A stretch of DNA of 51,897 nt, taken from positions 1 to 51,897 of IMG/VR virus record IMGVR_UViG_3300020156_000459. The stretch is one strand, 5' to 3'. Positions within the stretch are counted from its first letter, which is position 1; each line of letters begins with the position of its first letter. A program made the position numbers and the translations under genes. The stretch comes from a virus. Lineage: Duplodnaviria; Caudoviricetes. This document shows, in pieces, positions 1 to 51,897 of this stretch. Under the pieces are notes generated by a model. It made no database searches, was not told the origin of the DNA, and saw only the letters and a program-made list of their open reading frames with translations.

Positions 1-564
1 TCACCCCTCGCCCACATGCCGGCGCAGGGCGGCGCGGGCGTGGCTGTCGAGGATCGGCAGACCGGCGCGGGCCTCCAGGATGAAGGCGCCGGGATCGGCC
101 AGCGTGCGCAGCGCGTAGCCGATCACCTGGGGCGGGGCCGAGTCGCGCCAGGGCGCCGGGGTGTCCTCGTAGATCGGCGAGAAGGTGCAGCCCAGGAGGG
201 AGGCGCGCAGCATCAGCGCGTTGTCGGCCACCGAGGAACCGGCGGCGCCGGGCGAGGAGAAGGCCATGGTCTCCGCCTCCTCCTCGCTGACGAGGCCGCG
301 GTCGACCAGCACCTCCACCATGGCCGAGGACACCAGAACCGGCGACGCCCGGCCGCGCCAGTAGAAGCGCCCGTCGTCCCAGCCGACGTCCAGGCAGCGG
401 AACACCATGTGCGGCTCCGCCCCACCGACGTTGGCGGCGACCAGATAATTCACCCGCAGCATCCCGTTCCACGAATCGGTCGGCGCCAGGATGCAACTGA
501 CGCCGTTGCGCGTCAGGCGGATGTAAGTGTCGTTGACGCCCGAGGGCTCGAATTCGAACAGCAT
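1..564 (-). CDS. Host hypothetical protein (~187 aa, MLFEFEPSGVND...)
   Basis: C-terminal part of ORF 1..1080; ATG at 564 with GAGG upstream; natural amino-acid composition; no family recognised. Confidence 0.6.
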   Translation of the reverse strand: MLFEFEPSGVNDTYIRLTRNGVSCILAPTDSWNGMLRVNYLVAANVGGAEPHMVFRCLDVGWDDGRFYWRGRASPVLVSSAMVEVLVDRGLVSEEEAETMAFSSPGAAGSSVADNALMLRASLLGCTFSPIYEDTPAPWRDSAPPQVIGYALRTLADPGAFILEARAGLPILDSHARAALRRHVGEG

Positions 565-722
565 CGTGCGGACCTCGCCTGACGGATTCCTGCGCCCCGA
601 TCGCCCCTGCCCCCCGATCGCCCCGATCGCCCCGATAGATGGACTCAGGTTGAGGTCCGGATCCACGAGCGCAACACCCCCTCGCGTATAGGGCAGCACG
701 CCCGTCCGGATACGCCCGAAGG

Positions 723-1139
723 TCAGTCCGTGGTCTCCATCAGCACCGTCGAGTCGCCGCACAGCCGGTAAACCCGCCGCCCGCTGGCGCACAGCGCGGC
801 GACCAGCGACCGCACCGCCGGGGCGTCCGCCGCCTCCGGATGCGCGGGGTCGACGTGCACGACGAAGTCGTCGGCGGCACCGTTGGTGGCGACCAGCGCG
901 TGGCAGCGGTCGGGCCTCAGCGCGTCGGGGAAACGCCGGTCCATCAGCCACAGGCAGCGGAAGCCGCGGCAGGACTCCGGCCGCCCGGCGTAGACGCGGC
1001 ACCCCGCGTCCGGCGCGCAGTGATCGCACCAGCGGGCCGCCGGCTTGTCCAGTTCGGGAACGCGCATCAGCTTGCAGCACAGGGTGCAGGTGCCGCAGGC
1101 GTGTTCCGTCGGTTCATCCGTGTTCGCGTGCGCCGTCAA
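723..1139 (-). CDS. Cysteine-cluster (YkgJ/zinc-iron chelating-like) protein
   Basis: CxxCxxCC (CGTCTLCC), WCDHC, GCRVY..RP..CRGFRCLW; TTG start overlaps the stop of the upstream gene. Confidence 0.7.
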   Translation of the reverse strand: MTAHANTDEPTEHACGTCTLCCKLMRVPELDKPAARWCDHCAPDAGCRVYAGRPESCRGFRCLWLMDRRFPDALRPDRCHALVATNGAADDFVVHVDPAHPEAADAPAVRSLVAALCASGRRVYRLCGDSTVLMETTD

Positions 1140-1375
1140 TCGTCGTTCTCGTCGAAGACGCCGACCTCGTCGTCGTGGCCGCTGCGGCTGGAGTGGAACA
1201 GCAGCGCCATCAGCCCGATGCCGACCGCGCTGGTCAGCACGATGGCCAGAACCAGCGCGATGATCCCATGCAGGCTGAGGCCGAACCCGTCCTCGCCCTC
1301 GAACACCCACAGGGCACCGAAGGCGACGCCGACCAGCAGCGTGCAGGTGCCAGCATAGACGAGGAGCCAGTGCAC
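1136..1375 (-). CDS. Small two-helix membrane protein (host)
   Basis: GTG start after GGAGG; two hydrophobic segments; C-terminal LMALLFHSSRSGHDD. Confidence 0.7.
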   Translation of the reverse strand: MHWLLVYAGTCTLLVGVAFGALWVFEGEDGFGLSLHGIIALVLAIVLTSAVGIGLMALLFHSSRSGHDDEVGVFDENDD

Positions 1376-1433
1376 GGCGCCCTCCGTTTTCCCCCAAAGG
1401 CGAGAATGTAGGGCGCTTGGCGTCGCCGGGCAG

Positions 1434-1539
1434 TCAGGCCGCTGTGGCAAACATGCGTGTCTCGCCGAACGCCGGCACGACGAAGCGCTCCGGCGCGATC
1501 CCCCGCCGGCCGAGCGCGTCGGCCAGTGCCCGCACCGGT
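1434..1539 (-). pseudogene. 3' fragment of the interrupted MBL-fold hydrolase gene
   Basis: Joined across the CCGGT duplication to the 43555-44292 fragment it reads in frame ...AIDAP-VRALADALGRRGIAPERFVVPAFGETRMFATAA-stop. Confidence 0.9.
1535..1539. repeat. 5-bp target site duplication CCGGT (left copy)
   Basis: Identical CCGGT at 43555-43559, immediately outside the other terminus; 5 bp is the Mu-type duplication length. Confidence 0.95.
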
Positions 1540-1586
1540 TGTAGCGCGCCGAATGGTTTGACGGGCTGCGCCGGATGGTTTGACGG
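1540..1586 (+). repeat. Prophage tail-side end (Mu R-end equivalent) with two transposase-binding-like boxes ATGGTTTGACGG (1553-1564, 1575-1586)
   Basis: Direct repeats 22 bp apart; first box begins at nt 14 from the terminus, mirroring the box at the other end. Confidence 0.88.
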
Positions 1587-1591
1587 AACAA

Positions 1592-2173
1592 TCACGTCTC
1601 ACCGGCCCCCAGCGCCCGCCATGGCGCATCCGGCCGGTATCGCGCCTTGATGGCCGCGATGGTCTCGTCCTGCTCGGCAAGCTGGGCGCCGCTCCCCTGC
1701 CTGTCATGGAACAGGGCGTCGAACTGGTTGCCGGCCGCGTCCTTTAAGCTCAGCGACCCGCCGATCTGCGTCAGGTAGGCGATGGCGCGCAGGGTCCGAT
1801 AGCTGGCCGGCGGGACCGGGGGCGCCGGGGCCGGCGCCTCGGGCACCACCATCTCCGTGCCGATCTGGTTGCCCTCGGCGTCGTAGACGGGCACCGCAAC
1901 CGGTTCCGGCACCGGCTCGTCGGCCGCCACCAGCGCCCGCACCTCCGCGTTGGCCTGGATCTGCGCGGCGATTTCCTCGTCGCTCGCCTCCAAGAGCGAC
2001 AACGGCGCCTGGATGCACCTCGGACCGAACACGGCGGGGGTGATGACCTCCTCCGTCTCCGCGTCCACCTCGGCCGGGACGATCTCCACCCACTCCCAGC
2101 GGCGGAGCAGCACCCCACCATCGCCGCCGGGCGGGACCCGGTAGAAGTCGTCGATCTCGTGCTTACGCAGCAT
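1592..2173 (-). CDS. Phage protein downstream of the tail fibre (possible fibre assembly factor)
   Basis: ATG (MLRKHEIDDF) overlaps the tail-fibre stop; acidic, Pro-rich; function inferred from position only. Confidence 0.6.
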   Translation of the reverse strand: MLRKHEIDDFYRVPPGGDGGVLLRRWEWVEIVPAEVDAETEEVITPAVFGPRCIQAPLSLLEASDEEIAAQIQANAEVRALVAADEPVPEPVAVPVYDAEGNQIGTEMVVPEAPAPAPPVPPASYRTLRAIAYLTQIGGSLSLKDAAGNQFDALFHDRQGSGAQLAEQDETIAAIKARYRPDAPWRALGAGET

Positions 2174-5150
2174 AGCGGGCCTCCTCGGAGATGCGCGTGA
2201 CGATGAACTCGACGGCCCAGACGATGCGGGTTGCGGCGACGCCGGTAGGGCGCGCGAACACGGCGTTGTTGGTGGTGTCGAGGTAGAGCGTGGCGTCGGC
2301 GGTGGACGTGACCTCGGTGTCGGTGCCGATGGTCTGTACCGACCCTTGGAGCGTAACCACGCCTCCCGCGTCCCGGTAGACTGTGGCGCGACGGACGTAG
2401 CTGATCCTCTGTCCGTCCGTTGCGCCGTAGACGCGGCCGACGAAGCGCGCCTCAATCATCAGTTCTTCCCGCTCGCCCACCCACACCGGGAGCGGAAGGT
2501 TGATGGGTGTCTGGTCCGGGGTGACGCCGCCGGTCATCCATCGGTTGCCCAGGTCGTTGGCCCGGCGGTGGTGATCGAGGACGGCCTCCTTGCCAGCGAC
2601 GTTCTCCATGAGGAACGCCGCCTCGGCGGTGCTGGCGAGCAGCGTCATGCCGTTGCGCATGGCCCCGGCCCGGACCGTGCCGGCCGTCCAGCCGGCCGCC
2701 GCCGCGTTGTCGTAGAAGGCGGTCACCAGAAGGCCGGCGAAGACGGTGAGCCCCTGGTCCGTCCAGGCGCCCATCAGGCCCCGGCTCTCGTCTCCGCACA
2801 CGTCGATGACGTTGTTGCTGGTGCCGCCCAGGAACGCCTTGGCGGCCGGCCGGAACAGCGGGGCCTCGGCCGCATACATCCGCCTGATCTGCGCCGGGGT
2901 GGGGGCGTAGCCTGCGATCCGCAGCATGGCGACCGAAAGCCCCGTCGCCGCGCCGCTGCTGGACACCCTCCCGCCGATCCGCAGTTTTGCGGCGGTGTTG
3001 TTCAAGCTTCCAACCGCCGCCGCGGACGCCGTCGCGTCGAGGTTGCCGTCGCACCAGAGTTCGAGCGTGGATCCACGTTTGACGAGGGTCCAGGCGCGCC
3101 GCCCGACGTTCACGAAGTCACTTGCAGAGACAAGAATGACGGAATTCGTCCCGTCGCTGATACGCGCCGCGAGTTTCGTTCCATTCGCCAGCAGGCTAAA
3201 GCTTGGTCCCGTGGGCGCGCTGTCGCGGTCCAGGTGGTAACCACCGCCAAAATTGCACGATCCCCACAGCGTGACGAAGAAATCACCGGTCCCGAAATCA
3301 TAGTCAGCGCTGTACGGCTGCTCCAGGTGGTTGCCGTCGCTGAAGCCTGACCACGCCGCCAGATCCGCCCCCGTGGCAACGGCGGTACGGGTCAGCGTTC
3401 CAGCGACATGCAGCCCCTTGCCCTTGCAGCTTCTGTCGGCCGCCCCGAGCTTCACGGAAACGCTGTCGAAATCCACGCTGTCGGCGGCAGTGGCGCCGAC
3501 TTGAAGTATAATGGTGGTCTGGCTGGAACTGGCGGTGAACTGAGCCAGATGCCCGGTAACGCTGGATGTGACGTATCCGCTGCTGTAGAGCCCGGTTCCG
3601 CCTGTTCCAGGCCCATTGACGATGACCAGCGCCCACGGTGCGGTGCCGTTCTTGGCGGCATCGACGGTCACCACGTAGCTCTGCCCCGCGACGGTCGCTA
3701 TGGTCTGGTAAGCCTGGGGCGTGGCGGCGCCGTTGTAAGCCACCCGCAGCTTCCCCGATACCGAGGACAGGCTCGCGGAATTGCCGGCGCTCCAGCCCGT
3801 CGTTGAGGAGCCATCACCACTCGTCACCAGCTCGCCCGAGCCGGTGATAGCGCCGGTCGTCCCGTCGCAGAGGTAGGCGCCGACCACGGAGCCGGGCAGC
3901 CAGCCCGTTGAGTAGTCCTTGGTGATAAAGGCCGTCATGCCGGCGGCGGGGTTGCCGAGGTCTTCGGCGACCAGCGACAGGCCGAAGGACGATGCCGCCG
4001 CTCGTCCTGGAACGAGTCTCTGCGCCGTGCCTCCGAGGATGCGCAAGGACGCTGAGCCTGCCGTCAAATCATAGATCACCGAACGCCAGGACGTATTGGC
4101 GACAGAAGCATACGGCAGCGGTCCAACATCCACGAAGGTGCCCGCCGCGCTGGCCGCCCAGAGACGACCATCAGTCGCAAAGCCAACCTGTGCGTACCCA
4201 GACGCCAGGGAAATATTGACGACTTGTCCGGATGCGTGGATCACCGACACGCCGCCGGCCGAAGCCACCGCCACCGTGGGCACCGGCAGATCGGCCGCAT
4301 CGAGCAGCGCCGCCGGCAGGACACGCGCCGCGACGTGCTTGCAGTCGGCCGCGACGATGGCGCCGGCCGCGCTGACCAGCCCCCACCCCCGCCCCGCGTT
4401 GCGGTCGGCCAGCGTGCCTTTGTAGCGATGCAAGCCGGCGGCGTCGCGCCGCCACGCCTCGTCGGTGGCGAGGTTCAGCGTGTACAGCCCCGTCGAGGTG
4501 CTGACGAAGATCCGGCCCTGCCGGTAGGCGACACTGGTCGGCGTGCCCTCGATGGCGTTCCCGGTCGCCACCGTGAAAACCGCCCACAGGCGCGGCACGG
4601 CGGGTGTCACCGACACGTCCAGGTCCAGCCCGTCGAGGATCACCAGCGAGCCGGAGCGCAGCAGGATCTGGCCAGCGAGCGGCACGTCCTTGCGCCAGCC
4701 GCGCGTGGCGCTGGCGGCCTCGTGGTAGAGCGAGCCGGCGCGGGCCTTGCGCGTCCAGTCACCGAAATCGGTGTCGTGCGTCGCGTCCAGGAAGTCCACG
4801 TCCACGTAGTCGGCCGCCCCGTAAGCCGTGGGCTGGGCGGTGGTGGCGCCCGAGCCGGACCATGCCGAGGGGAGGCGCACGTCAATGGACGGGAAGCTCA
4901 GCGCCGTCGTGCTGCCGGTCGTCACCTGACCGACCAGGGCCTCCACCGCCGCCTTGATGGTCGCGGCGGCGTCGCGGGCGGCGATGGCCGCGTCGCGGGC
5001 GCCCTGGGCGTCGCCGCTCGTCAAATGTCGGAATGCCGCCGCTTGGCAGGCTGCGTATCCCTTGATGGGATCGGCGTAGCCCTGGCCGGCCCAATCGCTG
5101 GCCTTGAAGTGCTGGCCGTCCCAGATCCATTCATCAACGCCGAGGGTCAT
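2163..5150 (-). CDS. Tail fibre/receptor-binding protein with LamG-like and carbohydrate-binding-like domains (~995 aa)
   Basis: ATG at 5150 (MTLGVDEW); DFGTGDF...LVKRGSTLELWCDG...LRIGG...LRIAGYAPTPAQI LamG signature; YQTIATVAGQSYVVT CBM-like segment. Confidence 0.8.
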   Translation of the reverse strand: MTLGVDEWIWDGQHFKASDWAGQGYADPIKGYAACQAAAFRHLTSGDAQGARDAAIAARDAAATIKAAVEALVGQVTTGSTTALSFPSIDVRLPSAWSGSGATTAQPTAYGAADYVDVDFLDATHDTDFGDWTRKARAGSLYHEAASATRGWRKDVPLAGQILLRSGSLVILDGLDLDVSVTPAVPRLWAVFTVATGNAIEGTPTSVAYRQGRIFVSTSTGLYTLNLATDEAWRRDAAGLHRYKGTLADRNAGRGWGLVSAAGAIVAADCKHVAARVLPAALLDAADLPVPTVAVASAGGVSVIHASGQVVNISLASGYAQVGFATDGRLWAASAAGTFVDVGPLPYASVANTSWRSVIYDLTAGSASLRILGGTAQRLVPGRAAASSFGLSLVAEDLGNPAAGMTAFITKDYSTGWLPGSVVGAYLCDGTTGAITGSGELVTSGDGSSTTGWSAGNSASLSSVSGKLRVAYNGAATPQAYQTIATVAGQSYVVTVDAAKNGTAPWALVIVNGPGTGGTGLYSSGYVTSSVTGHLAQFTASSSQTTIILQVGATAADSVDFDSVSVKLGAADRSCKGKGLHVAGTLTRTAVATGADLAAWSGFSDGNHLEQPYSADYDFGTGDFFVTLWGSCNFGGGYHLDRDSAPTGPSFSLLANGTKLAARISDGTNSVILVSASDFVNVGRRAWTLVKRGSTLELWCDGNLDATASAAAVGSLNNTAAKLRIGGRVSSSGAATGLSVAMLRIAGYAPTPAQIRRMYAAEAPLFRPAAKAFLGGTSNNVIDVCGDESRGLMGAWTDQGLTVFAGLLVTAFYDNAAAAGWTAGTVRAGAMRNGMTLLASTAEAAFLMENVAGKEAVLDHHRRANDLGNRWMTGGVTPDQTPINLPLPVWVGEREELMIEARFVGRVYGATDGQRISYVRRATVYRDAGGVVTLQGSVQTIGTDTEVTSTADATLYLDTTNNAVFARPTGVAATRIVWAVEFIVTRISEEARYAA

Positions 5151-6010
5151 GCGGGGAACTCCAGAACCTTGAACGACTTCGCGCGCAGGCCGAAGGCGGC
5201 GCCGGCGCGGATGGGGGTGGTGTCGTCGAGCTGACCGTAGACGGTCAGGTCGTGCCGGTGCTCGGTATCCAGCGGGTCGATGCAGACGAAGACGCCGGCA
5301 AGCTTGTCCGAGCGCTGGTCCATGCGGAGGAAGAGCCCGGATGCCTCGGACTGCGAGAGGTCGGCGAACGTCACGTCCATCTCGCGCCACTGAAGGCCGG
5401 GCACGACGCGCCGCACGCCGATGGTGTTGCGCGACGCCGTGGCGCCCGATGCCCAGCGGAGGCTCCAGTCGTCGGTGATGCCCCACTCCGACTGGATGCC
5501 GGGCCCGACGATCAGGCGGGACAGGTCCATGCCGGGGGATCCGGCGGGCAGGAACCACTCGACGTCGACGCCCCACGCCAGCCGGGCCGGGCGGGGGAAG
5601 ACGAAGGCCGGCCAGCCCAGCGCCGGCAGATCCTCGTCGGCCGGGAAGCCGCCCCAGGTGAACAGGCCCTCCGGCAGGACGCCGAAGGGTTCGGTGGCAT
5701 ACCAGACGGGCTCCTCGATGACGAAGCCGCCGGAGAAGGACGAGCTGTCATGCAGCGTGATCCGCCAGGACGAGCCGCGCGGCGCCGTGTGCCCCAGCGC
5801 CACGACGAGGCCGACGAGGCGCGGCGCCGCGAAGGCCAGCCGCCGCTTGGTCGAAGCGTACAAGCCGTCGACCGAGCGGGCCCGCCACCGCATGTCGTCG
5901 GACTGCGCGGCCTCCCAGGGCAGCGATGGCATCCAGCTTCCCAGCGTGGCCGTGGCGGTGTCCGCCCAATTCTGCCAGTTCACGAGGCACGTGCGGCTGT
6001 TGTCGGTCAT
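5147..6010 (-). CDS. Tail tip/distal tail protein (~287 aa)
   Basis: ATG (MTDNSRTCLVNW) coupled to both neighbours; position between hub protein and fibre. Confidence 0.65.
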   Translation of the reverse strand: MTDNSRTCLVNWQNWADTATATLGSWMPSLPWEAAQSDDMRWRARSVDGLYASTKRRLAFAAPRLVGLVVALGHTAPRGSSWRITLHDSSSFSGGFVIEEPVWYATEPFGVLPEGLFTWGGFPADEDLPALGWPAFVFPRPARLAWGVDVEWFLPAGSPGMDLSRLIVGPGIQSEWGITDDWSLRWASGATASRNTIGVRRVVPGLQWREMDVTFADLSQSEASGLFLRMDQRSDKLAGVFVCIDPLDTEHRHDLTVYGQLDDTTPIRAGAAFGLRAKSFKVLEFPA

Positions 6011-7530
6011 GGCTGCGGTCCCACCAGCGTCATGCGCATCGGCCCTTTGCGCGACCGGCGCGTCTCGATCACCACCCCCGACCAGCCGCCGTCCAGCAGG
6101 TACTCCGGCCACGCGATCCGCACCGTCTTGCCCAGCCGCACGCCGTCGACCGGCCGGGGGAGGTCGACGTCGAAGCCGGCCATGGCGATGCCGAACAGGG
6201 CTCCGTAGCGGTCGGCCAGCGCCTGGGCGGCCGTCACGCCGTCGAGCGGTGCGTCCAGGTTCTCCTCGGTGGCCAGCAGGTCGACGGGCGACGGGTCGGT
6301 CCAGGCCACGGTGAGCGTGCGGGCGAGGAGGCGGTCCCGGTCGGCCGCGGGCATGGTCGGCACCAAGTCGCCCTCCGAATAGGCCGCTGCCAGCGGCGCA
6401 TAGCCGATGGTCTGCTTCTTGATCCGCTGGGCCACCTTGCGCGGAGTCACGCCGTCGATCTCGCGGGCGTCGAGGGTGATGTCCGCCGCGGCGGGGAGGT
6501 CGAAGCGGCCCACGTCGAGCAGACCATCCTCGTCGGTGTTCCACCAGATCAGGTCGCTGGCGGCCAGTTCGTCGATCGCCTGCTGGATGGTGAGGTCGCG
6601 GTCGCCGTCGAAGTACCAGGACAGCGTGGCGGTGGAGGCGGTGCCGATCGCTGTCCAGGAGGCGGGGCGGAGCGGCAGCGTCGGCGCCATCAGGCCCAGG
6701 ATGTATTCGGCGAGTTGGCCGAAGGTCTGGAGCCAGACGCCGCCCACCTTCGCACCGCGGCCGGTGACCCTCGGCTCGCCCTGGGGCGTGGCGCGCAGCC
6801 GGAACAGGCCCAGCGCGTTGCAGGTGGTGTAGTCGACCGGGGTGCCGCCGGGCCCGGCGGTGGACAGGTCGGCCGCCGCCAGCGCGGCGTAATCCGCATA
6901 GTCCGGTCCGACCACGTCGAGGGGGTCGCCCTTGTCGCGGATCAGCTCCACACCGTCGACCCCGCCCGCGTGCCACTGGTAGATGTTCTTGACGCCGTCC
7001 AGCAGACGGGCCTTGCCCTCGCGCACCCGACCGCCGGCGAAGGGCCGCTTTTTTTCCTTCAGCGACGCTGGGCCGCCAATGCCCCCGGTGCCGTCGTAGG
7101 CGCCCGGCGAGAACTTCCCCTCCACCAGCGCCTGGAGGTCGCGGAGGTCGATGGTGCCGCCGGTGCGGGTGGGGGTGAACGCCGCAGCTTGGCCCTTGAA
7201 GAAGCGAACCGCATCGGCGAAGGCGCCGCCGCTGGGCAGGTCCAGCAACTCGATCGACCGGCCGCCCCAGACGAAGCGAGCCCAAGGCGCCAGCGCGCCC
7301 TTGTCGGCGCCCAGCACAACCTGCCCGTAATTGGTGCGGCTGTATCCACCGACGCGGGTGCCGGACCACAACGACCGCGTGACCGTGGGCGCGGCGTCAA
7401 TGCGGCGGACGAAGTAGGTGTTGGCCAGCATGTCGACTCGCCCGGTCGTAAAGCCGGTGTCGCTGGAGTAGAGGCGCGTCGTGGCGCCGGTCGCGGGATC
7501 GTACGGGTCGGCGATCATGAGGATGGCCAT
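6007..7530 (-). CDS. Tail tip/hub protein (507 aa)
   Basis: Directly follows the tape measure; YDGTGGIGG...KKRPFAGGRV motif typical of proteobacterial siphovirus tail proteins. Confidence 0.7.
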   Translation of the reverse strand: MAILMIADPYDPATGATTRLYSSDTGFTTGRVDMLANTYFVRRIDAAPTVTRSLWSGTRVGGYSRTNYGQVVLGADKGALAPWARFVWGGRSIELLDLPSGGAFADAVRFFKGQAAAFTPTRTGGTIDLRDLQALVEGKFSPGAYDGTGGIGGPASLKEKKRPFAGGRVREGKARLLDGVKNIYQWHAGGVDGVELIRDKGDPLDVVGPDYADYAALAAADLSTAGPGGTPVDYTTCNALGLFRLRATPQGEPRVTGRGAKVGGVWLQTFGQLAEYILGLMAPTLPLRPASWTAIGTASTATLSWYFDGDRDLTIQQAIDELAASDLIWWNTDEDGLLDVGRFDLPAAADITLDAREIDGVTPRKVAQRIKKQTIGYAPLAAAYSEGDLVPTMPAADRDRLLARTLTVAWTDPSPVDLLATEENLDAPLDGVTAAQALADRYGALFGIAMAGFDVDLPRPVDGVRLGKTVRIAWPEYLLDGGWSGVVIETRRSRKGPMRMTLVGPQP

Positions 7531-7533
7531 GGC

Positions 7534-10500
7534 TCAGTGCCCTCCGGCCGCGCGCATCAGGACCGGCTCACCGTCGCCGGTCACTTCCTCGCGCAGCTCG
7601 TCGACGGCATCGACCACCGCGCCAACCGCGTCCTTCACCGCGCCGCCGGTGCCGGCGACAACCTGCATGAGCTGGTCCAGGCGGTCCCGGATCTCGCCCA
7701 GGCCGCGCGCGATGGCGGCGGTGTCGACGCTGATGACGGCGGGGCCGCCGTGGCTCTCGGCCAGCCGCTCGATCAGGCGCGACTGCTCGACCGAGAGCAC
7801 GCGCTCCTCCGGCATCAAGAGCGCGCGCACGCTGTCCAGGCCGCTCACCGCGCCGGGGAAGGTGCTGGGCACCTTGCCGCCTTGGGCGAAGCGGCGCCCC
7901 TCGAAGAAGCCCGACCGCAGGTAGTGCTCCAGGCCTCGGCCGGTCGGATAGCCGCCGAGCGCCTGCGCCACGTCGGGATTGAGGCGCAGGTAGCGCTCTT
8001 CGGACCACTGGATGCCGGCGGCGCCGAACTGTTGCTCGAACTGGTCGAGGATGCCGTTCAAGTGCAGCTTCGACTGCACCAGGTCGTTGGACAGGTAGCT
8101 GCTGAAGCTCCCGCCGTACATGTTCTGGATGGTCCAGGTGAGCGGGCCGCCGGAAGCGCTGGCGACCTGCGACGCCTTCCCGCCGTCCAGGACGGTGCCT
8201 TCGGGCTGCGGCGTGGTGCTGCCGCCGCCGGTGCCCGTCCCACCCGTGCCCGTCCCACCCGTGCCCGTCCCACCCGTGCCCGTCTTGGCGTCGATCGACC
8301 TCAGCGCCTCGACCATCTCGCGGAGGTAGCCGCCGCCGGTGCCGAAGATGCCCTCGAACAGCGTGCCCAGCGGCACCTGCTTGGCCAGCGGACCGCTGAT
8401 GCCCGTCTGCTTCTCGATCTCCGACAGGGGCGCGCCCTCGGCGTTCAGCGCGGCGGCGAGCAGCTGCGGCATCGCGTTCAGCGCGTCGGTCTGCCGTTGC
8501 GCCTCGGACTTCACCATGGGCAAGCCGCCCAGCGCGGCGTCGATGAAGTCCTCGACCCCCTTGTAGTCCAGGCCGCTCGCCTGACCCTCCTGGGCGAGCT
8601 TGCGGTAGGTCTCGGCGTACTGCGTGATCTGGCGCAGGGCCTCCTGCACCGTCGTCGGGTCGCTGGACGTGGCGATCAGCGAGAGCTGCGACACGAACTG
8701 CTCACGGGCCGCCTTCAGCCGCTCGTCATAGCCGGCGGCACCGTCGTTGCCCGTCTTCAGACCGTCCCGGTAGCGCTGGATATCGGCACCGGTCGACCGG
8801 GCGAAGCTGGCCAGCTCCTCCATCGCCGATTGCGCCGTCGCCGCCGCCTCGCTGGCGGCCAGCCCGGTGCGGTCCCAACGGTCGATGGCCTCGCTGTAGA
8901 GGGTGTTGAACTGCTCGGTGGTGATCCGGCCGTTGCGGAGGTTGGCTTCCAGGCCCTCGATCGCGCGGTTGAGCAGCGACACGTCCTGGATGCCGGCGGC
9001 CAGGGCGCCGAACAGGAGGCGCAGGCGGCGGGTGGTCTCCGGAAAGGCGTCGCGGTTCAGCCCGGTGCCCGAGTACAGTTCGTCGACCGTGACCACGCCA
9101 TCGCCGCGCAGGGTGCGGGCGGTGCGAGCGCGCGACGCATTCAACGTCGACTCCATCGCCAGCGCGGCGGCGCGGCCGTCTTCGAAGCTCTGCGTCAGCA
9201 GCCCCAGGATGCTGGAGAACTGGTCGGCGGTGATGCGCCCGTTGCGCAGCCGCCGGATCAGCTCGTCCTTGGCGCCGATCAGATCGTCCAGCGTGCCCTT
9301 GCCCGAACGGGCCTTGTCGAAGAAGCCGTCCAGGCTGGCCGTCAGGGCCGGGAACTCACCGGCCTTCAAGCCCAGCTCGTCGAGCACGTCGGCGGCGGTG
9401 CTGCGGAAGGTCGGATCGTACTTCGCGCGCAGGGACCGCGTGGCGCGGCGGTCGACGGTCTGGATGCCCTCCTCGAACGCGTTCACCGCGGCGGCAACGT
9501 ACCGGCGGGAAAAGTCGGCCTGCGCCTCGGCCGTATACTCCAGGGCGGTCAGGGTGGAGCGCAGCCCTTCCAGTGCGATCTCCGCCTGCTTGGTCACCCC
9601 GGCCACGCCCGTCAGCGGCCGGTAGTCGGGGGTCCGCAGGCCCAGTTCCGTCTCGAACGACTTTTGCAGCAGCGGAAGGGCGTTTTCCTTGGTGTCGAGG
9701 CCCAGCTTGGTCACGCGCGTCAGCAGGTCGACGTACGTCTCCTGCATCGTCGTGCCCATCTCCTTGGCGGAGGTGGTCCACTGCTTGATCTGATCGTCGA
9801 AGGGGTTGTACCCCTCGCGGGTGATCTTCTTGACGTTGGTCCAGGTGGCGGCGGCGCCGAGGTCCTTGGTGAATTCCTCAACCGTCTTGGCCGTCGACAT
9901 CTTCAACGCCTTGGTGACGTTGTCATCTTCGAACGCCAGCTTGCCGGCCTGCACCAGCTTCGCCTGGAAGCGCCGGACGCCGTCGATCACGGCCTCTTCG
10001 GCCGTGTCGAAGCCCGCGGATTTTTGATTGTCCAACTCGGAATAGAACTTGCCGTCTTTCGCAAAGTGCGAAATGACCAGCCCGTAATCCTTGGCGGCCT
10101 TGTCCAGGCGGCCGGAGCCGATATCAAGCAGGCCGTTGAACAGCTCGGCCGCCGCGTTGCCCAGCGCCTTCGCGTTCTCGTCCGATCCCTCGTTGTCCGT
10201 ACCCCACGACTTGAGGCTGGCCTTGCCGTCGTCGATGCCCATGCGGCCGGCGGAGATGGGGCCGACCGTTTCCTTTTGCGTGCCGAGCACGGCCATGACG
10301 GCGGCCAGCACCGCCGCCGCCGCCCAGCCGTAGGGGCCGAGGCTCAGCAGGCCCATCTGCGTCGCGGCATAGGCGCTCAAGCCGCCGATCGCCGCGCCGG
10401 CCAAGCCGCCGGCCAGCTTGCTGTTCAATGCGGTGCCGATCATCGCGCCGCCCGCTCCGCCGATGGCGGCCGGGGCGAGCACCTGCCCGAACGACGCCGC

Positions 10501-13500
10501 GCCGCCGACGAAGGACTCACCGGAAGTGGTCAACATCGGCGTGTTGGCGATCGCCGTGTCGCCGATGACGTCGACATAGACGGTCGACAGGCCCGCCTGC
10601 TGGCCGAGCGACGACGTCGCGAACCAGTTGGCCGCGTTCCCCAGCGTCGAGGCGCCGTTGTAGATCGAGTAGGCGCCGGACGCGGCCGACAGGCCGTTCG
10701 ACACCGTGGAGAACATGCCGCCCTGGCCGGCCGCCTGGGCCTGCCCGGCGATGTTCGACGCGGCGCTGGCGCCGCTGGAGAACATGGACCACAGCGACGG
10801 GCTGGAGCCGCCGGTCATCCAGTTCTTCATCGGGTTGATGACGGCCAGCTGCAACGCGGCCTGCACCAGCTCCGACAGGACGGCCTTGGCGACCGAGCCG
10901 AAGGTGATGGCCGATCCCTTGCCTTCGACGAAGGCTTGAGTGATCGCGCTGCCTATGCGGTCGAAGGCCCGCTCGCCGATCCGCGCCAGCTCGTCCCACA
11001 GGGCGCGCTGCTCGCCGATGGAGCGTTGGGTGCGCAGGATCGTGTCTTCCTTGCGCAGAAGGGCCTTGACCTCCTCCTCGGTCGCCTGGGGGTTCTGCCG
11101 CCGGATTTCCAGCTCCGCACGGGCCAGGGCCAAGATGTGTTCGCGCACCTCGGCGGACTGCCCCTGGAGCGACAGCTCCAGCTCCGCCAGCTTCAGCTCG
11201 TCGTCCTTGGCCTTCGACGCCGCTTCGTAGTTCTGCTGCGCCTGCCACCTGGCCAGCTCCGCCGTCTTGGCGGCGATGGCCTTGCCGCGCTCACTGTCGA
11301 GGCGGACACCCTCCCGCTCGGCCTGGGCGGCGGCGGCGTTCTTGACGGTCGCCTCCGTCACCGCCTTGGCGCCGTCGCGCTCGGCCAGCGCCAGCGCCTT
11401 GGCGGCGGCGATCTGGAGGTCCATGTCGCGCGTCCACTGCGCGGCGGCGAGCGCGCGGCGGGCGGCGTCCTCCTCCTTCAGGGCCCGCGCCAGGGCAGAG
11501 TGCGCGCCGGCCCCGGACTTGGCCGTCTCCGTCTCGATCCGGTTGGCCAGCTCCTGGGCGGCCACGGCGTCGGCGCCCTGGGCGTAGGCGTCAGCCAGCG
11601 CCAGCATCTGGCGGGCCGACCGCGACGTGACGTTGGCCTGCGCGCCGATCTCGCCGGACAGCTCGGCCATGCCGGACTTCAGGACGGCGGCGCGGGCCGC
11701 CTTGGCCTGTTCCTTGTCGCCGGACTTGGCCAGCTCCTGGTCGTAGGCATTCTCGGCCTGCGCGGCGACCACGGCGGCTTGACTGCCGCTGGCGCGTGCC
11801 TGGGCGAGGCGCTCCGTCGCCTTGGCTTCCAGGTCGAGCTGCGCCACCCGGTCGGCGCCACGGGCGGACTGGTTGCGGCGGGTGGCGGCGGTGAGGTCGG
11901 CCGCCTCGTCGTCGGTGAGGGGGCGGCCCTTCTCCTCCGCTGCCTTTTCGAGCGTCTGGTAGAGTTCGCGCCGCCAGCCGTCCGGCACGGACAGGGCGGC
12001 TGTCGTGTCGTTCAGCGCCTTGATGGCGGCGGTGACCGGGTCGATCTTCTCGCGCAGCCGGTCCATCATCATGGCGATGTCGGCCGCCGTGACGCCCAGC
12101 TTCTTCAGCTCCTCCGGCGGGAGCGCGGCGACCTTGGTCAGAAGCCCCATGCCCTGGGCCAACGCGGCCTGCGACGCGGTGAGCAACCCGGTCTTGCCCG
12201 GCAGCAGGTCCAGTTCCTTGGCCAGTTCGGCGAAGGGGATGGCCAGCTTGGCCGCGGCGCTGGCGACGGTGCCCAGCCCGTCGCCGGTCACGCCCCACAT
12301 TTCCGCCCAGCCGTCGCTGCTGGTGACGACCACCTGATCCAGGGCGTTCCAGCGTCGGGTGACCTCGTCCAACTCGCGATTGATCCGCGCGAGGTCCGCC
12401 TCCGCGGCCTTGGCGTTGCGGCTGGCGTAGACGCCGCCGGCCCCGGCGCGGTAGCGGGCGAGTTCCTTCTCCTTGGCGTCCCGCTCCGCCAGCAGCTCGT
12501 CGAAGCGCTGGCTCTCGAACAGTCGCGCGGCGCCGGCCTGCCCGTTGTTGCTCCACTGGAGGAAGCGGGTGCCGAGGTTCAGTGCACCGGCGCCATAGTC
12601 GGCGGCCGACGTCGTGCCGGGCAGCGCAGGCTTACCGACCTCGGCCAGGAACTTCTTGCGGGCGTTCTCCAACCGCGCCCACGCGCCCTCGACACCCTGG
12701 GCCGCCGCCGCCGCCTCGCCGCTATAACCCTTCAGGGCCTTGACCAGGGTGTCGCGGAAGACCTCGGAGGTGACCTTGCCCTCGTTGATCAGCCGGCGGA
12801 AGCCGCCGGCCGGCAGGCCCGCCGCCTTGTCCAGGTCGAGGAGAAGGCCGGGCAGCGGCTCCACAACCTGGTTCAGCTCCTCCATGTGCACGATGGGCGA
12901 GGCGAGAGCCTGTCCCAGGCCGTACATCACGTCGCCCATGCGGCCGGCGTCGGCCGCGAAGTGCGCCTGCGCGTCCTTGAGACCGACCGTCAGGTCGCGG
13001 GCCTGCTGGACGGTGAGCAGGCCGCCCTTGGCCAGCGTGAGGAACCGGGCGTAGCCGTCGCCCATCTCGCGCACGCTGGTGCCCAGCGCGTTGGCCGTGT
13101 TGCTCAACCAGAGCTGTGTTTCGCCGAAAGCCGTGCCGGAGCCGACCAGCCCCTTGAGGCGCCGGTCGAATTGCTCGGCCTCGGCAGCGGCGGTAACCGC
13201 GGCCTTGCCGAACGCGATGAGGCGATCGGCGGCGACCACCGCCATCAGGCCGCGGAAGCCGACCGTCAGTGCGTCGACGCGCTCGAACAGGCTGGCGGCG
13301 TTGTCGTTGACTGCGCCGGCCGCGCGGTTCCAGCCGAGCATGGCCCCGGCGTGCTGGCCCAGGTCGGCGGCGGCGTTGCGGTGGGCCGCCGCGCCGGCGA
13401 GGACCGCATCGTGCAACACCTGGGCGCGCGACGAGGCGAAGCCCATGTCCTCCCCCAGCCCTCGCGCGGCGCCGCGCTTGGCAGCAAGGGTGGTGACGTT

Positions 13501-13641
13501 TTCGGTTACGCCGGACAGCGAGCGGCCGGCGTCGTTGGCGGTCTCCTTCAGCCGTTCCAGCGTCTCGCGCGTGCGGCCGACCTCGCCCACAAGGCCCGAG
13601 GCGTCCGCCGTCAAGAGAAGGGCTAGCTTTTGGTCCGCCAC
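7534..13641 (-). CDS. Tail tape measure protein (2035 aa)
   Basis: Very long Ala-rich helical ORF after the chaperones; LLLTADASG N-terminus, ELNQVVEPLPGL motif, C-terminal RFAQGG...DSVRALLMPEERVL. Confidence 0.93.
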   Translation of the reverse strand: MADQKLALLLTADASGLVGEVGRTRETLERLKETANDAGRSLSGVTENVTTLAAKRGAARGLGEDMGFASSRAQVLHDAVLAGAAAHRNAAADLGQHAGAMLGWNRAAGAVNDNAASLFERVDALTVGFRGLMAVVAADRLIAFGKAAVTAAAEAEQFDRRLKGLVGSGTAFGETQLWLSNTANALGTSVREMGDGYARFLTLAKGGLLTVQQARDLTVGLKDAQAHFAADAGRMGDVMYGLGQALASPIVHMEELNQVVEPLPGLLLDLDKAAGLPAGGFRRLINEGKVTSEVFRDTLVKALKGYSGEAAAAAQGVEGAWARLENARKKFLAEVGKPALPGTTSAADYGAGALNLGTRFLQWSNNGQAGAARLFESQRFDELLAERDAKEKELARYRAGAGGVYASRNAKAAEADLARINRELDEVTRRWNALDQVVVTSSDGWAEMWGVTGDGLGTVASAAAKLAIPFAELAKELDLLPGKTGLLTASQAALAQGMGLLTKVAALPPEELKKLGVTAADIAMMMDRLREKIDPVTAAIKALNDTTAALSVPDGWRRELYQTLEKAAEEKGRPLTDDEAADLTAATRRNQSARGADRVAQLDLEAKATERLAQARASGSQAAVVAAQAENAYDQELAKSGDKEQAKAARAAVLKSGMAELSGEIGAQANVTSRSARQMLALADAYAQGADAVAAQELANRIETETAKSGAGAHSALARALKEEDAARRALAAAQWTRDMDLQIAAAKALALAERDGAKAVTEATVKNAAAAQAEREGVRLDSERGKAIAAKTAELARWQAQQNYEAASKAKDDELKLAELELSLQGQSAEVREHILALARAELEIRRQNPQATEEEVKALLRKEDTILRTQRSIGEQRALWDELARIGERAFDRIGSAITQAFVEGKGSAITFGSVAKAVLSELVQAALQLAVINPMKNWMTGGSSPSLWSMFSSGASAASNIAGQAQAAGQGGMFSTVSNGLSAASGAYSIYNGASTLGNAANWFATSSLGQQAGLSTVYVDVIGDTAIANTPMLTTSGESFVGGAASFGQVLAPAAIGGAGGAMIGTALNSKLAGGLAGAAIGGLSAYAATQMGLLSLGPYGWAAAAVLAAVMAVLGTQKETVGPISAGRMGIDDGKASLKSWGTDNEGSDENAKALGNAAAELFNGLLDIGSGRLDKAAKDYGLVISHFAKDGKFYSELDNQKSAGFDTAEEAVIDGVRRFQAKLVQAGKLAFEDDNVTKALKMSTAKTVEEFTKDLGAAATWTNVKKITREGYNPFDDQIKQWTTSAKEMGTTMQETYVDLLTRVTKLGLDTKENALPLLQKSFETELGLRTPDYRPLTGVAGVTKQAEIALEGLRSTLTALEYTAEAQADFSRRYVAAAVNAFEEGIQTVDRRATRSLRAKYDPTFRSTAADVLDELGLKAGEFPALTASLDGFFDKARSGKGTLDDLIGAKDELIRRLRNGRITADQFSSILGLLTQSFEDGRAAALAMESTLNASRARTARTLRGDGVVTVDELYSGTGLNRDAFPETTRRLRLLFGALAAGIQDVSLLNRAIEGLEANLRNGRITTEQFNTLYSEAIDRWDRTGLAASEAAATAQSAMEELASFARSTGADIQRYRDGLKTGNDGAAGYDERLKAAREQFVSQLSLIATSSDPTTVQEALRQITQYAETYRKLAQEGQASGLDYKGVEDFIDAALGGLPMVKSEAQRQTDALNAMPQLLAAALNAEGAPLSEIEKQTGISGPLAKQVPLGTLFEGIFGTGGGYLREMVEALRSIDAKTGTGGTGTGGTGTGGTGTGGGSTTPQPEGTVLDGGKASQVASASGGPLTWTIQNMYGGSFSSYLSNDLVQSKLHLNGILDQFEQQFGAAGIQWSEERYLRLNPDVAQALGGYPTGRGLEHYLRSGFFEGRRFAQGGKVPSTFPGAVSGLDSVRALLMPEERVLSVEQSRLIERLAESHGGPAVISVDTAAIARGLGEIRDRLDQLMQVVAGTGGAVKDAVGAVVDAVDELREEVTGDGEPVLMRAAGGH
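8231..8284. repeat. 15-bp tandem repeat GTGCCCGTCCCACCC x3.6 encoding a Gly/Thr linker in the tape measure
   Basis: Exact repeat units at 8231, 8246, 8261 and a partial unit at 8276. Confidence 0.9.
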
Positions 13642-13666
13642 GTTCCGCCTTCCGTCAAACCATTCG

Positions 13667-14062
13667 TCACGTCTTCGGGCGGCGGCGCTCGTACTCCGCC
13701 TCCCACACCGCCAGCGCCGCCTCTTCCATCGCTTGCAGGCTGGTCACCGTCTCCGCGTCCCAGGGAACCCCGTGGGCGTCGGCGAGCTGGCGGACCTGGA
13801 GGAGATCGAGGCCGAGCGGAACGCCCCCCATCGGCGGCTTGCGCCACATGCGCCGGGCGGCGTCGAACAGGGCGAAGATCGGCCAGACGGCGGCGTGCAC
13901 GACGAAGACGGGCGGCTCCGGCTCATCCTCCGGGTCGGCGGCTGGCGGGTCCTGTCCTGTCAGGGCCGCCAGCTCGTCGGCGTCGGGCTTGGCCGAGAAG
14001 CGGCGGCGCGCGGTGGAGGCGTCACCGCCGGCCCACCGCCGCGCCGCCGCTACGAGTTTCCC
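13667..14062 (-). CDS. Tail assembly chaperone, -1 frameshift extension (GT-type, DUF1799-like)
   Basis: -1 frame reads KLVAAARRWAGG...WPIFALF...W...GGVPLGLD...LQAMEEAAL; entered via the slippery site. Confidence 0.8.
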   Translation of the reverse strand, partial: GKLVAAARRWAGGDASTARRRFSAKPDADELAALTGQDPPAADPEDEPEPPVFVVHAAVWPIFALFDAARRMWRKPPMGGVPLGLDLLQVRQLADAHGVPWDAETVTSLQAMEEAALAVWEAEYERRRPKT

Positions 14063-14544
14063 GTCTTGCCACCGTTGACCAGCTTCCAGAACGCCTGCTC
14101 CAGACCGACGCCGATGGGGCGGAAATCGGCCATGGCCTCCACCAGGTCGGACGAGAACTCCGGCAGATCCTGGAAGATGCTGCCCCAGTTGTGGTTGTCC
14201 GGCAGGCCGACGACGACGCGGCGCAGCAGCGAGAGCCGCCAGCCCTTGTAATCGGCCTCCGCTTGCTCGGCCTCGCGCTTCGCCTCGGCCTTGGCCTCGT
14301 CGTCGGTGGCGTCGCGGACCTTCTTGGCGGCCGTGTTGATGCGGTCGATGTACTCCTGCAGCTCCTTCTGGAGGTCGTCCAGTTCGCTGTCCGGGACCAG
14401 CTCGAAGGTGACGAAGCAGGTCTTGGTGGTATGGCGGCCGGTGGTCGTGCGGCCGGGCTTGGCGGACTCCGGCCACTTGATCTCGACCGGCCAGTCGAAA
14501 GTGAGGCGGTCGCCCTGGACGAACTGAAGTTGCGGCTTGCTCAT
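14050..14544 (-). CDS. Tail assembly chaperone (G-type, 164 aa)
   Basis: Between tail tube and tape measure; TFDWPV N-terminal motif; ends ...KTGNS with a slippery heptamer. Confidence 0.85.
   Translation of the reverse strand: MSKPQLQFVQGDRLTFDWPVEIKWPESAKPGRTTTGRHTTKTCFVTFELVPDSELDDLQKELQEYIDRINTAAKKVRDATDDEAKAEAKREAEQAEADYKGWRLSLLRRVVVGLPDNHNWGSIFQDLPEFSSDLVEAMADFRPIGVGLEQAFWKLVNGGKTGNS
14056..14062 (-). promoter_or_regulatory. Programmed -1 frameshift site G GGA AAC
   Basis: X XXY YYZ heptamer in the correct frame just before the chaperone stop; the -1 frame is open for about 130 codons. Confidence 0.85.
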
Positions 14545-14576
14545 GGTAGCGGGCTCTCGAAAAGGGGATGGGATGA

Positions 14577-15860
14577 TCAGCGGGCGGAGATGAGCCACTC
14601 GTCGTCGCCGGTCACCGGCAGCAGCGCGGCCTGGACCTCGACGAGCGTGTCTTTCTTCGACTCCACCAGCTTGGGGGCCTTCAGCTGGGCGGCGGGAGCG
14701 GAGATGCGCACCACCTCGCCGGCGTTCCTGCCGTGCTGGAACAGCAGCGCGCCCCCGGTGCGGGCTTCAGCCGTGGCCCAGATGTTCCACTCGCCCAGGC
14801 TGGGGTATTCGAACTTGATGTTGGCCGTGCTCTTGCGGTCGTTGATGCGCACCGCCGTCCGGCCGACGCGCTCGACCAGTTCGACTTGGTTGCCCGCGTC
14901 CCAGCCGAACGTCTCGACAACCAAGTCGTTGCCATGCATCCGGAAGATCGGCGTGTTGGTTGTCGACACCTCGATCGGGTCGGGCCACACGGTGAAGTCC
15001 GGGGCCACACTCGCGGCCAGCGCCGGCGCCGTCCACAGCGAGGTGAGTTCCACCTCCAGGTACGGGAAGCCGTTGATCTCGCCCATCCCCTTGATGGCCC
15101 CACGCGTTCCGAGCATGGCGAACTTCTGCTGCTGGCCACCGGGATCGTTCATCAGGAAGTGGATGGCGCCGGACTTGTGGTTGTTGCGGTCGGAGCTGGG
15201 AGCGTAGTCGCTGCGCGCGGCCGACAGGGTGATGGTGAAGACGTCGCCGGCGGTGAAGGGTGTGCCGATAGCGTCAATGGTGATGACCGCCCCGCCCGGC
15301 AGCGCGAAGGGACTGCCGGTGGTCATCGTGACGGCGGTTTGGTTGTAGGCCGGCAGGTACTCGGTCCCCGGCGCGGCGACGGTGAACTGCGCCACGCCGG
15401 AGCCGCCGCCGGTGGTGCAGGTGAGCGTCGCCGTGCGGTCCAGCGTCCCGGCGCAGGCGGTTGTGCGGGTGTAGGTGAAGGCGCCGTCGCCGCTCGTCTT
15501 CACGGCGGCGGCGGCGATCGTCGCGCTGGCCGTCTTCGCCACCTGGGTGCGAGCGGTGCCACAGATGCGCATCACCGTGTCCCAGCACGGCGTGCCGGAG
15601 GCGCCGGCGCCGACCAGCGGCAGTTTGCCCGACAGCTTGTTGCGCTTGGCCACGAAGATGGAGCTGTTGGCGCCCATGTAGGGCTTCAGGTACGGCAGCT
15701 CCTTCTCCTCCACCTCCATCGGAGTGAAGGTCACGTCGTACAGGCGAATGGCGGTGGCGCCGTCCAGGGTCAGTCCGGCGTCGCTGCCGTAAGTGGCCTC
15801 CAGCGCCAACAGGATCGTCTTATGATCCCAATGGACCGGATGCGAGGGGATCTGCGGCAT
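14577..15860 (-). CDS. Major tail tube protein (427 aa) with a Thr/Gly-rich beta insertion
   Basis: KTILLALEATYGSDA N-terminus, LLFQHG..AGEVVRISAP..QL C-terminus; position before the chaperones. Confidence 0.8.
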   Translation of the reverse strand: MPQIPSHPVHWDHKTILLALEATYGSDAGLTLDGATAIRLYDVTFTPMEVEEKELPYLKPYMGANSSIFVAKRNKLSGKLPLVGAGASGTPCWDTVMRICGTARTQVAKTASATIAAAAVKTSGDGAFTYTRTTACAGTLDRTATLTCTTGGGSGVAQFTVAAPGTEYLPAYNQTAVTMTTGSPFALPGGAVITIDAIGTPFTAGDVFTITLSAARSDYAPSSDRNNHKSGAIHFLMNDPGGQQQKFAMLGTRGAIKGMGEINGFPYLEVELTSLWTAPALAASVAPDFTVWPDPIEVSTTNTPIFRMHGNDLVVETFGWDAGNQVELVERVGRTAVRINDRKSTANIKFEYPSLGEWNIWATAEARTGGALLFQHGRNAGEVVRISAPAAQLKAPKLVESKKDTLVEVQAALLPVTGDDEWLISAR

Positions 15861-15866
15861 GGGGCG

Positions 15867-16019
15867 TTACTCCTTGAGCTTGCCGCGACGGCGCGGGGCG
15901 GCGTCCTCGGCCTTGTCGGCGTCCTCGGCCTTCTCGGCCGGCGCCGGGGGCTTCTCGTGCTCGTCGGGCTCCGGCTCGGCGCCGTGCTCCTTGATGACGG
16001 TGTCGATGCAGGGCCGCAT
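15867..16019 (-). CDS. Small charged phage protein (50 aa)
   Basis: ATG coupled to the upstream stop, AGGAG RBS; fills the gap before the tail tube gene. Confidence 0.5.
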   Translation of the reverse strand: MRPCIDTVIKEHGAEPEPDEHEKPPAPAEKAEDADKAEDAAPRRRGKLKE

Positions 16020-16498
16020 CAGGCTCCTCCTGTCGTGCGCTTGTGGAGTTTCCACTCGGTGGTGAAGGTCAGGGTGGCGGCGACGGCGCCGGTGCGGCCC
16101 TCGCCGCCCAGGCCGCGCAGGGCGTCCTCTTCGAAGAGCAGCTCGGCGTAACCTTCGGCCGGGGCCCAGCCGGTGAGGCAGTCGATGACGGCCCATTCCA
16201 GCGGCCAGCAGGCGGCGCGGGCCGCCTCGCCGGTGGCGTCCTTGGCGCTGCCCTGCACCAGGATCACGGTGACCGCCTGGGCGACCTCGATGGACACGGC
16301 GCCGACGCGGCGGACGCCGTCGCCAACCAAGGCGCCGGCAACGACGAACGCGGCCGGCAGACGGGCCGGCAACAGCTTCTTGGACACCAGCTCGGCGAAC
16401 TCGACCGCGCCGGCGGTGGTGTGCTTCAGGTCCGCGACGCTGCCGCTGATGCGGGTCTGGACGGCGGCGGCCAAGTCGATGGGGGTGAAGCCGCTCAT
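16019..16498 (-). CDS. Tail terminator/completion protein (Mu gp37-like)
   Basis: LPAAFVV, AVIDCLTGWAP motifs; position in the neck module. Confidence 0.7.
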   Translation of the reverse strand: MSGFTPIDLAAAVQTRISGSVADLKHTTAGAVEFAELVSKKLLPARLPAAFVVAGALVGDGVRRVGAVSIEVAQAVTVILVQGSAKDATGEAARAACWPLEWAVIDCLTGWAPAEGYAELLFEEDALRGLGGEGRTGAVAATLTFTTEWKLHKRTTGGA

Positions 16499-17058
16499 GC
16501 GCGTGCCACCCCGCCGGTGTTCCGGCGCAACCAGTCGCGGGTGACCTCGCGCAGTATGCTGCTGAGGCGCGGCCCCACGCCCAGGAAGGGACGCTTGGGC
16601 ATCGTGACTGTGTAGGCCCCGCGGACGTGTTCAGTCGCGAAGTTGGACTTGGACTTGCGGCGGAAGCGCGGGTCGAACGTGTCGCTCTTCGCGTCGTAGT
16701 GGCGGTACAGCGTGACGGTGCCAGCCTCGTGCTTCACCTCACCGCCGAACTGGTGGATGGCGGCATAGACGACGGGGGTGCCCACCTCAACCGCATGCGC
16801 TGAGACGCGGCGGGTGATCGACTGGCGCAGGCGCGCCGTCAATGTGAGTGTCTGGCCGCCCTTGGCCAGGGCGCGGAGCGACTTCGGCCAGGGGTTACCG
16901 TCCGGGTCCTGCTCGGTTTCGAAGCTTCGCTGGGTGGCTAGCTCCACTTGCGCGCCCAGCTCGTCCAGCAGCCCGGTCAGATCGCGGCCGGCGGCTGCGG
17001 CGTTGTCCAGCATCGCCAGGAGGGCCGCGTCCTCGATCTTGATGGAGGCGCCGGTCAT
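16495..17058 (-). CDS. Phage virion morphogenesis protein (Mu G-like)
   Basis: FETEQDPDGNPW, LRQSI, VGTPVVYAAIHQFGG, MPKRPFLG motifs. Confidence 0.9.
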   Translation of the reverse strand: MTGASIKIEDAALLAMLDNAAAAGRDLTGLLDELGAQVELATQRSFETEQDPDGNPWPKSLRALAKGGQTLTLTARLRQSITRRVSAHAVEVGTPVVYAAIHQFGGEVKHEAGTVTLYRHYDAKSDTFDPRFRRKSKSNFATEHVRGAYTVTMPKRPFLGVGPRLSSILREVTRDWLRRNTGGVARA

Positions 17059-17486
17059 CAGAACCCCGCCATGTTGTCGCGGCCGAACAGGCGCTCGCCG
17101 GCTACGACCTCGATGGAGCCGGCCTGCGCTGCGGCCGGCTCCACCCCGGCGACGTCGAGCGCCAGGGAGCCGTCGCGGATGTCGCGCAGCATCTTCATGG
17201 CCTGCTGGTAGTCGGCGGTGACCTTGGCCGGTGCGTCGTCGATGTACAGGCCGGCGATGGAGAGCGTGCCGGCGATCTGCGCCACCACCGCCGGAACGGA
17301 GGCGAGCGGCAGGGCGTAGCGGCCCGCCAGATGGGCGTCGATCACCGCGGCGGCCGACGCGATGGCTTGGTCAAGGACGGCGTCGACGATGGTTTCCGTG
17401 TAGGGCTGCTCGCGGTCGGTCAGGTCGACCAGCTTCTTCGTGCCGTAACGGGCGACCAGCGCGGCCTTGTCGGTGTAGGCGGGCAT
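17058..17486 (-). CDS. Head-tail connector (Mu gp36/DUF1320-like)
   Basis: LVARYG...LTD...AIASAAAVIDAHLAGRYALPL...YQQAMKMLRDIRDG. Confidence 0.88.
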   Translation of the reverse strand: MPAYTDKAALVARYGTKKLVDLTDREQPYTETIVDAVLDQAIASAAAVIDAHLAGRYALPLASVPAVVAQIAGTLSIAGLYIDDAPAKVTADYQQAMKMLRDIRDGSLALDVAGVEPAAAQAGSIEVVAGERLFGRDNMAGF

Positions 17487-17695
17487 CAGGCGCGGCCCTC
17501 CACGGCGGCGACCAGCGCGCGCTCCTCGGCCGTCAGGTGGGGCGAGGTCGCGCCGGTCTCGCGGATCAGCGCCGCCACCTCGCCGGCGGCGCCGACGATG
17601 CGCTCGATGCGGGTGAGGGCCGCCGCGTGCTGCCCCTTGGTGCAGCCGCGGGCGCCGATGCGCCGGATGGTTTGACGGAGCTGGTCGGTGTTCAT
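17486..17695 (-). CDS. Small hypothetical phage protein (69 aa)
   Basis: Stop coupled to the gp36-like start; plausible helical protein. Confidence 0.5.
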   Translation of the reverse strand: MNTDQLRQTIRRIGARGCTKGQHAAALTRIERIVGAAGEVAALIRETGATSPHLTAEERALVAAVEGRA

Positions 17696-17814
17696 GGAAC
17701 CGCTGCTGCTGGAGGTCGCAGGAGGGGGAAGGCCGCGCCCCCTCCGCGCTTCGTGGGTTCCCAGGGGAGCCGCGCGCGGTCGCCGCTCCCCGGATCATCC
17801 CCGCTGGTATCCCG

Positions 17815-18072
17815 TCAGTCGGCCGGCGCCTTCGCCGCCGGGCCTTTGGCCTTGCCGCCGGGCTTCTCCTCGCCGCCTTCGGCCGGCTGCGGGTCGACCG
17901 CCACGACCAGCAGGTTGGGCTCGGCCATGAGCTGCTCGATCTGCTCCGGGGTGAAGGTGCCAGCCGGATGGCGCTTCTGCTCAGGCGTATGGTGCACGCC
18001 GCAGCGGCGGAAGCCGCCGGCCGGGCGGGCGGCGATGACGAGGTCCGGCTGAAACATGTTGAACTTGTCCAT
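17815..18072 (-). CDS. HI1506-like Mu head-associated protein
   Basis: GFRRCG...FTPEQIEQLMAEPNLLV; follows the capsid gene. Confidence 0.8.
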   Translation of the reverse strand: MDKFNMFQPDLVIAARPAGGFRRCGVHHTPEQKRHPAGTFTPEQIEQLMAEPNLLVVAVDPQPAEGGEEKPGGKAKGPAAKAPAD

Positions 18073-18086
18073 GCGCGGTCCTCCGA

Positions 18087-18980
18087 TCAGGCGAGCCAGG
18101 GAACGACGACGAGCTGGGCGGTGCCCTTCCACTCGTTGTCCTCGCCGTTGGCCTTGCGCTGGTTCTCCAGGATCTGGCGGCCCTTGCCCTCCAGCGACGG
18201 CGGCACCACCAGGTGCGTGGGGTTGACGCCCAGCGGCTCGCCATGGTCGCGCTTGAGGTTCTGCATGGCGGTGCGGGCGGCCTCGTAGTTCGCGTGCGTC
18301 AGGTCGGCCTTGGACCCGTGGGCGAGCTGCCAGAAGCCGAAGCCGACATTGGCGCGGCCATCGACGCCGTAGCGGTACTGCTTGCGATCGAACACGATCT
18401 CGCCGGTCGGAGCGTCCATGCGCACGAAATCGAAGCTGCGGCGCTTCTGGTAGACGATCGGCTTGATGGCCCGGCTGAGGTCCATCAGGAACCACGGCGT
18501 GCCGGCACCGGCCTGATAGTTGGAGACGGAGACCGTGCTGCCGTCCTCCGCGATCACCGGGTGATCGGTGTCGAAGAAGTACTGGCCGTCGTAGCAGGGC
18601 TTGGCAAAGCCGGACTTCAGCAGCGGGAACACCAGCGTGTTGGGGAAGTTCGCCGTCTGGCGCCCCATCTCGGTGAACATCGGCGCGTAGAGGCCGAACT
18701 TGTCGTCCTCGATGTTGTTGCGGTCGACGCCGATGGTGAGTTCCCAATCCTTGTTGCGGATCAGGTAGGACGCGGTTTCCAGGTTGTGGACGACGCGCGG
18801 GCCGATCCACTCCCGGAAGCCGGGGATGTCCTTCATCCAGCCGTAGTTCTCTTCCGAGGTGGTCGACGGCGTCTCCATGGCGACCATGTCCCACTGGGAC
18901 TTGACGCTGCCGAAGCCGTTCTGGAAGGACGTCTGGAAGCCGGTGTACAGCGCGAGCAGGCTGGACGCGGTGATGAGCAT
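18087..18980 (-). CDS. Mu-like major capsid protein gpT (297 aa)
   Basis: ENYGWM...FREWIGPR, IEDDKFGLY, CYDGQYFFDTDHPV, GFGFWQLA, PTHLVVPP. Confidence 0.95.
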   Translation of the reverse strand: MLITASSLLALYTGFQTSFQNGFGSVKSQWDMVAMETPSTTSEENYGWMKDIPGFREWIGPRVVHNLETASYLIRNKDWELTIGVDRNNIEDDKFGLYAPMFTEMGRQTANFPNTLVFPLLKSGFAKPCYDGQYFFDTDHPVIAEDGSTVSVSNYQAGAGTPWFLMDLSRAIKPIVYQKRRSFDFVRMDAPTGEIVFDRKQYRYGVDGRANVGFGFWQLAHGSKADLTHANYEAARTAMQNLKRDHGEPLGVNPTHLVVPPSLEGKGRQILENQRKANGEDNEWKGTAQLVVVPWLA

Positions 18981-18993
18981 GCGGGCGGCTCCT

Positions 18994-19407
18994 TCAGATC
19001 TCGACCCAGACGCCCTGGGCGTCCACGTCGCGGATGATGCCGGCCTGCGGACGCGCCCCGGTGTCGTCGGTCTTGGCGACCGTCTGGTCGTCGACCGCGT
19101 AGCAGGGCTTGCCGTAGTCGGCGATGGTGATGGCGTCGCCGGCGGCAGAGTTGGCGAAGCGGAAGACGCCACGCTCGATCACCACCTTCGACGGCAGCGT
19201 CGAGCCCGCCACGGTGGAGGCGCGGTGCTGGGCGCGGCCGAGCACGGTCAGCGTGTTGGTGGCCGAGGCCGGGACGGCGGCGCCGGCGGCGTTCTGCGCC
19301 ACCATGGAGCCGGCGAAGACGGAGGTGTTGGCGGCGAGGTCACGCTCCATGTGTGTGAAGCCGCCGTTGCGGGCCAGGGTGTTGCGGTCGGTCGTGAGGG
19401 CGGCCAT
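18994..19407 (-). CDS. Capsid cement/decoration-like protein (137 aa)
   Basis: MAALTTDRNT...GVFRFANS...CYAVDDQTVAKT...GVWVEI; lies between protease and capsid genes. Confidence 0.75.
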   Translation of the reverse strand: MAALTTDRNTLARNGGFTHMERDLAANTSVFAGSMVAQNAAGAAVPASATNTLTVLGRAQHRASTVAGSTLPSKVVIERGVFRFANSAAGDAITIADYGKPCYAVDDQTVAKTDDTGARPQAGIIRDVDAQGVWVEI

Positions 19408-19410
19408 CGG

Positions 19411-20550
19411 TTACGCCCCCGTCTTCTGCGCGGCGAGCGACTTCTTGAAGGCGTCCTCGGACAGGCCCATCGCGGCGCACACCGCCTTCTGCTCCGCCGT
19501 CAGCTCGCCTTCGGCCGCTTGGCGGGTGCCGAGGTCGGTGGAGCCGGGCGAGAGGATGACCGGCGCCGACGCGATCATGCGGTCGAGCAGGTCGGGGTTG
19601 GCCGAAGCCAGCGCCAGCAGGTCGCCGCGCTGGGCGGGGGTGAACTTGCCGGCCTTGATGGCGTCGTCGACCTTGGCCGTGTGCTTGTCGCCCACCAGCG
19701 AGTTGACCTGGGCGGCCAGCGTGGCGACCTGCTGCTCCAGCAGCGAGGCGCCACCCTTCAGGCCCTTGACGGCGGTGATGACCTGTTCGGCCGGCGTGGC
19801 CTCCGGCAGGCCGGCGGCGGCGGCGATGGCCTTGACCTGACCGGCCGCCGTCTTCAGACCCGTGATGGTGGCGGCCAGCTGGTCGATGGTGGCCGACGCC
19901 TCCAGCCCGGCCGCCGAACACAGGGCGGTGAGCTGGCCGGTGCCGGCCTTCAGGGTGGAGACGGCAGCAAGCGCCGTCGTCTGGTCGGCGGTCTCGGGCA
20001 GGCCGAGTGCCTCCAGGAGCTTTCGCAGAAGCTCGTTCATGGGCTCTCCGTGATGGGCCGCCAGAGCTGGCAGCTGGGGTAGCGCCGGCCGGTTCACGAG
20101 CGCGGCGCCGAGGATCCGTGTGACCGTGCCGTCCTTGGCGTGCAGGAAGGCGGGTGAAAGGAAGCGGTACTCCCTGGAGGCGACGGCTCGCGCACCGGCG
20201 TCGGTCCACTCGACCTTCGCCCAGATGCCGTCCGCGCGGGCTTCCAGCGCGGTCATCCATCCGGCGGCGGGAGCGCGCCCACCCTGGGGAGCGGCGAGGT
20301 CGAGCGCGTGGTCGTAGTCCATCGGGAGCATCCCGCCGGCAGCGGCGGCGAGCGACGCGCCGATGACCGCCTGGGCGTCCGGCAGGGTCCAGCCCGGCCG
20401 GCCGTCCGCCGGCTTGAAGGCGCCGGCCGGCATCAGCTGGACCCACTCCGGCGGCTTGCCGGAGGAGACGTCCAGGGCGCCGGTCAGGACGGCGCTGGCG
20501 AGCGCAACGTCGGACGCAGCGGTTCCGGTGGTGGGAACGCGGGTGGGCAC
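19411..20550 (-). CDS. Mu-like prohead protease/scaffold (gpI/Z)
   Basis: WVQLMPAG.F...DGR, DYDH, APAAGW, VEWT, EYRFLSPAF, ALVNRPAL; helical scaffold C-terminus. Confidence 0.95.
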   Translation of the reverse strand: MPTRVPTTGTAASDVALASAVLTGALDVSSGKPPEWVQLMPAGAFKPADGRPGWTLPDAQAVIGASLAAAAGGMLPMDYDHALDLAAPQGGRAPAAGWMTALEARADGIWAKVEWTDAGARAVASREYRFLSPAFLHAKDGTVTRILGAALVNRPALPQLPALAAHHGEPMNELLRKLLEALGLPETADQTTALAAVSTLKAGTGQLTALCSAAGLEASATIDQLAATITGLKTAAGQVKAIAAAAGLPEATPAEQVITAVKGLKGGASLLEQQVATLAAQVNSLVGDKHTAKVDDAIKAGKFTPAQRGDLLALASANPDLLDRMIASAPVILSPGSTDLGTRQAAEGELTAEQKAVCAAMGLSEDAFKKSLAAQKTGA

Positions 20551-20590
20551 GGGTGGCCTCGGCTCGAAAAGGCGGGATGCGATGGAGCCG

Positions 20591-20639
20591 AGATTAGGGG
20601 GATGGGCGCGCGGAACCGACGCGGAACGGGTTCCGCGTC
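20591..20639 (-). promoter_or_regulatory. Putative activator-dependent late promoter for the head operon
   Basis: Perfect dyad GACGCGGAAC-GG-GTTCCGCGTC (20618-20639); TAATCT hexamer 26 nt downstream of the GGAAC core on the - strand. Confidence 0.7.
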
Positions 20640-20705
20640 TCCCCCGTCCGGGCGGTTGGTGCCAGACGGGGTATCACCCTTGCGCGCGCGATACCGATTG
20701 CGGGG

Positions 20706-20730
20706 CGTTTGAACGGGGTTTTGAACGCCT
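20706..20730. other. Conserved non-coding motif CGTTTGAACGGGGTTTTGAACGCCT (candidate strong gyrase site region)
   Basis: 24/25 identical to 50405-50429; near mid-genome and just upstream of the protease gene, where the Mu SGS lies. Confidence 0.55.
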
Positions 20731-20752
20731 GCGGGTGGCGGAGGGTCCCGGA

Positions 20753-20950
20753 CTACCCGGCGGCACGGACAGGGCCACCAGCGGCGATCCTATCGCGTTC
20801 CAGTTCGGCGATGGTCGCGCGGGCCTCGTCGAGCAACCCGGCACGCACCGGATCGTCAACCGGCAGTGCCTCCACAAAGGCGAGATGGGCACGCCAAGCG
20901 TCGATGCCGTCCCACAGGGCGGGCGGGTCGATGAAGCCGGGATGCGTCAT
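20753..20950 (-). CDS. Small protein coupled to MuF (candidate immunity/partner, 65 aa)
   Basis: ATGA overlap with the MuF stop. Confidence 0.6.
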   Translation of the reverse strand: MTHPGFIDPPALWDGIDAWRAHLAFVEALPVDDPVRAGLLDEARATIAELERDRIAAGGPVRAAG

Positions 20951-22368
20951 GCCGTCCTCCCGATCGCCAGTCGCGCCGCGTCCATCGCGGCCTTCAGGAA
21001 CGCCGCGCGATCGGCCAGCAACTGGTCGAAGGACGGCGATGCTTGGACAGTGTAGACCAGATGCCCGGCATCGGCCAGTGCCTGCACGGCGGCGTGCGCG
21101 ACCACGCGGTTGGCCTCGACCGCCGGCAGCGCGCCCGTGACGACGGCGTCCAACAACGCCTGCTCGGCCGCGCGCCGGGCAGCACGGGCCATGGTGGCGA
21201 GGGATTCCGCGGGAAGCGTGCGGTCCACGCTGGCCGCGTACCGCGTGCCGTCGTGGCCGATGGCGCGGATCTCGGCGATGCCCGGATAGTGGGCCGTGGC
21301 CGACAGGTCGGCCGGGCTGAGCGACGAGCCGCCGGGGTGGTTGTGCACGACGACGAGCCGGCGGGCCGGGTCCGCCAGCTGCGCGGCGGCCTCCGTCGAT
21401 GGGTTGACGGTGTTGGTCCGGCCGTCGGTGCGCGCCTCGATGACGGTGCCGGAGGTGGCGTCGACGATGACCAGGTGCTCATGGCCGGTGTCCCGGCCGC
21501 GCTCCAGCACCTGCGATTCCGCTTGCGCCACGGCACGGGCGGCGGGCGGGACGGACGGCTCTCCGCCGGGGCCGTCCACCGCGCCGCGCAGCGCCGGCGG
21601 TAGGGCGTCGCGCTTCTGCGCCAGCAGGCGCGCCGCCTGCGCGTCGCGGGCCGCCTTGCCCTTGTGGTAGGCGAAGCCGGGATCGACGCCGGCGGGCACC
21701 ATGACCTCTTCGCCGGTGCGCTTGTTGGTCCAGGGGCGCGGGTCGGACGGCGGCGGGTTCTCGGTGACCGTCCAGCCCTGCCGCTCCAGGTCGCGCGCCG
21801 AGAGCTGCTGGAGCGTGCAGCGGCAGCGCCACCCGCAAGGCGGTGAACGCTCGTCCCACCAGGCATGGTCGACCGGCAGGATGGTGCCGTGCCACGCCGC
21901 GTGATCCGGCCGCGTCTTGGTGTCCTTCACCGCGACGTAGCGCAGGTACGGCCGGGCCGCCTTGACGCGCTCGATGCGTTCCCACTGCCCGGCCGCCTGC
22001 GCCATGCGGACGTTGGTGTCGAAGATGATGCGCAGCCGGCGGGGACTGCCAAGCTGCACCACCTTGGCCCGCCCATCGGCCGGATCGACCATGGGCTTGC
22101 GCCCCCACCAGCCCGCGGCCTGGAGGCGCGGCTCGATGTCCGCAGCCCACTGCTCGTAGCTCTGCCCGTCGGCGATGGCTTTGACCAGCGAGCCGTGCAC
22201 CTCGGCCAGCAGGTCGGCCTTCATCATCTTGGCCACCGTGAAGGCGTGCGCGTGCTCGGCCTGCCACATGTCCTGCCAAGCGAAGGAGACGCGATAGCCC
22301 TTGGCCTTCAAGAAGCCGATCGCCTCCTCCGGCGGCAGCGGCGTGAGCGTGGGGGTGGGATCAGCCAT
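20947..22368 (-). CDS. MuF/gp30 head morphogenesis protein with C-terminal JAB/MPN-like extension (473 aa)
   Basis: AFTVAK, RRLRIIFDTN, RPYLRY, TRPDH, PPCGWRCRC, GVDPGF; extension EHLVIVD...VVVHNHPGGSSLSPADL. Confidence 0.88.
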   Translation of the reverse strand: MADPTPTLTPLPPEEAIGFLKAKGYRVSFAWQDMWQAEHAHAFTVAKMMKADLLAEVHGSLVKAIADGQSYEQWAADIEPRLQAAGWWGRKPMVDPADGRAKVVQLGSPRRLRIIFDTNVRMAQAAGQWERIERVKAARPYLRYVAVKDTKTRPDHAAWHGTILPVDHAWWDERSPPCGWRCRCTLQQLSARDLERQGWTVTENPPPSDPRPWTNKRTGEEVMVPAGVDPGFAYHKGKAARDAQAARLLAQKRDALPPALRGAVDGPGGEPSVPPAARAVAQAESQVLERGRDTGHEHLVIVDATSGTVIEARTDGRTNTVNPSTEAAAQLADPARRLVVVHNHPGGSSLSPADLSATAHYPGIAEIRAIGHDGTRYAASVDRTLPAESLATMARAARRAAEQALLDAVVTGALPAVEANRVVAHAAVQALADAGHLVYTVQASPSFDQLLADRAAFLKAAMDAARLAIGRTA

Positions 22369-23068
22369 GGGCAGTCTCGAACAGCGCCAGCCCGTCCACC
22401 GGCTGGTGGTCGATGTAATCCTCGTCGCGCTCGAACCGGGCGCGGGTGCCAGGGCGCAGGCGGACCAGCCCTTCGGCGGTGGCACCGAGCCGGAACACGA
22501 ACCAAGCATAGGCCGAGGCGGAACGCGCGCGACGGTCCAGGCGGCCTTTCAGGAGCGAGATGCGCTCGATGAAGGGGCAGTAGGTCACCGGGTGCCGGGT
22601 GAACAGCGCGTCGCGCGTGTCGGTCTCCAGCCACTGCACGCGGCAGAACAGCGCAACGCCCATGCGCGCGACGGACAGCGCTCGCCAAGCGAAGTCTTCC
22701 GCCGCATTGAAGGGTGGATTGGTGATGACCCAGTCGACCGGGCCCGGCGGCATCCAGTGGGCGCCCAGCGTCGTGTCGAGGAAATCGCCCACCTCGCCGA
22801 AGCCGTAGCGGAAAACGTCGCTGGCGTAGACTTGGCCGAAATATTCGGCCAGCGGCGTGGCCATGTGCCCTCCGCCGCAGGCCGGCTCCCAAACTGACAG
22901 CGGCGCCAGCGCCTCGCGCCCGCCCAGCACCAACTCGCACAAGGCGCGCGTCCCCCAGGGCGGAGTGGGGAAGTAGTCGAGCGAGTCCGGCGGCTCGACC
23001 CGGCGGGCCATGACGGCGGTAGAGCGGTTCTGCCCGGCCATCACGCGCGCCATTTCCGATGGCGCCAA
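22361..23068 (-). CDS. DNA amino-methyltransferase (probably m6A)
   Basis: DYFPTPPW, WEPACGGG SAM-binding motif, VITNPPF catalytic motif IV. Confidence 0.85.
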   Translation of the reverse strand: MAPSEMARVMAGQNRSTAVMARRVEPPDSLDYFPTPPWGTRALCELVLGGREALAPLSVWEPACGGGHMATPLAEYFGQVYASDVFRYGFGEVGDFLDTTLGAHWMPPGPVDWVITNPPFNAAEDFAWRALSVARMGVALFCRVQWLETDTRDALFTRHPVTYCPFIERISLLKGRLDRRARSASAYAWFVFRLGATAEGLVRLRPGTRARFERDEDYIDHQPVDGLALFETAHG

Positions 23069-23295
23069 GCGGCGCGACGGGCACGGAACGCATGAAGGAC
23101 GAGTAAGAGGCCCATGAGGAACGCCTCGCGCGGCGTCATATCGATCCGGGCCCGGTTGTCCTCGTCCGGCTTCATGACAATGTGCACGGTGCCGTAGCGG
23201 CTCGTAATGACCTTTAGCCTGGGAGAAGGCGCGACCTGTGCGACAATGGCAGCGCCGGTGGTGCTGGCCCGCAGCTTCGCCAATTGGTCAGACAT
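23041..23295 (-). CDS. Hypothetical phage protein (~84 aa)
   Basis: Fills the gap between portal and methyltransferase with overlapping start/stop. Confidence 0.5.
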   Translation of the reverse strand: MSDQLAKLRASTTGAAIVAQVAPSPRLKVITSRYGTVHIVMKPDEDNRARIDMTPREAFLMGLLLVLHAFRARRAAWRHRKWRA

Positions 23296-24907
23296 TGCCA
23301 CCCCCCATCACGCCGGCCCGCGCGGCGACGCGGGCCACGAACTGGCCGCGGGCCAGCATGTCCTGGAGCGGCGCCAGGTCGGCGGCGCCGGCGAGGTCGG
23401 CGAGGCGGCGCAGGAACTCCTCCGGTCCCGCCGCCTCGCGGGCGGCCTGGATCACCGCCTCCACCAGCGGGGCGGCCAGCGGTTCCCAGTCGCCCAGCAT
23501 CTCGTCGACCAGCCGATCGACGGCGTCGCCGTCGTCGGCGCCAGGGATCTGGGCGGCGGCCAGCGCCTTGTCGGCGGGGCCCCTCGCCGGCGGGGGTGGC
23601 GCGGCGGGGCTCCCAGCGGGATCGGCCGCCGGGTCCGGCGCCGACGCCGACGGGGCGGCCAGCAGCTCGTCCCCCTCGTCCGGGTCGCTGAAGTTGTAGC
23701 GGTCGCGGACCTCCGACATGGACACCTTCATGCCCATGGGCACCAGCGTCTTCAGCGCTTCCAGCTGCAGCTTCAAGTCCTGCTGGTCCGGCCGGCCGAT
23801 GCGCAGCAGCGGGGGCTTGGCCTTCGGGATGTTGAGGGCGACGGCGGGCGCCGCGAGGTCGCGCATCAGCGTGGCGGCGAGCTGGCGGGCGTCGGCGCGC
23901 TCGATGTCCTCCTGCACCTGGCGGTGCTCCTGCGACACGGCATGCCCGCCGGAGATGGCGTCGGTGGTCGTCGTCTGGCCCAGCACCAGCTTGCTGGTCT
24001 GGCGCTCGAAGAACTCGACCAGCCCCTTGAAGATGTCCGCGTTGGCCGAGGCGCCCTCGGCGCGGATGAACTCCAGCATCATCGACTGGGGAATGATGGC
24101 GGCGGCGTCGGCGGCGATGTTCCGCACGGCGCGCAGGAGGGCGTCCATATCCGACTTGCTGGCGCCGGGGCCGTACCGGCCGACGCGGATGGGCTGGCCG
24201 TAGGTCTCGACGAAGGAAAGCCAGTCCTTCGTGCCGAACGATGTGAACAGCCATGCCCAGCAGGCCGGCCGGGCCAAGCCGCCACGGATGGGGATGCCGG
24301 ACTTGGTGCGCGGGCGGTGCACGATGAACTTGAAGAGATCGAGGTCCCGGCCATCCGGGTAGCCGGACTCGCGCATGCGCAAGGTGGTATGGTCGACGCG
24401 GTCGAACTGGAACCAGCTCGGCTCGCGCCAGATCAGCTTGCGCGGCATCCACTGCCGCTCGGAGGTTTCCCAGACGATCTCAGAGACGGCGTAGCCCTTG
24501 GCGAGGCCGTCCAGCAGGTCGTACAGCGCGTCCGGGAACTCCGGATCGGCGACGATCTCGCGCACCAGGTCGGCGGCGGCCACGTCCTCCAGCTTGTCGG
24601 ACGCCGCCTCGACGGTGACCTCCAGCCCGGAGACGGCCAAGCGGCGGGTGGCGAGGACGGAGCGGAAGTGGATGAACTTCTCCTCGATGTCCTCGCACAG
24701 CGCCAGATAGGCGGCGGTGTCGCCGCCCTCGGCCGCGCGCAGAATGGTGCCCAGGCGCGCCGGCGTCAGGCCGTAGGAGGGATGATCGGCCAGCACCTGC
24801 CGCACGCCGGTCACGCTTGGGCCGGCAATCTCTTCCGTCAGCACCTCGCGCCGAATGGGCTGGCCCTCGGGGCCCAGGATCGGGGATAGGACGGTCGGCA
24901 TCACCAA
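23288..24907 (-). CDS. Portal protein (Mu gp29/DUF935)
   Basis: GLTPARL..ILRAAE.GD, LLDGLAKGYAVSEIVW, FVETYGQPIRVGRY, SKLVLGQT. Confidence 0.95.
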   Translation of the reverse strand: MVMPTVLSPILGPEGQPIRREVLTEEIAGPSVTGVRQVLADHPSYGLTPARLGTILRAAEGGDTAAYLALCEDIEEKFIHFRSVLATRRLAVSGLEVTVEAASDKLEDVAAADLVREIVADPEFPDALYDLLDGLAKGYAVSEIVWETSERQWMPRKLIWREPSWFQFDRVDHTTLRMRESGYPDGRDLDLFKFIVHRPRTKSGIPIRGGLARPACWAWLFTSFGTKDWLSFVETYGQPIRVGRYGPGASKSDMDALLRAVRNIAADAAAIIPQSMMLEFIRAEGASANADIFKGLVEFFERQTSKLVLGQTTTTDAISGGHAVSQEHRQVQEDIERADARQLAATLMRDLAAPAVALNIPKAKPPLLRIGRPDQQDLKLQLEALKTLVPMGMKVSMSEVRDRYNFSDPDEGDELLAAPSASAPDPAADPAGSPAAPPPPARGPADKALAAAQIPGADDGDAVDRLVDEMLGDWEPLAAPLVEAVIQAAREAAGPEEFLRRLADLAGAADLAPLQDMLARGQFVARVAARAGVMGGGNV

Positions 24908-26511
24908 GCTCCATTGCGAAATAGCCAGACCTGCTGGTCATCATCCCAGACGGGCTCGTCACCGGGCCTCGGTTCGTAGTCGAGCACCGGATCCCGCTGG
25001 AGCGCAGGCGTGTAGGCGTACTCCGCCGGGTCCTGGCGGCTGGCGAAGTGGCACAGGGCGGCGGCGATGCCGGCGTCGCCGTGGCGCATGTTGCCGTCCG
25101 CGCCCATGGTGCGTGCCTGGGTGCGCTTCAGCTGGGCGACGCCGTCGCGCACCTCGAACTGGCCGAAGTCGACCAGCCAGTCGGCGTCCCTGGGCAGCAG
25201 GATCGAGGCGCCCTCGAACGCCGCCTTGAACGGCGGCATGTTCACGCGATACCACTCGGTGCTGAACTTCACCTCGATCACCGTCTGGGGCCCGAAGTGC
25301 TGGCGCATGCGTTCGGCCAAGCTGGCGCCGTTGCCGCCCGCGTCGATCGCCGCGCGCGTCAGGCGCGGCAGACGGTCGAGCACGTACTTGACGACGAACT
25401 TCTGCTCTTCGTCGGGGACCTGCCGCATCTCCAACGCGCACGCCGCGCGCAACGTCAGGTCGGACAGGAGCTGGGCCGGCATGCCGATCGAGGCATCGCG
25501 CAGGCGGGCATAATCATGGCCGTAGAAGGACTGCCGCTCGCGGTCGCAGCGATCCAGAACGGGGCGCAGGTTCTCCTCGCACCATGCCAGGGCCACCGCT
25601 TGGCGGGCGTAGTCCGGCAGGTCGACGAAGCCGGGCTCGACCTGCCAGCGCAGCACGGGGATCTCGTCCGACATGCGGGCCAGCACCAGAGGGCGCGGGA
25701 GCCATGTGCCGCCCTTGTGCTTGGGGATGACGTGCAGTTCCTCGTCGGCCGCGTCGCCGTAGCTGGCCACGATCTCCGCGCGCCACGCCGCCTCCTTCTC
25801 GGCCGTCCACTCCTCGCCCTTGACCATGCAGATACGTCGGTACAGCCCATCCGCGATGGCCTCGTCGAAGGTGACGCGCAGCACGGCATAGGGCTTCTTG
25901 CCGGCGCGGATGGACTCGATCAGCTGGTTGAACGGGTTGTCGGTGCCGTCGTGGGTGGAGATGATCGCGACCTTGCCGCCCCAGATCAGCAGCGCCATGG
26001 CCGCCTTGATCAGCTCGTCCAGATCATCGTGGAAGGCCGCCTCGTCGACGATGACGTACCCCTGCCGGCCGCGCAGGGAGCGCGGGCGGCTGGCCAACGC
26101 CAGGATCTCGAACCCGCTGGCGAAGGTGATGCGGAACGCCTTGATGCCGTCGTCGCTGCCGTCGTCGAACAGGATCTCGTCGCTGGCCGAGCACGCCTTG
26201 TCGAACAGCCGGGACCAGGAACCGGCGGTGTCCACAAATTCTCTGGCCATGTCGAGGTTGTAGCCGATGTACAGCACGTCCATGCCGCCGGCCTTCTTCT
26301 CGGCGGCGGCGGTGAGGACGGCGTCGGCGGCGACGGCCCAGGTGAAGCCGATGCGGCGGGACTTCTCGCACACGATGACGGTGTGCATTCCCGTCGTGGC
26401 GAGGAACTTCTGCTGATAGCCGAGCAGCAGGTCAAGGCCGTCTCCGGCGTCGCCCAGCAGCGCGGCCGGCAGGTCGGCCGGCCTGCTCTTATCGGGCCAG
26501 GGGGCGCTCAT
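24901..26511 (-). CDS. Terminase large subunit (Mu gp28-like)
   Basis: EKSRRIGFTW Walker A, LRGRQGYVIVDEAAFH Walker B, ISTHDG, GHDYAR, HGDAGIA nuclease motifs. Confidence 0.95.
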   Translation of the reverse strand: MSAPWPDKSRPADLPAALLGDAGDGLDLLLGYQQKFLATTGMHTVIVCEKSRRIGFTWAVAADAVLTAAAEKKAGGMDVLYIGYNLDMAREFVDTAGSWSRLFDKACSASDEILFDDGSDDGIKAFRITFASGFEILALASRPRSLRGRQGYVIVDEAAFHDDLDELIKAAMALLIWGGKVAIISTHDGTDNPFNQLIESIRAGKKPYAVLRVTFDEAIADGLYRRICMVKGEEWTAEKEAAWRAEIVASYGDAADEELHVIPKHKGGTWLPRPLVLARMSDEIPVLRWQVEPGFVDLPDYARQAVALAWCEENLRPVLDRCDRERQSFYGHDYARLRDASIGMPAQLLSDLTLRAACALEMRQVPDEEQKFVVKYVLDRLPRLTRAAIDAGGNGASLAERMRQHFGPQTVIEVKFSTEWYRVNMPPFKAAFEGASILLPRDADWLVDFGQFEVRDGVAQLKRTQARTMGADGNMRHGDAGIAAALCHFASRQDPAEYAYTPALQRDPVLDYEPRPGDEPVWDDDQQVWLFRNGAW

Positions 26512-27047
26512 GCGGCGGCCTTGCGGATACCGAGGAAGTCTTCCTTGATGGCCTTGACCATGTCGGCCGACAGGCCCTTCTTCTTGCCCACCGCCTCAAG
26601 CGTGGCGAGTGCCTTCTTGTCGGCCTCGGCCTGGAGCTTCAGCACCAGGTCGGCGTCCGTCTTCCGGGCCGATGTCAGCTTCTGGATGGCGCCGGCCGCG
26701 AAATTGGCTTCCTGGGCGTCGAGTTGGACCGGCTCGCCGTCCTTGCCGGCCAGCAGGCGCATCAGCATGGCGTGACCAAGCTCGATGTTCAGCCGCGCCA
26801 CCTTGCTGTCGGGTTCGTCGCCCAGCTCCCTCACCAGCGCTTCAGCGGCCTCGCGCGTCTCGCGCAGCTGCGCGCCGATCTTCTCGATCTTCTGGACGTG
26901 GCGGCCAACCGCACTGCGCGAGACGTCGACCTGCATGCCGCGCAGGTGGGCGAGGATCTCGTCGATCGTCGCGCCGTCCTGCCGCAACTGGCCGATGGCC
27001 TCGCGGATTTCCTTGGGCAGACGGTCGATGCTGGAGCGGGCGGCCAT
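26508..27047 (-). CDS. Terminase small subunit (Mu gp27/DUF3486-like)
   Basis: RSSIDRLP, VSRSAVGRH, KKGLS; directly upstream of the large terminase. Confidence 0.85.
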   Translation of the reverse strand: MAARSSIDRLPKEIREAIGQLRQDGATIDEILAHLRGMQVDVSRSAVGRHVQKIEKIGAQLRETREAAEALVRELGDEPDSKVARLNIELGHAMLMRLLAGKDGEPVQLDAQEANFAAGAIQKLTSARKTDADLVLKLQAEADKKALATLEAVGKKKGLSADMVKAIKEDFLGIRKAAA

Positions 27048-27051
27048 GGCG

Positions 27052-27348
27052 TCAGCCCAGGCTGGGCAGCTTGACGCCCGGCAACGGAGCGCCCAGGCGC
27101 TTGAGGTGGTTGTCGCCGGCGGCGCGCAGCTCGGCGACCAGGACGGTTCCCACCTGCTCGGTGGCCACGGCCTGGAGCGTGCCGAGGTATCCAAGCTGCT
27201 GCACGACCTGTTCGCGCGTCACGTGGTGGCCCAGCCGGTTGGCCAGATCCTGGAGGATGGAGGCGTTGGCCCTCGCCCCCGGCGCCTCGGCAAGGAGGCG
27301 CAGGAGCACCAGGCGCAGATCCTCGATCAGATGATCCTGGAAGCTCAT
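27052..27348 (-). CDS. Mu gp26-like winged-helix protein
   Basis: EDLRLVLLRLLAE...NASIL...PGVKLP; conserved position. Confidence 0.75.
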   Translation of the reverse strand: MSFQDHLIEDLRLVLLRLLAEAPGARANASILQDLANRLGHHVTREQVVQQLGYLGTLQAVATEQVGTVLVAELRAAGDNHLKRLGAPLPGVKLPSLG

Positions 27349-27650
27349 GCCTTGGCCTTCGTGTTGAGGAGGTAGTCCTCGATCCGCCGGACGCTGGCGC
27401 TGATGCCGGCGAGCAGCTGCTGCTGCGCGTCGACCTTGCCCTCCAGCTGGGCGACGTCGTCGCGCAGGACGGCGAAGTCCTTGTGCGTCGGCAGGTGGCG
27501 CAGCTCCTGCTCGATCAGCGCGACGCGCGTGGCCAGCTTGTCGAAGTCGGCGCGCGGCACGAAGGCGGCGCGCATCGACCACAGGAGCCAGCCGAGGAAC
27601 AGGTTGATGAGCAGGACGATGGCCCAGCCCCATTTGACCAGCTCGTCCAT
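27345..27650 (-). CDS. DUF2730-like membrane-anchored coiled-coil protein
   Basis: N-terminal TM helix, RVALIEQELRHLP, IEDYLL. Confidence 0.75.
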   Translation of the reverse strand: MDELVKWGWAIVLLINLFLGWLLWSMRAAFVPRADFDKLATRVALIEQELRHLPTHKDFAVLRDDVAQLEGKVDAQQQLLAGISASVRRIEDYLLNTKAKA

Positions 27651-27695
27651 CAGCGCATCTCCCGGCCGGCGGTCAGTCGTAACGGCGTGTCCACG

Positions 27696-28301
27696 TCACA
27701 CCCCCTGGGCGGGGGCGGTCGCGTCCAGAACTGCGGACTCCGCCGGCGGCATGACGTTCTTGTCCACCAGCATCAGCAGGCGGGCCTCGACCATGTTGTG
27801 CAGGCTGATGTCGTCGATACCGAAATGCTTCAGCGCGCCGGGCACGCGATCCAGGGCGTATTGCGCGGCCAGCGCCACGGTGGTGTTGTGCAGGTCGATC
27901 GGCTCGGCCTGCTTCGCGACGAAGGCTTCGGCCTTGGCGGTGCCGTAGCTGATGGCACGGTCCAGCGCCTTTTCCAGGTAGTCGCGGGTGTGCGCATCGA
28001 CCTCCAGGCCGGTGCGGCGTTCGATGGAGCGGACCAGCGCCCGCGCCAGGATGCCGACGATCGCCGTGATGGCGGTGCCCACCGTGCCGACGACGGTGAC
28101 CAGGAGGGGCGAGAGATCAACGGTGGTGCCGTCGCCGGCCAGGGCGGTGAAGGGCATCAGGACGAAGCCCACGGCGAAGGCCGCCGCCATGGCCGCGCGA
28201 TCGTCGCGGGTGAAGCAGAGGTGGATGACGACGGCGACGAAGCCGATCATGGCCACCGTCAGGGCGGCGATCAGCAGGAAGGGCGCGGCGGAGACGGGCA
28301 C
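27696..28301 (-). CDS. Membrane protein of the lysis cassette (holin-like)
   Basis: Two to three TM segments; directly downstream of the endolysin. Confidence 0.6.
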   Translation of the reverse strand: MPVSAAPFLLIAALTVAMIGFVAVVIHLCFTRDDRAAMAAAFAVGFVLMPFTALAGDGTTVDLSPLLVTVVGTVGTAITAIVGILARALVRSIERRTGLEVDAHTRDYLEKALDRAISYGTAKAEAFVAKQAEPIDLHNTTVALAAQYALDRVPGALKHFGIDDISLHNMVEARLLMLVDKNVMPPAESAVLDATAPAQGV

Positions 28302-28316
28302 GGGGAACCTCCAGGA

Positions 28317-28904
28317 TCAGGTGGGCTGGGCGTAGGCGCGGTTGAGCCAGCCCTTCTCGAACGTGCCGAGGGGCGGACGGGCGAGGACGAGGCCGCGGTA
28401 GAAGCCGGCCGCCTCGCTCTTCAGCGCGGCGATCAGCGACCGCGCGTCGGCGGCGTTGACGGCAGAGATGGACTTGGGACCCAGGACGCCGTCGTCGGAG
28501 ACGGGGAACCAGCAGGCACGCACCGCGCGCTGGAGGCAGCGGTGGGCGGGGCCGGGGCCCATGTTGACCGCGAGGTCGAAGGTCTTGATGGCGATGGCCG
28601 GGTCGATGATGCGCGCGTAGCCGTGGCGGTCCCACCAGCGCGAGCGGTAGAGCTGGGCGGCGCGCTCACGCGGCATCGTGCGGATATCGTCGGCATCGAC
28701 GTCGCCGTCGCCGTCCACGTCGCCATCGGCCAAGCCGTCGTGGTCGAGGTCGAGCAGCCCTTCGGCGCGCAGGAAGCGCAGGCTGATGCCGAAGTTGGTG
28801 ATGCCGCCGGGATCGGCGGGATCGTTGGACAGGCCGCCCTCGTGCTTCAACACGAAGACGAGCGCGCGCTCGAACAGGTCGTCGGCGGGGGACAAAGGCG
28901 GCAC
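28317..28904 (-). CDS. Endolysin, glycoside hydrolase family 108
   Basis: HEGG..NDPADPGG.TNFGI, FDLAVNMG, DGVLGPKS, FEKGWLNR. Confidence 0.92.
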   Translation of the reverse strand: MPPLSPADDLFERALVFVLKHEGGLSNDPADPGGITNFGISLRFLRAEGLLDLDHDGLADGDVDGDGDVDADDIRTMPRERAAQLYRSRWWDRHGYARIIDPAIAIKTFDLAVNMGPGPAHRCLQRAVRACWFPVSDDGVLGPKSISAVNAADARSLIAALKSEAAGFYRGLVLARPPLGTFEKGWLNRAYAQPT

Positions 28905-28928
28905 TCCCGTGGGTGGTGGGATGCCGCG

Positions 28929-29035
28929 AGTTTCGCGCGCATGCGTCTTCAGGCGGGCACGGAACTGGTTCCGCCCCCGCGTCGCGGGTCAGGGTAGTCC
29001 GTAATGGGGAGGATGCGACCGCCGGAACCGGTTCC
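28929..29035 (-). promoter_or_regulatory. Two tandem putative late promoters upstream of the lysis/packaging operon
   Basis: GGAACTGGTTCC (28961-28972) and GGAACCGGTTCC (29024-29035), followed after 26-27 nt by GAAACT and TACCCT on the - strand. Confidence 0.65.
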
Positions 29036-29038
29036 GCG

Positions 29039-29413
29039 TCAGTCGAACAGGCTGGGTGCCTTGGGGTCGACGGCGCGGACCTCAGCATTGACCTTGCGGA
29101 CGTGCCGCTCGGTGCAGCCGAGTTCCATGGCAATCTGACGCGTTGTGCCAGTGGCGCGCAAGATGTGTTGCTTCAGGGCTTTGGTGGACTTGGCGTTCGG
29201 CACGTCCACCTGTTCGCCAGGGTAGATGGCGGCGAGCACCTGCGCCGCCTCAAGCCCGATCAATTCCACCAGCGGCTGGCCGAGGCGCGGGTTGGCCGGA
29301 ACCTTCCGCTTTGTGCCGCCCCACGCCTGCACGAGCTTCCACGCCGCGTCGACGTGGCCGGCGCGGGCGAGGTCGCCCAGGATGCCGGGCAAGTGGACGC
29401 GCTCCTCCGTCAT
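29039..29413 (-). CDS. Mor/C-family transcriptional activator (124 aa)
   Basis: LPGIL..LA...AAWKLVQAWGG, C-terminal HTH IAMELGCTERHVRKV; between gemA and lysis genes as in Mu. Confidence 0.85.
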   Translation of the reverse strand: MTEERVHLPGILGDLARAGHVDAAWKLVQAWGGTKRKVPANPRLGQPLVELIGLEAAQVLAAIYPGEQVDVPNAKSTKALKQHILRATGTTRQIAMELGCTERHVRKVNAEVRAVDPKAPSLFD

Positions 29414-29886
29414 CCTTTGGCCTCGGCCTTCTGGGCGCGGGCGTGCATGGCCTTCAGCGCCTCGATCACCTTGGCCGCCTGGGCGATCGGCAGGCGGCCC
29501 ATCTGCTGACCGGTCACCTTCGCGATGAAGGCGTCCATGGCCGGAACGCCCCGGCTCTTGACGGTACCGGCCTGGTGCAGGTCGATCCACAGCGCGCGGA
29601 TCTTCCCGAGCTGCGGCGTATCGGCGTAGCGCGACGTCGGCCGGCCGGCGGCCTTGCCCTTCGGTTGGCCGGCGCCGAGGGCGCGGAAGCCGTCGAGCAG
29701 CGCCCGGCGCTCCGCCGTGGTCAGTTCGGCGGAGCTGTCCGTCCGCCCGTTCGAAGCCTGAAGGACGCGCGCCCGGTAGCAATCATCGGCGAGCGCCAGT
29801 TCCTTCTTCATGGCGTGGATGGCCGCCAGCTCCCTCTTGCGCTGCTGGTCACGATCCGCGCCGGATGGTTTGACGGGAGTTCGCAT
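29410..29886 (-). CDS. gemA: GemA-like protein (DUF1018)
   Basis: LAAIHAMKKELAL.DD.YR, SS.ELT, KIRALW..L, KVIEALKAM. Confidence 0.85.
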   Translation of the reverse strand: MRTPVKPSGADRDQQRKRELAAIHAMKKELALADDCYRARVLQASNGRTDSSAELTTAERRALLDGFRALGAGQPKGKAAGRPTSRYADTPQLGKIRALWIDLHQAGTVKSRGVPAMDAFIAKVTGQQMGRLPIAQAAKVIEALKAMHARAQKAEAKG

Positions 29887-30011
29887 TTCAATACCCTCGT
29901 TTGGTGGCGTACCGCAGTTGCGGTGCAGCGCGGATAGGCCGGCGCTCCTACGGAGCCTTGGCGCTATCTCGCGGGTGCGGTAGTGGCGGCCCGAAGGCCG
30001 CCACCGCACGA

Positions 30012-30674
30012 TCAGCCGGCCGGCGTGAAGTCGAGGAAGTATTCCTTGCCCTGCTCGAACGCGCCCCAAGCATCGGGGTTGCTGATGTACATGTGAAGCT
30101 GGCCGCCCGGCGTTGCCGCCGACCACTTCGCATTCTCGCTGTTGGGGTCGGCGGAGTACACCGGGGCGAAATAAACTTCTTCGGCGACCTTGGTCCCGGC
30201 GGTATCGTTTCGCTCGGCGAGGTTGTTGCAGCAGAACTTGGCTCGGATGTTCATAGTGTGCTCTCCATGTGGTGCCGGGAAACCGCCCGGCGCGGGTTCG
30301 GTTGATCGCGAAGAAGGCTCGCCGTGCCCGACCGGGCAGAGCGGTATGTCCAGCAGATTGCCGTCCCATCCGCACTCCGGGCAGGGATGCGCCGCCGACA
30401 CCGGCCGGGCCTGGAACTGCTGCACCAACTCATTCAGCCGCGCGACGGCAGCGGCTGGATCCATGCGGCGCCATGGCCGGTCTTCCAGCACCGCCACCAA
30501 TTCGGTGGGCGACAAGCCGCCACGCTCGGCGAGGCGGCGAAGCGACTGGCCGTGATTGCGCTGCGCCTGGGCTTCGTGCGGTTGGACGAGAGACAACGGG
30601 ACCGTCTTCGGCTGGCCGGGCAGCGGCTTGTTGCCAAGTCCTGTCAGGACGGGAAAGGTGCTGGTGGTGCTCAT
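30012..30674 (-). CDS. Hypothetical phage protein; probable internal start at 30254 (MNIRAKF..., 80 aa)
   Basis: Two phage-like segments (HEAQAQRNHGQSLRRLAERGGLS and ENAKWSAATPGG...GKEYFLDF) in one frame; GGAG RBS before the internal ATG. Confidence 0.6.
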   Translation of the reverse strand: MSTTSTFPVLTGLGNKPLPGQPKTVPLSLVQPHEAQAQRNHGQSLRRLAERGGLSPTELVAVLEDRPWRRMDPAAAVARLNELVQQFQARPVSAAHPCPECGWDGNLLDIPLCPVGHGEPSSRSTEPAPGGFPAPHGEHTMNIRAKFCCNNLAERNDTAGTKVAEEVYFAPVYSADPNSENAKWSAATPGGQLHMYISNPDAWGAFEQGKEYFLDFTPAG

Positions 30675-30740
30675 GACGGCCTCTCTTTGGGATTGGGGAC
30701 CACAGTCCCATTGCTGCGCTGCACGCGTTTTGACGCGCGT

Positions 30741-31481
30741 TCAAACGGTGGGTTTGCCGGGCTTGCGGCCACCCATGCGGAGCTTGAAAAGACGCTCGGA
30801 ACCAGCGTGCAAGAGTTGGCAGAAGTCGGGATCTTCGGTGGCGCACAGGCCCTTTTCGGCCAGATGGATGATGGCGCGGCCCAGATCGGGAATGCCGGGA
30901 AGGCTGTCCTGCTCAACCTGGAAGCCCCGCATCCCGCTGTGGGAGTGCTCGTCCATCCACTCCAGGACGCAGAGTTCCTGTGCTTCCGTCAGGCGGAAGA
31001 CGGTCCGCTTGGTCGCCCTGGCTCCCGCCTTGCCGCCCCGTCGCTTCGGCTTGGCGGCCTGCCAGTCAGCCAGGCGCGTACCTTGGCGGCGGAGCTGCAC
31101 CAGCCCCTCCCAAGTGGATAGCTCTGCGTGCAGCCGCTCGTAGTCCTTTGTGAAGCGGTCACGAACTTCGGCAGTGACGGGGGCCAGCCCGAAGGTGAGG
31201 AACACCTCATGGACCAGCACCAGCGCCAGTGCGTCCTTGCTGTAGCGCTTCGTCAGCTCCTGGGCGGTGGCCTGCAACACCGCGTGTCCGCCGGTGCGGG
31301 TGGCGTCGTTGCTGGTGGCGTCGAACAGGGCGAGGTGGGCGTTCATGCCTCCCTTCACTTCTTCGCCCAGCGCCAGCAAGCGGTTGAGCCAGTAATCGGC
31401 AATGCCGTGGTCGACAACGTTGCGCACGCCGTCCGGCGTTCGCGCCAAGTCGAGGATGGAGGTAGCGGTGCGGCGCTTCAT
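30741..31481 (-). CDS. Hypothetical phage protein (246 aa)
   Basis: ATGA coupling to the upstream gene; natural composition. Confidence 0.6.
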   Translation of the reverse strand: MKRRTATSILDLARTPDGVRNVVDHGIADYWLNRLLALGEEVKGGMNAHLALFDATSNDATRTGGHAVLQATAQELTKRYSKDALALVLVHEVFLTFGLAPVTAEVRDRFTKDYERLHAELSTWEGLVQLRRQGTRLADWQAAKPKRRGGKAGARATKRTVFRLTEAQELCVLEWMDEHSHSGMRGFQVEQDSLPGIPDLGRAIIHLAEKGLCATEDPDFCQLLHAGSERLFKLRMGGRKPGKPTV

Positions 31482-31921
31482 CGGAGGGGTTCCTGTGCAG
31501 GCTGCCAGCGGACGAGCACCCCGGCGAACTCCGTCACGCCGGGGTGGTTGTCGCGCCAGAAGGCGGCCATGTCGTCGAAGTCGTGGAAGCCATCCCAGCG
31601 GGCGAAGATGTCCAGCTCGGTCGCATCGGCCATTTCGATCCAAGTGGGGGCGGTGGCGCTGTACAGGATCAGGCGGGCCGCTTGTGATGGCGACGGCAGC
31701 AACAGCCGGACGCGCTGCACGGCCGTGCAGGTGGGCGAGCCGATCCGGCGGCAGTGCTTGGTCCGCATGGCCGCGTAGAGCTGGATGACCTCGCCCGGCC
31801 GGGCATGGCGCTTGCGCGGGGCGCGGATGGTTTGGCGCTTCATCCCCGGCACCAGCGGCCCCGGCTCCAGGCCGGCGACAACGGGGTCGATGAAACGCTT
31901 CTGAAACGAGTAGGCGACCAT
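31478..31921 (-). CDS. ASCH/PUA-like domain protein
   Basis: YSFQKRF...KRQTIR...PGEVIQLYAAMRTK.C, FARWDGF..F..M..FW. Confidence 0.7.
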   Translation of the reverse strand: MVAYSFQKRFIDPVVAGLEPGPLVPGMKRQTIRAPRKRHARPGEVIQLYAAMRTKHCRRIGSPTCTAVQRVRLLLPSPSQAARLILYSATAPTWIEMADATELDIFARWDGFHDFDDMAAFWRDNHPGVTEFAGVLVRWQPAQEPLR

Positions 31922-31928
31922 GGAGACC

Positions 31929-32222
31929 TCACTGCGGAGCGACCGCGCTTTCCAGCGCGTCGTTGACGGTGGCGACGATGTCGATGTTCGACTCCCCCGC
32001 GGCGCGGGCGGCGGCGATCGCCGCCTCGACCATCACCAGCGGGTTGGTCGGCGTCGGCGCCGGGGTCGGCACGGGCGGGGCGGCGTTGGTTGCCATCAGC
32101 TCGCCGCTCGCTTCGCACAGCATGGCGCGCAGCCGGCGCCGGCCGCGCTCGCCGATGGGGCGCCGCAGCTCCACCGCGGCGTGGGCCAGGCGCAACGCAA
32201 GTTCGAGGTGCGGCGTCGTCAT
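31929..32222 (-). CDS. Hypothetical phage protein (97 aa)
   Basis: Translationally coupled member of the early operon. Confidence 0.55.
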   Translation of the reverse strand: MTTPHLELALRLAHAAVELRRPIGERGRRRLRAMLCEASGELMATNAAPPVPTPAPTPTNPLVMVEAAIAAARAAGESNIDIVATVNDALESAVAPQ

Positions 32223-32947
32223 GCGGCAGCCCTTGACAACGGCGGACGGTTCATGAGCTGCAGCGTGCGGTTCGCCATGCTCACCAGCTCGTCGGCGGTC
32301 CGGATCCGGCCGTCGACCTTGAAGAGGGCGGGTCCGGCGGAGAGCACTTCGTAATCGCGGCTCATCAGCAGCCGGCGGGCCTGGTCAACGACCGAGTGGT
32401 CGAAGCCGGGCGGCGTGATGGCCATGCCGCCTCCGCGCGAGCGTGGATGCGGCGACCAGTCGGTCGTGCATCCGGCGTTGACGATCGAGATGCGCCGCTG
32501 CGGCCCCTTCCGGGCGATCCGGATCAAGCCGTGCTCGGCCAGCACTTGCACCGCCCGACAGACGCTCGACTGGCCGAGCGCGAGGATGCCGGCCATGGCG
32601 CTGTTGGCGGGGCACCGCAGACCGGCCTGTGCCGCCGCCGTCAGCAGTTCCAGCACCCGGCCCTCTATCGGATCGAGGGTGTATGGCGCAGGCGCGGCCG
32701 AAGGTTCGGCCGCTTCCGGCTCGGCCTGGGGAATGATGGTGACGGGAGCGGCGGTAGCGACCTTGGCGGGCGGCGAATCCGCCTGGACCGGCGGCTCTTC
32801 CGGCGCGGCGGGCGCGGGCTGCACCGCCGGGCCCAGCACGCGGGCGACGCGCTGCCACGACAGGCAGAGGCGGACGCAGATCTCCTCGGGCGGCAGCGAC
32901 CGTGCCGCGAGCTGGCGGATGCGGGCGTCGATCTGGCGGTCGCTCAC
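32219..32947 (-). CDS. Winged-helix DNA-binding protein (242 aa)
   Basis: CPANSAMAGILALGQSSVCRAVQVLAEHGLIRI wHTH; additional N-terminal HTH-like segment. Confidence 0.65.
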   Translation of the reverse strand: MSDRQIDARIRQLAARSLPPEEICVRLCLSWQRVARVLGPAVQPAPAAPEEPPVQADSPPAKVATAAPVTIIPQAEPEAAEPSAAPAPYTLDPIEGRVLELLTAAAQAGLRCPANSAMAGILALGQSSVCRAVQVLAEHGLIRIARKGPQRRISIVNAGCTTDWSPHPRSRGGGMAITPPGFDHSVVDQARRLLMSRDYEVLSAGPALFKVDGRIRTADELVSMANRTLQLMNRPPLSRAAA

Positions 32948-33195
32948 GATGCGTCCTCCTGGGGCTGGACGGCGCCGCGCAAGATGGCGGCGATGCTGGG
33001 AAGGCCGGGGGCGAGCGGGCGCTCAAGGCGGGGCACGGACAGGCCGCGCGCCGCATTCAGCGTCCGCACGCGGCCGGCGTCGATGAGGAAGGCGACCTCC
33101 GCCTCCTGGTGGCCGGGCAGGCCGGCCACCAGGATGACGAGAATGCCGGAACCGCCGATCGGCTCGACGGTGAGGGTCGGCGCGGCGGCGGTCAT
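32944..33195 (-). CDS. Hypothetical phage protein (83 aa)
   Basis: Coupled start/stop overlaps on both sides. Confidence 0.55.
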   Translation of the reverse strand: MTAAAPTLTVEPIGGSGILVILVAGLPGHQEAEVAFLIDAGRVRTLNAARGLSVPRLERPLAPGLPSIAAILRGAVQPQEDAS

Positions 33196-33533
33196 GCGTT
33201 GCCCACCGTGCGGCGGGTGACCATGCTCGTCCGGCCACCGGCCATGCCCTTGGGCAGCGGCGTGCCGTTCTCGACCGCGAGGCGCGTCGACGCCACCAGT
33301 TGCTGGGCCTTCGCCAGCATCGCCTCGATGTTGTCGAACGCCATGGAGCGGTTGGCCGCCGCCGTGGTGGCCGCGCCCACAAAGGCCGCCAGGATGGCGC
33401 CCAGGGCGTCGGCGCTGCCGACCTTCGTCTCGGCCTCGCCCAGGGCGTTCACGAAGAAGGTGATGGCCGGACCGAGGTCCAGCTCGCGCGACATTTCGGC
33501 GTAGCGCTTGAGTATTCCGAAGTCTTCGGCCAT
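33192..33533 (-). CDS. Hypothetical phage protein (113 aa, MAEDFGIL...)
   Basis: GGAG RBS; coupled to neighbours. Confidence 0.55.
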   Translation of the reverse strand: MAEDFGILKRYAEMSRELDLGPAITFFVNALGEAETKVGSADALGAILAAFVGAATTAAANRSMAFDNIEAMLAKAQQLVASTRLAVENGTPLPKGMAGGRTSMVTRRTVGNA

Positions 33534-33811
33534 CACGCGATCTCCATCTGCTGGCGGGGGACGAGGGCGAGGATGGCGGCGGCGAGGTCCGCGACCGTCA
33601 CGTCGGCGTATTGGGCACTGCCGTTGGTGAGCAGCAGGGCGGCGCGAACGCCGAAGGCGTCCTCGATGTCGGTGAGCAGCTGCGCGAACTCGATCGCCTT
33701 GCCGCCCAGGTCGCCGCGCAGGGTGGCGGTGGAGACGACGCGCGCCTCCTCGACCTGGAAGGCGTCGGCGATCAGCGGGCGCAGGCCGTGCAGGATCTCG
33801 CCCAGGGTCAT
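33533..33811 (-). CDS. Acyl-carrier-protein-like protein lacking the phosphopantetheine serine (92 aa)
   Basis: LIADAFQVEEARV...TLRGDLGGKAIEFAQLLTDIEDAFGV...TVADL aligns by eye to ACP, with DLGADSL replaced by DLGGKAI. Confidence 0.65.
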   Translation of the reverse strand: MTLGEILHGLRPLIADAFQVEEARVVSTATLRGDLGGKAIEFAQLLTDIEDAFGVRAALLLTNGSAQYADVTVADLAAAILALVPRQQMEIA

Positions 33812-34293
33812 GCGGCGGACCTTTCCTGGCTGGGGGTGGCGTGGTGCCGGGCAAGCCATTCGGCGTGCAGGGCGGCGTTGGTGGCTGGCTCGCCCTTCCA
33901 GTGGAGCCAGACGCCGGGCCGCCAGAGGCCGGGGTGGTCGATGTCCAGCCGGCCGGCGCCGTCCAGCGCGTAGTCGGCGTCGATCGGCACGTCGGCCGCG
34001 TCCGTCTCCACGTAGGGCCAGCCGAGCCGGGCGGCGGGAACCGGGGTTCCCGGCGGGATCCGCCGGGCGACCCGTTCGGCCAGCGAGAACGCGCTGTCAT
34101 CCCGGAAGACGATCAGGTCGACGTCCCACACGGCGTGCAGCGCGTCCTCCAGCGCGTCGAGGTCCGCCTTCTCCAACTCCAGGGCATGCAAGGTGGCGGT
34201 GACCGGGATGGACCGGCCGCCGAACTGGCGGTGCAGGCGCTGGGCGACGGCGCGGCGGATATGCGCTTCGATGATGGGCAAGAGGTCAGCCAT
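33808..34293 (-). CDS. Hypothetical protein with degenerate ACP-like N-terminus (161 aa)
   Basis: ATLHALELEKADLDALEDALHAVWDVDL...DSAFSLAERV echoes ACP helices II-IV. Confidence 0.5.
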   Translation of the reverse strand: MADLLPIIEAHIRRAVAQRLHRQFGGRSIPVTATLHALELEKADLDALEDALHAVWDVDLIVFRDDSAFSLAERVARRIPPGTPVPAARLGWPYVETDAADVPIDADYALDGAGRLDIDHPGLWRPGVWLHWKGEPATNAALHAEWLARHHATPSQERSAA

Positions 34294-34633
34294 GGGCCGC
34301 CTCCTCGGGATGGGCGGTGGGCGCATGCCGCCGGTCCCACGCCTGTGCGGCGGCGACGGCGAGCGCGGCGATGTTGATCAGGCGGTGGCGGAAATCGGGC
34401 TGGGCGTTGGCGGTGCAGTCGACGAGCCGATCGACCTGGGCGTAGAGGAAGCTGTACCAGTCCGCCGGGATGTGGGCGTCGTCGTGGGAGGTGCCCCCCC
34501 ACTGGAGGTCCTGGCGCCAGCGTTCGCTGCCGACCTCCGACAGGACGTCGGCCAGCGCGTCGCCGTGCGGCCCGTCGTAGGCGTCCGGGTAGTGGACCAG
34601 CTCGGCGATCACCGGGAGAGCGGAGACGTCCAT
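34286..34633 (-). CDS. Hypothetical phage protein (115 aa)
   Basis: ERWRQDLQWG..HDD, LINIAALAVAAAQ (MazG-like helical pattern, tentative). Confidence 0.6.
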   Translation of the reverse strand: MDVSALPVIAELVHYPDAYDGPHGDALADVLSEVGSERWRQDLQWGGTSHDDAHIPADWYSFLYAQVDRLVDCTANAQPDFRHRLINIAALAVAAAQAWDRRHAPTAHPEEAAHG

Positions 34634-34636
34634 CGC

Positions 34637-34900
34637 TCAGCCCTCCATCCCGAGGGCGACCTTGTACAGGTCGAGCAGCGACTCCTGCTCCTGCCGGTCG
34701 CTCTGGTCCATCTTCCGCAGCTTGATGATCTGCCGGATGATCTTGACGTCGAAGCCCTGGCCCTTGGCCTCGGCCATGATGTCCCGGATGTCGTCGGCGA
34801 GGCCCTTCTTCTCCTCCTCCAGGCGCTCCACGCGCTCGATGATGCTGCGGAGCTGGGCGCCGGCGATGCCCTGGACGTCGTTGACGGTGGTGTCAGCCAT
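34637..34900 (-). CDS. gapR: GapR/DUF2312 family nucleoid-associated protein
   Basis: QLRSIIERVERLEEEKK..ADDIRDIMAEAKGQGFDVKIIRQIIKLRKMD...EQESLLDLYKVALGM. Confidence 0.92.
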   Translation of the reverse strand: MADTTVNDVQGIAGAQLRSIIERVERLEEEKKGLADDIRDIMAEAKGQGFDVKIIRQIIKLRKMDQSDRQEQESLLDLYKVALGMEG

Positions 34901-34908
34901 CTCGTACC

Positions 34909-35529
34909 TCACAGCTTCGCGAGGTCGAGGGAGATGGCCCGTTCCTGGCCCTCCGGGGTGTCGCGCTCGTAGAAGCGGACGTAGCTCTTGGAGCCGGTGG
35001 AGACGATGCCGTCGGCGATGGCCTTCATGGCCCGGTGCCAGCGTTCGTCGTCGATGGCGATGCGGCGCAACGCCAGGACGGCGCCGGTGCTGACGTTGCC
35101 CTCCTTGTCCGTCTTGAAGGCGCTTTGAACGAGAAGCTTCAGCTCCGGGCGGGCCTCGGCCGACCAGTCGGCGACGCACTCGCCCACCAGCTTCTCGGCG
35201 ACCTGGAGGCGCTCGTCGAAGGCCAGACGGTCGGCGACTTGCACCCGGACTTCGCGGAGGCCGTCGAAGCTGCGCAGGGTCAGGTTGCCCTTCTTGCCGC
35301 CCATGGCGGTGTCGTACTCGGCCGCCGACAGCTCCACGAAGGCGGCGATCTCCGCCATGGTATCGGCCTTGAACGTCGCCATGGTCTCGCGCAGGCCCTT
35401 GGCGCGCTGGATGGCGCGGTTGACCAGGTCGGTGCGCAGCTTGTCGATGGGTTTGACCAAGCTGGAGGGCCAGCGGGCGCCCTTGGCGTCCGTCCAATCC
35501 TGCTCGGCCGTTTGGGTGTCGGTTTCCAT
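34909..35529 (-). CDS. DUF3164 family protein of Mu-like phages
   Basis: DAKG...VKPIDKLR, GGKKGNLTLRSFDG, FDERLQVA, DERWHRAMKAIAD, SKSYVRFYER. Confidence 0.88.
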   Translation of the reverse strand: METDTQTAEQDWTDAKGARWPSSLVKPIDKLRTDLVNRAIQRAKGLRETMATFKADTMAEIAAFVELSAAEYDTAMGGKKGNLTLRSFDGLREVRVQVADRLAFDERLQVAEKLVGECVADWSAEARPELKLLVQSAFKTDKEGNVSTGAVLALRRIAIDDERWHRAMKAIADGIVSTGSKSYVRFYERDTPEGQERAISLDLAKL

Positions 35530-35555
35530 GGGGTGCTTACCTCCTGGGGGATGGA

Positions 35556-35903
35556 TTACGGGGCGCGTCTGGACGCCAGCGACAGGACGGCGCCGGCGAG
35601 CATGGACAGTTGCAGGGTGACCGGGATGCGCGGCTGCGCGCCGCCGACGATCTGGCCGGCGAGGCTGATGGCGTCGGACAGCGACACCGGCGGCGTGACG
35701 ATGCACAGGCCAAGCGCGGTGTCGGGCAGCACCTTCAGCCGGTGGCGATGGCCGGTGTCGTCGATCAGGGTCAGGACGATGCCGTCGCTGGCGTTGACCA
35801 GCGTCTGCACCTCGCCGCGCAGGCTCAGGCCGTCGCCCAGCGGCACCTCGACGCGCGAGCCGGGGCGGATCTCCGGGCGGACGGCTGCGGCGGGAACGCT
35901 CAT
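35556..35903 (-). CDS. Hypothetical phage protein (115 aa)
   Basis: ATGA coupling; natural composition. Confidence 0.55.
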   Translation of the reverse strand: MSVPAAAVRPEIRPGSRVEVPLGDGLSLRGEVQTLVNASDGIVLTLIDDTGHRHRLKVLPDTALGLCIVTPPVSLSDAISLAGQIVGGAQPRIPVTLQLSMLAGAVLSLASRRAP

Positions 35904-36412
35904 GCCGCGTCTCCCCCGTCGCCGTCCTGGCGCGGCCACCAGCCCAGCCGATCGAGCAGGCGGGAGACGCGCCCCTTGGCGTCCTGCCGGCGCATCTCCT
36001 TCCGACGCGCGTGGTAGGCGGCGAAGTCGGACACGCCGGGCGGCAGTGCCCGCGGCACCTGGGGCACCTGGGGCTCCGCCGGGAAGCGGATGGCCATGGC
36101 GGCCTGCATGTGCTCCACCTGCGCCACCTCGCCGGCGATGCGGACCAGATCCTCGGCCAGGATCATCAGCTCGCTCACGTACAGGGGGCGGTAGGGGTCG
36201 GCGTCGGCGCGGCTGCGCAGCATGCGGGCCTTGGCTTCGATCCGGACGGCATAGGTCAGGTCGGCGGCTTCGGCCTGGGCGGCGACGGTGTCCAGCCGGT
36301 CGGCCAGGGTGCGCGTCTGGTCGGGCGCCTGCTGCGCGGGGCGGACGGTCAGGCCGTTGATCAGCTGCGCCACCACCGTGATGGCGTCGGCGATGGGGGT
36401 TGCGATGTTCAC
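35900..36412 (-). CDS. Hypothetical phage protein (170 aa)
   Basis: GTGA coupling to the upstream gene, GAGG RBS. Confidence 0.55.
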   Translation of the reverse strand: MNIATPIADAITVVAQLINGLTVRPAQQAPDQTRTLADRLDTVAAQAEAADLTYAVRIEAKARMLRSRADADPYRPLYVSELMILAEDLVRIAGEVAQVEHMQAAMAIRFPAEPQVPQVPRALPPGVSDFAAYHARRKEMRRQDAKGRVSRLLDRLGWWPRQDGDGGDAA

Positions 36413-36780
36413 GGGGCACCTCGTTCGGCGGGAGGGGCGGTGCGGTGGGGACAGGACGGGCAGGACGAGCGCAGCAGGCGGGCCAGCGGCGCGTGGGGGC
36501 GGAACGGTTGATCCTGTTCGGCGCGGCAGCGGTTGGCGTCGATCTCGCCCAGCACCGGGCAGGACAGCGGCGCGCCGAGGGTCTGGATGACGGCGGCCTC
36601 GATCTTGGCGGTGCCGGCGGCGTAGCTGGCCGACAGCACCGCCGACACGGCGGGCTTGCCGTAGCCGATCCGGGCGGCGGCCTGGGCCAGCGACGTGGCG
36701 TCGGCCTCGGCGGCGAGGCGCAGGACCCAGGGCGGCGGATCGCCCCAGGCGGCGGCGGCCTTGGCGACGAAGGGCGTCAT
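36409..36780 (-). CDS. HTH transcriptional regulator of Mu-like phages (123 aa)
   Basis: AWGDPPPWV..LA, SLAQAAARIGYGKPAVSAVL HTH, CPVLGEI...C...CPSCPH. Confidence 0.75.
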   Translation of the reverse strand: MTPFVAKAAAAWGDPPPWVLRLAAEADATSLAQAAARIGYGKPAVSAVLSASYAAGTAKIEAAVIQTLGAPLSCPVLGEIDANRCRAEQDQPFRPHAPLARLLRSSCPSCPHRTAPPAERGAP

Positions 36781-37373
36781 GCGGCCTCCATCGCGGCGGC
36801 AACCGCGTCGCTCGGGCGCCAGACCACGTCCCACAGGTTGGGGTCGTACAGGGCCCCGTCGCGCAGCGGCATCGGCGGTTCCGGCCCGGTGTTCTTGCCC
36901 CGCGCGATGCGGTAGCGGTAGAGGCGGGCGCCGGGGTCGGCCGCTTCCAGATAGCCGGCGCGCGCCAGGGCGGCGATGTAGGTCTTGGTCGTGTTGATGT
37001 TGACTCGCGCCAGGCCGGCCAGCTCCTCCGACGTGAAGCCTCCGCGCAACGGGCGCATGGCCGACCACAGCCGTTCGGTGGTCGTCGGGTGTGGATCGAG
37101 CTTGCCGCCACGGAAGCGAGGGGCGCGGCGGCCGAGATCACGCGCCAGCGTGTACACCGACGGCAGCAGTTTTCCCCGATGGCGTGGCCGCTCGGATGTG
37201 ATGATGCCGTTGCCCATCAACAGCTTGAGGAACGCCTTGACCTGCCGCTCCGGCACGGCGGCGCCGGCGCGCAGCTCGTCGAAGCCGAAGGTGCGCAGCC
37301 GCCGCGCCTCGCGCCACAGCAGGGCGTGATCGACGAAGCGCATCCGCCGTTGACGCTCGTCGGGGCGGATCAT
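36777..37373 (-). CDS. Tandem winged-helix protein following MuB (198 aa)
   Basis: LW..MR.L..FT..ELA, YIAALARAGYL, NTGP.PP, LYDPN. Confidence 0.75.
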   Translation of the reverse strand: MIRPDERQRRMRFVDHALLWREARRLRTFGFDELRAGAAVPERQVKAFLKLLMGNGIITSERPRHRGKLLPSVYTLARDLGRRAPRFRGGKLDPHPTTTERLWSAMRPLRGGFTSEELAGLARVNINTTKTYIAALARAGYLEAADPGARLYRYRIARGKNTGPEPPMPLRDGALYDPNLWDVVWRPSDAVAAAMEAA

Positions 37374-38137
37374 GCGAAGCGCCTCACCGCAGGAGCCGCG
37401 CCGGTGTTGATCCGCTGGCCGGCGTAGTCGGCCAGCGACACGCTGCGCAGCCCCTCGCCCTTGGCGAAGGTGGCGACGTTGACCAGGTTCATCGATACGC
37501 GGCGCGTCGACCCGTAGGTCTGGCCGATGAGATGTTCCAGCAGATCGTCGGCGACGGTGATGTCCGGGCAGTACAGCTTGGCCAGCTCGCGCGCGTCGTC
37601 GCCGTCGCAGGGCTGGGCGGCGACGAAGTCGAACACGCGGCTGTGGAAGCGCTCGTACCGCTGGAGCTTCTGCGGCAGCCCCTCCTCGCCGATCAGGATG
37701 ATGGAGGCGGTGCCGGGCGCGGCCATGTCGTGGAAGGCGCGGACCTTGTCGATCATCTCCTTCTTGGCCAGGAAGTCGCCCTCGTCGATGACCAGGGGGC
37801 GGCGCGAGGTCTCCAGTTCCTCGGCGATCTTCTCCGCCATCTCGTTGTTCGTGGCGTGCGTGGGGAGCGCCAGACCCATGGCGTCGACGATGGCGCGCAG
37901 CATGGCGCGCGGGGTCCAGTAGTCGTTGGCCTCGACGTAGTAGGCCATGTGCTCGCTGGCGGCGATCCAGGCGGCGGCGCGGCTCTTGCCGTCGCCGCTG
38001 CGGCCATGGAAGACACCGAAGCCGGAGACGTCGGAGGAGCGCGTCTTGAGCCCGATGACCAGCTCTTCCAGCAGGGTCAGGTTGCGCAGCGGGGCCCAAC
38101 GGCTGGCGGTCTTGCGGGGGGCGGCCGATTTCTGCAT
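37370..38137 (-). CDS. MuB-like AAA+ transposition ATPase
   Basis: GRSGDGKS Walker A, LVIDEGD Walker B, IILIGEE, ERFHSRV; downstream of the transposase. Confidence 0.92.
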   Translation of the reverse strand: MQKSAAPRKTASRWAPLRNLTLLEELVIGLKTRSSDVSGFGVFHGRSGDGKSRAAAWIAASEHMAYYVEANDYWTPRAMLRAIVDAMGLALPTHATNNEMAEKIAEELETSRRPLVIDEGDFLAKKEMIDKVRAFHDMAAPGTASIILIGEEGLPQKLQRYERFHSRVFDFVAAQPCDGDDARELAKLYCPDITVADDLLEHLIGQTYGSTRRVSMNLVNVATFAKGEGLRSVSLADYAGQRINTGAAPAVRRFA

Positions 38138-38216
38138 GGTGGGGGTCCTTCGATCAGTGCTGTTTTCCGTGCGGTCCGCGGCGTCCCATCTGGCCATGGG
38201 CGCCGCTGGCCGGATC

Positions 38217-40391
38217 TCATTCGACGGGACGGGCGAAGCGGGCCTTGCGCTCCTGGTCGCGGCGGCGGGCCTGGTACCAGGCCGACGTGCGGTTCGACGC
38301 CAGCCAGTCCAGATCGTCCTCCGACACCTCCTCGCCGGCCTCGATGCGCGCCTCGATCGCCTGGGCGCGGCGCCACCAGCGGTCCTCCGGCTTCTCGGCG
38401 GCCTGGGCCGGGGCGGCGAGGCGGCGGGCGACGTCGGCCTGCCGGACCGTGTCCGCCTCGGTGCGCGGCGCCGCGACGGCGGGCTTCGACGCGGTGATCG
38501 CGCGCTGGGCGGCCTCCAGGCCGGCGGAGGGCGGCGGCAGGGACGAGCGCGGCAGCGCGGAAACCGTGGCCGCGGGCCTGCCGATCAGCGCGTCGGCGAG
38601 CTGGTGCGGCTTGAACCCCTTGCCGGCGGCGCGGATGGCCGCCTTCTGATCGGCGATCAACTGCTGTTGCAGCGCCTTGGCCTGGGCCGACAGCTCGGCC
38701 CGCGACAGGCCGGCGCGTTCCGGGTTCTGGGCGATGCAGAGGAATTGGAACGGATCGGGGCGGTACACGAAGACCCGGTCCATCCGCTCCGGATCCAGTC
38801 GGACCTCCAGGCGGTCGCCGGTGCCGACGTAGGGGATCAGCTCCGGCGCCCAGAAGTCGGCGTTCTCGACCCGGATTCCCTTTTTGCCCACGGTGCGGGT
38901 GCCGTCGCCGTCCGCGCAGGGCATCAGCAGCAGGTCGAGTTGGCGTTCGTCGACGACGCGCCACTCGGATCCTGCGTGCTCCTCCGCCACGGCGGCCGGG
39001 GTGCGGTCGCCCAGGCCGGCGTGCGGGCTGGTGTGATAGCGGTTCTCGACCCACGCATCGGCCAGCATCTGCAGCTCGGCCGCCGGCAAGGCCGCCTCGA
39101 ACACCTCTTCGTCCTTCTGGCCCAGGCGGGCGGCGAAGGTCTGGCGCGAGCGGATCTCCTGACGCTTGGCCACGTTGTGGCCGGTGTAGCCGGGCAGCAG
39201 CGGCATCAGCCCGTGCTGAACCGTGCCGATCGCGCGCTCGACGTGCGGCTTCTGCTCGGGCGAGTACGGTGTGCAGACGGGGTGCCGTATGGCGTCGCCA
39301 ACCAGCGCGAAGAAGCGTTGCGTCTCGCGGGCCAGGAAGTCGGAGCCGTTGTCCGTCTTGATCGCCTCGGGCATGCCCCAGGCGAGGATGGCCCGGCGGA
39401 TCAGCAGCAGCACGGCCGAGGCGCGCGGCACCTTGGTGACCAGGATCAGCATGCGGCGCGTGAAGACGTCGACCACGACGTAAATCGTGTGCCGCCCATC
39501 GGTCAGCATCAGGTCGGTCGGGCTGGCGTCGATCTCCCACAGCTCGTTGGGCTTGGTGATCGCCTCCGAATAGGAGCCGACGGCAACGAGGCTGCGGTTC
39601 TTCCAGGCGTCGGGGTTGGTCAGCCGCAAGTGGAGCTGCTTGTACTCCTCGCGCCATTGGTTGAGGCGGCGGCGGATCCAGCCGGCGGTGGGCATCTTCG
39701 CCTGACCGCCGCGCAGCAGCTCGAACCCCTCGCCGAAGCGCTTGACCAGGGCCGCCCGGTAGGCGTCGGCGTTCCAGTCGGGCTTGGCCAGCGCCACGGC
39801 GACCAGATAGCCCATGATGTCCTCGCGCGCCTGATCCAGCGACCCGGCACCCTTGCGGTTGCCGTAGGCGCCGGCCAGCCGGGCGGCCTCGCCGGACTCC
39901 ACGGCCTCGACCCAGCGGCGAAGGGACGATGGGGACACCGTGGGCTTGGCGGCACGGGCCCAATCCGGCACGTCCACCTCGCGGGCGTTGTAGAAGCCGG
40001 TGAACTTGTGCACCAGCCGGTCGCGGGACAGGCCGCCGGCCTGCCGCTCGAAGGCGAGGAAGGCGTTGGCGATGGTGGCCTTGGCGTCCAGCCGGGCCTT
40101 GCCGGCCTTGGTCAGCACCACCGGGGCGGCGGCGGTGCCTTTCAGCGTGGCCGCGAGCTTGGGCGGCGCCGGCGGGGTGGCCTGCTCGGCGGCGCGGCGG
40201 CCCAGTTCGATGCGGGCTTCCGGCGGAAGGGCTGTGACGTGGTACTCGGTGCCGCCGCCGCGGCCCTGGCGGGGGCGAGCGGGCGACCAGCGTTCCTGCT
40301 GGGCCCGCATGTTGATGCCGCGCTTGGTGGACGGCAGGCCGGGGAGCGCGAAAAAGGCCAGTTCAGAAGCCGTGTACCAGCTTTCATCCAT
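38217..40391 (-). CDS. MuA-like DDE transposase (724 aa)
   Basis: N-terminal WYTASELA..LPGLP...GGGTEYH DNA-binding domain; WEIDASPTD, KTDNGSDF, KPHVERAIGT catalytic D-D-E. Confidence 0.96.
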   Translation of the reverse strand: MDESWYTASELAFFALPGLPSTKRGINMRAQQERWSPARPRQGRGGGTEYHVTALPPEARIELGRRAAEQATPPAPPKLAATLKGTAAAPVVLTKAGKARLDAKATIANAFLAFERQAGGLSRDRLVHKFTGFYNAREVDVPDWARAAKPTVSPSSLRRWVEAVESGEAARLAGAYGNRKGAGSLDQAREDIMGYLVAVALAKPDWNADAYRAALVKRFGEGFELLRGGQAKMPTAGWIRRRLNQWREEYKQLHLRLTNPDAWKNRSLVAVGSYSEAITKPNELWEIDASPTDLMLTDGRHTIYVVVDVFTRRMLILVTKVPRASAVLLLIRRAILAWGMPEAIKTDNGSDFLARETQRFFALVGDAIRHPVCTPYSPEQKPHVERAIGTVQHGLMPLLPGYTGHNVAKRQEIRSRQTFAARLGQKDEEVFEAALPAAELQMLADAWVENRYHTSPHAGLGDRTPAAVAEEHAGSEWRVVDERQLDLLLMPCADGDGTRTVGKKGIRVENADFWAPELIPYVGTGDRLEVRLDPERMDRVFVYRPDPFQFLCIAQNPERAGLSRAELSAQAKALQQQLIADQKAAIRAAGKGFKPHQLADALIGRPAATVSALPRSSLPPPSAGLEAAQRAITASKPAVAAPRTEADTVRQADVARRLAAPAQAAEKPEDRWWRRAQAIEARIEAGEEVSEDDLDWLASNRTSAWYQARRRDQERKARFARPVE

Positions 40392-40878
40392 GATCGGCCT
40401 CCCGGATGCGGGCCTTCAGCTGGCTCCGGGCGGCCATGTAGCGGGCGACCATCCCATCGCCGGCGTCGAGCATGCGGGCGGCTTCCCTGGCGTCGACGCG
40501 GCCGTCATTGCCCATGGCGGCGGCGAACTCCGCGAAAAGCCGACCTACCTGCTCACCAACGGCGGCCAGATCCTGGGGCAGGTTGCCAGCGTCGGCGTCG
40601 GTGAGGGGGCGGAACAGCAGGTAGCCCTGCTCGGCGGCCAGGAACTCGGTCACCACCATGCAGCCGGAGGCCGCCTGTAGGGCCCGCACGTCCGGGACCT
40701 TGAAATGCGCATTGCGGTTCGCGGAGTCCGGATCCGTGATGCGCTGGATCGTGGATTGCGACAGGCCAGTTAGTTCGGCCGCGCGATCCTGGCCCCGGCA
40801 CCTCTCGACCAGTTCGGCGTAGGACGCTTTGAGGGTGCCGGGTTGCCGGGGCTTATACGCGCCTGGGTATTGGGCCAT
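40384..40878 (-). CDS. CII-like/HTH phage regulatory protein (164 aa)
   Basis: AAELTGLSQSTIQR HTH; C-terminal AMGNDGRVDAREA. Confidence 0.65.
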   Translation of the reverse strand: MAQYPGAYKPRQPGTLKASYAELVERCRGQDRAAELTGLSQSTIQRITDPDSANRNAHFKVPDVRALQAASGCMVVTEFLAAEQGYLLFRPLTDADAGNLPQDLAAVGEQVGRLFAEFAAAMGNDGRVDAREAARMLDAGDGMVARYMAARSQLKARIREADHG

Positions 40879-41139
40879 GGTTTTACCCGTTGTGCGAGTA
40901 GCGGTTGCGATGCGACGGTCAAGGCGCGAGGAAATGGAGGATTAAATGCGGCTTGATCGAGCAAACTTCGGGCGGGAGGCGGTCAAGCACCTACTGGTGG
41001 GACTCGCCGCGCTGGGCGCGGCGATGTCCTCCGGAGGATCGGCGCGGGTGGCGCTGGTTGATGAGGCGGGCCGCCGGTTCGGCTATGCCGCGGCAGTGTG
41101 GAAGGTGCGGGGTCTGTACCCGGCGCGGGACGGCGAGGG

Positions 41140-41427
41140 TCATGCCGCAGCTCTTTCCTCGGCGCCGCCGCGGGTGCGGCAAAGCCGGACACCGTCTGGC
41201 CGGTAACGCTCCGGAAACAGGTCGTGCACGGCGACTTCCAGCCGGTCGGCCAGCGCCCGCTCGATCCTTTCTGACGGTAGGAACAGGGCCTGCGACACGG
41301 CCTGGGCGCACACTTCCAGCTCGGCCGCGATCTGGCGCAGGCTGGAGCCCTTCCGCTTCAGGGAGGCGACCACCCAATCTCTGCGGTCCTGTGGGTCCGA
41401 GGGTACTCCGGATCTACGCATCGTCAT
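41140..41427 (-). CDS. ner: Ner-like transcriptional regulator
   Basis: WVVASLKRKGSSLRQIA...IERALADRL....DLFPERY; divergent from the repressor. Confidence 0.88.
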   Translation of the reverse strand: MTMRRSGVPSDPQDRRDWVVASLKRKGSSLRQIAAELEVCAQAVSQALFLPSERIERALADRLEVAVHDLFPERYRPDGVRLCRTRGGAEERAAA

Positions 41428-41563
41428 CCCTACGACTATCGATATGTCTACCGTCGTATCACGAGCATGCTTCGCATGCAACGAGCATTTTCGATGTGGG
41501 AATCCTTCCCGGTTCGGCCCACGCTTGAAGGGCGCGCGCATGTGCAAAGGCGACGGGATAACA

Positions 41564-42124
41564 ATGACTTACGACAACCGGGAAGGGCCGGACGAAGTGG
41601 GAAGGGCTCTTCCCACTTACGAGGCGGAACTGGGAACACGGATTTCCCTCGTCATCGACCTGTACGATCTTAAGGCCGACGCGGCACGGGTCGCGGATGT
41701 TACGCCCGAGATGTTGAACCGGTACGTGCGCGGACAGCACAAAATACCCTTCACCAACGCCGCTCGGCTGGCTTCAGCCAAAGGTGTCAGTCTTGACTGG
41801 CTGTGGAGCGGAGAAGGACCAATGCTTCTGCGTGATCGCGTGCACGACTCGCCGCCAGCGGCGGTCGAGTCATTCGACCTTGCGTTGATGGGCAATCTCG
41901 TGTCCGGCCTGATGGCATTCCTGCAAAGGGAGAGCCTGGATCTAGATCCGGAATACATTGGTCGGGCGGTGACCCTGCTTTACATGCTGATGGAGCGCGA
42001 GCGCCGCGACACCACCCCGGAGGATCGGCCGGATCTGTGGGTGGAGGGGCACCCCGTGGACATCGCAAACGATAAAATCCTGGCGGAAACCGTACGCCTC
42101 GCACTCGGGCGGTTGCGTAGGTAG
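41564..42124 (+). CDS. Prophage repressor (XRE/CI-like HTH); start uncertain
   Basis: AARVADVTPEMLNRYVRG, GVSLDWLWSGEGPM; divergent from ner; no peptidase S24 domain visible. Confidence 0.8.
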   Translation: MTYDNREGPDEVGRALPTYEAELGTRISLVIDLYDLKADAARVADVTPEMLNRYVRGQHKIPFTNAARLASAKGVSLDWLWSGEGPMLLRDRVHDSPPAAVESFDLALMGNLVSGLMAFLQRESLDLDPEYIGRAVTLLYMLMERERRDTTPEDRPDLWVEGHPVDIANDKILAETVRLALGRLRR

Positions 42125-42614
42125 GACTATCAGGTGTAGCTTCATGGCTCGCCGCAACCCTGAGTACGTGAGTATGCAGGCCGCGGTGGGGGCCAGGGCT
42201 ACCAACCCCGGTCGCCCAGGGTGCGCACACACCCCGGAACGAGAGAACGCAACGACACGCGCTAGTCGCGTCTCGCCCCCCAGCCGCCACGCGGCAAGGG
42301 GAAGTGTAAGGCCGGGAGTGTGCATGAAAAGCTTAGATGTCGAAGCGTGCTTCCCTTCAAAAACCGTGATCCTCGCCGAATTTGAGGCGATACTCATCCA
42401 CGCTCGCCCACGGCGTGTGGTCGCATGCCCCTTGTGGAATGGAGAGTTGAGAGCGTGTCAAAAAGACGATATTTCAACTCGGCCAGAACAGAGGGGCAGC
42501 CTTGCTCCTCATCATGATCAATGTGGTCGGTGAGCGCTGAATTTTCCGTGCGTGTGTAGACGATTGTAGACGGTAAAGCGACAACGCAAAGAGACACATC
42601 GGAGGAACGCAGCA

Positions 42615-42851
42615 ATGAAGCCGGAAGACCGTCCGACATCCATGGTTTCTTTTCCGCTAACAATAGTTGGCGTGCTATTTCTTGCCGGAGGCGGGATGAT
42701 GCTAACCGGCACTCCGCCGAACTTCATCGGCTCGATCGGCGCGGTGGGGATCGGGCTAGCCCTGATCGGCTTGGCCGGCATCAACACGCGCTTGGCCGAG
42801 GTGATCCACGAGTTGCGCCTCATCCGCGCCGCCGCAGAGAGGGTGCCATGA
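42615..42851 (+). CDS. Small two-TM membrane protein (moron)
   Basis: GGAGG RBS; two hydrophobic helices. Confidence 0.7.
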   Translation: MKPEDRPTSMVSFPLTIVGVLFLAGGGMMLTGTPPNFIGSIGAVGIGLALIGLAGINTRLAEVIHELRLIRAAAERVP

Positions 42852-43372
42852 AAGCCGGTCACCTCGCCCTGTCTGCTTTCTTCCTTCTCGGATCAGCCGG
42901 GCCTTGCGCGGCCGATTGGCAGTTCACCCGATGGGGAATGACGGTCGAGGAAGCTGTTCGTGCAGCTGGGGCCGCAGGGGTGAATGTGGATGCGGGCGGC
43001 ACTGTGCCTTCCGGCGACGGCAAGCTTACGAAGCTCCCCATTCCATACTACAAGGTGGGCAGTATATTTTTTGATATATCTCTGGTGTTCGAGTCGCCGG
43101 ATAATAGGCTTGTCATGGTGCTGATGACGGTGAGTCAGCGCGGCGATTTTGACAGGCAGAAGCTCGACGCCCTGCGTATGGATTTGCTTCAGGCGTTCGG
43201 CTCTCCTTTTGCTGTGAATCAGCAAGACGGGTTTGACCTCGCGATGTGGCGCGACGTGACCCGCAACAACCGGATATTCGCGAAAATCCGCGTCGATCCG
43301 CCGGGCAGAACGGGCGGCCTGCGCGACACCTCCATCATGTACACGCCGCTCGTTCCCGTCAGCGCCTTCTGA
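42848..43372 (+). CDS. Exported protein (moron, 174 aa)
   Basis: Signal-peptide-like N-terminus, then WQFTRWGMT..E; lower GC; ATGA coupling. Confidence 0.7.
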   Translation: MKAGHLALSAFFLLGSAGPCAADWQFTRWGMTVEEAVRAAGAAGVNVDAGGTVPSGDGKLTKLPIPYYKVGSIFFDISLVFESPDNRLVMVLMTVSQRGDFDRQKLDALRMDLLQAFGSPFAVNQQDGFDLAMWRDVTRNNRIFAKIRVDPPGRTGGLRDTSIMYTPLVPVSAF

Positions 43373-43379
43373 CCGGCCA

Positions 43380-43554
43380 CCGTCAAACCATCCGTCCGTC
43401 AGCGTACAATGCGGCGATGTCCGTATGGTTTGACAGAACGGAGTGGACGCGTCTCGAAAACCTAGGCATCACAACGCCTGCACGTCCCACTCGATCCCCC
43501 AAAATCCCACCGTATCCCGGCCCCCTATCCCGTCAAACCATTGGTCTCTCTACA
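43380..43554. repeat. Prophage repressor-side end (Mu L-end equivalent) with three end boxes
   Basis: CCGTCAAACCAT at 43380-43391 and 43530-43541, inverted ATGGTTTGACAG at 43425-43436; terminal CTACA. Confidence 0.88.
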
Positions 43555-43559
43555 CCGGT
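43555..43559. repeat. 5-bp target site duplication CCGGT (right copy)
   Basis: Matches 1535-1539. Confidence 0.95.
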
Positions 43560-44292
43560 GCGTCGATCGCCTCGGGCGTCAGGCGGAAGGTGCCGAAATG
43601 CATGGCTACGCTGGTGCGGGCACCCAGGTCCTCGTGCGCCGCCACCGCCTCCTCCGGGTTCATGTGCTGCGGCGCCATGAACCAGCGCGGCTCGTAGGCG
43701 CCGATGGGCAGCAGCGCCACGTCGATGCGCGGGAAGCGGGCGCCGATCTCCTTGAAATGCGGGCCGTAGCCGGTGTCGCCCGCGAAGTACAGCGTGCCGG
43801 CATCCGTCTCCACCACGAAGCCGCCCCACAGCGTCGTGTTGCGCCGGAAGGGCGCGCGCGCCGACCAGTGCTGCGCCGGCACGAAGGTGACGCGGCAGCC
43901 GGCCGGTCCCCGCGTGCTCTGCCACCAGTCCAGTTCCTCGACGTGCGCGAAGCCGTCGCCGTTCAGCAGCGGCCCGTTGCCCAGCCCCACCACCGCCCGC
44001 GGCCCGAAGCGCCGGGCCAGCGCCGCCAGCGACGGCCGGTCCAGGTGGTCGAAGTGCCCGTGGCTGACCAGCACGAGGTTCGGGTCCGGCAGCCGTTCCA
44101 GCGGCACGCCCGGCGGGCGGGCCCGCTTCGGCCCCAGCCGGCCGAACGGACCGGCCCGTTCGGAGAACACCGGGTCGGTGAGCAGGCGAAGGCCCGCCGC
44201 CTGCACCAGGAAGGTGGCGTGGCCGACATGGGTGACCGCCAGCGCGCCCGGTGCCGGGGGTGCCGGGACCGGCTGCGGCGGGTCCTCGACGC
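43555..44292 (-). pseudogene. Middle fragment of an MBL-fold metallo-hydrolase gene (NAPE-PLD/RomA-like), cut on both sides by insertions
   Basis: Open frame VEDPP...VTHVGHATFLVQ...LTDPVFSERA...SHGHFDHLD...PAQHWSAR...YFAGDTGY...PIGAYEP...MHFGTF; lacks both N- and C-termini. Confidence 0.92.
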
Positions 44293-44339
44293 TGTAGCGC
44301 GCCGAATGGTTTGAATTGGCGCGCTGGATGGTTTGACAG
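44293..44339 (+). repeat. Terminus of the second element with two end boxes
   Basis: TGTAGCGCGCCGAATGGTTTGAATTGGCGCGCTGGATGGTTTGACAG versus prophage TGTAGCGCGCCGAATGGTTTGACGGGCTGCGCCGGATGGTTTGACGG; same 22-bp box spacing. Confidence 0.93.
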
Positions 44340-44390
44340 CGCTGACACCCCGTTTCAGGCTTACCGGGAATTGAAGAAGCCTTGGCGCTT

Positions 44391-44807
44391 CTAGGCTAGC
44401 GCCGGCAGTGTCGCATCGTCGCCCAGGTGCGCAATTTGAACATTCCTTCCCGGCGGCTTCCCCCCTGGAGGCTCGATGATAACAACGCCGTCTTTCGTAT
44501 GATAATGGATAATCAGGACTGTGCGCGCACATCTGGCGGGATTGGAAAGACGGGACAGGGCTTGCCGATTGTACTTTTTCAAAAAGCGAAAGCATTCACG
44601 CATATAGATCCTGTATTCTTCCTGAATATCTTTGCGGAGCTGTTCCAATGCCGTTGGGCATGGCGGGTTGCCGCACAGATCGCTTTCCCACTTGGCAAAT
44701 ACATTATTCAAACGCGATGAAAGGTCGGCCGCCACTTCCCCTGACAGCAGGCGCGCGGTTACCTTCTGTGGGCGCTCCCCTGTGCCGTCATACGCGTGCT
44801 GCATCAA
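44391..44807 (-). CDS. Hypothetical low-GC cargo protein (138 aa)
   Basis: Longest plausible ORF in an AT-richer patch; no family recognised. Confidence 0.45.
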   Translation of the reverse strand: MMQHAYDGTGERPQKVTARLLSGEVAADLSSRLNNVFAKWESDLCGNPPCPTALEQLRKDIQEEYRIYMRECFRFLKKYNRQALSRLSNPARCARTVLIIHYHTKDGVVIIEPPGGKPPGRNVQIAHLGDDATLPALA

Positions 44808-44855
44808 CGTCCACTCCTGATTGGTTCGTTATGCCCTCCCGCTCGACAAGAGGGC

Positions 44856-44883
44856 CGCTCGGCCGGATCTGGCCGGCCGAGCG
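44856..44883 (-). terminator. Hairpin after the satellite chaperone gene
   Basis: CGCTCGGCCGG-ATCTGG-CCGGCCGAGCG perfect 11-bp stem, 8 nt past the stop; weak U-tract. Confidence 0.5.
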
Positions 44884-44891
44884 CGCCGGAA

Positions 44892-45416
44892 TCACTTCGG
44901 CTGCTCGCCGTTGACGAGCTGCCAATAGGCGTCCTCCATCGCCTTGCCGATCACGCGATAGCCGGCCATGGCTTCCACGAGGTCGGGCGAGAAGTCCGGC
45001 AGCGTCGAGAAGAAGGCATTCCAGCCGTGGTTGTCGGGCAGCCCCACCACCACCTTCCGCAGCAGCTCCGTGCGAAAGCCCTTGTGCTGGCTTTCCAGCT
45101 TCTCGACTTTGGCGTTGAGTTCCTTCAGATCCTTTTTCGCCTTGGCGGCGTTGCCGTCCGACGCTTCCAGGGCGAGTTTCGCGGCCTCCTGCTTGGCCTC
45201 CGCGATCTCGCTGACGCGCTGGCCCAGCTCGGCGATGAGCTGATCGTGCTCGCTGTCCGGCAGCAGCATGAACGACAGATAACAGGTCTTTTTGACCTGT
45301 TTCCCACCCACCCAGCCGCCGCTGGCACGCTTGGCCGTTTCCGGCCAGTTGAACATGACCGGCCACACAAACGTCATTTCGGTGGGGGCTGCAAGAGTAA
45401 TCTTAACCTGTTCCAT
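44892..45416 (-). CDS. Tail assembly chaperone homologue (G-type, 174 aa)
   Basis: Clear paralogue of 14050-14544: TFVWPV/TFDWPV, LLRKVVVGLPDNHGW/LLRRVVVGLPDNHNW, DLVEAMA, WQLVNG/WKLVNG. Confidence 0.88.
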   Translation of the reverse strand: MEQVKITLAAPTEMTFVWPVMFNWPETAKRASGGWVGGKQVKKTCYLSFMLLPDSEHDQLIAELGQRVSEIAEAKQEAAKLALEASDGNAAKAKKDLKELNAKVEKLESQHKGFRTELLRKVVVGLPDNHGWNAFFSTLPDFSPDLVEAMAGYRVIGKAMEDAYWQLVNGEQPK

Positions 45417-45439
45417 TTCCGCTCTCACTCGTTCTTTAG

Positions 45440-45820
45440 TTAATCCATCAACGAATTGAAGTATTCTGCAATGTCTCTCCATTCGCCTGTCAAAGACTGC
45501 TTTGCTGATGCGATCAGGTCATTGATGTACACCTCAACTTCGAACCTGACATTCTTTCTTTTGTTTTGGTACAGCGCGCTCAGTCGGCGCCTCTGCCAGC
45601 GCTTTGTTAACATGGACCCGAGAAGGCGTTCGGTGTCGTCAATGTGCGCCACCAGTATTCTCTCAATGCTTGCTCGCAGATCGGAAAACAGAGGATGTCT
45701 GGCATCAAAATGTTCTGATGATCCAACCAGTTCAGAAAACGCATTGCGATTGCTGATATCCCAGCGTTCCAGCACGCTGCGGATTGCGTCAGCTCCGTTT
45801 GTCGGCATAGCGGGGCGCAT
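45440..45820 (-). CDS. Hypothetical low-GC protein (126 aa)
   Basis: ATG coupled to the upstream TAA; helical and charged. Confidence 0.55.
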   Translation of the reverse strand: MRPAMPTNGADAIRSVLERWDISNRNAFSELVGSSEHFDARHPLFSDLRASIERILVAHIDDTERLLGSMLTKRWQRRRLSALYQNKRKNVRFEVEVYINDLIASAKQSLTGEWRDIAEYFNSLMD

Positions 45821-46482
45821 TATCCGAAACTCGACGCTGTTGCGGTTCTGGATCGGTATTCGGCCGCGTGCGGGCACCCAAAGCGGTCGTAATACTCGCT
45901 ATAATCAGGGTAAAATCCTGCTATTTTTTGATCGGCGCCATGCTCATTTACTTCGGTAAGATGCATGACGCCACCAATGCACATTGGTTGACTAAATTTC
46001 TCCTGTACCTTGTGCTGCCCAAGCGCCATCTTTACCATCATGGCCTCATCGGCATGCGCGGGAAGGCGCACACCCGGCGCCATTCTGGGCGCAAGATGAA
46101 TGCCCGGCTCCATCGTGGTCGCCTGGACAGGCACACCACCGGCGCGAAGCTTGTACCTCGTGCTCTGCGGCGCCTGCTTGTTGGCGGACCAGCACATCAA
46201 CGTGATTTCACCACCGGACGCTTCGAAGAATTCATCACCGATACGCTCGGGGACGCCGCGAATAACGATATCCACATGCTCTATGCTTTCGACGCGCGCC
46301 AGTACAGGCCCAAGGACTTGAAGAAGCGCATGTGTTCCGCGCATGGAGAATGCAAATCGGCCGCTCTCAGAGACGAAACACTTTCGTTCGCAAAGGCCAA
46401 CCGGCATGTTGCCCCGGTATATCATCGTGTCCGTCAGGCACAAAATGCGGTCGCTTCCCACGAATACGTTGCTGACGCTCAT
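45820..46482 (-). CDS. Hypothetical protein, possibly Ntn-hydrolase/proteasome-beta-like fold (220 aa)
   Basis: N-terminus MSVSNVFVGSDRILCLTDT and late CIGGVMHLTEV resemble the Ntn pattern; tentative. Confidence 0.55.
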   Translation of the reverse strand: MSVSNVFVGSDRILCLTDTMIYRGNMPVGLCERKCFVSESGRFAFSMRGTHALLQVLGPVLARVESIEHVDIVIRGVPERIGDEFFEASGGEITLMCWSANKQAPQSTRYKLRAGGVPVQATTMEPGIHLAPRMAPGVRLPAHADEAMMVKMALGQHKVQEKFSQPMCIGGVMHLTEVNEHGADQKIAGFYPDYSEYYDRFGCPHAAEYRSRTATASSFG

Positions 46483-47867
46483 TTAATTGCCTCTTCGAAC
46501 GCGGAGACGACTTCGGGGCAGGTCAAGAATTCGTCCGAGAACTCACACTCGGCCATAACCTTCTCAAGCTCGTTGGACAGATCCTTCAGATTGTCCGTCT
46601 GGGTCACGACACCGCCACTGCCGTTGGCGGGCGGGGCGTTGTCCTGCTTCGTCAGGTCGTTGAGTTCGCGTTGCAGCTCGATCCGGCGCTTGACCAGCGC
46701 CTCATGCATGGCGGGAACGCCGCTCGTTTTCTCGGGAAGGCGCCCGTACTCCCGGTCTATCCGCTCGATCTCCGCCCGCAACAGCGACGCCCTGTCCGAC
46801 TCGATGCCGGCGCGAAGCGCCTTGGCCGCGTCACTGACCTTGCCCGCAACCAGCTTGGCAATGTCGCTCCGGGCGAGGCGGTCAACGTAGGCGTCCCAGG
46901 CCACGCCAGCGTCATGCAGCGCGGCGCCCCACTCGCTGCGCATGGTCTGGGCCGCGCCACCGTACCGCTGGCGCAACGCCTCGATGGCGACGTTCAGCGC
47001 GCCGGCCTTGTTGCCGTGGTCAGCCAGCATGCGCACCTGGCGCTCTTGCTCGACCGACAGGAAGTTCAATTCCGCATCGAGTCGCTTGACGCCCTCGCCC
47101 CCCTTGCCGAGAGCGTCCCCCATCTTGGCGGCGGCGGCCGGGATCGTGTAGCCCAGCACCGCCGCAACATCCGGCGCGAGTTCCAGGATGCTGCGGAACA
47201 GCTCCGGGTCACGGAGGTCGGGGTTGCGCACCAGCTCCAAGGTGGACTGGTATGCTTCGCTGCGGGACGCCCCTGCATGGATCGCGACGTTCGCCATGTC
47301 GCGGAGCTGGCCGGCCGTGATGCCGGCCTCATTGCCCATCGCCTTCAGGATGGACGCGAGTTCCCGCCCCTCGGCACCGATGCTCGCCATGCGCGCGGCG
47401 ACGATGCCGATCGGCGCGGCGATCACGGCGGCGGCGGCGCCGATGCCCAGGATGCGGCCCGTGATGCCGGGGAACGCTTGGAGCAACTGCCCGCCCTGTT
47501 GCATCAGGACGGTGAACGGGCTGGCGCCGGACGACAGCGATGCCGCAACGTCGCTGGCCGTGTAGCTCAGCGCCTGGATCTGCTGCGTGCTGAACCTCGT
47601 CTTGGTCGCCAAGTTGTCGTTGGCGCTGGCCGCACCGCCGAACGCCGCACCGGCCCTGTCGGCGGCGCCGGCCGCAGCGCCCAGCGATTGCTTCGCCTCG
47701 TCCGCCAGTGTGTCCAGGCGGCCAAGCGCCTGTGAAAGTTGCTGGCCAGCTTCCCGGCCAGTATCACCAAGCTTGGACACCTCGCCCGTTGCCTTGCGAA
47801 GCTCCACTACGAAGTCTTCGGCTTCCGCAGTCAGCTTGAGGACGACGTGTTCTGCAACCTTGGTCAT
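46479..47867 (-). CDS. Short tape-measure-family protein (462 aa)
   Basis: VVLKLTAEA N-terminus; QQIQALSYTASDVAASLSSGASPFTVLMQQGGQL lambda-type TMP motif; LNFLSVEQERQVR.L...GNKAGA. Confidence 0.85.
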   Translation of the reverse strand: MTKVAEHVVLKLTAEAEDFVVELRKATGEVSKLGDTGREAGQQLSQALGRLDTLADEAKQSLGAAAGAADRAGAAFGGAASANDNLATKTRFSTQQIQALSYTASDVAASLSSGASPFTVLMQQGGQLLQAFPGITGRILGIGAAAAVIAAPIGIVAARMASIGAEGRELASILKAMGNEAGITAGQLRDMANVAIHAGASRSEAYQSTLELVRNPDLRDPELFRSILELAPDVAAVLGYTIPAAAAKMGDALGKGGEGVKRLDAELNFLSVEQERQVRMLADHGNKAGALNVAIEALRQRYGGAAQTMRSEWGAALHDAGVAWDAYVDRLARSDIAKLVAGKVSDAAKALRAGIESDRASLLRAEIERIDREYGRLPEKTSGVPAMHEALVKRRIELQRELNDLTKQDNAPPANGSGGVVTQTDNLKDLSNELEKVMAECEFSDEFLTCPEVVSAFEEAIK

Positions 47868-47984
47868 GACGATACTCGCTCGCGATTGGGCCGGCGCTGG
47901 ACTGCTAGACCAGCCCAGCGCCGGCCGCACTCCGATGCGGTAAGGAGAGCCGGCCCCCGCACCGGATGCCGCTGGGATGCCCGG

Positions 47985-48905
47985 TTACAGGTACGGGGAC
48001 ACCACCAGTTCGGCGGTGCCGGCCCACTCGTTGGGCGCCGCGACCGTCTGTTCGTTCGGCGCCGTGCCCACCGTGACCAGCTTCATGTTGTTCTTGATGA
48101 GACGCAGCCCGTCGCCTTCCAACTCGTCCGGCACCACGAGGATGTTGGGGGTAAGGCCCAGCTTCTTGCCGTTCTCGCCCCGGATGCTCTTGATCGCCAC
48201 GCGGGCCGCCTCGTAGTTGTCGTGCGTCAGCGGCGCCTTGCTCGCATAGGCGAGCTGCCAGAGCCCGAAGCCGGCGTTGGCGCGCGCGCGGACGCCGTAG
48301 AAATACTCGTCTTTCCAGAAGACGTTGTCGTCCGTGGCGGCGTCCTGCCTCTGGAACTCGTACGGCAGCCGCTCCTGAAACACGAGGGGTTTGACCGGCT
48401 GGCCGGCGTCCATCAGGAACCACGCCGGCCCGGCCCCATCCTGATAGTTGCTGTAGGACGTAGGCTGACAGTCGATATCCACGACATGATCAGTGGAGAA
48501 GAACGGCTTGCCGTCGTAGCACAGCTCGGTAAACCCGGCTGCCAGAAGCTCGTACACCAACTGGTCGGGGTGCTTCGCCGCGTCGGCGCCCATCTTCTCG
48601 TACAGCGGGCCGAAGACGCCGTACTGGTCATCTTCGATGGCCGTACGGGGAACGCCAATGGTCACCTCAAACGTGCGGTTCTTGATGGTGTAGCCCGCGA
48701 CTTCAAGGTTATGGATGATACGCGAGCCGATCCATTCCCGAAGCTGCGGAAGTTCCTTCAACCAACCATAAGCTTCTTCGCCCGTCGCGCTGTTTGTCTT
48801 CATGGCGATTTTCAGGTACGTGCTTTCGACGCCCTTGAAGCCCTTGTTGAAGGAGGTCTTGAACCCGGCGAACATGCCGGCGAGGTTGGGGGCGGTGATG
48901 AGCAT
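47985..48905 (-). CDS. Second Mu-like major capsid protein (306 aa)
   Basis: YGWL...LREWIGSR, IEDDQYG, CYDGKPFFSTDH, GFGLWQLA, PNILVVP; intact, diverged paralogue of 18087-18980. Confidence 0.95.
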   Translation of the reverse strand: MLITAPNLAGMFAGFKTSFNKGFKGVESTYLKIAMKTNSATGEEAYGWLKELPQLREWIGSRIIHNLEVAGYTIKNRTFEVTIGVPRTAIEDDQYGVFGPLYEKMGADAAKHPDQLVYELLAAGFTELCYDGKPFFSTDHVVDIDCQPTSYSNYQDGAGPAWFLMDAGQPVKPLVFQERLPYEFQRQDAATDDNVFWKDEYFYGVRARANAGFGLWQLAYASKAPLTHDNYEAARVAIKSIRGENGKKLGLTPNILVVPDELEGDGLRLIKNNMKLVTVGTAPNEQTVAAPNEWAGTAELVVSPYL

Positions 48906-48914
48906 GGCTGTCCC

Positions 48915-49880
48915 TTACAGGTTCTTGGCGTATTCGGCCGGATCGTGTCCGAGGGCCGCGCAGATGGCCTTCTGTTCGGCGGTAAGGCGCCCATCGGCGC
49001 CCGAGTTCGGATCGGGCGGCCGGCCCCCCGGCACCACCTCACGGGCGAGGTTGCCGAACACGGGCGGAGCGCTGGCGGCGAACTGGTCGAAGCTGGCCGG
49101 GTTGGATCGGCAGAGGACGAGCCCCCACTCCCGCTGGGCCGGTGTCATCTTGCCGGCGCGGATCGCGGCGTCGACCTTGGCCGTCGCCTGCTCCTCCGAA
49201 AGGTTGGTGCGCATGCTGGCGAGCTGCGTCGCGGCTTCATCATAGAGATGGCGCGGCACGTAGAGGGACGGGTCGGGCACGGCGGCGGCCGTCGCCTTCT
49301 CGCTGGCGTCCTTGACCAGCTTCGTGACGGCCTCGATCACGGCCGCTTCGTCGCTGGTGTCGGGCAGGTTCAACAGCGCGCACAAGCGCTTGATGGTTTC
49401 GGGCGACATGGGCGCTCCCATACTGGCAAGGGCCTTGAGTTCGAAGGCCGGGTTGTTGACCAGGGCGGCCCGAAGAATGCAGGTGACCGCGCCTTCCTTG
49501 GTGTGCCGGAAGACGGGGGACACGTAGCGGTACTCCCTGGCCGCGATCTTGGCAGCGGCGCGCTGCGTCCACTCCACGCGGCCCCAGATGCCATCAGGGC
49601 GGGCCTCAAAGGCCGCGATCCAGCCTGCGGCGGGCGCCTGTCCACCGTGCGGGGCGGCGAGGTCAACGGCGTGGTCGTAGTCGATCACCGGCTTGACCGG
49701 ACCGGCCATCGTCAGGGACGCGGCGATCACCTGTTGCGCGGCGGCCATGCCGGGAAGGGACCAGGGGCCGCGACCGTCGCGGCCCTTGATGGTGCCGTAG
49801 GGCAGAAGCTGCACCCAATCCGGCGGTGCGGCGGGGAGTTCGGAAGAGAAGGAGGCGAGAGCGATCAGGGGATCAGTCAT
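48915..49880 (-). CDS. Second Mu-like protease/scaffold (321 aa)
   Basis: WVQLLPYG...DGRGPW, IDYDH, APAAGWI, VEWT, EYRYVSPVF, ALVNNPA, LTAEQKAICAALG. Confidence 0.95.
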   Translation of the reverse strand: MTDPLIALASFSSELPAAPPDWVQLLPYGTIKGRDGRGPWSLPGMAAAQQVIAASLTMAGPVKPVIDYDHAVDLAAPHGGQAPAAGWIAAFEARPDGIWGRVEWTQRAAAKIAAREYRYVSPVFRHTKEGAVTCILRAALVNNPAFELKALASMGAPMSPETIKRLCALLNLPDTSDEAAVIEAVTKLVKDASEKATAAAVPDPSLYVPRHLYDEAATQLASMRTNLSEEQATAKVDAAIRAGKMTPAQREWGLVLCRSNPASFDQFAASAPPVFGNLAREVVPGGRPPDPNSGADGRLTAEQKAICAALGHDPAEYAKNL

Positions 49881-50247
49881 TGCTAATATCCCCATAGATC
49901 TCGCGGCGCACTTTCCTTACGTGGCGTTCAGTACATCCCACGGCCTGTGCGACGACACGCGTTTTCGCGCCTTCCATCGCCAATATCAGTTCCTTCTTGG
50001 AACCAGCCGGCGGCGGCAACACCGGGATGTCAATCTGTTCTCCAGGATACATATTTCCTATTATTTTGGCGTGCTCCAGTCCGACAATCTTTGCGATCTT
50101 GGATCGTTCCGAAGGGCTCGCGGCAAATTTCCTCTTAGTGCCGCCCCAAGAAAGGCCAAGTTTTATTGCCGTTTCGTATGATGTCGCCCGCGCAATACCC
50201 GCCAAGAAGGGAGGAAGCCTCTTGATCCTGTCATCAGTGATCGCCAT
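49873..50247 (-). CDS. Mor/C-family activator homologue (124 aa; start could be further upstream)
   Basis: Shares WGGTKRK, YPGEQ.D.P and GCTERHVRKV with 29039-29413. Confidence 0.85.
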   Translation of the reverse strand: MAITDDRIKRLPPFLAGIARATSYETAIKLGLSWGGTKRKFAASPSERSKIAKIVGLEHAKIIGNMYPGEQIDIPVLPPPAGSKKELILAMEGAKTRVVAQAVGCTERHVRKVRREIYGDISND

Positions 50248-50272
50248 AGCCTTGACGTAGCCCCCCGGCATC

Positions 50273-50330
50273 GGAATTGGTTCCGACACTAGGGGGACGG
50301 AGAAGCGTCTATCGACGCGGAACTAGTTCC
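50273..50330 (-). promoter_or_regulatory. Putative late promoter of the second element
   Basis: GACGCGGAACTAGTTCC (50314-50330) with TAGTGT 27 nt downstream of the core; second dyad GGAATTGGTTCC at 50273-50284. Confidence 0.65.
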
Positions 50331-50404
50331 CCTTTGTCGGGGGAGCTGAGAGATATCCAGCTTTGATGAAGAGGAGCGGCCGATACGCCCGGCCGATTGC
50401 CGCC

Positions 50405-50429
50405 CGTTTGAACGGGGCTTTGAACGCCT
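50405..50429. other. Copy of the prophage mid-genome motif (candidate gyrase site region)
   Basis: CGTTTGAACGGGGCTTTGAACGCCT, 24/25 identical to 20706-20730. Confidence 0.55.
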
Positions 50430-50533
50430 CTGGGGCGTAGGGCGCACCCACGCTACCGGAAAACGCCAGAACGCACCAGCGGGCTTCCTGTGGGCTTCCA
50501 GGGCGGGGCACCCGGCAGCCACCTCCAATGCGA

Positions 50534-50564
50534 AACGCCCCGCCGGTAGACCCGGCGGGGCGTT
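50534..50564 (-). terminator. Intrinsic terminator-like hairpin separating regulatory and late genes of the second element
   Basis: AACGCCCCGCCGG-TAGAC-CCGGCGGGGCGTT, 13-bp stem, short T-run on the - strand. Confidence 0.7.
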
Positions 50565-50588
50565 GGTGTCGGCAGCGCGGCGAGGCGT

Positions 50589-50921
50589 CTACGCCTCGCG
50601 GGCGTGCCCGCCAGCGCCAACCGCGCGCTCCATGATCGTATCGACCTTCTCCGTGACTAGCTCCAGCATGGCGATCCACTGGCCCCGCTCGGTGGTGCCC
50701 ATGATCATCGCTTCAATGGCGCGCAGTCCGGCCTTCACCTGCATCAGGTCGTCGCCCAGGCTGTGTTCTGCCTCGCCAGCGACGTAGCCGGCCATGCCCC
50801 TCCTACGCGCCTTCCCCATGATGGACGTGAGTTCTTCGATCACCGCTTCTCTGACCGCGCTCCCCCGCTCCGCGCTGTTCTTGAGGAAGATCACGTTGTT
50901 TCCGGTGTTGTCGTGGGCCAT
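50589..50921 (-). CDS. Hypothetical protein (110 aa, MAHDNTGNNVIFLK...)
   Basis: GGAGG upstream; helical composition; the frame is also open up to 51032. Confidence 0.55.
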   Translation of the reverse strand: MAHDNTGNNVIFLKNSAERGSAVREAVIEELTSIMGKARRRGMAGYVAGEAEHSLGDDLMQVKAGLRAIEAMIMGTTERGQWIAMLELVTEKVDTIMERAVGAGGHAREA

Positions 50922-51028
50922 ATTCGAAGAGCCTCCTATGGGTTCGCCCGGTGGCACGGTGGCGGGGCACGGTTTTCCAGGCCAAGCGCCCCGCCACCAC
51001 CCGTCGCGGGCGGTGGGGTGGTAGGGAA

Positions 51029-51553
51029 TCACGATCCGGCGATGTCGAGGATGCGACGCGCCTTCTCGATGGTGACCGTCAGTTCCATGCGCACGAGGTT
51101 GGTTGTGGGGATGCCAGCCCCCGCCTCGCCCATGTCCAGGCCCGGCGGGATCGGCGGGGCCTCACCCTCCGGCCCGAAGGTCGTGTAGAGCCACCGCAGC
51201 ACCCCAACGGCGTGGGCGGAGCGACTACGGGCCACCATCACCTTCGCGGCAGGGATGGAAAGAAGGCGGGTTGCGGCGCCTCTCCCGTCGTCGATCTGGC
51301 GCAGTAGGACGGCGCCCGGCTCTCGCAGTTCCGGGAAGGTTGACGCGGCATGGTCCACCGACTGCCTTGCCCAACTGGCGCCGGCCGCCCGCATCAGGTC
51401 GTTGCCGAGGACGTAGGTTGTGCCGTCCACCGAGAAGACGCGGACGGGGGCCGCACCACAGTAGAGGGTGCAGACAGGCGGCAGGCGGGCGTTGTCGGCT
51501 GGCACCTCGGGCCGTCCTTCGGCGGGGGCCGCTGGTGTGCGGGGATCGTCCAT
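51029..51553 (-). CDS. BRO-N/antirepressor-like protein (174 aa)
   Basis: PVRVFSVDGTTYVLGNDLMRAAG, LLS, RS..A..VLRWL resemble BRO-N; GGAG RBS. Confidence 0.6.
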   Translation of the reverse strand: MDDPRTPAAPAEGRPEVPADNARLPPVCTLYCGAAPVRVFSVDGTTYVLGNDLMRAAGASWARQSVDHAASTFPELREPGAVLLRQIDDGRGAATRLLSIPAAKVMVARSRSAHAVGVLRWLYTTFGPEGEAPPIPPGLDMGEAGAGIPTTNLVRMELTVTIEKARRILDIAGS

Positions 51554-51581
51554 CTACTGCTCCAAACTGCGGTTGCGTTGG

Positions 51582-51652
51582 CCCCATGCATGGGGTAATT
51601 TGCCCCAGATTGGGCGCCGTTGCAATGGCAAAATGCGCCAACGTTGGGGTAA
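51582..51652. promoter_or_regulatory. Operator-like palindromes in the divergent promoter region
   Basis: CCCCATGCATGGGG, CCCCAGATTGGG, CGCCAACGTTGGGG; TGGGGTAA occurs twice. Confidence 0.55.
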
Positions 51653-51660
51653 ATCGCACC

Positions 51661-51897
51661 ATGATTACGGGTGACCAAATCCGGGCCGGCCGGGAACTGC
51701 TCAACTGGTCTGCCCGCGTCTTGTCTGAGCGGGCAGGCGTGGGGCCGAACACGGTGCAGCGCATGGAAAGCGCCGGAGCGGCGGTGCCATCAGGTCTTGC
51801 CGCCAACCTGGACAAGGTGCAGAAGGCATTAGAGGCGGGTGGGATTGAGTTCCGGGACGGCGGGTGGGTGCGTAGGTCACCGCAGAACGGCGCGTAA
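51661..51897 (+). CDS. XRE-family HTH regulator (78 aa)
   Basis: MITGDQIRAGRELLNWS...LSERAGVG..TVQRME...KVQKALEAGGIEF. Confidence 0.88.
   Translation: MITGDQIRAGRELLNWSARVLSERAGVGPNTVQRMESAGAAVPSGLAANLDKVQKALEAGGIEFRDGGWVRRSPQNGA

Follow-up and report, generated by a model that had tools for sequence, protein, structure and literature searches.

The 8,507-bp element that starts at position 44293 of the window (the whole 51,897-nt stretch of viral DNA that was analysed, IMGVR_UViG_3300020156_000459:1-51897) is a complete, non-autonomous Mu-type element, lying 738 bp from a Mu-like prophage and in the same orientation. Judged from its DNA sequence, it is probably a natural 'mini-Mu' devoid of transposase that lives as a satellite of the kind of Mu-like siphophage represented by its neighbour.

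Extent, ends and insertion site of the element

The neighbour, considered here as the candidate helper, is the complete prophage of a Mu-like siphophage, 42,015 bp long (1540..43554, minus strand), recognised by its ends, its target duplication and its Pfam and PHROG families. It encodes MuA, MuB, TerL, Mu portal, MuF, gpI, gpT and neck proteins (Pfam, PHROG), a 2035-aa tape measure of the TMP_3 family, and tail and lysis modules that are missing from the element. The element runs from 44293 to 902 bp beyond the window end. This outer part was taken from L001, a more extended version of this contig (100% identity across 13,910 bases), in which the element closes with a Mu left end at L001 6107.

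At the right end of the element (44293..44337) the terminal 22 bases are those of the helper right end and are followed by a second GCGC..GGATGGTTTGAC box, so that two repeated transposase-binding-type boxes are present, and the termini are of the TG...CA type. The shared 22-bp terminus reported in the first-pass annotation was confirmed, since the 22-mer at 44293-44314 has one further exact copy, at 1540-1561 on the same strand (two matches were obtained in 0 of 100 shuffles). The far (left) end opens with TGTG and aligns with the helper left end, 58 of the 62 terminal bases being the same (90% over 70 bases by blastn). In comparison with these nearly copied termini, the coding DNA common to element and helper is only 68-71% identical, and the G+C content is 62.8% in the element vs. 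69.7% in the helper.

An exact 5-bp target duplication, GACGC (also given as GCGTC), lies on both flanks of the element, unlike the CCGGT that flanks the helper. One copy (44288-44292) forms the last 5 bases of a host MBL-fold gene fragment of 738 bp located between both elements (43555..44292, minus strand; PF12706, 148 bits); beyond the far end GACGC is found again, directly before the MBL gene start, and the three host gene pieces are parts of one MBL-fold gene. Extension to L001 thus revealed everything that had been predicted for the part past the window: the far end, the duplicate of GACGC, the 5′ part of the MBL gene and no MuA or MuB.

In a related strain (about 95% identical), a contig from a soil run of another study (X4) joins L001 6099 to 14619 and represents the empty site, at which one copy of the target duplication is absent. 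Together with the difference in G+C from the host, the empty site argues for a recent mobile insertion. An independent 9,000-bp Logan contig crosses both element junctions with 0 differences. In X1, a possible source run, the 9,000-bp contig over the element had a depth of 469, while flank contigs had 111-135 and the host/helper contig 162; the element contig is thus about 3 times deeper than flanks and helper, as read from one depth figure per contig and with about 250 bp of each flank taken into the high-depth contig. In the RNA runs, coverage of the element is similar to that of host and helper, so that these runs are no gauge of element transcription.

Functions absent from the element

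Among the 12 ORFs of the element, Pfam and PHROG searches gave no rve, Mu-transpos_C or AAA match that would indicate MuA or MuB, no match to portal, terminase, lysis or integrase families, and none to a primase/replicase or small terminase such as P4-like, PICI and cf-PICI elements have; the largest unassigned ORF has 174 aa. The earlier observation that no portal, terminase, lysis or transposase gene is visible is hence valid over the whole 8,507 bp. With both ends and the duplication in place and MuA/MuB missing, the proposal of a non-autonomous or semi-autonomous Mu-type element was also borne out. As in satellites in general, the element is without essential virion and replication functions and a helper able to supply them is adjacent. 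Its borders are marked by a transposition-type duplication, not by the integrase typical of P4-like, PICI, cf-PICI, PLE and EPIP elements. To our knowledge every described satellite class has its own integration route, which this element is without in a cell that does not express MuA.

Late operon

All ORFs of the element are intact and several are start/stop-coupled. The late operon, on the minus strand, has the order activator, scaffold/protease, capsid, short tape measure, peptidase, 145-aa protein and chaperone-like protein. The Mor/C-type late activator (138 aa, 49873..50289; phrog_836, E 2e-12) is 40% identical to the helper copy, and its stretch GCTERHVRKV is identical in both. The Mu-type gpI protease/scaffold (326 aa, 48915..49895; PF10123, 241 bits) and the Mu-type major capsid protein gpT (306 aa, 47985..48905; PF10124, 378 bits) are 41% and 50% identical to those of the helper, in agreement with the earlier description of these genes as clearly diverged paralogues (protein identity 40-50%). 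Compared with the copies in a Roseomonas relative (L002, described below), dN/dS was 0.27 for gpT and 0.34 for gpI.

The short tape measure is annotated at 46479..47867 (minus strand; 462 aa, database form) or, from the first GTG, at 46479-47930 (483 aa). It belongs to TMP_2 (PF06791, 86 bits vs. a curated cut-off of 30.2), a family different from the TMP_3 of the helper, in which no counterpart was found at E <= 0.01.

Next to it, with a start that overlaps the tape measure stop, lies the gene for a 220-aa protein (45820..46482, minus strand). The AF2 model (pLDDT 95.1) has the alpha-beta-beta-alpha fold of Ntn hydrolases; Foldseek matched it to PDB 20S beta subunits (E 3e-8, probability 1.00, TM 0.50-0.60), and the TM in the Atlas was 0.66. 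Enzymes of the proteasome-beta/HslV type use a Ser/Thr nucleophile at the mature N-terminus together with Asp17 and Lys33. In all 64 sequences compared, the N-terminus is M-S (54) or M-T (10), and D18 and K34 are invariant. The 220-aa protein is, on the basis of fold and conserved residues, a predicted proteasome-beta-like peptidase of the HslV/Ntn type.

It is followed by an ORF of 145 aa and 51% G+C (45440..45877, minus strand) that has no Pfam or PHROG family, and by the gene for a 196-aa tail-assembly-chaperone-like protein (44892..45482, minus strand), so named from its predicted structure and its helper paralogue. The latter (14050-14598) is 44% identical and has the tape measure gene on one side and a putative tail tube gene on the other. 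The 'tail chaperone' of the first-pass annotation is a tentative label: the position of the paralogue and structural neighbours at TM of about 0.5 (PF08748 in the Atlas at 0.49-0.57) point to it, but no Pfam or PHROG family was matched at a useful E-value. A further ORF close to the right end (138 aa, 44391..44807, minus strand) is doubtful, having weak codon bias and no family in our search.

The helper-like DNA segments of the element are all collinear with the helper map. The gene set is selective and intact, as noted before; its apparent reordering is better read as a putative foreign cassette of tape measure, peptidase and 145-aa genes placed between gpT and the chaperone-like gene.

Early region and regulation

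Upstream of the late operon, a motif search revealed the direct repeat CGTTCAAA-N4-CGTTCAAA (50407..50426, minus strand). Elsewhere in the window it has a single exact copy, at 20708-20727 upstream of helper gpI, against 0.15 matches expected by chance. Two early ORFs follow on the minus strand, of 147 aa (50589..51032; no Pfam or PHROG family) and 174 aa (51029..51553; no family). A GC-rich hairpin after the 147-aa ORF was spotted by eye; the terminator scan did not call it.

Divergently from the early operon, an XRE-type HTH regulator of up to 90 aa is encoded on the plus strand (51625..51897; PF01381, 26 bits vs. a cut-off of 23), its stop codon ending on the last base of the window, and an ORF of 65 aa lies past the window (L001 6726-6923). 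The XRE/BRO switch described previously is therefore kept for its XRE half, but not for its BRO half. The 174-aa ORF, formerly 'BRO-like', gave no Pfam match at E <= 0.05 and no PHROG match at E <= 0.01, its single-sequence model had a pLDDT of 46.6, and it was present in 1 of 201 related genomes, its own; the BRO-N/antirepressor identity thus found no support.

Relatives elsewhere

Syntenic relatives were sought, and small elements with the gpI-gpT core, in part with a tape measure, were found in other provirus records next to complete Mu-like prophages. In Roseomonas (L002), an 8,177-bp Mu-type island has gpI (56%) and gpT (62%) as its only particle genes. In another element (G519), gpT shows 64-66% identity but is split by an IS; the right end resembles that of its own helper, inside whose ner gene the element sits. 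A further one (G522) is a gpI-gpT-TMP_2 element with no space for a transposase near the left end, which starts with TGTAACCCGCAGG, as does that of its own helper, and its gpT is 48% identical to the helper copy. The end family of the G522 element differs from that of the present one and appears, at sequence level, to be shared by both members of the pair, just as the present element has ends nearly identical to those of its helper. In these two pairs, and for the right end in G519, the element ends resemble those of the own helper; from pair to pair, the ends thus vary along with the helper. Some of this likeness could nevertheless reflect slow evolution and not matching, as the outermost 23 bases of the left end are also retained in a relative (L259) with a MuA of only 64% identity.

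Other contigs appear to carry the capsid, the short tape measure and the same peptidase gene together. The best matches of gpT (72%), tape measure (60%) and peptidase (46%) have the same reported longest contig of 8,946 bp, and two more gpT/tape measure pairs share reported contigs of 4,870 and 103,746 bp, co-location in these closest relatives being deduced from equal contig sizes and not from sequence. Tape measures of 462, 448, 460, 449 and 464 aa are 36-60% identical and have a common C-terminus. The tape measure/peptidase module also has a decayed relative (G006), in which the peptidase gene is split, the capsid gene is truncated and three transposase-like genes are present. The virus-record collections searched hold small elements only where these lie beside a predicted prophage, which biases the search.

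Alternative explanations

We consider it rather unlikely that the element is a passive, decaying remnant, i.e. a full Mu-like prophage from which internal deletions removed the genes for transposase, packaging and tail and which remained movable in trans, with a gene set under no selection. Nested deletions would leave helper-like segments collinear with the helper map, as is the case here, and the target duplication would outlive them; the MAG holds a single copy of the element, and the G519 and G006 relatives are visibly decaying. Yet at least four separate deletions would be needed, each sparing intact coupled ORFs, and no helper-type counterparts exist for tape measure, peptidase or 145-aa ORF, which look acquired. 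The nearly equal length, common C-terminus and 36-60% identity of tape measures elsewhere, the recurrence of the small gpI-gpT core in bounded 8-kb elements and the threefold depth of the element contig are also at odds with a remnant. Ends much better preserved than genes, together with intact coupled ORFs, likewise argue against simple decay, as do the G+C difference from the helper and the contrast with the decayed G006 module.

Another account, to which we give little credence, is that of a domesticated interference island, in which the host keeps the element because its diverged proteins for capsid, scaffold, tape measure and chaperone would co-assemble with those of incoming or induced Mu-like phages and poison them, spread being secondary. 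The helper-like promoter region and the shared activator stretch imply that the late operon would fire in phage late growth, and paralogues 40-50% identical could plausibly form mixed, faulty assemblies. Pure defence, however, needs no intact Mu ends, and those of the element include a pac-side sequence near-identical to that of the helper; none of 7 proteins matched a known defence family, and the G+C unlike that of the host and the empty site in a related strain speak against domestication as well. The record is a metagenome-assembled contig, but pieces of two phages and a host gene joined by the assembler can be practically dismissed, given that each element has its own exact 5-bp duplication of different sequence, the three host pieces come from one MBL-fold gene, the 9,000-bp Logan contig spans both junctions without differences and the matching empty site was found in a contig of another study.

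Comparison with known systems

Our literature search found no description of such transposase-less Mu-type satellites. Laboratory mini-Mu/Mud elements have both Mu ends and no A/B genes, and are complemented by helper Mu ('mini-Muduction'). Like these, the element has both Mu ends, no A/B genes and a 5-bp target duplication, and by analogy its transposition, replication and headful packaging would be expected only with helper MuA, MuB and virion proteins. Unlike mini-Mu, it is natural, has regulators and a late morphogenesis operon of its own, and is diverged from its helper (40-50% at protein level) instead of being a deletion derivative, with a group of similar small elements elsewhere.

With the Mu-like transposable siphophages of the D3112/B3/RcapMu type, the element shares end architecture, gpI/gpT head genes, a Mor/C-type activator and a left-end regulator divergent from the early operon. 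It differs from them in the absence of transposase, MuB, portal, terminase, MuF, neck, tube, tail tip and lysis genes, and in its size of 8.5 kb vs. about 37-42 kb. Two IMG/VR elements of 14-17 kb (L253 and L254) resemble it in having a short TMP_2 tape measure (562 aa there) directly followed by a peptidase homologue (37%) and no tail tube gene; unlike it, they lack Mu ends and encode TerS, TerL, a portal, a P4-type tyrosine integrase and a protease-capsid fusion of the HK97 type.

The EPIPs of Mycolicibacterium carry capsid and tape measure genes, and smaller capsids and altered tails were reported for them in a preprint (PMC12822802). Like the element, cf-PICIs and EPIPs are small, encode a scaffold and a major capsid protein of their own and lack tail tube or lysis genes; EPIPs resemble it in the tape measure gene as well. 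They use their own tyrosine/serine integrase, most with a small terminase; the element has neither, and has Mu ends with a transposition-type duplication instead. The statement that satellite families use integrases thus held in the literature searched, but satellites with capsid and tape measure genes are already in print, which makes this part of the element less unusual than was first thought.

Proposed dependence on the helper and its implications

For the satellite reading we propose the following course. With the early genes of the helper switched on, its MuA and MuB would bind the element ends, and replicate and move the element by transposition. The promoter region common with helper gpI and an activator with the same recognition stretch would switch on the late operon. 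Helper terminase would recognise the copied left-end (pac-side) sequence and package the element by headful, with use of helper portal, neck and tail parts. The capsid, scaffold, tape measure and chaperone of the element probably bias assembly toward suitable particles, which is the weakest step. The first-pass interpretation is supported in part; the size-altered capsids, remodelled tails and switch-on by the helper activator that it put forward are conjectural, and for packaging and transfer the roughly threefold depth in X1 is the only indication.

The position of the element beside the helper left end may matter, as a helper-size headful started from the element pac would hold the element together with helper repressor-ner-A-B. 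If so, the transposase would be supplied in cis to the next cell, with the helper right end left out. Tentatively, Mu-like phages may have a satellite class of their own, which would integrate and replicate only with a borrowed helper transposase, by copying the helper end and pac sequences; the member described here might redirect assembly with its own scaffold/capsid pair and have a short tape measure processed by a dedicated proteasome-like peptidase.

Ends, borders and extent of the second element

The window, 51,897 bases long, comprises an entire virus record and is mostly occupied by one Mu-like prophage, P1, which lies on the minus strand. Its right end starts with TGTAGCGCGCCGAATGGTTTGA at 1540, its left end finishes with ...CTCTACA at 43554, and CCGGT borders the prophage, 42,015 bp in size, at both ends. 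P1 encodes a 724-AA MuA (rve, Mu-transpos_C and HTH_Tnp_Mu_1), a 275-AA AAA protein in the place of MuB, TerL, Mu portal, MuF, gpI and gpT, adaptor and neck proteins, and a 2035-AA tape measure of the TMP_3 type.

A second exact copy of the 22-mer at the P1 right end was found at 44293, with the same strand orientation, and none of 100 shuffled sequences contained two matches. The first-pass annotation had pointed to this shared terminus next to clearly diverged paralogues, and had predicted a GACGC duplicate and the 5′ part of an MBL gene beyond the window. Both the observation and the predictions were borne out in L001, a 100,719-bp contig labelled as an Azospirillum MAG and found by genome-contig scan, which is 100% identical to the window over 13,910 bases and extends 7 kb beyond the window end. 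The far end of the second element, E2, reads TGTGGAGAGACCAATGGTTTGAC... and was located 902 bp past the window end; 58 of its first 62 bases are alike in the P1 left end (90% identity over 70 bases in blastn). The 5 bases outside each E2 end are GCGTC (GACGC in window orientation), and outside the far end this copy is followed by the start of the MBL-fold gene. With the far end and the duplication located, E2 is therefore 8,507 bp long, running from 44293 to 902 bp past the window end.

The end-box motif was found in the MAG at nine places, on one contig and only within P1 and E2, and E2 is present in one copy. The cis sites of E2 are far better kept than its genes: identity to P1 is 87–100% at the ends vs. 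68–71% in shared coding DNA. A caution on reading end similarity as helper matching comes from L259, an IMG/VR stretch with a MuA only 64% identical, in which the first 23 left-end bases are the same and the sequence beyond them is clearly less P1-like than that of E2. The left-end 17-mer occurs in three IMG/VR stretches; L259 is a genuine helper-type phage end, and the other two were taken as chance. Just inside the left ends we also observed GGGAT/GGGAC repeats with a spacing of ~10 bp (window 43484–43531 in P1, L001:6130–6180 in E2), with similar repeats in L259 and in the element–prophage pair of G522; they are candidates for a pac site or another protein-binding array.

Gene content of E2

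Behind its right end E2 carries, on the minus strand, genes for a Mor-type activator, gpI, gpT and a TMP_2 tape measure (462 AA in its database form), and ORFs of 220, 145 and 196 AA. Identity to the P1 paralogues is 50% for gpT, 41% for gpI, 40% for the activator and 44% for the 196-AA protein; GCTERHVRKV is common to both activators, and the E2 tape measure has no match in P1. The part past the window adds no more than one 65-AA ORF and the last portion of an XRE-type regulator (HTH_3, 26 bits vs. a cut-off of 23). Whether MuA and MuB lie there, as the first-pass annotation had asked, was answered by family searches with the 12 E2 ORFs, which revealed no transposase, MuB, portal, terminase, lysis or integrase family. 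E2 thus lacks the transposase of an autonomous Mu-like phage, as well as the integrase by which membership of P4, PICI, cf-PICI, PLE or EPIP satellites was judged. PADLOC gave nothing useful on E2, and the score of a promoter and terminator scan was not above that of shuffles.

A direct repeat, CGTTCAAA-N4-CGTTCAAA, is located upstream of the E2 late operon (50407–50426) and upstream of P1 gpI (20708–20727), followed by two more short collinear matches between the elements; the window holds no further exact copy. The predicted structure of the 196-AA protein, which no profile library named, has tail-assembly chaperones as structural neighbours (TM 0.49–0.57), and its P1 paralogue sits between a 427-AA protein and the tape measure. 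The 174-AA protein had been labeled BRO-like in the first-pass annotation. This call found no support: no family was found, the 200 related genomes contained no relatives, and the structure model was too poor for use as a search query.

On the basis of its structure model (pLDDT 95.1), the 220-AA protein is a predicted proteasome-beta/HslV-like Ntn peptidase. It matched 20S beta subunits in Foldseek (E 3e-8, TM ~0.6), and the Atlas search agreed. The 64 aligned relatives begin with M-S (54) or M-T (10) and share invariant D18 and K34, which fits the Thr1/Asp17/Lys33 arrangement of proteasome beta. Representatives of the family number 185 among 1.84 billion, with no match in 50,697 phage records, and its profile matched two of 401 genomes sampled from the class, the own genome of E2 and another with a weak match.

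The tape measure/peptidase pair was also observed in L253:1-13586 and L254, two IMG/VR elements of 14–17 kb with a P4-type integrase, TerS, TerL, portal, protease-capsid fusion and adaptor. Downstream of the adaptor a 562-AA TMP_2 protein is followed by a peptidase homologue (37%), and neither element has a tail tube gene; they may be capsid-forming satellites with a tail module. As the pair is found in E2 and in these integrase-type elements, it moves between small tail-less elements of two kinds, suggesting a common tail-hijacking module. In L257 (G006:C1:2158000-2177999), a decayed relative of the integrase-type element, the protease-capsid gene is truncated, an insertion splits the peptidase gene, the tape measure has 735 AA and three genes are transposase-like.

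Relatives of E2

Every P1-like DNA segment in E2 is collinear with P1. E2 therefore resembles a Mu-type backbone that has been reduced and has a foreign cassette (tape measure, peptidase and 145-AA ORF) located between gpT and the chaperone-like gene. A number of results favour a lineage over recent decay. Short tape measures of 448–464 AA, 36–60% identical, share the C-terminus of the E2 protein. Against the copies in L002, a Roseomonas contig, dN/dS is 0.27 for gpT and 0.34 for gpI (dS ~1.1). The tape measure/peptidase relative in genome G006 bears marks of decay (its capsid gene is truncated, its peptidase gene is split and three genes are transposase-like), none of which is present in E2.

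The best gpT match (72%), one tape measure (60%) and a peptidase match (46%) have the same reported longest contig of 8,946 bp, and gpT/tape measure pairs of database proteins do likewise at 4,870 bp (P0022/P0007) and 103,746 bp (P0023/P0006), co-location here being read indirectly from equal longest-contig sizes. Tape measure matches in the 200 related genomes were N-termini of much longer frames, and the profile found the short form, among 201 related genomes, only in the own genome of E2. Scans with the tape measure alignment gave six distant loci in metagenomes (five at 26–31%, one 51-residue piece at 61%) and 80 loci at 26–34% in IMG/VR, none of the latter with other E2 genes. At 153 other gpT loci the unknown or regulatory genes of E2 were absent at 1e-5, and the seven tape measure matches lay at least 3 kb downstream of gpT, as in ordinary phages.

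Next in rank are the gpT (62%) and gpI (56%) of L002:3685-11861 in Roseomonas genomospecies 6 (G016:C27), an island of 8,177 bp that is bounded by inverted terminal boxes and has a G+C content of 62%. Its genes encode a CI-like repressor, a MuA-like 704-AA protein (weak Mu-transpos_C), a MuB-like protein, GemA, gpI, gpT and a Mor-like protein, and the island lacks genes for portal, terminase and tail, being a miniature Mu with the transposase kept. As drawn, ACGC is repeated at its borders and no exact 5-bp duplication is seen. The full P1-type prophage elsewhere in the same genome has end boxes other than the GGRAATTAT of the island.

Two further small elements accompany a prophage. The IMG/VR provirus G519 (42,768 bp) contains a P1-type prophage with its own gpT and a second, E2-type element (G519:C1:38702-42768, L108) with gpI (56%), gpT (64–66%) and a Mor-like gene. 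The second element has a helper-like right end and a gpT split by a Mutator-family IS, and is inserted inside the ner gene of the helper in the same orientation. In G522, ~5 kb separates a full Mu-like prophage from a gpI-gpT element with a TMP_2 tape measure directly after gpT and small ORFs only from its left end to gpI; identity between the two gpT copies is 48%. The left end of this element begins TGTAACCCGCAGG, like that of its helper (86% identity over 44 bases), and belongs to another end family than E2; thus, from one pair to the next, the ends change together with the helper. TMP_2 also directly follows gpT in L274 and L276. Since virus-record collections hold small elements only beside predicted prophages, the repeated finding of a small element by its helper is partly ascertainment.

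In both G519 and the window, a Mu-type insertion lies within ~1–3 kb of another Mu left end, where target immunity would be expected to forbid it. G520 (L274, L356, L357) holds two gpI-gpT pairs, one directly before a 1205-AA TMP_2 protein that has 85%-identical DNA stretches in common with the tape measure region of the other copy; neither a full MuA nor clear ends were found in it.

Insertion and abundance in public sequencing runs

Four public runs (X1–X4) were aligned to L001:3000-20918, and E2 is a real insertion. In X4, a run of another study with a strain ~95% identical, one contig links L001 position 6099 to 14619 with 7 letters between, giving the MBL gene free of E2 and of the second duplication copy. 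X4 also contains pieces 94–97% identical to the gpI and tape measure region of E2; its depth is near nil over the left regulatory part of E2 and P1, which we treat as uncovered sequence and not as evidence.

In X1, possibly the source sample of the window, a 9,000-bp contig covers 5843–14842 with no differences at a depth of 469. Contigs of the left flank have depths of 111–135, plus a variant at 29, and the contig with the host spacer and the left part of P1 has a depth of 162. On these depths E2 reaches ~3 times the abundance of its surroundings and P1 shows no amplification, each depth being one figure per contig, with ~250 bp of each flank inside the deep contig. The RNA runs X2 and X3 contain E2 at 100% identity; as host and P1 are covered similarly, transcription of E2 is not claimed. 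A stretch of ~40 bases, L001:4162-4201, lies upstream of the MBL gene. In X1 its depth is above 2,000, and each of the four runs shows many different loose ends there; it is a short dispersed repeat, of either the host or the community.

Possible mobilization and significance

Beside the observed anatomy, helper gene content, matching ends, empty site and depth excess we set a proposed mechanism. MuA and MuB of P1 would act on the ends of E2, and its late operon would be fired by the late regulator of the helper or by its own activator. The helper terminase would use the copied left-end sequence, and the capsid, scaffold, tape measure and chaperone-like proteins of E2 would bias assembly. Integration in a cell where MuA is not expressed could follow two routes. 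The first, proposed because E2 lies beside P1, is a full-size headful started at the left end of E2, which would hold E2, the 738-bp spacer and the left part of P1 with A and B, and not its right end; the second would be small heads with ~9 kb.

We regard it as highly probable that E2 is of the Mu type, is not autonomous and has ends matched to those of its helper. That it is a true satellite we consider somewhat favoured, and that it resizes capsids and remodels tails rather doubtful. The satellite interpretation in the first-pass annotation is supported in part: the non-autonomous Mu-type element with helper-matched ends has support, and the BRO assignment has none.

Mini-Mu tools used with a helper were built in the laboratory, and E2 would work in a like manner. 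To our knowledge, all phage satellite classes enter the chromosome with their own integrase. P4, PICI, cf-PICI, PLE and EPIP have one, whereas E2 does not. In gene content E2 is similar to capsid-encoding satellites. EPIP satellites are reported to have genes for scaffold, capsid and tape measure, with smaller heads, altered tails and a serine integrase (PMC12822802). The same preprint gives tape measures as otherwise unreported in satellites except for a proposed PLE11 protein, and the classes that it names enter the chromosome by their own integrase (PMC12822802). Our literature search found no account of a transposase-less Mu-type satellite.

If the satellite reading is true, an element free of its own integration and replication functions and dependent on the transposase of its helper would represent a new way of being a satellite, and E2 would be the natural counterpart of the laboratory mini-Mu tools. 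It would also offer a test bed for the co-evolution of parasite and helper in transposase-end specificity, for how target immunity permits insertion next to a Mu end, and for the role of a tape-measure-coupled proteasome-like peptidase in tail assembly.

Follow-up and report, generated by a model that had tools for sequence, protein, structure and literature searches.

A short tape measure gene on a putative mini-Mu satellite adjoining a Mu-like siphophage

To our knowledge, the known phage satellites (P4, PICI, cf-PICI and PLE) all integrate by recombinases, and the first demonstration that a satellite can remodel tails dates from 2026. Engineered mini-Mu elements have Mu ends without the transposase genes, are moved in trans by A and B of a helper and are packaged by that helper. 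The element explored here also has Mu-type ends without transposase genes, but whereas mini-Mu and mini-D3112 (PMC8705779) are laboratory constructs without structural genes, it occurs naturally, has genes for both head and tail proteins, and its products are only 40-50% identical to those of its presumed helper. A literature search found, among the titles listed, no report on a transposable-phage satellite or a natural mini-Mu satellite.

By the account in PMC12987554, PLEs, satellites of Vibrio cholerae phage ICP1, encode a tape measure protein (TMP) and a tail assembly chaperone (TAC) of their own, as the mini element does. These enter chimeric tails that are 10 nm shorter and otherwise consist of helper parts, length being set by the satellite ruler (PMC12987554). 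The same account has PLEs integrating by a recombinase, exploiting a lytic myovirus as helper, using that helper's capsid protein and carrying a baseplate hub, and gives a difference of 95 residues between the satellite's and the helper's ruler (PMC12987554). In contrast, the mini element is of the Mu-type transposable kind, has its own capsid protein and protease and no recognised hub, and its ruler belongs to another family than the helper's and is 4.4 times shorter. EPIP satellites of Mycolicibacterium, as presented in a preprint (PMC12822802), likewise carry capsid, scaffold and tape measure genes and alter tails; they differ in their serine integrase, their actinobacterial host and their longer and variable tails, while those of the mini element are predicted to be shorter. 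cf-PICIs resemble it in having their own capsid protein and protease; they rely on helper tails, and the legend to Extended Data Fig. 10 of PMC12987554 mentions putative tmp genes in some of them. They encode an integrase, a primase, a terminase and a portal, whereas searches of the mini element with Pfam, PHROG and the helper's proteins found no integrase, primase or replication, terminase or portal gene.

The mini element and its presumed helper

The window, the whole stretch of 51,897 nt that was analysed, holds two Mu-type elements side by side. The presumed helper is a complete Mu-like (B3/D3112-type) siphophage of 42,015 bp (1540..43554, minus strand), flanked by a 5-bp target duplication (CCGGT). 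It encodes a repressor, a Ner-like protein, transposase A and B, lysis, terminase and portal proteins, as well as gpF, I, T, connectors, a G/GT chaperone and a tape measure of 2035 aa. The mini element spans 8,507 bp (44293 to 52799), running 902 bp past the window end, and has its own 5-bp duplication, GACGC, at 44288-44292 and just past its left end. Its right end (44293..44337) reads TGTAGCGCGCCGAATGGTTTGA.., contains two ATGGTTTGA repeats and matches that of the helper at 87% over 45 nt, with the first 22 nt identical. The left arm starts at 51554..51897 in the window and continues to 52799 (L003 5069); the left end, which reads TGTGGAGAGACCAATGGTTTGAC on the coding strand, is identical to the helper's at 58 of the first 62 nt and matches it at 90% over 70 nt. 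The window has 10 copies of ATGGTTTGA where 0.13 would be expected, and seven of these are at element ends. The termini of the mini element are of the TG..CA type, and each of its ends carries repeated transposase-binding motifs.

The insertion sites of both elements are empty, with contiguous flanks, in the related Azospirillum genomes G060 and G058. The source genome holds these four ends and no others; among 130 family genomes the ends closest to the helper's are those of the mini element, and none as close were found in the 129 others. In run X4, one joint (depth 4.2) leaves out precisely the mini element; it agrees with the empty sites but is too weak to be counted. Small elements of the Mu type that are related to it, with only transposition genes, protease and capsid, occur in four other Azospirillaceae genomes.

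Neither transposase A nor B of the helper has a match in the mini element at E 0.01, and its ORFs have no Pfam or PHROG match to such proteins; lacking a DDE transposase A and MuB, the element is non-autonomous. Of the 18 helper proteins, it encodes counterparts to four, namely C, I, T and the chaperone; the other 14, among them A, B, terS, terL, portal, gpF, tube and lysis proteins, have none. Since there is no portal gene, its capsid protein would need to assemble on the portal of the helper. We thus find a discrete mobile element without essential virion, replication or packaging genes, whose cis sites (the ends and a 23-nt motif described below) are compatible with the co-occurring helper. 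The helper-like ends, separate target duplication, empty sites in relatives and partial gene complement bear out, on the structural side, the initial annotation's proposal of a satellite. The left 1.25 kb contains no convincing ORF; one ORF there was considered as a ribbon-helix-helix candidate and rejected, as Pfam gave no match for it.

The 462-aa tape measure and its relatives

The short tape measure gene lies at 46479..47867 on the minus strand (ATG at 47867, stop at 46479) and encodes 462 aa. A GTG 63 nt upstream would extend the protein to 483 aa; the ATG is where its homologues begin. Residues 94-279 match Pfam PF06791 (TMP_2) with 85.7 bits and an E-value of 4.5e-24, the gathering score being 30.2 bits, and a PHROG search yielded matches to six tape measure families. 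As a single sequence, the protein aligns with lambda gpH (PDB 8iyk_H), a tape measure whose place is known from experiment, at E 1.5e-9, residues 98-316 corresponding to chain residues 70-294, while the profile of its family extends the alignment (52-429 to 33-425, E 1.9e-7); PDB 9l9p_B is matched at E 3.4e-10. Residues 123-127 read QQGGQ and are aligned with the QQGGQ of gpH. A single hydrophobic segment spans roughly residues 135-165, and the C-terminal peptide CEF..F.EA.K is conserved. By family, the protein is a tape measure of the TMP_2/lambda gpH type. It shares with gpH (8iyk chain H, 853 aa) the TMP_2 core with QQGGQ but is about half as long, has different neighbours in a different gene order and, instead of a counterpart to the C-terminal half of gpH, has only the short conserved peptide.

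The helper's tape measure (7534-13641, 2035 aa) belongs to Pfam PF20155 (TMP_3). It lacks QQGGQ; BLASTP between the two tape measures gave a best E-value of 0.024 over just 50 N-terminal residues, and no C-terminal similarity was found. An N-terminal motif common to both was considered and judged generic, as its stricter form [TS]AD[AG]S is N-terminal in 3 of 154 relatives. Judging from sequence, the two tape measures are unrelated and fall in different Pfam families. This upholds the initial annotation, which had described the short protein as a member of another family, with a lambda-type QQGGQ missing from the helper's, and had denied that it is a deletion derivative of the latter. It also makes docking to the helper's tail tip putative, since neither the family nor the C-terminus resembles that of the helper's ruler.

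Non-self homologues are 448-464 aa long in five of eight cases, with the same N and C termini, and an internal coiled-coil insert sets apart those of 766-767 aa; both termini are conserved in full-length alignments across homologues that are 36-60% identical. Among 1.84 billion proteins the six closest representatives have 323-766 aa, and the other 144 among the matches listed have a median of 1361.5 aa. The possibility, raised beforehand, that homologues are all much longer and the protein a truncation was checked and not borne out: the closest homologues are equally short and have both termini in common. All this indicates that the ruler is genuine and that its short length is inherited.

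A close homologue is present in just one genome among the GTDB species representatives. A scan of JGI metagenomes yielded at least six loci, all distant, and an IMG/VR scan with the tape measure family yielded 80 loci with identities of about 26-38% throughout; of 41 matching records from cultured phages, none reaches 80% query coverage. For the tape measure and the downstream gene product p220, homologues have longest contigs of equal length (8,946 and 3,331 bp), as do chaperone homologue P0016 and tape measure homologue P0004 (3,498 bp each), co-location being deduced from this equality in both cases. Two IMG/VR islands, L207 and L208, encode a TMP_2 protein of 562 aa and then a p220 homologue straight after the head genes. 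Neither tube nor connector genes were recognised in these islands, which carry genes for integrase, primase, terS, terL, portal, protease-capsid and decoration proteins and, by gene content, look like cf-PICIs.

Gene order and products of the late operon

The genes around the tape measure are ordered capsid, TMP, p220, p126 and chaperone homologue. The tape measure gene neither follows a frameshifting G/GT chaperone nor precedes tail-tip genes, and no tail tip or hub gene was recognised in the mini element. It had been described as directly following the capsid gene; the capsid gene does precede it, but 117 nt with a G+C-rich stem-loop intervene before its ATG. The overlap of its stop with the next start, also described beforehand, was recovered (ATGA), and the late operon as a whole is compact and coupled in translation, a second junction, TAATG, joining the p220 stop to the p126 ATG.

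p220 (45820..46482, minus strand) has a predicted Ntn-hydrolase fold and appears proteasome beta-subunit-like according to AF2 and Foldseek. Its AF2 model (pLDDT 79.6, pTM 0.82) displays the alpha-beta-beta-alpha arrangement, and the top Foldseek matches in the PDB are all 20S proteasome beta subunits (E 8e-9, TM 0.59-0.66). Residues S2, D18, K34 and G49 are invariant in four aligned sequences, and S2, D18 and K34 may correspond to the proteasome nucleophile and its Asp17/Lys33-type partners. A Pfam search with p220 gave nothing at E up to 1, and in a literature search the term 'proteasome-like' was not found among the best matches. p126 (45440..45820, minus strand; a 145-aa ORF if read from an upstream GTG) is a small helical protein without a family match in Pfam, PHROG, NCBIfam or PADLOC, for which the protein atlas gave nothing usable.

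The chaperone homologue (44892..45416, minus strand, 174 aa) is 44% identical over 171 aa to helper ORF 14050-14544. The helper ORF ends in GGGAAAC, after which an ORF in the -1 frame, matching DUF1799 and phrog_680, runs to the tape measure start; on these sequence features the helper ORF is tail assembly chaperone G. At the 3' end of the mini element's homologue there is no slippery heptamer and no T extension, and its AF2 model has a pLDDT of 61.8, insufficient for searching by fold. Next to the right end lies p138 (44391..44807, minus strand), an AT-richer cargo gene with an AGGAG ribosome-binding site and no family match in Pfam, NCBIfam or PADLOC.

Upstream of the tape measure, the minus strand encodes a Mu gpT-type major capsid protein of 306 aa (47985..48905; PF10124, E 4.9e-113), which is 50% identical to the helper's, and a Mu gpI-type head protease/scaffold of 326 aa (48915..49895; Pfam, PHROG), which is 41% identical and has a scaffold part about 50 residues shorter. 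A Mor/C-type late transcriptional activator (49873..50289, minus strand, phrog_836) is about 40% identical to that of the helper (29078-29440) by tblastn. The 23-nt motif GCGTTCAAAGCCCCGTTCAAACG at 50405..50427 (minus strand) has one other copy in the window, at 20706-20728 upstream of the helper's protease gene, with 0 chance matches expected; it is a candidate late promoter or activator site common to both elements. The products p147 (50589-51032, minus strand) and p174 (51029-51553, minus strand) have no family match in Pfam, PHROG, NCBIfam or PADLOC, and an NCBIfam search of the mini element's ORFs returned nothing. In two soil metatranscriptome runs, identical contigs cover genes of the element, the tape measure among them; these were not counted as transcription because host flanks and early genes of the helper are present at similar depth.

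A possible short ruler for short tails, and the alternatives

With a probability of roughly one half, we consider the 462-aa protein to be the tape measure of a natural, non-autonomous mini-Mu that is a satellite of the adjoining helper siphophage. We infer every functional step of the mechanism. Transposase A and B of the helper would move and replicate the mini element by way of the common ends, the helper's late activator would turn it on through the promoter-like motif found in both, and packaging by the helper's terminase would begin at the conserved left end. Smaller heads may result from the element's own capsid protein and shortened scaffold. The tape measure, held by its own chaperone, would nucleate polymerisation of the helper's tube protein into a short chimeric tail, and p220 would either process the satellite's ruler or remove that of the helper. 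Work on lambda gives about 0.15 nm of tail per tape measure residue, and at this ratio the predicted tail measures about 70 nm, while the helper's would reach about 300 nm. That helper tube protein is built into short tails is plausible by analogy with the chimeric tails that the PLE report describes (PMC12987554). Several features speak against the satellite reading: the missing portal gene; the order capsid, TMP and, further on, chaperone, instead of the canonical chaperone-then-TMP; a tape measure of another family than the helper's, with no tip or hub gene recognised; and a chaperone homologue without the frameshifted T extension. In lambda the T extension recruits the tube protein.

The lack of this extension can be read in another way, as the homologue could then compete without recruiting tube protein. 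We hold it to be unlikely that an interference module, made up of this homologue, the short tape measure and p220, builds no transmissible tails and instead sabotages the way in which the helper or superinfecting relatives assemble theirs. Titration of tube protein or chaperone and cleavage of the phage's tape measure are examples of the routes that it might take, and the host would be defended or resources biased towards the element. The translational coupling of a predicted hydrolase, p220, to the tape measure fits such a role, and tail-assembly blockers are known on prophages and satellites, as described for Rta (PMC12987554), Tab (PMC10884400) and Tai (PMC11364771). Against it, PADLOC found no credible defence family in 10 ORFs of the mini element (the sole match being JetA, E 0.0078, for the chaperone homologue), and homologues that are 36-60% identical keep both tape measure termini, which a mere decoy does not obviously need. 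In PLE11, Rta is described alongside the satellite's own tape measure (PMC12987554), so interference may complement tail-building rather than exclude it. A head-associated or DNA-delivery (pilot/ejection) module of capsid-encoding satellites, made up of the TMP_2-like protein with its one hydrophobic segment and p220 and independent of tail length, appears quite improbable: the pair does come after head genes instead of tail genes both here and, straight after them, in L207 and L208, but homology to lambda gpH over residues 98-316, matches to further annotated tape measures, the coiled-coil insert that separates the 766-aa relatives, as in rulers, and a tail chaperone homologue in the same operon all favour a ruler.

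That the element is the decaying remnant of a second Mu-like prophage, its tape measure a functionless leftover, we regard as very improbable. Internal deletions in place would likewise keep both ends and the target duplication, the left arm lacks a convincing ORF, and the close family is confined to one genome among GTDB species representatives. However, protease and capsid protein match their Pfam models end to end, gene junctions overlap, and the order TMP, p220, p126, chaperone cannot be reached from a canonical phage by deletion alone. The conserved length and termini of the tape measure also argue against decay, as do the equally long longest contigs with p220, chaperone and tape measure homologues and a 93-96% identical relative in another soil run, in which 16 of the 24 changed p220 codons among those listed are synonymous. 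Finally, the ends are nearly identical to those of the helper, yet the proteins are just 40-50% identical.

Returning to the satellite reading, we tentatively suggest a larger possibility, namely that the mini element is the first of a satellite class that hijacks a Mu-type transposase and remodels both virion ends, giving small heads and tails of roughly one quarter the length of the helper's. A ruler-coupled, proteasome-like protease would then clear the helper's tape measure or mature the satellite's, and the small Mu-like elements of Azospirillaceae would be autonomous cousins. The mini element points to a new kind of phage parasite, one that may make short tails of its own. If a satellite borrows a transposase, parasitic elements would have a further, new route to replication and to packaging together with flanking host DNA, which would affect how genes are transferred among soil bacteria. 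A single helper-satellite pair with rulers of 462 and 2035 residues, from two families, would put the protein-ruler model to a strong natural test, and likewise the docking of a foreign ruler on the helper's tail tip. The conserved pairing of a short tape measure with a proteasome-fold protein, found both here and in capsid islands of the integrase type, suggests that tail assembly, or interference with it, includes an undescribed step.

Two Mu-type insertions side by side

The window corresponds to a whole provirus record, and nearly all its genes lie on the minus strand. Family matches to the encoded proteins identify a complete Mu-like siphophage at 1540-43554, with repressor, Ner-like protein, transposase A and B, endolysin, terminase, portal, gpF, protease I, capsid T, connectors, chaperone and tape measure. 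Its termini, TGTAGCGCGCCGAATGGTTTGAC.. and ..GTCAAACCATTGGTCTCTCTACA, were determined by k-mer comparison and direct reading, and CCGGT is present on both flanks. L003, an Azospirillum sp. MAG record holding the same DNA, extends the reading 6 kb beyond the window end. A second pair of Mu-type ends encloses 44293-52799 (8,507 bp, hereafter the mini element), with GACGC on both sides. Of the first 62 nt at the left ends, 58 agree between mini element and phage (90% over 70 nt); at the right ends, 22 nt are identical (87% over 45 nt). The motif ATGGTTTGA occurs ten times in the window versus 0.13 expected, seven copies being at element ends. The other three are internal to the phage (13655-13663, 17667-17675 and 29865-29873), one of them directly upstream of its tape-measure start.

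The source genome contains exactly these four Mu-type ends of this kind. In a search of 130 family genomes, the right ends of related full-size phages resembled these with 1-3 mismatches, and left ends elsewhere show 2-3 mismatches at best, against 0 and 1 for the two elements here; according to control columns, three-mismatch matches are at noise level. Both insertion sites are empty in G060 and G058, relatives with approximately 90-92% flank identity in which each flank pair is contiguous. Since each has its own ends, its own flanking 5-bp repeats and an empty site in relatives, mini element and phage are separate transposition products. The mini element is a non-autonomous Mu-type element, the cis sites of which copy those of the neighbouring complete phage. 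The two are separated by 738 bp (43555-44292) and have the same orientation; Mu target immunity would be expected to disfavour two Mu-type elements this close. The insertions lie inside and beside a host metallo-beta-lactamase-fold gene.

In DNA run X1, which may be the source, a 9,000-bp contig (L003 4805-13804, window ~44064-53063) comprises the mini element with 264 and 229 bp of flank. Its k-mer depth, which is not equivalent to copy number, is 469, versus 162 where a contig continues into the phage and 95-148 in host contigs; the high value could stem from additional copies, from additional strains or from packaged DNA. An RNA-library contig from run X2 fits the mini element inward from its left end (L003 ~5065), its first 26 letters not matching the locus flank; a copy located elsewhere or variation between strains may account for this.

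The short tape measure

The initial annotation described a tape measure of 462 aa with a lambda-type QQGGQ motif, from another family than the 2035-aa protein of the presumed helper phage, and this is borne out. The protein encoded at 46479-47867 (minus strand) matches Pfam TMP_2 (PF06791) over residues 94-279 with 85.7 bits (gathering score 30.2), as well as six PHROG tape-measure families. It is homologous to lambda gpH (PDB 8iyk; E 1.5e-9), LLQQGGQV of gpH aligning with its LMQQGGQL, and the profile of its family matches gpH residues 33-425 of 853. The helper protein (7534-13641) belongs to TMP_3 (PF20155), its sequence lacks QQGGQ, and BLASTP between the two gives an E-value of 0.024 at best. 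The annotated gene order was also correct: the stop overlaps the next start as ATGA and the capsid gene precedes, with a gap of 117 nt (47868-47984) between its end and the tape-measure start. A stem-loop rich in G+C, GGCCGGCGCTGG .. CCAGCGCCGGCC, lies in this gap; it has no T run and may act in transcript attenuation or stabilisation.

A word-indexed protein search identified eight homologues besides the window's own, all with a common C-terminal peptide. Five are 448-464 aa long (36-60% identity over 81-99% of the query), one has 565 aa by extension at the N terminus, and two reach 766-767 aa through a coiled-coil insert of about 300 residues in the interior. In 1.84 billion representatives, HMMER detected 4350 relatives, the six closest among the matches listed having 565, 460, 449, 766, 323 and 464 aa. 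Of the best 150 of these 4350, 12 are shorter than 600 aa and 112 have at least 1000 aa; the median of the 144 remaining without the six closest is 1361.5 aa. In the GTDB species representatives, no genome apart from the source contains a close relative. The other GTDB loci (n=79) have no capsid, protease, p220 or chaperone homologue near the tape-measure relative, and 26 of the 28 measured encode 844-1368 aa. The mini-element tape measure is short by descent.

Gene content and the conserved module

From the left end inward on the coding strand, the mini element consists of approximately 1.25 kb in which an ORF scan gave no convincing ORF, then p174, p147, a 23-nt motif, a Mor/C-type activator, protease/scaffold I, capsid T, tape measure, p220, p126, a 174-aa protein, p138 and the right end. 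A 65-aa left-arm ORF (L003 5688-5885 minus; window 51983-52180 plus, past the window end) points away from the late operon and has zero Pfam matches; judged by eye it is ribbon-helix-helix-like and may be a small repressor.

Four of 18 helper proteins have a counterpart: activator and protease/scaffold I (41% identity each), capsid T (50%) and the 174-aa chaperone homologue (44% to the helper's 164-aa protein). The helper chaperone ORF, just upstream of its tape measure, ends in the heptamer GGGAAAC (14056-14062), followed by a -1 frame ORF that reaches the tape-measure start (to 13667) and matches DUF1799 and phrog_680. It is a G/GT tail assembly chaperone of the classical lambda type, with a canonical frameshift site. 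At its 3' end the mini-element copy has neither slippery heptamer nor extension. G+C content is 62.8% in the mini element versus 69.7% in the phage. The 23-nt motif GCGTTCAAARCCCCGTTCAAACG has only two window copies, upstream of the helper protease gene (20706-20728) and of the mini-element activator gene (50405-50427); a conserved inverted repeat GGAAC..GTTCCGCGTCG is found about 90 nt beyond both.

The predicted structure of p220 (pLDDT 79.6, pTM 0.82) matches only 20S proteasome beta subunits (E from 8e-9, TM 0.59-0.66), and Ser2, Asp18, Lys34 and Gly49 are invariant in all four sequences. The longest contigs of p220 homologues equal in length those of tape-measure homologues P0003 and P0009 (8,946 and 3,331 bp), as does that of chaperone homologue P0016 for tape-measure homologue P0004 (3,498 bp), which is indirect evidence for co-location. 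The conserved short ruler of lambda type is part of a translationally coupled module, to which the homologue of the helper chaperone also belongs.

Related islands and the possible role of the short tape measure

Two IMG/VR islands (L207 and L208, 94% alike) encode an integrase, a primase fragment, terS, terL, a lambda-type portal, a protease-capsid fusion and a decoration protein. Directly after these head genes, a 562-aa TMP_2 protein has a stop overlapping a p220 homologue with 37% identity (pair at L207 6422-8730 and L208 8316-10663). This protein has only the core motif in common with the 462-aa family, and in neither island could a tube or connector gene be recognised; both are cf-PICI-like.

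Among the 130 family genomes, 19 have capsid homologues, at 24 places in all. Outside the source genome there are 17 such places besides the four that were read, which were picked from the best non-self matches to the mini-element capsid: L219 (G044:C27), L220 (G120:C58), L221 (G078:C156) and L222 (G076:C77), all Azospirillaceae. Protease I and capsid T are present at all four; the 7-20 kb read around them contain nothing that matches portal, terminase, gpF or tape measure. Upstream lie Mu A-like, MuB-like and GemA genes at two places and MuB and GemA at one, the fourth being cut by a contig end. The L219 element, an island of low G+C and ~8.2-8.5 kb, has inverted terminal repeats GGGAATTATCCTGCACTGG, and the activator-I-T block of L220 is enclosed by an 86-nt inverted repeat (99%). 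A third Mu-like head-gene cluster in the source genome (L173, G001:C27:40000-59999) has a capsid 47% identical to that of the mini element and 963-aa and 610-aa ORFs downstream.

A search for literature on Mu-type phage satellites found nothing on point; the relevant text of PMC8705779 presents mini-Mu and mini-D3112 as engineered tools only. PLE satellites of Vibrio cholerae are described as using their own TMP, TAC and hub for chimeric tails 10 nm shorter than the helper's, with helper TMP excluded (PMC12987554). According to a figure legend in that source, PLE-like elements and cf-PICIs have putative tmp genes, and EPIP satellites are described with a TMP and longer tails (PMC12822802).

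Of three alternatives for the short tape measure, the strongest is a decoy or interference role; PLE11 is described as adding Rta, a blocker of helper tail assembly (PMC12987554). A role other than that of a ruler comes second. Simple decay of the mini element ranks last; another soil run contains relatives of its genes at 93-96% identity, and 16 of the 24 listed codon changes between p220 and its relative there are synonymous. On the reading that we prefer, that of a working ruler, the helper would drive transposition, activation and packaging of the mini element, which would form small heads and carry tails of about 70 nm built of helper tube protein.

Follow-up and report, generated by a model that had tools for sequence, protein, structure and literature searches.

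A candidate satellite of a Mu-like phage with its own capsid and scaffold genes

To our knowledge, the phage satellites described so far move by means of an integrase and replicate through their own or hijacked replicons. P4-like satellites encode an integrase, a primase-helicase and the proteins Sid, Psu, Delta and Epsilon, and cf-PICIs also integrate through an integrase. Laboratory mini-Mu and mini-D3112 elements are transposed by MuA and MuB provided in trans and packaged in the heads of their helper, and non-autonomous transposons (Ds/Ac, MITEs) have ends that match those of an autonomous partner and contain no transposase. Engineered mini-Mu's are mentioned in the introduction of PMC8705779. 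The cf-PICIs are described as making every protein needed for packaging and for their small capsids themselves, so that tails are all they steal (10.1101/2022.09.08.507074).

We analyzed a stretch of viral DNA of 51,897 nucleotides (the window), in which a pair of head genes sits inside a discrete Mu-type transposable unit of 8,507 bp that is bounded on both sides, here named element 2. Like the laboratory mini-Mu and mini-D3112, element 2 has Mu ends without (some) phage functions, with MuA and MuB presumed to act in trans, but it is natural, it carries its own regulators and its own protease/scaffold, capsid and tape-measure-like genes, and its head proteins and those of the putative helper are no more than 41-50% alike. 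Like the cf-PICIs, which encode capsid proteins and obtain the rest from a helper (10.1101/2022.09.08.507074), it has a capsid gene of its own; however, element 2 lacks terminase, portal, connector and integrase, and its mobility is that of a Mu-type transposon. Family scans of its ORFs detected neither an integrase nor the complete head and packaging module (small terminase, portal, connectors) that characterize cf-PICIs. P4, SaPI and PLE resemble element 2 in being small elements near a helper, whose genome a small head would exclude. These satellites remodel the helper capsid via Sid, CpmB, TcaP or Rcm, whereas element 2 brings its own capsid and scaffold, and Pfam and PHROG scans detected none of the P4-like families in it. 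In contrast to Ds/Ac and MITEs, its partner is a phage and it retains virion genes.

Element 2 is most likely a satellite, that is a parasite, of the neighbouring Mu-like phage. This reading of the sequence is based on the ends that it has in common with the neighbour, and on the lack of a transposase and of machinery for packaging or tails within it. For the whole account, a helper-mobilised mini-Mu with its own shell and scaffold, in which a capsid hairpin is a lineage mark, we estimate a probability of about 0.65. If true, a satellite that amounts to a non-autonomous transposon of a transposable phage, yet retains genes for a shell and scaffold, would represent a new way to parasitise a virus, and many "defective Mu-like prophages" of proteobacterial genomes would be explained. 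As the putative helper and satellite are neighbours and have defined ends, the system is directly testable, and it offers a natural pair of related HK97-fold capsids (short or long axial hairpin, long or short scaffold, with or without decoration protein) for the question of head size.

Element 2 and the adjacent prophage

The prophage next to element 2 contains the genes c, ner, A, B, Mor, lysis, TerS, TerL, portal, F, protease, a 137-aa structural protein, capsid, adaptor and tape measure (Table 1). In the host DNA between the two elements, the ORF of an MBL-fold hydrolase takes its stop codon from the terminal TGTAG of the prophage.

Table 1. Positions of the features in the window; coordinates on L004, the record that includes the left end of element 2, are given where a feature lies outside it.
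Feature	Position	Strand	Remarks
Complete Mu-like prophage, putative helper	1540..43554	-	42,015 bp
Target duplication of prophage, CCGGT	1535-1539 and 43555-43559		5 bp
Neighbour capsid gene	18087-18980	-	297 aa
Neighbour ORF between protease and capsid genes	18994-19407		137 aa; phrog_1731 "virion structural protein", E 6.4e-41; putative cement
Host DNA between the two elements	43555..44287	-	738 bp counting the GCGTC copy at 44288-44292
Target-site duplication of element 2, GCGTC, right copy	44288..44292		5 bp; read from the sequence
Target-site duplication of element 2, GCGTC, left copy	L004 6102-6106		outside the window
Element 2	from 44293, running 902 bp beyond the window		left end = L004 6107
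Right end of element 2	44293..44345	-	inward: TGTAGCGCGCCGAATGGTTTGA, then a second ..GGATGGTTTGAC site
Four low-GC ORFs	44391..46482	-	138, 196, 145 and 220 aa; no Pfam, PHROG or PADLOC family
Tape-measure-like protein	46479..47930	-	483 aa; PF06791, residues 114-300; phrog_24
Major capsid protein, gpT family (P0001)	47985..48905	-	306 aa; PF10124 Mu-like_gpT, E 4.9e-113, residues 9-306
Codons of capsid residues 274-291	48033..48086	-	beta-hairpin with 11 extra residues
Head protease/scaffold, gpI family	48915..49895	-	326 aa, or 321 aa with the second ATG (49880) as start; PF10123 Mu-like_Pro, E 2.7e-71
Mor/C-type late activator	49873..50289	-	phrog_836, E 2.2e-12; 40% identity with the counterpart in the neighbour
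Two early ORFs	50589..51553	-	147 and 174 aa
Cro/CI-type HTH protein	51658..51897	+	79 aa; divergent from the other genes; position of the Mu c repressor

Scanning the full window for long repeats, either inverted or direct, yielded only GC-rich noise and no ends; the ends were located through a narrower repeat search on L004. The end alignments revealed that the termini of element 2 consist of TG and multiple repeats of the transposase-binding type, inverted between the two ends, and that repeated ..ATGGTTTGA.. sites are common to the ends of element 2 and the adjacent prophage. Both the left and the right ends of the two elements nearly match. At the right end, the first 22 nt are the same as those of the prophage right end at 1540, and the conserved left end forms a direct repeat of 70 nt with 90% identity between its copies (L004 6107 and 15352). 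The motif GAGACCAATGGTTTGAC has three occurrences in the window, where 0.05 would be expected by chance. A similar pairing is present in record G001, in which a helper relative (TerL 76%) is accompanied by an I-T pair like that of element 2, located on the corresponding side and running in the same direction. The matching ends and this pairing are indirect evidence for mobilisation and packaging by a specific helper. On the other hand, the MAG contains only one copy of element 2, and Mu target immunity should make it hard for an element to insert as close as 738 bp to a related end; both points count against the satellite reading.

In family scans of the Pfam/PHROG type, the ORFs of element 2 gave no match to the rve, Mu-transposase and MuB families, and in tblastn and jackhmmer searches the only A and B homologues in L004 were those of the neighbour. 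Without a DDE transposase A and ATPase B of its own, element 2 is therefore non-autonomous. Its ORFs also gave no match to terminase, portal, head-completion, tail-tube or lysis families in the family scans; essential virion and packaging genes are thus missing, as is general for phage satellites. The gene for the Mor/C-type activator overlaps with the beginning of the protease gene. The 174-aa early ORF is Bro-N/P22-antirepressor-N-like in its atlas features and fold, and by atlas fold the 220-aa ORF is Ntn/proteasome-beta-like; both are leads only. The 483-aa tape-measure-like protein showed no similarity to the 2035-aa tape measure of the neighbour, and a tape-measure-like gene directly follows the capsid gene in three other compact elements as well.

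The absence of a transposase would also fit a dead deletion derivative, a formerly complete Mu-like prophage whose head genes are now without function and passively carried. The tape-measure-like ORF is short and stops where the GC content falls, and low-GC ORFs of unassigned function occupy the right part; both could be debris of a larger phage. Moreover, in record G001 the capsid gene matching that of element 2 is interrupted by a Mutator-family IS transposase gene; the G001 copy is therefore decaying. However, the two ends and the target duplication of element 2 are intact, and its ORFs are all open and tightly packed. Compared with a variant of about 96% from another study, 21 of its 35 changed codons are synonymous, against about 26% expected (p 4e-5), and 15 of 22 are so in the tape-measure-like gene, which is under purifying selection. 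The Mor-I-T junction is also kept across elements whose capsid proteins are 41-62% identical. Nor would a recent deletion of the neighbour be expected to give ends that are about 90-100% alike together with head proteins that are only 41-50% alike. We consider a dead derivative improbable.

Head proteins of element 2 and the capsid hairpin

The initial annotation had pointed out 11 extra capsid residues, a shorter protease/scaffold and the lack of a decoration gene, and had linked them to a small head. All three differences from the neighbour were recovered. The capsid proteins share 153/307 identities (50%, BLASTP), and near the C-terminus the neighbour is gapped by 6 and 5 positions opposite LVTVGT and QTVAA, in agreement with the strings quoted previously. 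The protease/scaffold has 326 (or 321) residues against 379, and the two proteins align with 145/351 identities (41%) and 59 gap positions, the DYDHA and SP(V/A)F stretches being conserved. Residues 28-324 of the element 2 protein cover positions 1-330 of the 330 of PF10123, the full length of the family. Direct reading of the sequences showed that a unit of about 25 aa, "GLPE..A....LK", located between the protease and scaffold parts, is present in three copies in the neighbour and in one in element 2, which accounts for the length difference. Finally, the protease and capsid genes of element 2 are only 9 bases apart, and no decoration gene lies between them. The insertion, the short scaffold and the missing decoration gene are not chance features.

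The capsid protein is related to those of JBD30 (8rkc, phmmer E 3.7e-70) and Mu (9jod, E 4.2e-66), and its fold model is confident (pLDDT 87.5; >90 for the hairpin blocks), with TM-scores of 0.83 to 8rkx_L and 0.77 to 9jod_A, indicating an HK97-type fold. When mapped on this predicted fold, the insertion forms a confident beta-hairpin; its topology places it in the axial domain, we infer, and not at a contact between capsomers.

These observations bear on the proposal that the 11 inserted residues, together with a shorter scaffold and the lack of a cement protein, produce a small head of lower T number, suited to the satellite and excluding the helper genome. Element 2 is 8.5 kb against 42 kb for the helper, and by our own geometry, taking capacity as about T^1.5, a T=3 or T=4 head would hold approximately 12 or 18 kb. 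In addition, the loops in the solved T=7 heads of the gpT family (JBD30 and Mu) are shorter than the hairpin of element 2. On the other hand, the predicted axial position lies away from the three-fold contacts where the JBD30 decoration protein binds, and head size in known systems is set by scaffolds or external proteins and not by capsid loops. As a head-size determinant the hairpin is unsupported. A small head as such is plausible, but that these three features bring it about, although possible, seems doubtful to us.

Compact elements in other genomes

Compact elements (c-A-B-…-Mor-I-T) were present at 49 of the 321 loci surveyed, the compact and full classes being those of an automated jackhmmer screen, with family scans confined to L004, L005, L030, L158, L160, L226, L255 and L260 and, partly, L253. 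The compact architecture is common to L030, L158, L160 and L226, and also to L255 and L260. The initial term "satellite" is well supported, element 2 being a bounded non-autonomous Mu-type element with ends matching those of its neighbour and of a kind that recurs in many genomes. This capsid-carrying mini-Mu family seems to be unpublished. At L005, an element of about 8.2 kb with perfect 20-nt inverted repeats has the order c-A-B-GemA-I-T; its end motif occurs in its genome only at that element and is absent from the co-resident prophage, so that matched ends are not general for autonomous relatives.

In the capsid tree, the protein of element 2 groups with those of compact elements, in a clade of six with no full phages (SH-aLRT 94), and the 11-residue insertion probably marks one lineage of compact elements. 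A metagenome scan for close relatives gave three loci, none in the >=59% clade, and a second scan of viral contigs added none.

In raw counts, compact elements are enriched in all three features: long hairpins, short scaffolds and the lack of a decoration gene. Hairpins of at least 23 residues are found in 13/48 compact elements against 2/105 full phages, raw counts from an enlarged survey that targeted long-hairpin proteins and that reversed the result of the first survey (247 loci), in which the length of the hairpin seemed independent of context (MWU p 0.52). Hairpins of at least 27 residues occur in eight compact, two portal-less and two short-context loci, and in none of the 105 full-phage loci. 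The protease/scaffold has a median length of 328 aa in compact elements and 356.5 aa in full phages, and is at most 326 aa long in 10/22 against 9/146. A decoration gene is nearby in 145/160 full phages and, again in raw counts, in 8/49 compact elements. These differences favour the small-head proposal; the eight compact elements with a decoration gene and the short loop in 29/48 argue against it, as does the phylogeny, which leaves only six independent contrasts with a sign test that is not significant.

Proposed mobilisation and additional evidence

In the satellite reading, MuA and MuB of the helper would act on the matching ends of element 2, resulting in its replication and insertion, and the conserved 70 nt of the left end would be the packaging site for the helper terminase. 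The Mor-driven operon of element 2 would supply shell and scaffold, and the shell would be assembled on the helper portal and joined to helper tails; use of the helper portal and terminase is deduced solely from their absence from element 2. A different (smaller) head may go along with the hairpin, the reduced scaffold and the lack of a decoration gene.

The same proteins could instead form an interference or exclusion module, in which capsid, scaffold and short tape-measure proteins poison the neighbour or incoming related phages to the benefit of the host or the element, while element 2 itself is not packaged. Being related yet diverged (41-50%), the structural proteins could co-assemble badly, the short tape-measure-like protein could misdirect tail assembly, and satellites commonly interfere with their helpers. 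By contrast, the similarity of the ends, which extends over 70 nt on the left, speaks for mobilisation and packaging, and PADLOC matched 0/15 of the element proteins. We regard such a module as very unlikely.

In run X1, element 2 is contained in a single 9,000-letter unitig at approximately three times the depth of the prophage, an ambiguous value. All four runs consist of contigs, so that depth does not rank genes, and uncovered parts carry no meaning. This ambiguous unitig is one point in favour of a small head. It also enters a more elaborate version of the satellite reading that we consider rather unlikely: a helper-dependent transposable satellite that borrows transposase (through mimicked ends), terminase, portal and tails, and builds small heads itself, perhaps with short tails formed by means of the 483-aa protein. 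Its adaptations to a small shell would then be the axial-domain hairpin, a scaffold with a single repeat and the loss of the decoration protein, and the X1 unitig would correspond to additional copies, approximately one small headful in size.

A joint, 44031>44411, was set aside, having only 22 letters on one side. Contigs of the RNA run overlie element 2, which is not proof of transcription. The 196-aa low-GC ORF of element 2 is 27% like a G001 ORF located between the tail-tube and tape-measure genes.

Two Mu-type elements at one host locus

The window is a complete IMG/VR provirus record (51,897 bases) with two gpT-type capsid genes. Its DNA also occurs in an Azospirillum sp. MAG, on a contig of 100.7 kb, and L004, the survey locus of the second capsid gene, is the reverse complement of the window from position 37988 on (13,910 bases in common, 0 mismatches; window x = 58906 − L004 position) and extends 7 kb past the window end. 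PHROG and Pfam scans showed that the first capsid gene is part of a minus-strand prophage that is complete, Mu-like and of siphovirus type, with c, ner, a CII-like gene, transposase A, B, Mor, endolysin, TerS, TerL, portal, F, protease, a 137-aa protein, capsid, adaptor and Neck1; its tape measure is 2035 aa long. Two plus-strand ORFs between its c gene and left end, encoding a membrane-like (78 aa) and a signal-peptide-like (174 aa) protein without family, are possible lysogeny-expressed cargo.

A repeat search on L004 detected direct repeats of 70 nt at positions 6107 and 15352 that are 90% identical. Their core motif occurs three times in the window, against 0.05 occurrences expected by chance, with one copy inverted close to position 1546. 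Inside the prophage, an end-motif copy with 2 mismatches immediately precedes the tape-measure gene. Four end sites were read, two left and two right ends, belonging to the prophage and to a second, small element. The left ends are TGT(G/A)GAGAGACCAATGGTTTGAC…, with more sites ~125 and ~150 nt further in; the right ends are TGTAGCGCGCCGAATGGTTTGA, 22 nt identical in both elements, followed by a second …GGATGGTTTGAC site. TG termini combined with two perfect 5-bp duplications are the hallmark of transposition of the Mu type.

The two elements are separated by 738 bp of host DNA containing an MBL-fold hydrolase ORF, the stop codon of which comes from the prophage's terminal TGTAG, and the ClpP-like, metallophosphoesterase and HlyD/AcrB genes outside the small element's left end are host genes. 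Both elements sit in or beside the one hydrolase gene, co-oriented. Because Mu target immunity disfavours insertions close together, this spacing looks odd.

Features of the two elements (window positions unless stated; genes of the small element in order from its left end)
Feature	Position	Strand	Remarks
Large prophage	1540-43554	-	42,015 bp; CCGGT flanks at 1535-1539 and 43555-43559
End-motif copy, 2 mismatches	13654-13670
Prophage capsid gene	18087-18980
Prophage protease/scaffold	19411-20550
Two plus-strand ORFs	42615-43372	+
MBL-fold hydrolase gene	43550-44206
Small element	44293 to 902 bp beyond window end (L004 6107-14613)		8,507 bp; GCGTC flanks at L004 6102-6106 and 14614-14618
79-aa Cro/CI-type HTH gene			nearest left end; outward-pointing
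174-aa ORF	51029-51553		Bro-N / P22 antirepressor N-terminal-like by atlas features and fold (lead)
147-aa ORF
Mor-type activator			phrog_836; 40% like the neighbour's
gpI protease/scaffold, full-length	48915-49895	-	PF10123, E 2.7e-71
gpT capsid, full-length	47985-48905	-	PF10124, E 4.9e-113
483-aa tape-measure-like gene			PF06791; no sequence relation to the neighbour's tape measure
Four low-GC ORFs			without family

Family scans of the 8.5-kb element did not identify transposase, MuB, terminase, portal, connector, tail-tube or lysis families, and therefore the element is non-autonomous in its transposition, its packaging and the completion of virions. The match between its ends and the neighbour's contrasts with head proteins that are just 41-50% alike, which argues against a recent deletion derivative of the neighbour. 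Satellite P4 derepresses its helper P2; a similar action on a helper would suit the 174-aa early protein if it is an antirepressor.

The second capsid and protease/scaffold pair

The initial annotation had regarded an 11-residue insertion in the second capsid protein, a shorter scaffold and the lack of a cement (decoration) gene as a possible small-head determinant. All three differences are present. The two capsid proteins are identical at 153 of 307 positions, and the neighbour's is gapped by 6 and 5 residues in the segment concerned. The gpI proteases are 41% identical, the difference in length being due to two additional ~25-residue units between the protease and scaffold parts of the neighbour's protein. 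The latter contains three tandem ~25-aa 'GLPE…LK' copies, of which the small element's protein has one, and with an estimated 379 aa it is within the longest 11 of 186 in our first survey. Finally, the neighbour's protease and capsid genes flank a gene for a 137-aa 'virion structural protein' (phrog_1731), versus a gap of 9 bases in the small element.

An AlphaFold model of the window's capsid protein, built with a 121-row alignment (pLDDT 87.5, pTM 0.84), has TM scores of 0.83 against the JBD30 procapsid protein and 0.77 against the phage Mu capsid protein. The JBD30 study (PMC11445458) describes a T=7 laevo head with dispensable decoration trimers, which bind the extended loop and helix α5 of the peripheral domain at three-fold axes, and assigns Cys217 to the axial domain. 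Mapping of the insertion on an HK97-fold model, as had been proposed, gave a confident beta-hairpin (residues 274-279 and 286-291; pLDDT of the block >90) following helix 260-270. As the hairpin falls beyond the residue aligned with JBD30 Cys217, it is probably in the axial domain, a position derived from topology. Compared with the window's protein, the loop of phage Mu is 8 residues shorter and the C-terminal part of JBD30 ~10 residues shorter. Among 121 rows (the query, its best 119 database homologues and the neighbour's protein), the loop had 15-16 residues in 32, 19 in 15, 21-25 in 42 and 27-29 in 32.

Compact relatives and the distribution of the three features

The closest capsid protein with a readable context (62%) is that of Roseomonas genomospecies 6. 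Its locus, L005, is an element of ~8.2 kb and low GC, and 20-nt perfect inverted repeats lie close to its two ends. It has c, a gene for a MuA-like protein (704 aa), MuB, GemA, protease, capsid and a single small ORF, beyond which host genes begin; its target duplication is imperfect (ACGC is common to both sides, the fifth base being uncertain). According to family scans, the order regulator-A-B-…-Mor-I-(decoration)-T followed by non-phage genes also occurs at four other loci (L030, L158, L160 and L226). The complete chromosome of Phyllobacterium sp. 628 (L255) contains c-A-B-GemA-I-T, and in Tistlia consotensis (L253) I-T-x precedes an ORF with a tape-measure domain. A Maritimibacter compact element (L260, 9941-12531) has the reverse order T-gpG-I, i.e. 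capsid, a gpG-like gene (PF05069) and protease.

An automated jackhmmer screen was applied to 321 loci (323 less 2 duplicates), comprising every locus with a readable capsid gene from five locus scans. It classified 160 as full (capsid gene preceded by portal or TerL), 49 as compact (A/B at most 8 kb upstream, without portal), 36 as portal-less (neither portal nor A/B) and 76 as having too short flanking DNA; a first, smaller screen had given 133, 12, 39 and 63, respectively. In raw counts only, obtained from mutually related rows with automated classes and a final scan that targeted long-loop proteins, all three features associate with compact elements. Loops of at least 23 residues were present in 13 of 48 compact versus 2 of 105 full loci (Fisher 5e-6), and loops of at least 27 residues in 8 compact and 0 of 105 full loci, plus 2 portal-less and 2 short-context loci. 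A decoration-type gene was located at most 1.5 kb from the capsid gene at 8/49 compact and 145/160 full loci (p 6e-23). The median protease/scaffold length was 328 aa for compact (n=22) and 356.5 aa for full loci (n=146; MWU 1.2e-4), with 10 and 9 proteins, respectively, of at most 326 aa. Supported tree branches provided only 6 independent contrasts, the traits were concordant in ~1-2 of these, and the sign test was not significant. Given this and the kinship of the rows, the features mark one or few compact-element lineages; 29 of the 48 compact elements have a short loop.

In the capsid tree, the window's protein pairs with L005 (SH-aLRT 98), with L012 next (98), within a clade of six (SH-aLRT 94) consisting of 4 compact, 2 portal-less and 0 full loci. 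Compact elements taken together require ~7-15 changes on this tree, which implies that they arose several times. A collection of 5.8 billion proteins contained nine clusters sharing 59% identity or more with the window's capsid protein. Searches of full-text literature covering few subscription journals turned up neither a Mu-type satellite nor a naturally occurring mini-Mu with a capsid gene. One MAG (L210-L218) has at least 9 near-identical gpT loci over several contigs, which suggests that it harbours an actively transposing Mu-like phage or element.

Putative helper, coverage and selection

G001 (42,768 bp) is related to the neighbouring prophage, the putative helper (TerL 76%, portal 67%, capsid 61%, A 61% and B 73% identical), and also bears a protease (56%) and a capsid gene (64-66%) like those of the small element, whose orientation and side relative to the early region match those in the window. 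This capsid gene is interrupted after residue ~179 by a Mutator-family transposase gene (L111 1546-2933; PF00872, E 1.6e-122). The copy looks degraded, since its capsid gene is split and little DNA is left up to ner. The L005 and L226 genomes each contain a second gpT gene adjoining a Mu-type portal; one more genome had Mu-type portals only and two MAGs had none.

A small head is a plausible prediction for the small element. The helper's transposase and MuB would act on its matching ends, and late in infection its Mor-type activator would turn on I-T and the tape-measure-like gene, with the element's shell and scaffold assembling on the helper's portal. The packaging site of phage Mu is within the left end, so the helper's terminase may use the 70 left-end nucleotides conserved here. 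According to our own T^1.5 scaling, a T=3-4 head would hold ~12-18 kb. More speculatively, because of the tandem, co-oriented position, a helper-sized headful begun at the element's left end could take the helper's c-ner-A-B too.

The small element is single-copy in the MAG. In DNA run X1, possibly from the source sample, it is on one 9,000-letter unitig (flanks of 229 and 264 letters) that covers window 44064-51897 at a mean word depth of 469, and the prophage's left 12 kb is on unitigs of depth 141-168. The excess may mean that the element has extra copies, or that genomes carrying it outnumber those carrying the prophage. A 122-letter linking unitig had a depth of 124. Two metatranscriptome runs from other studies, for which DNA carry-over is possible, gave contigs at least 99% identical spanning the tape-measure-like, capsid/protease and early genes, plus the prophage.

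A fourth run (2024) contained a ~96% variant of the small element. Among the differences listed (all but 9), we counted 15 synonymous and 7 non-synonymous differences in the tape-measure-like gene (p 4e-5 versus 26% synonymous expected), 3 and 2 in the capsid gene, and 3 and 5, besides an in-frame 3-nt deletion, in the protease gene. These counts indicate purifying selection on the small element's genes, most of all on the tape-measure-like gene. Homologues of this gene are located immediately after the capsid gene at four compact loci (L004, L268, L300 and L256), and more than 3 kb from it in 24 full phages.
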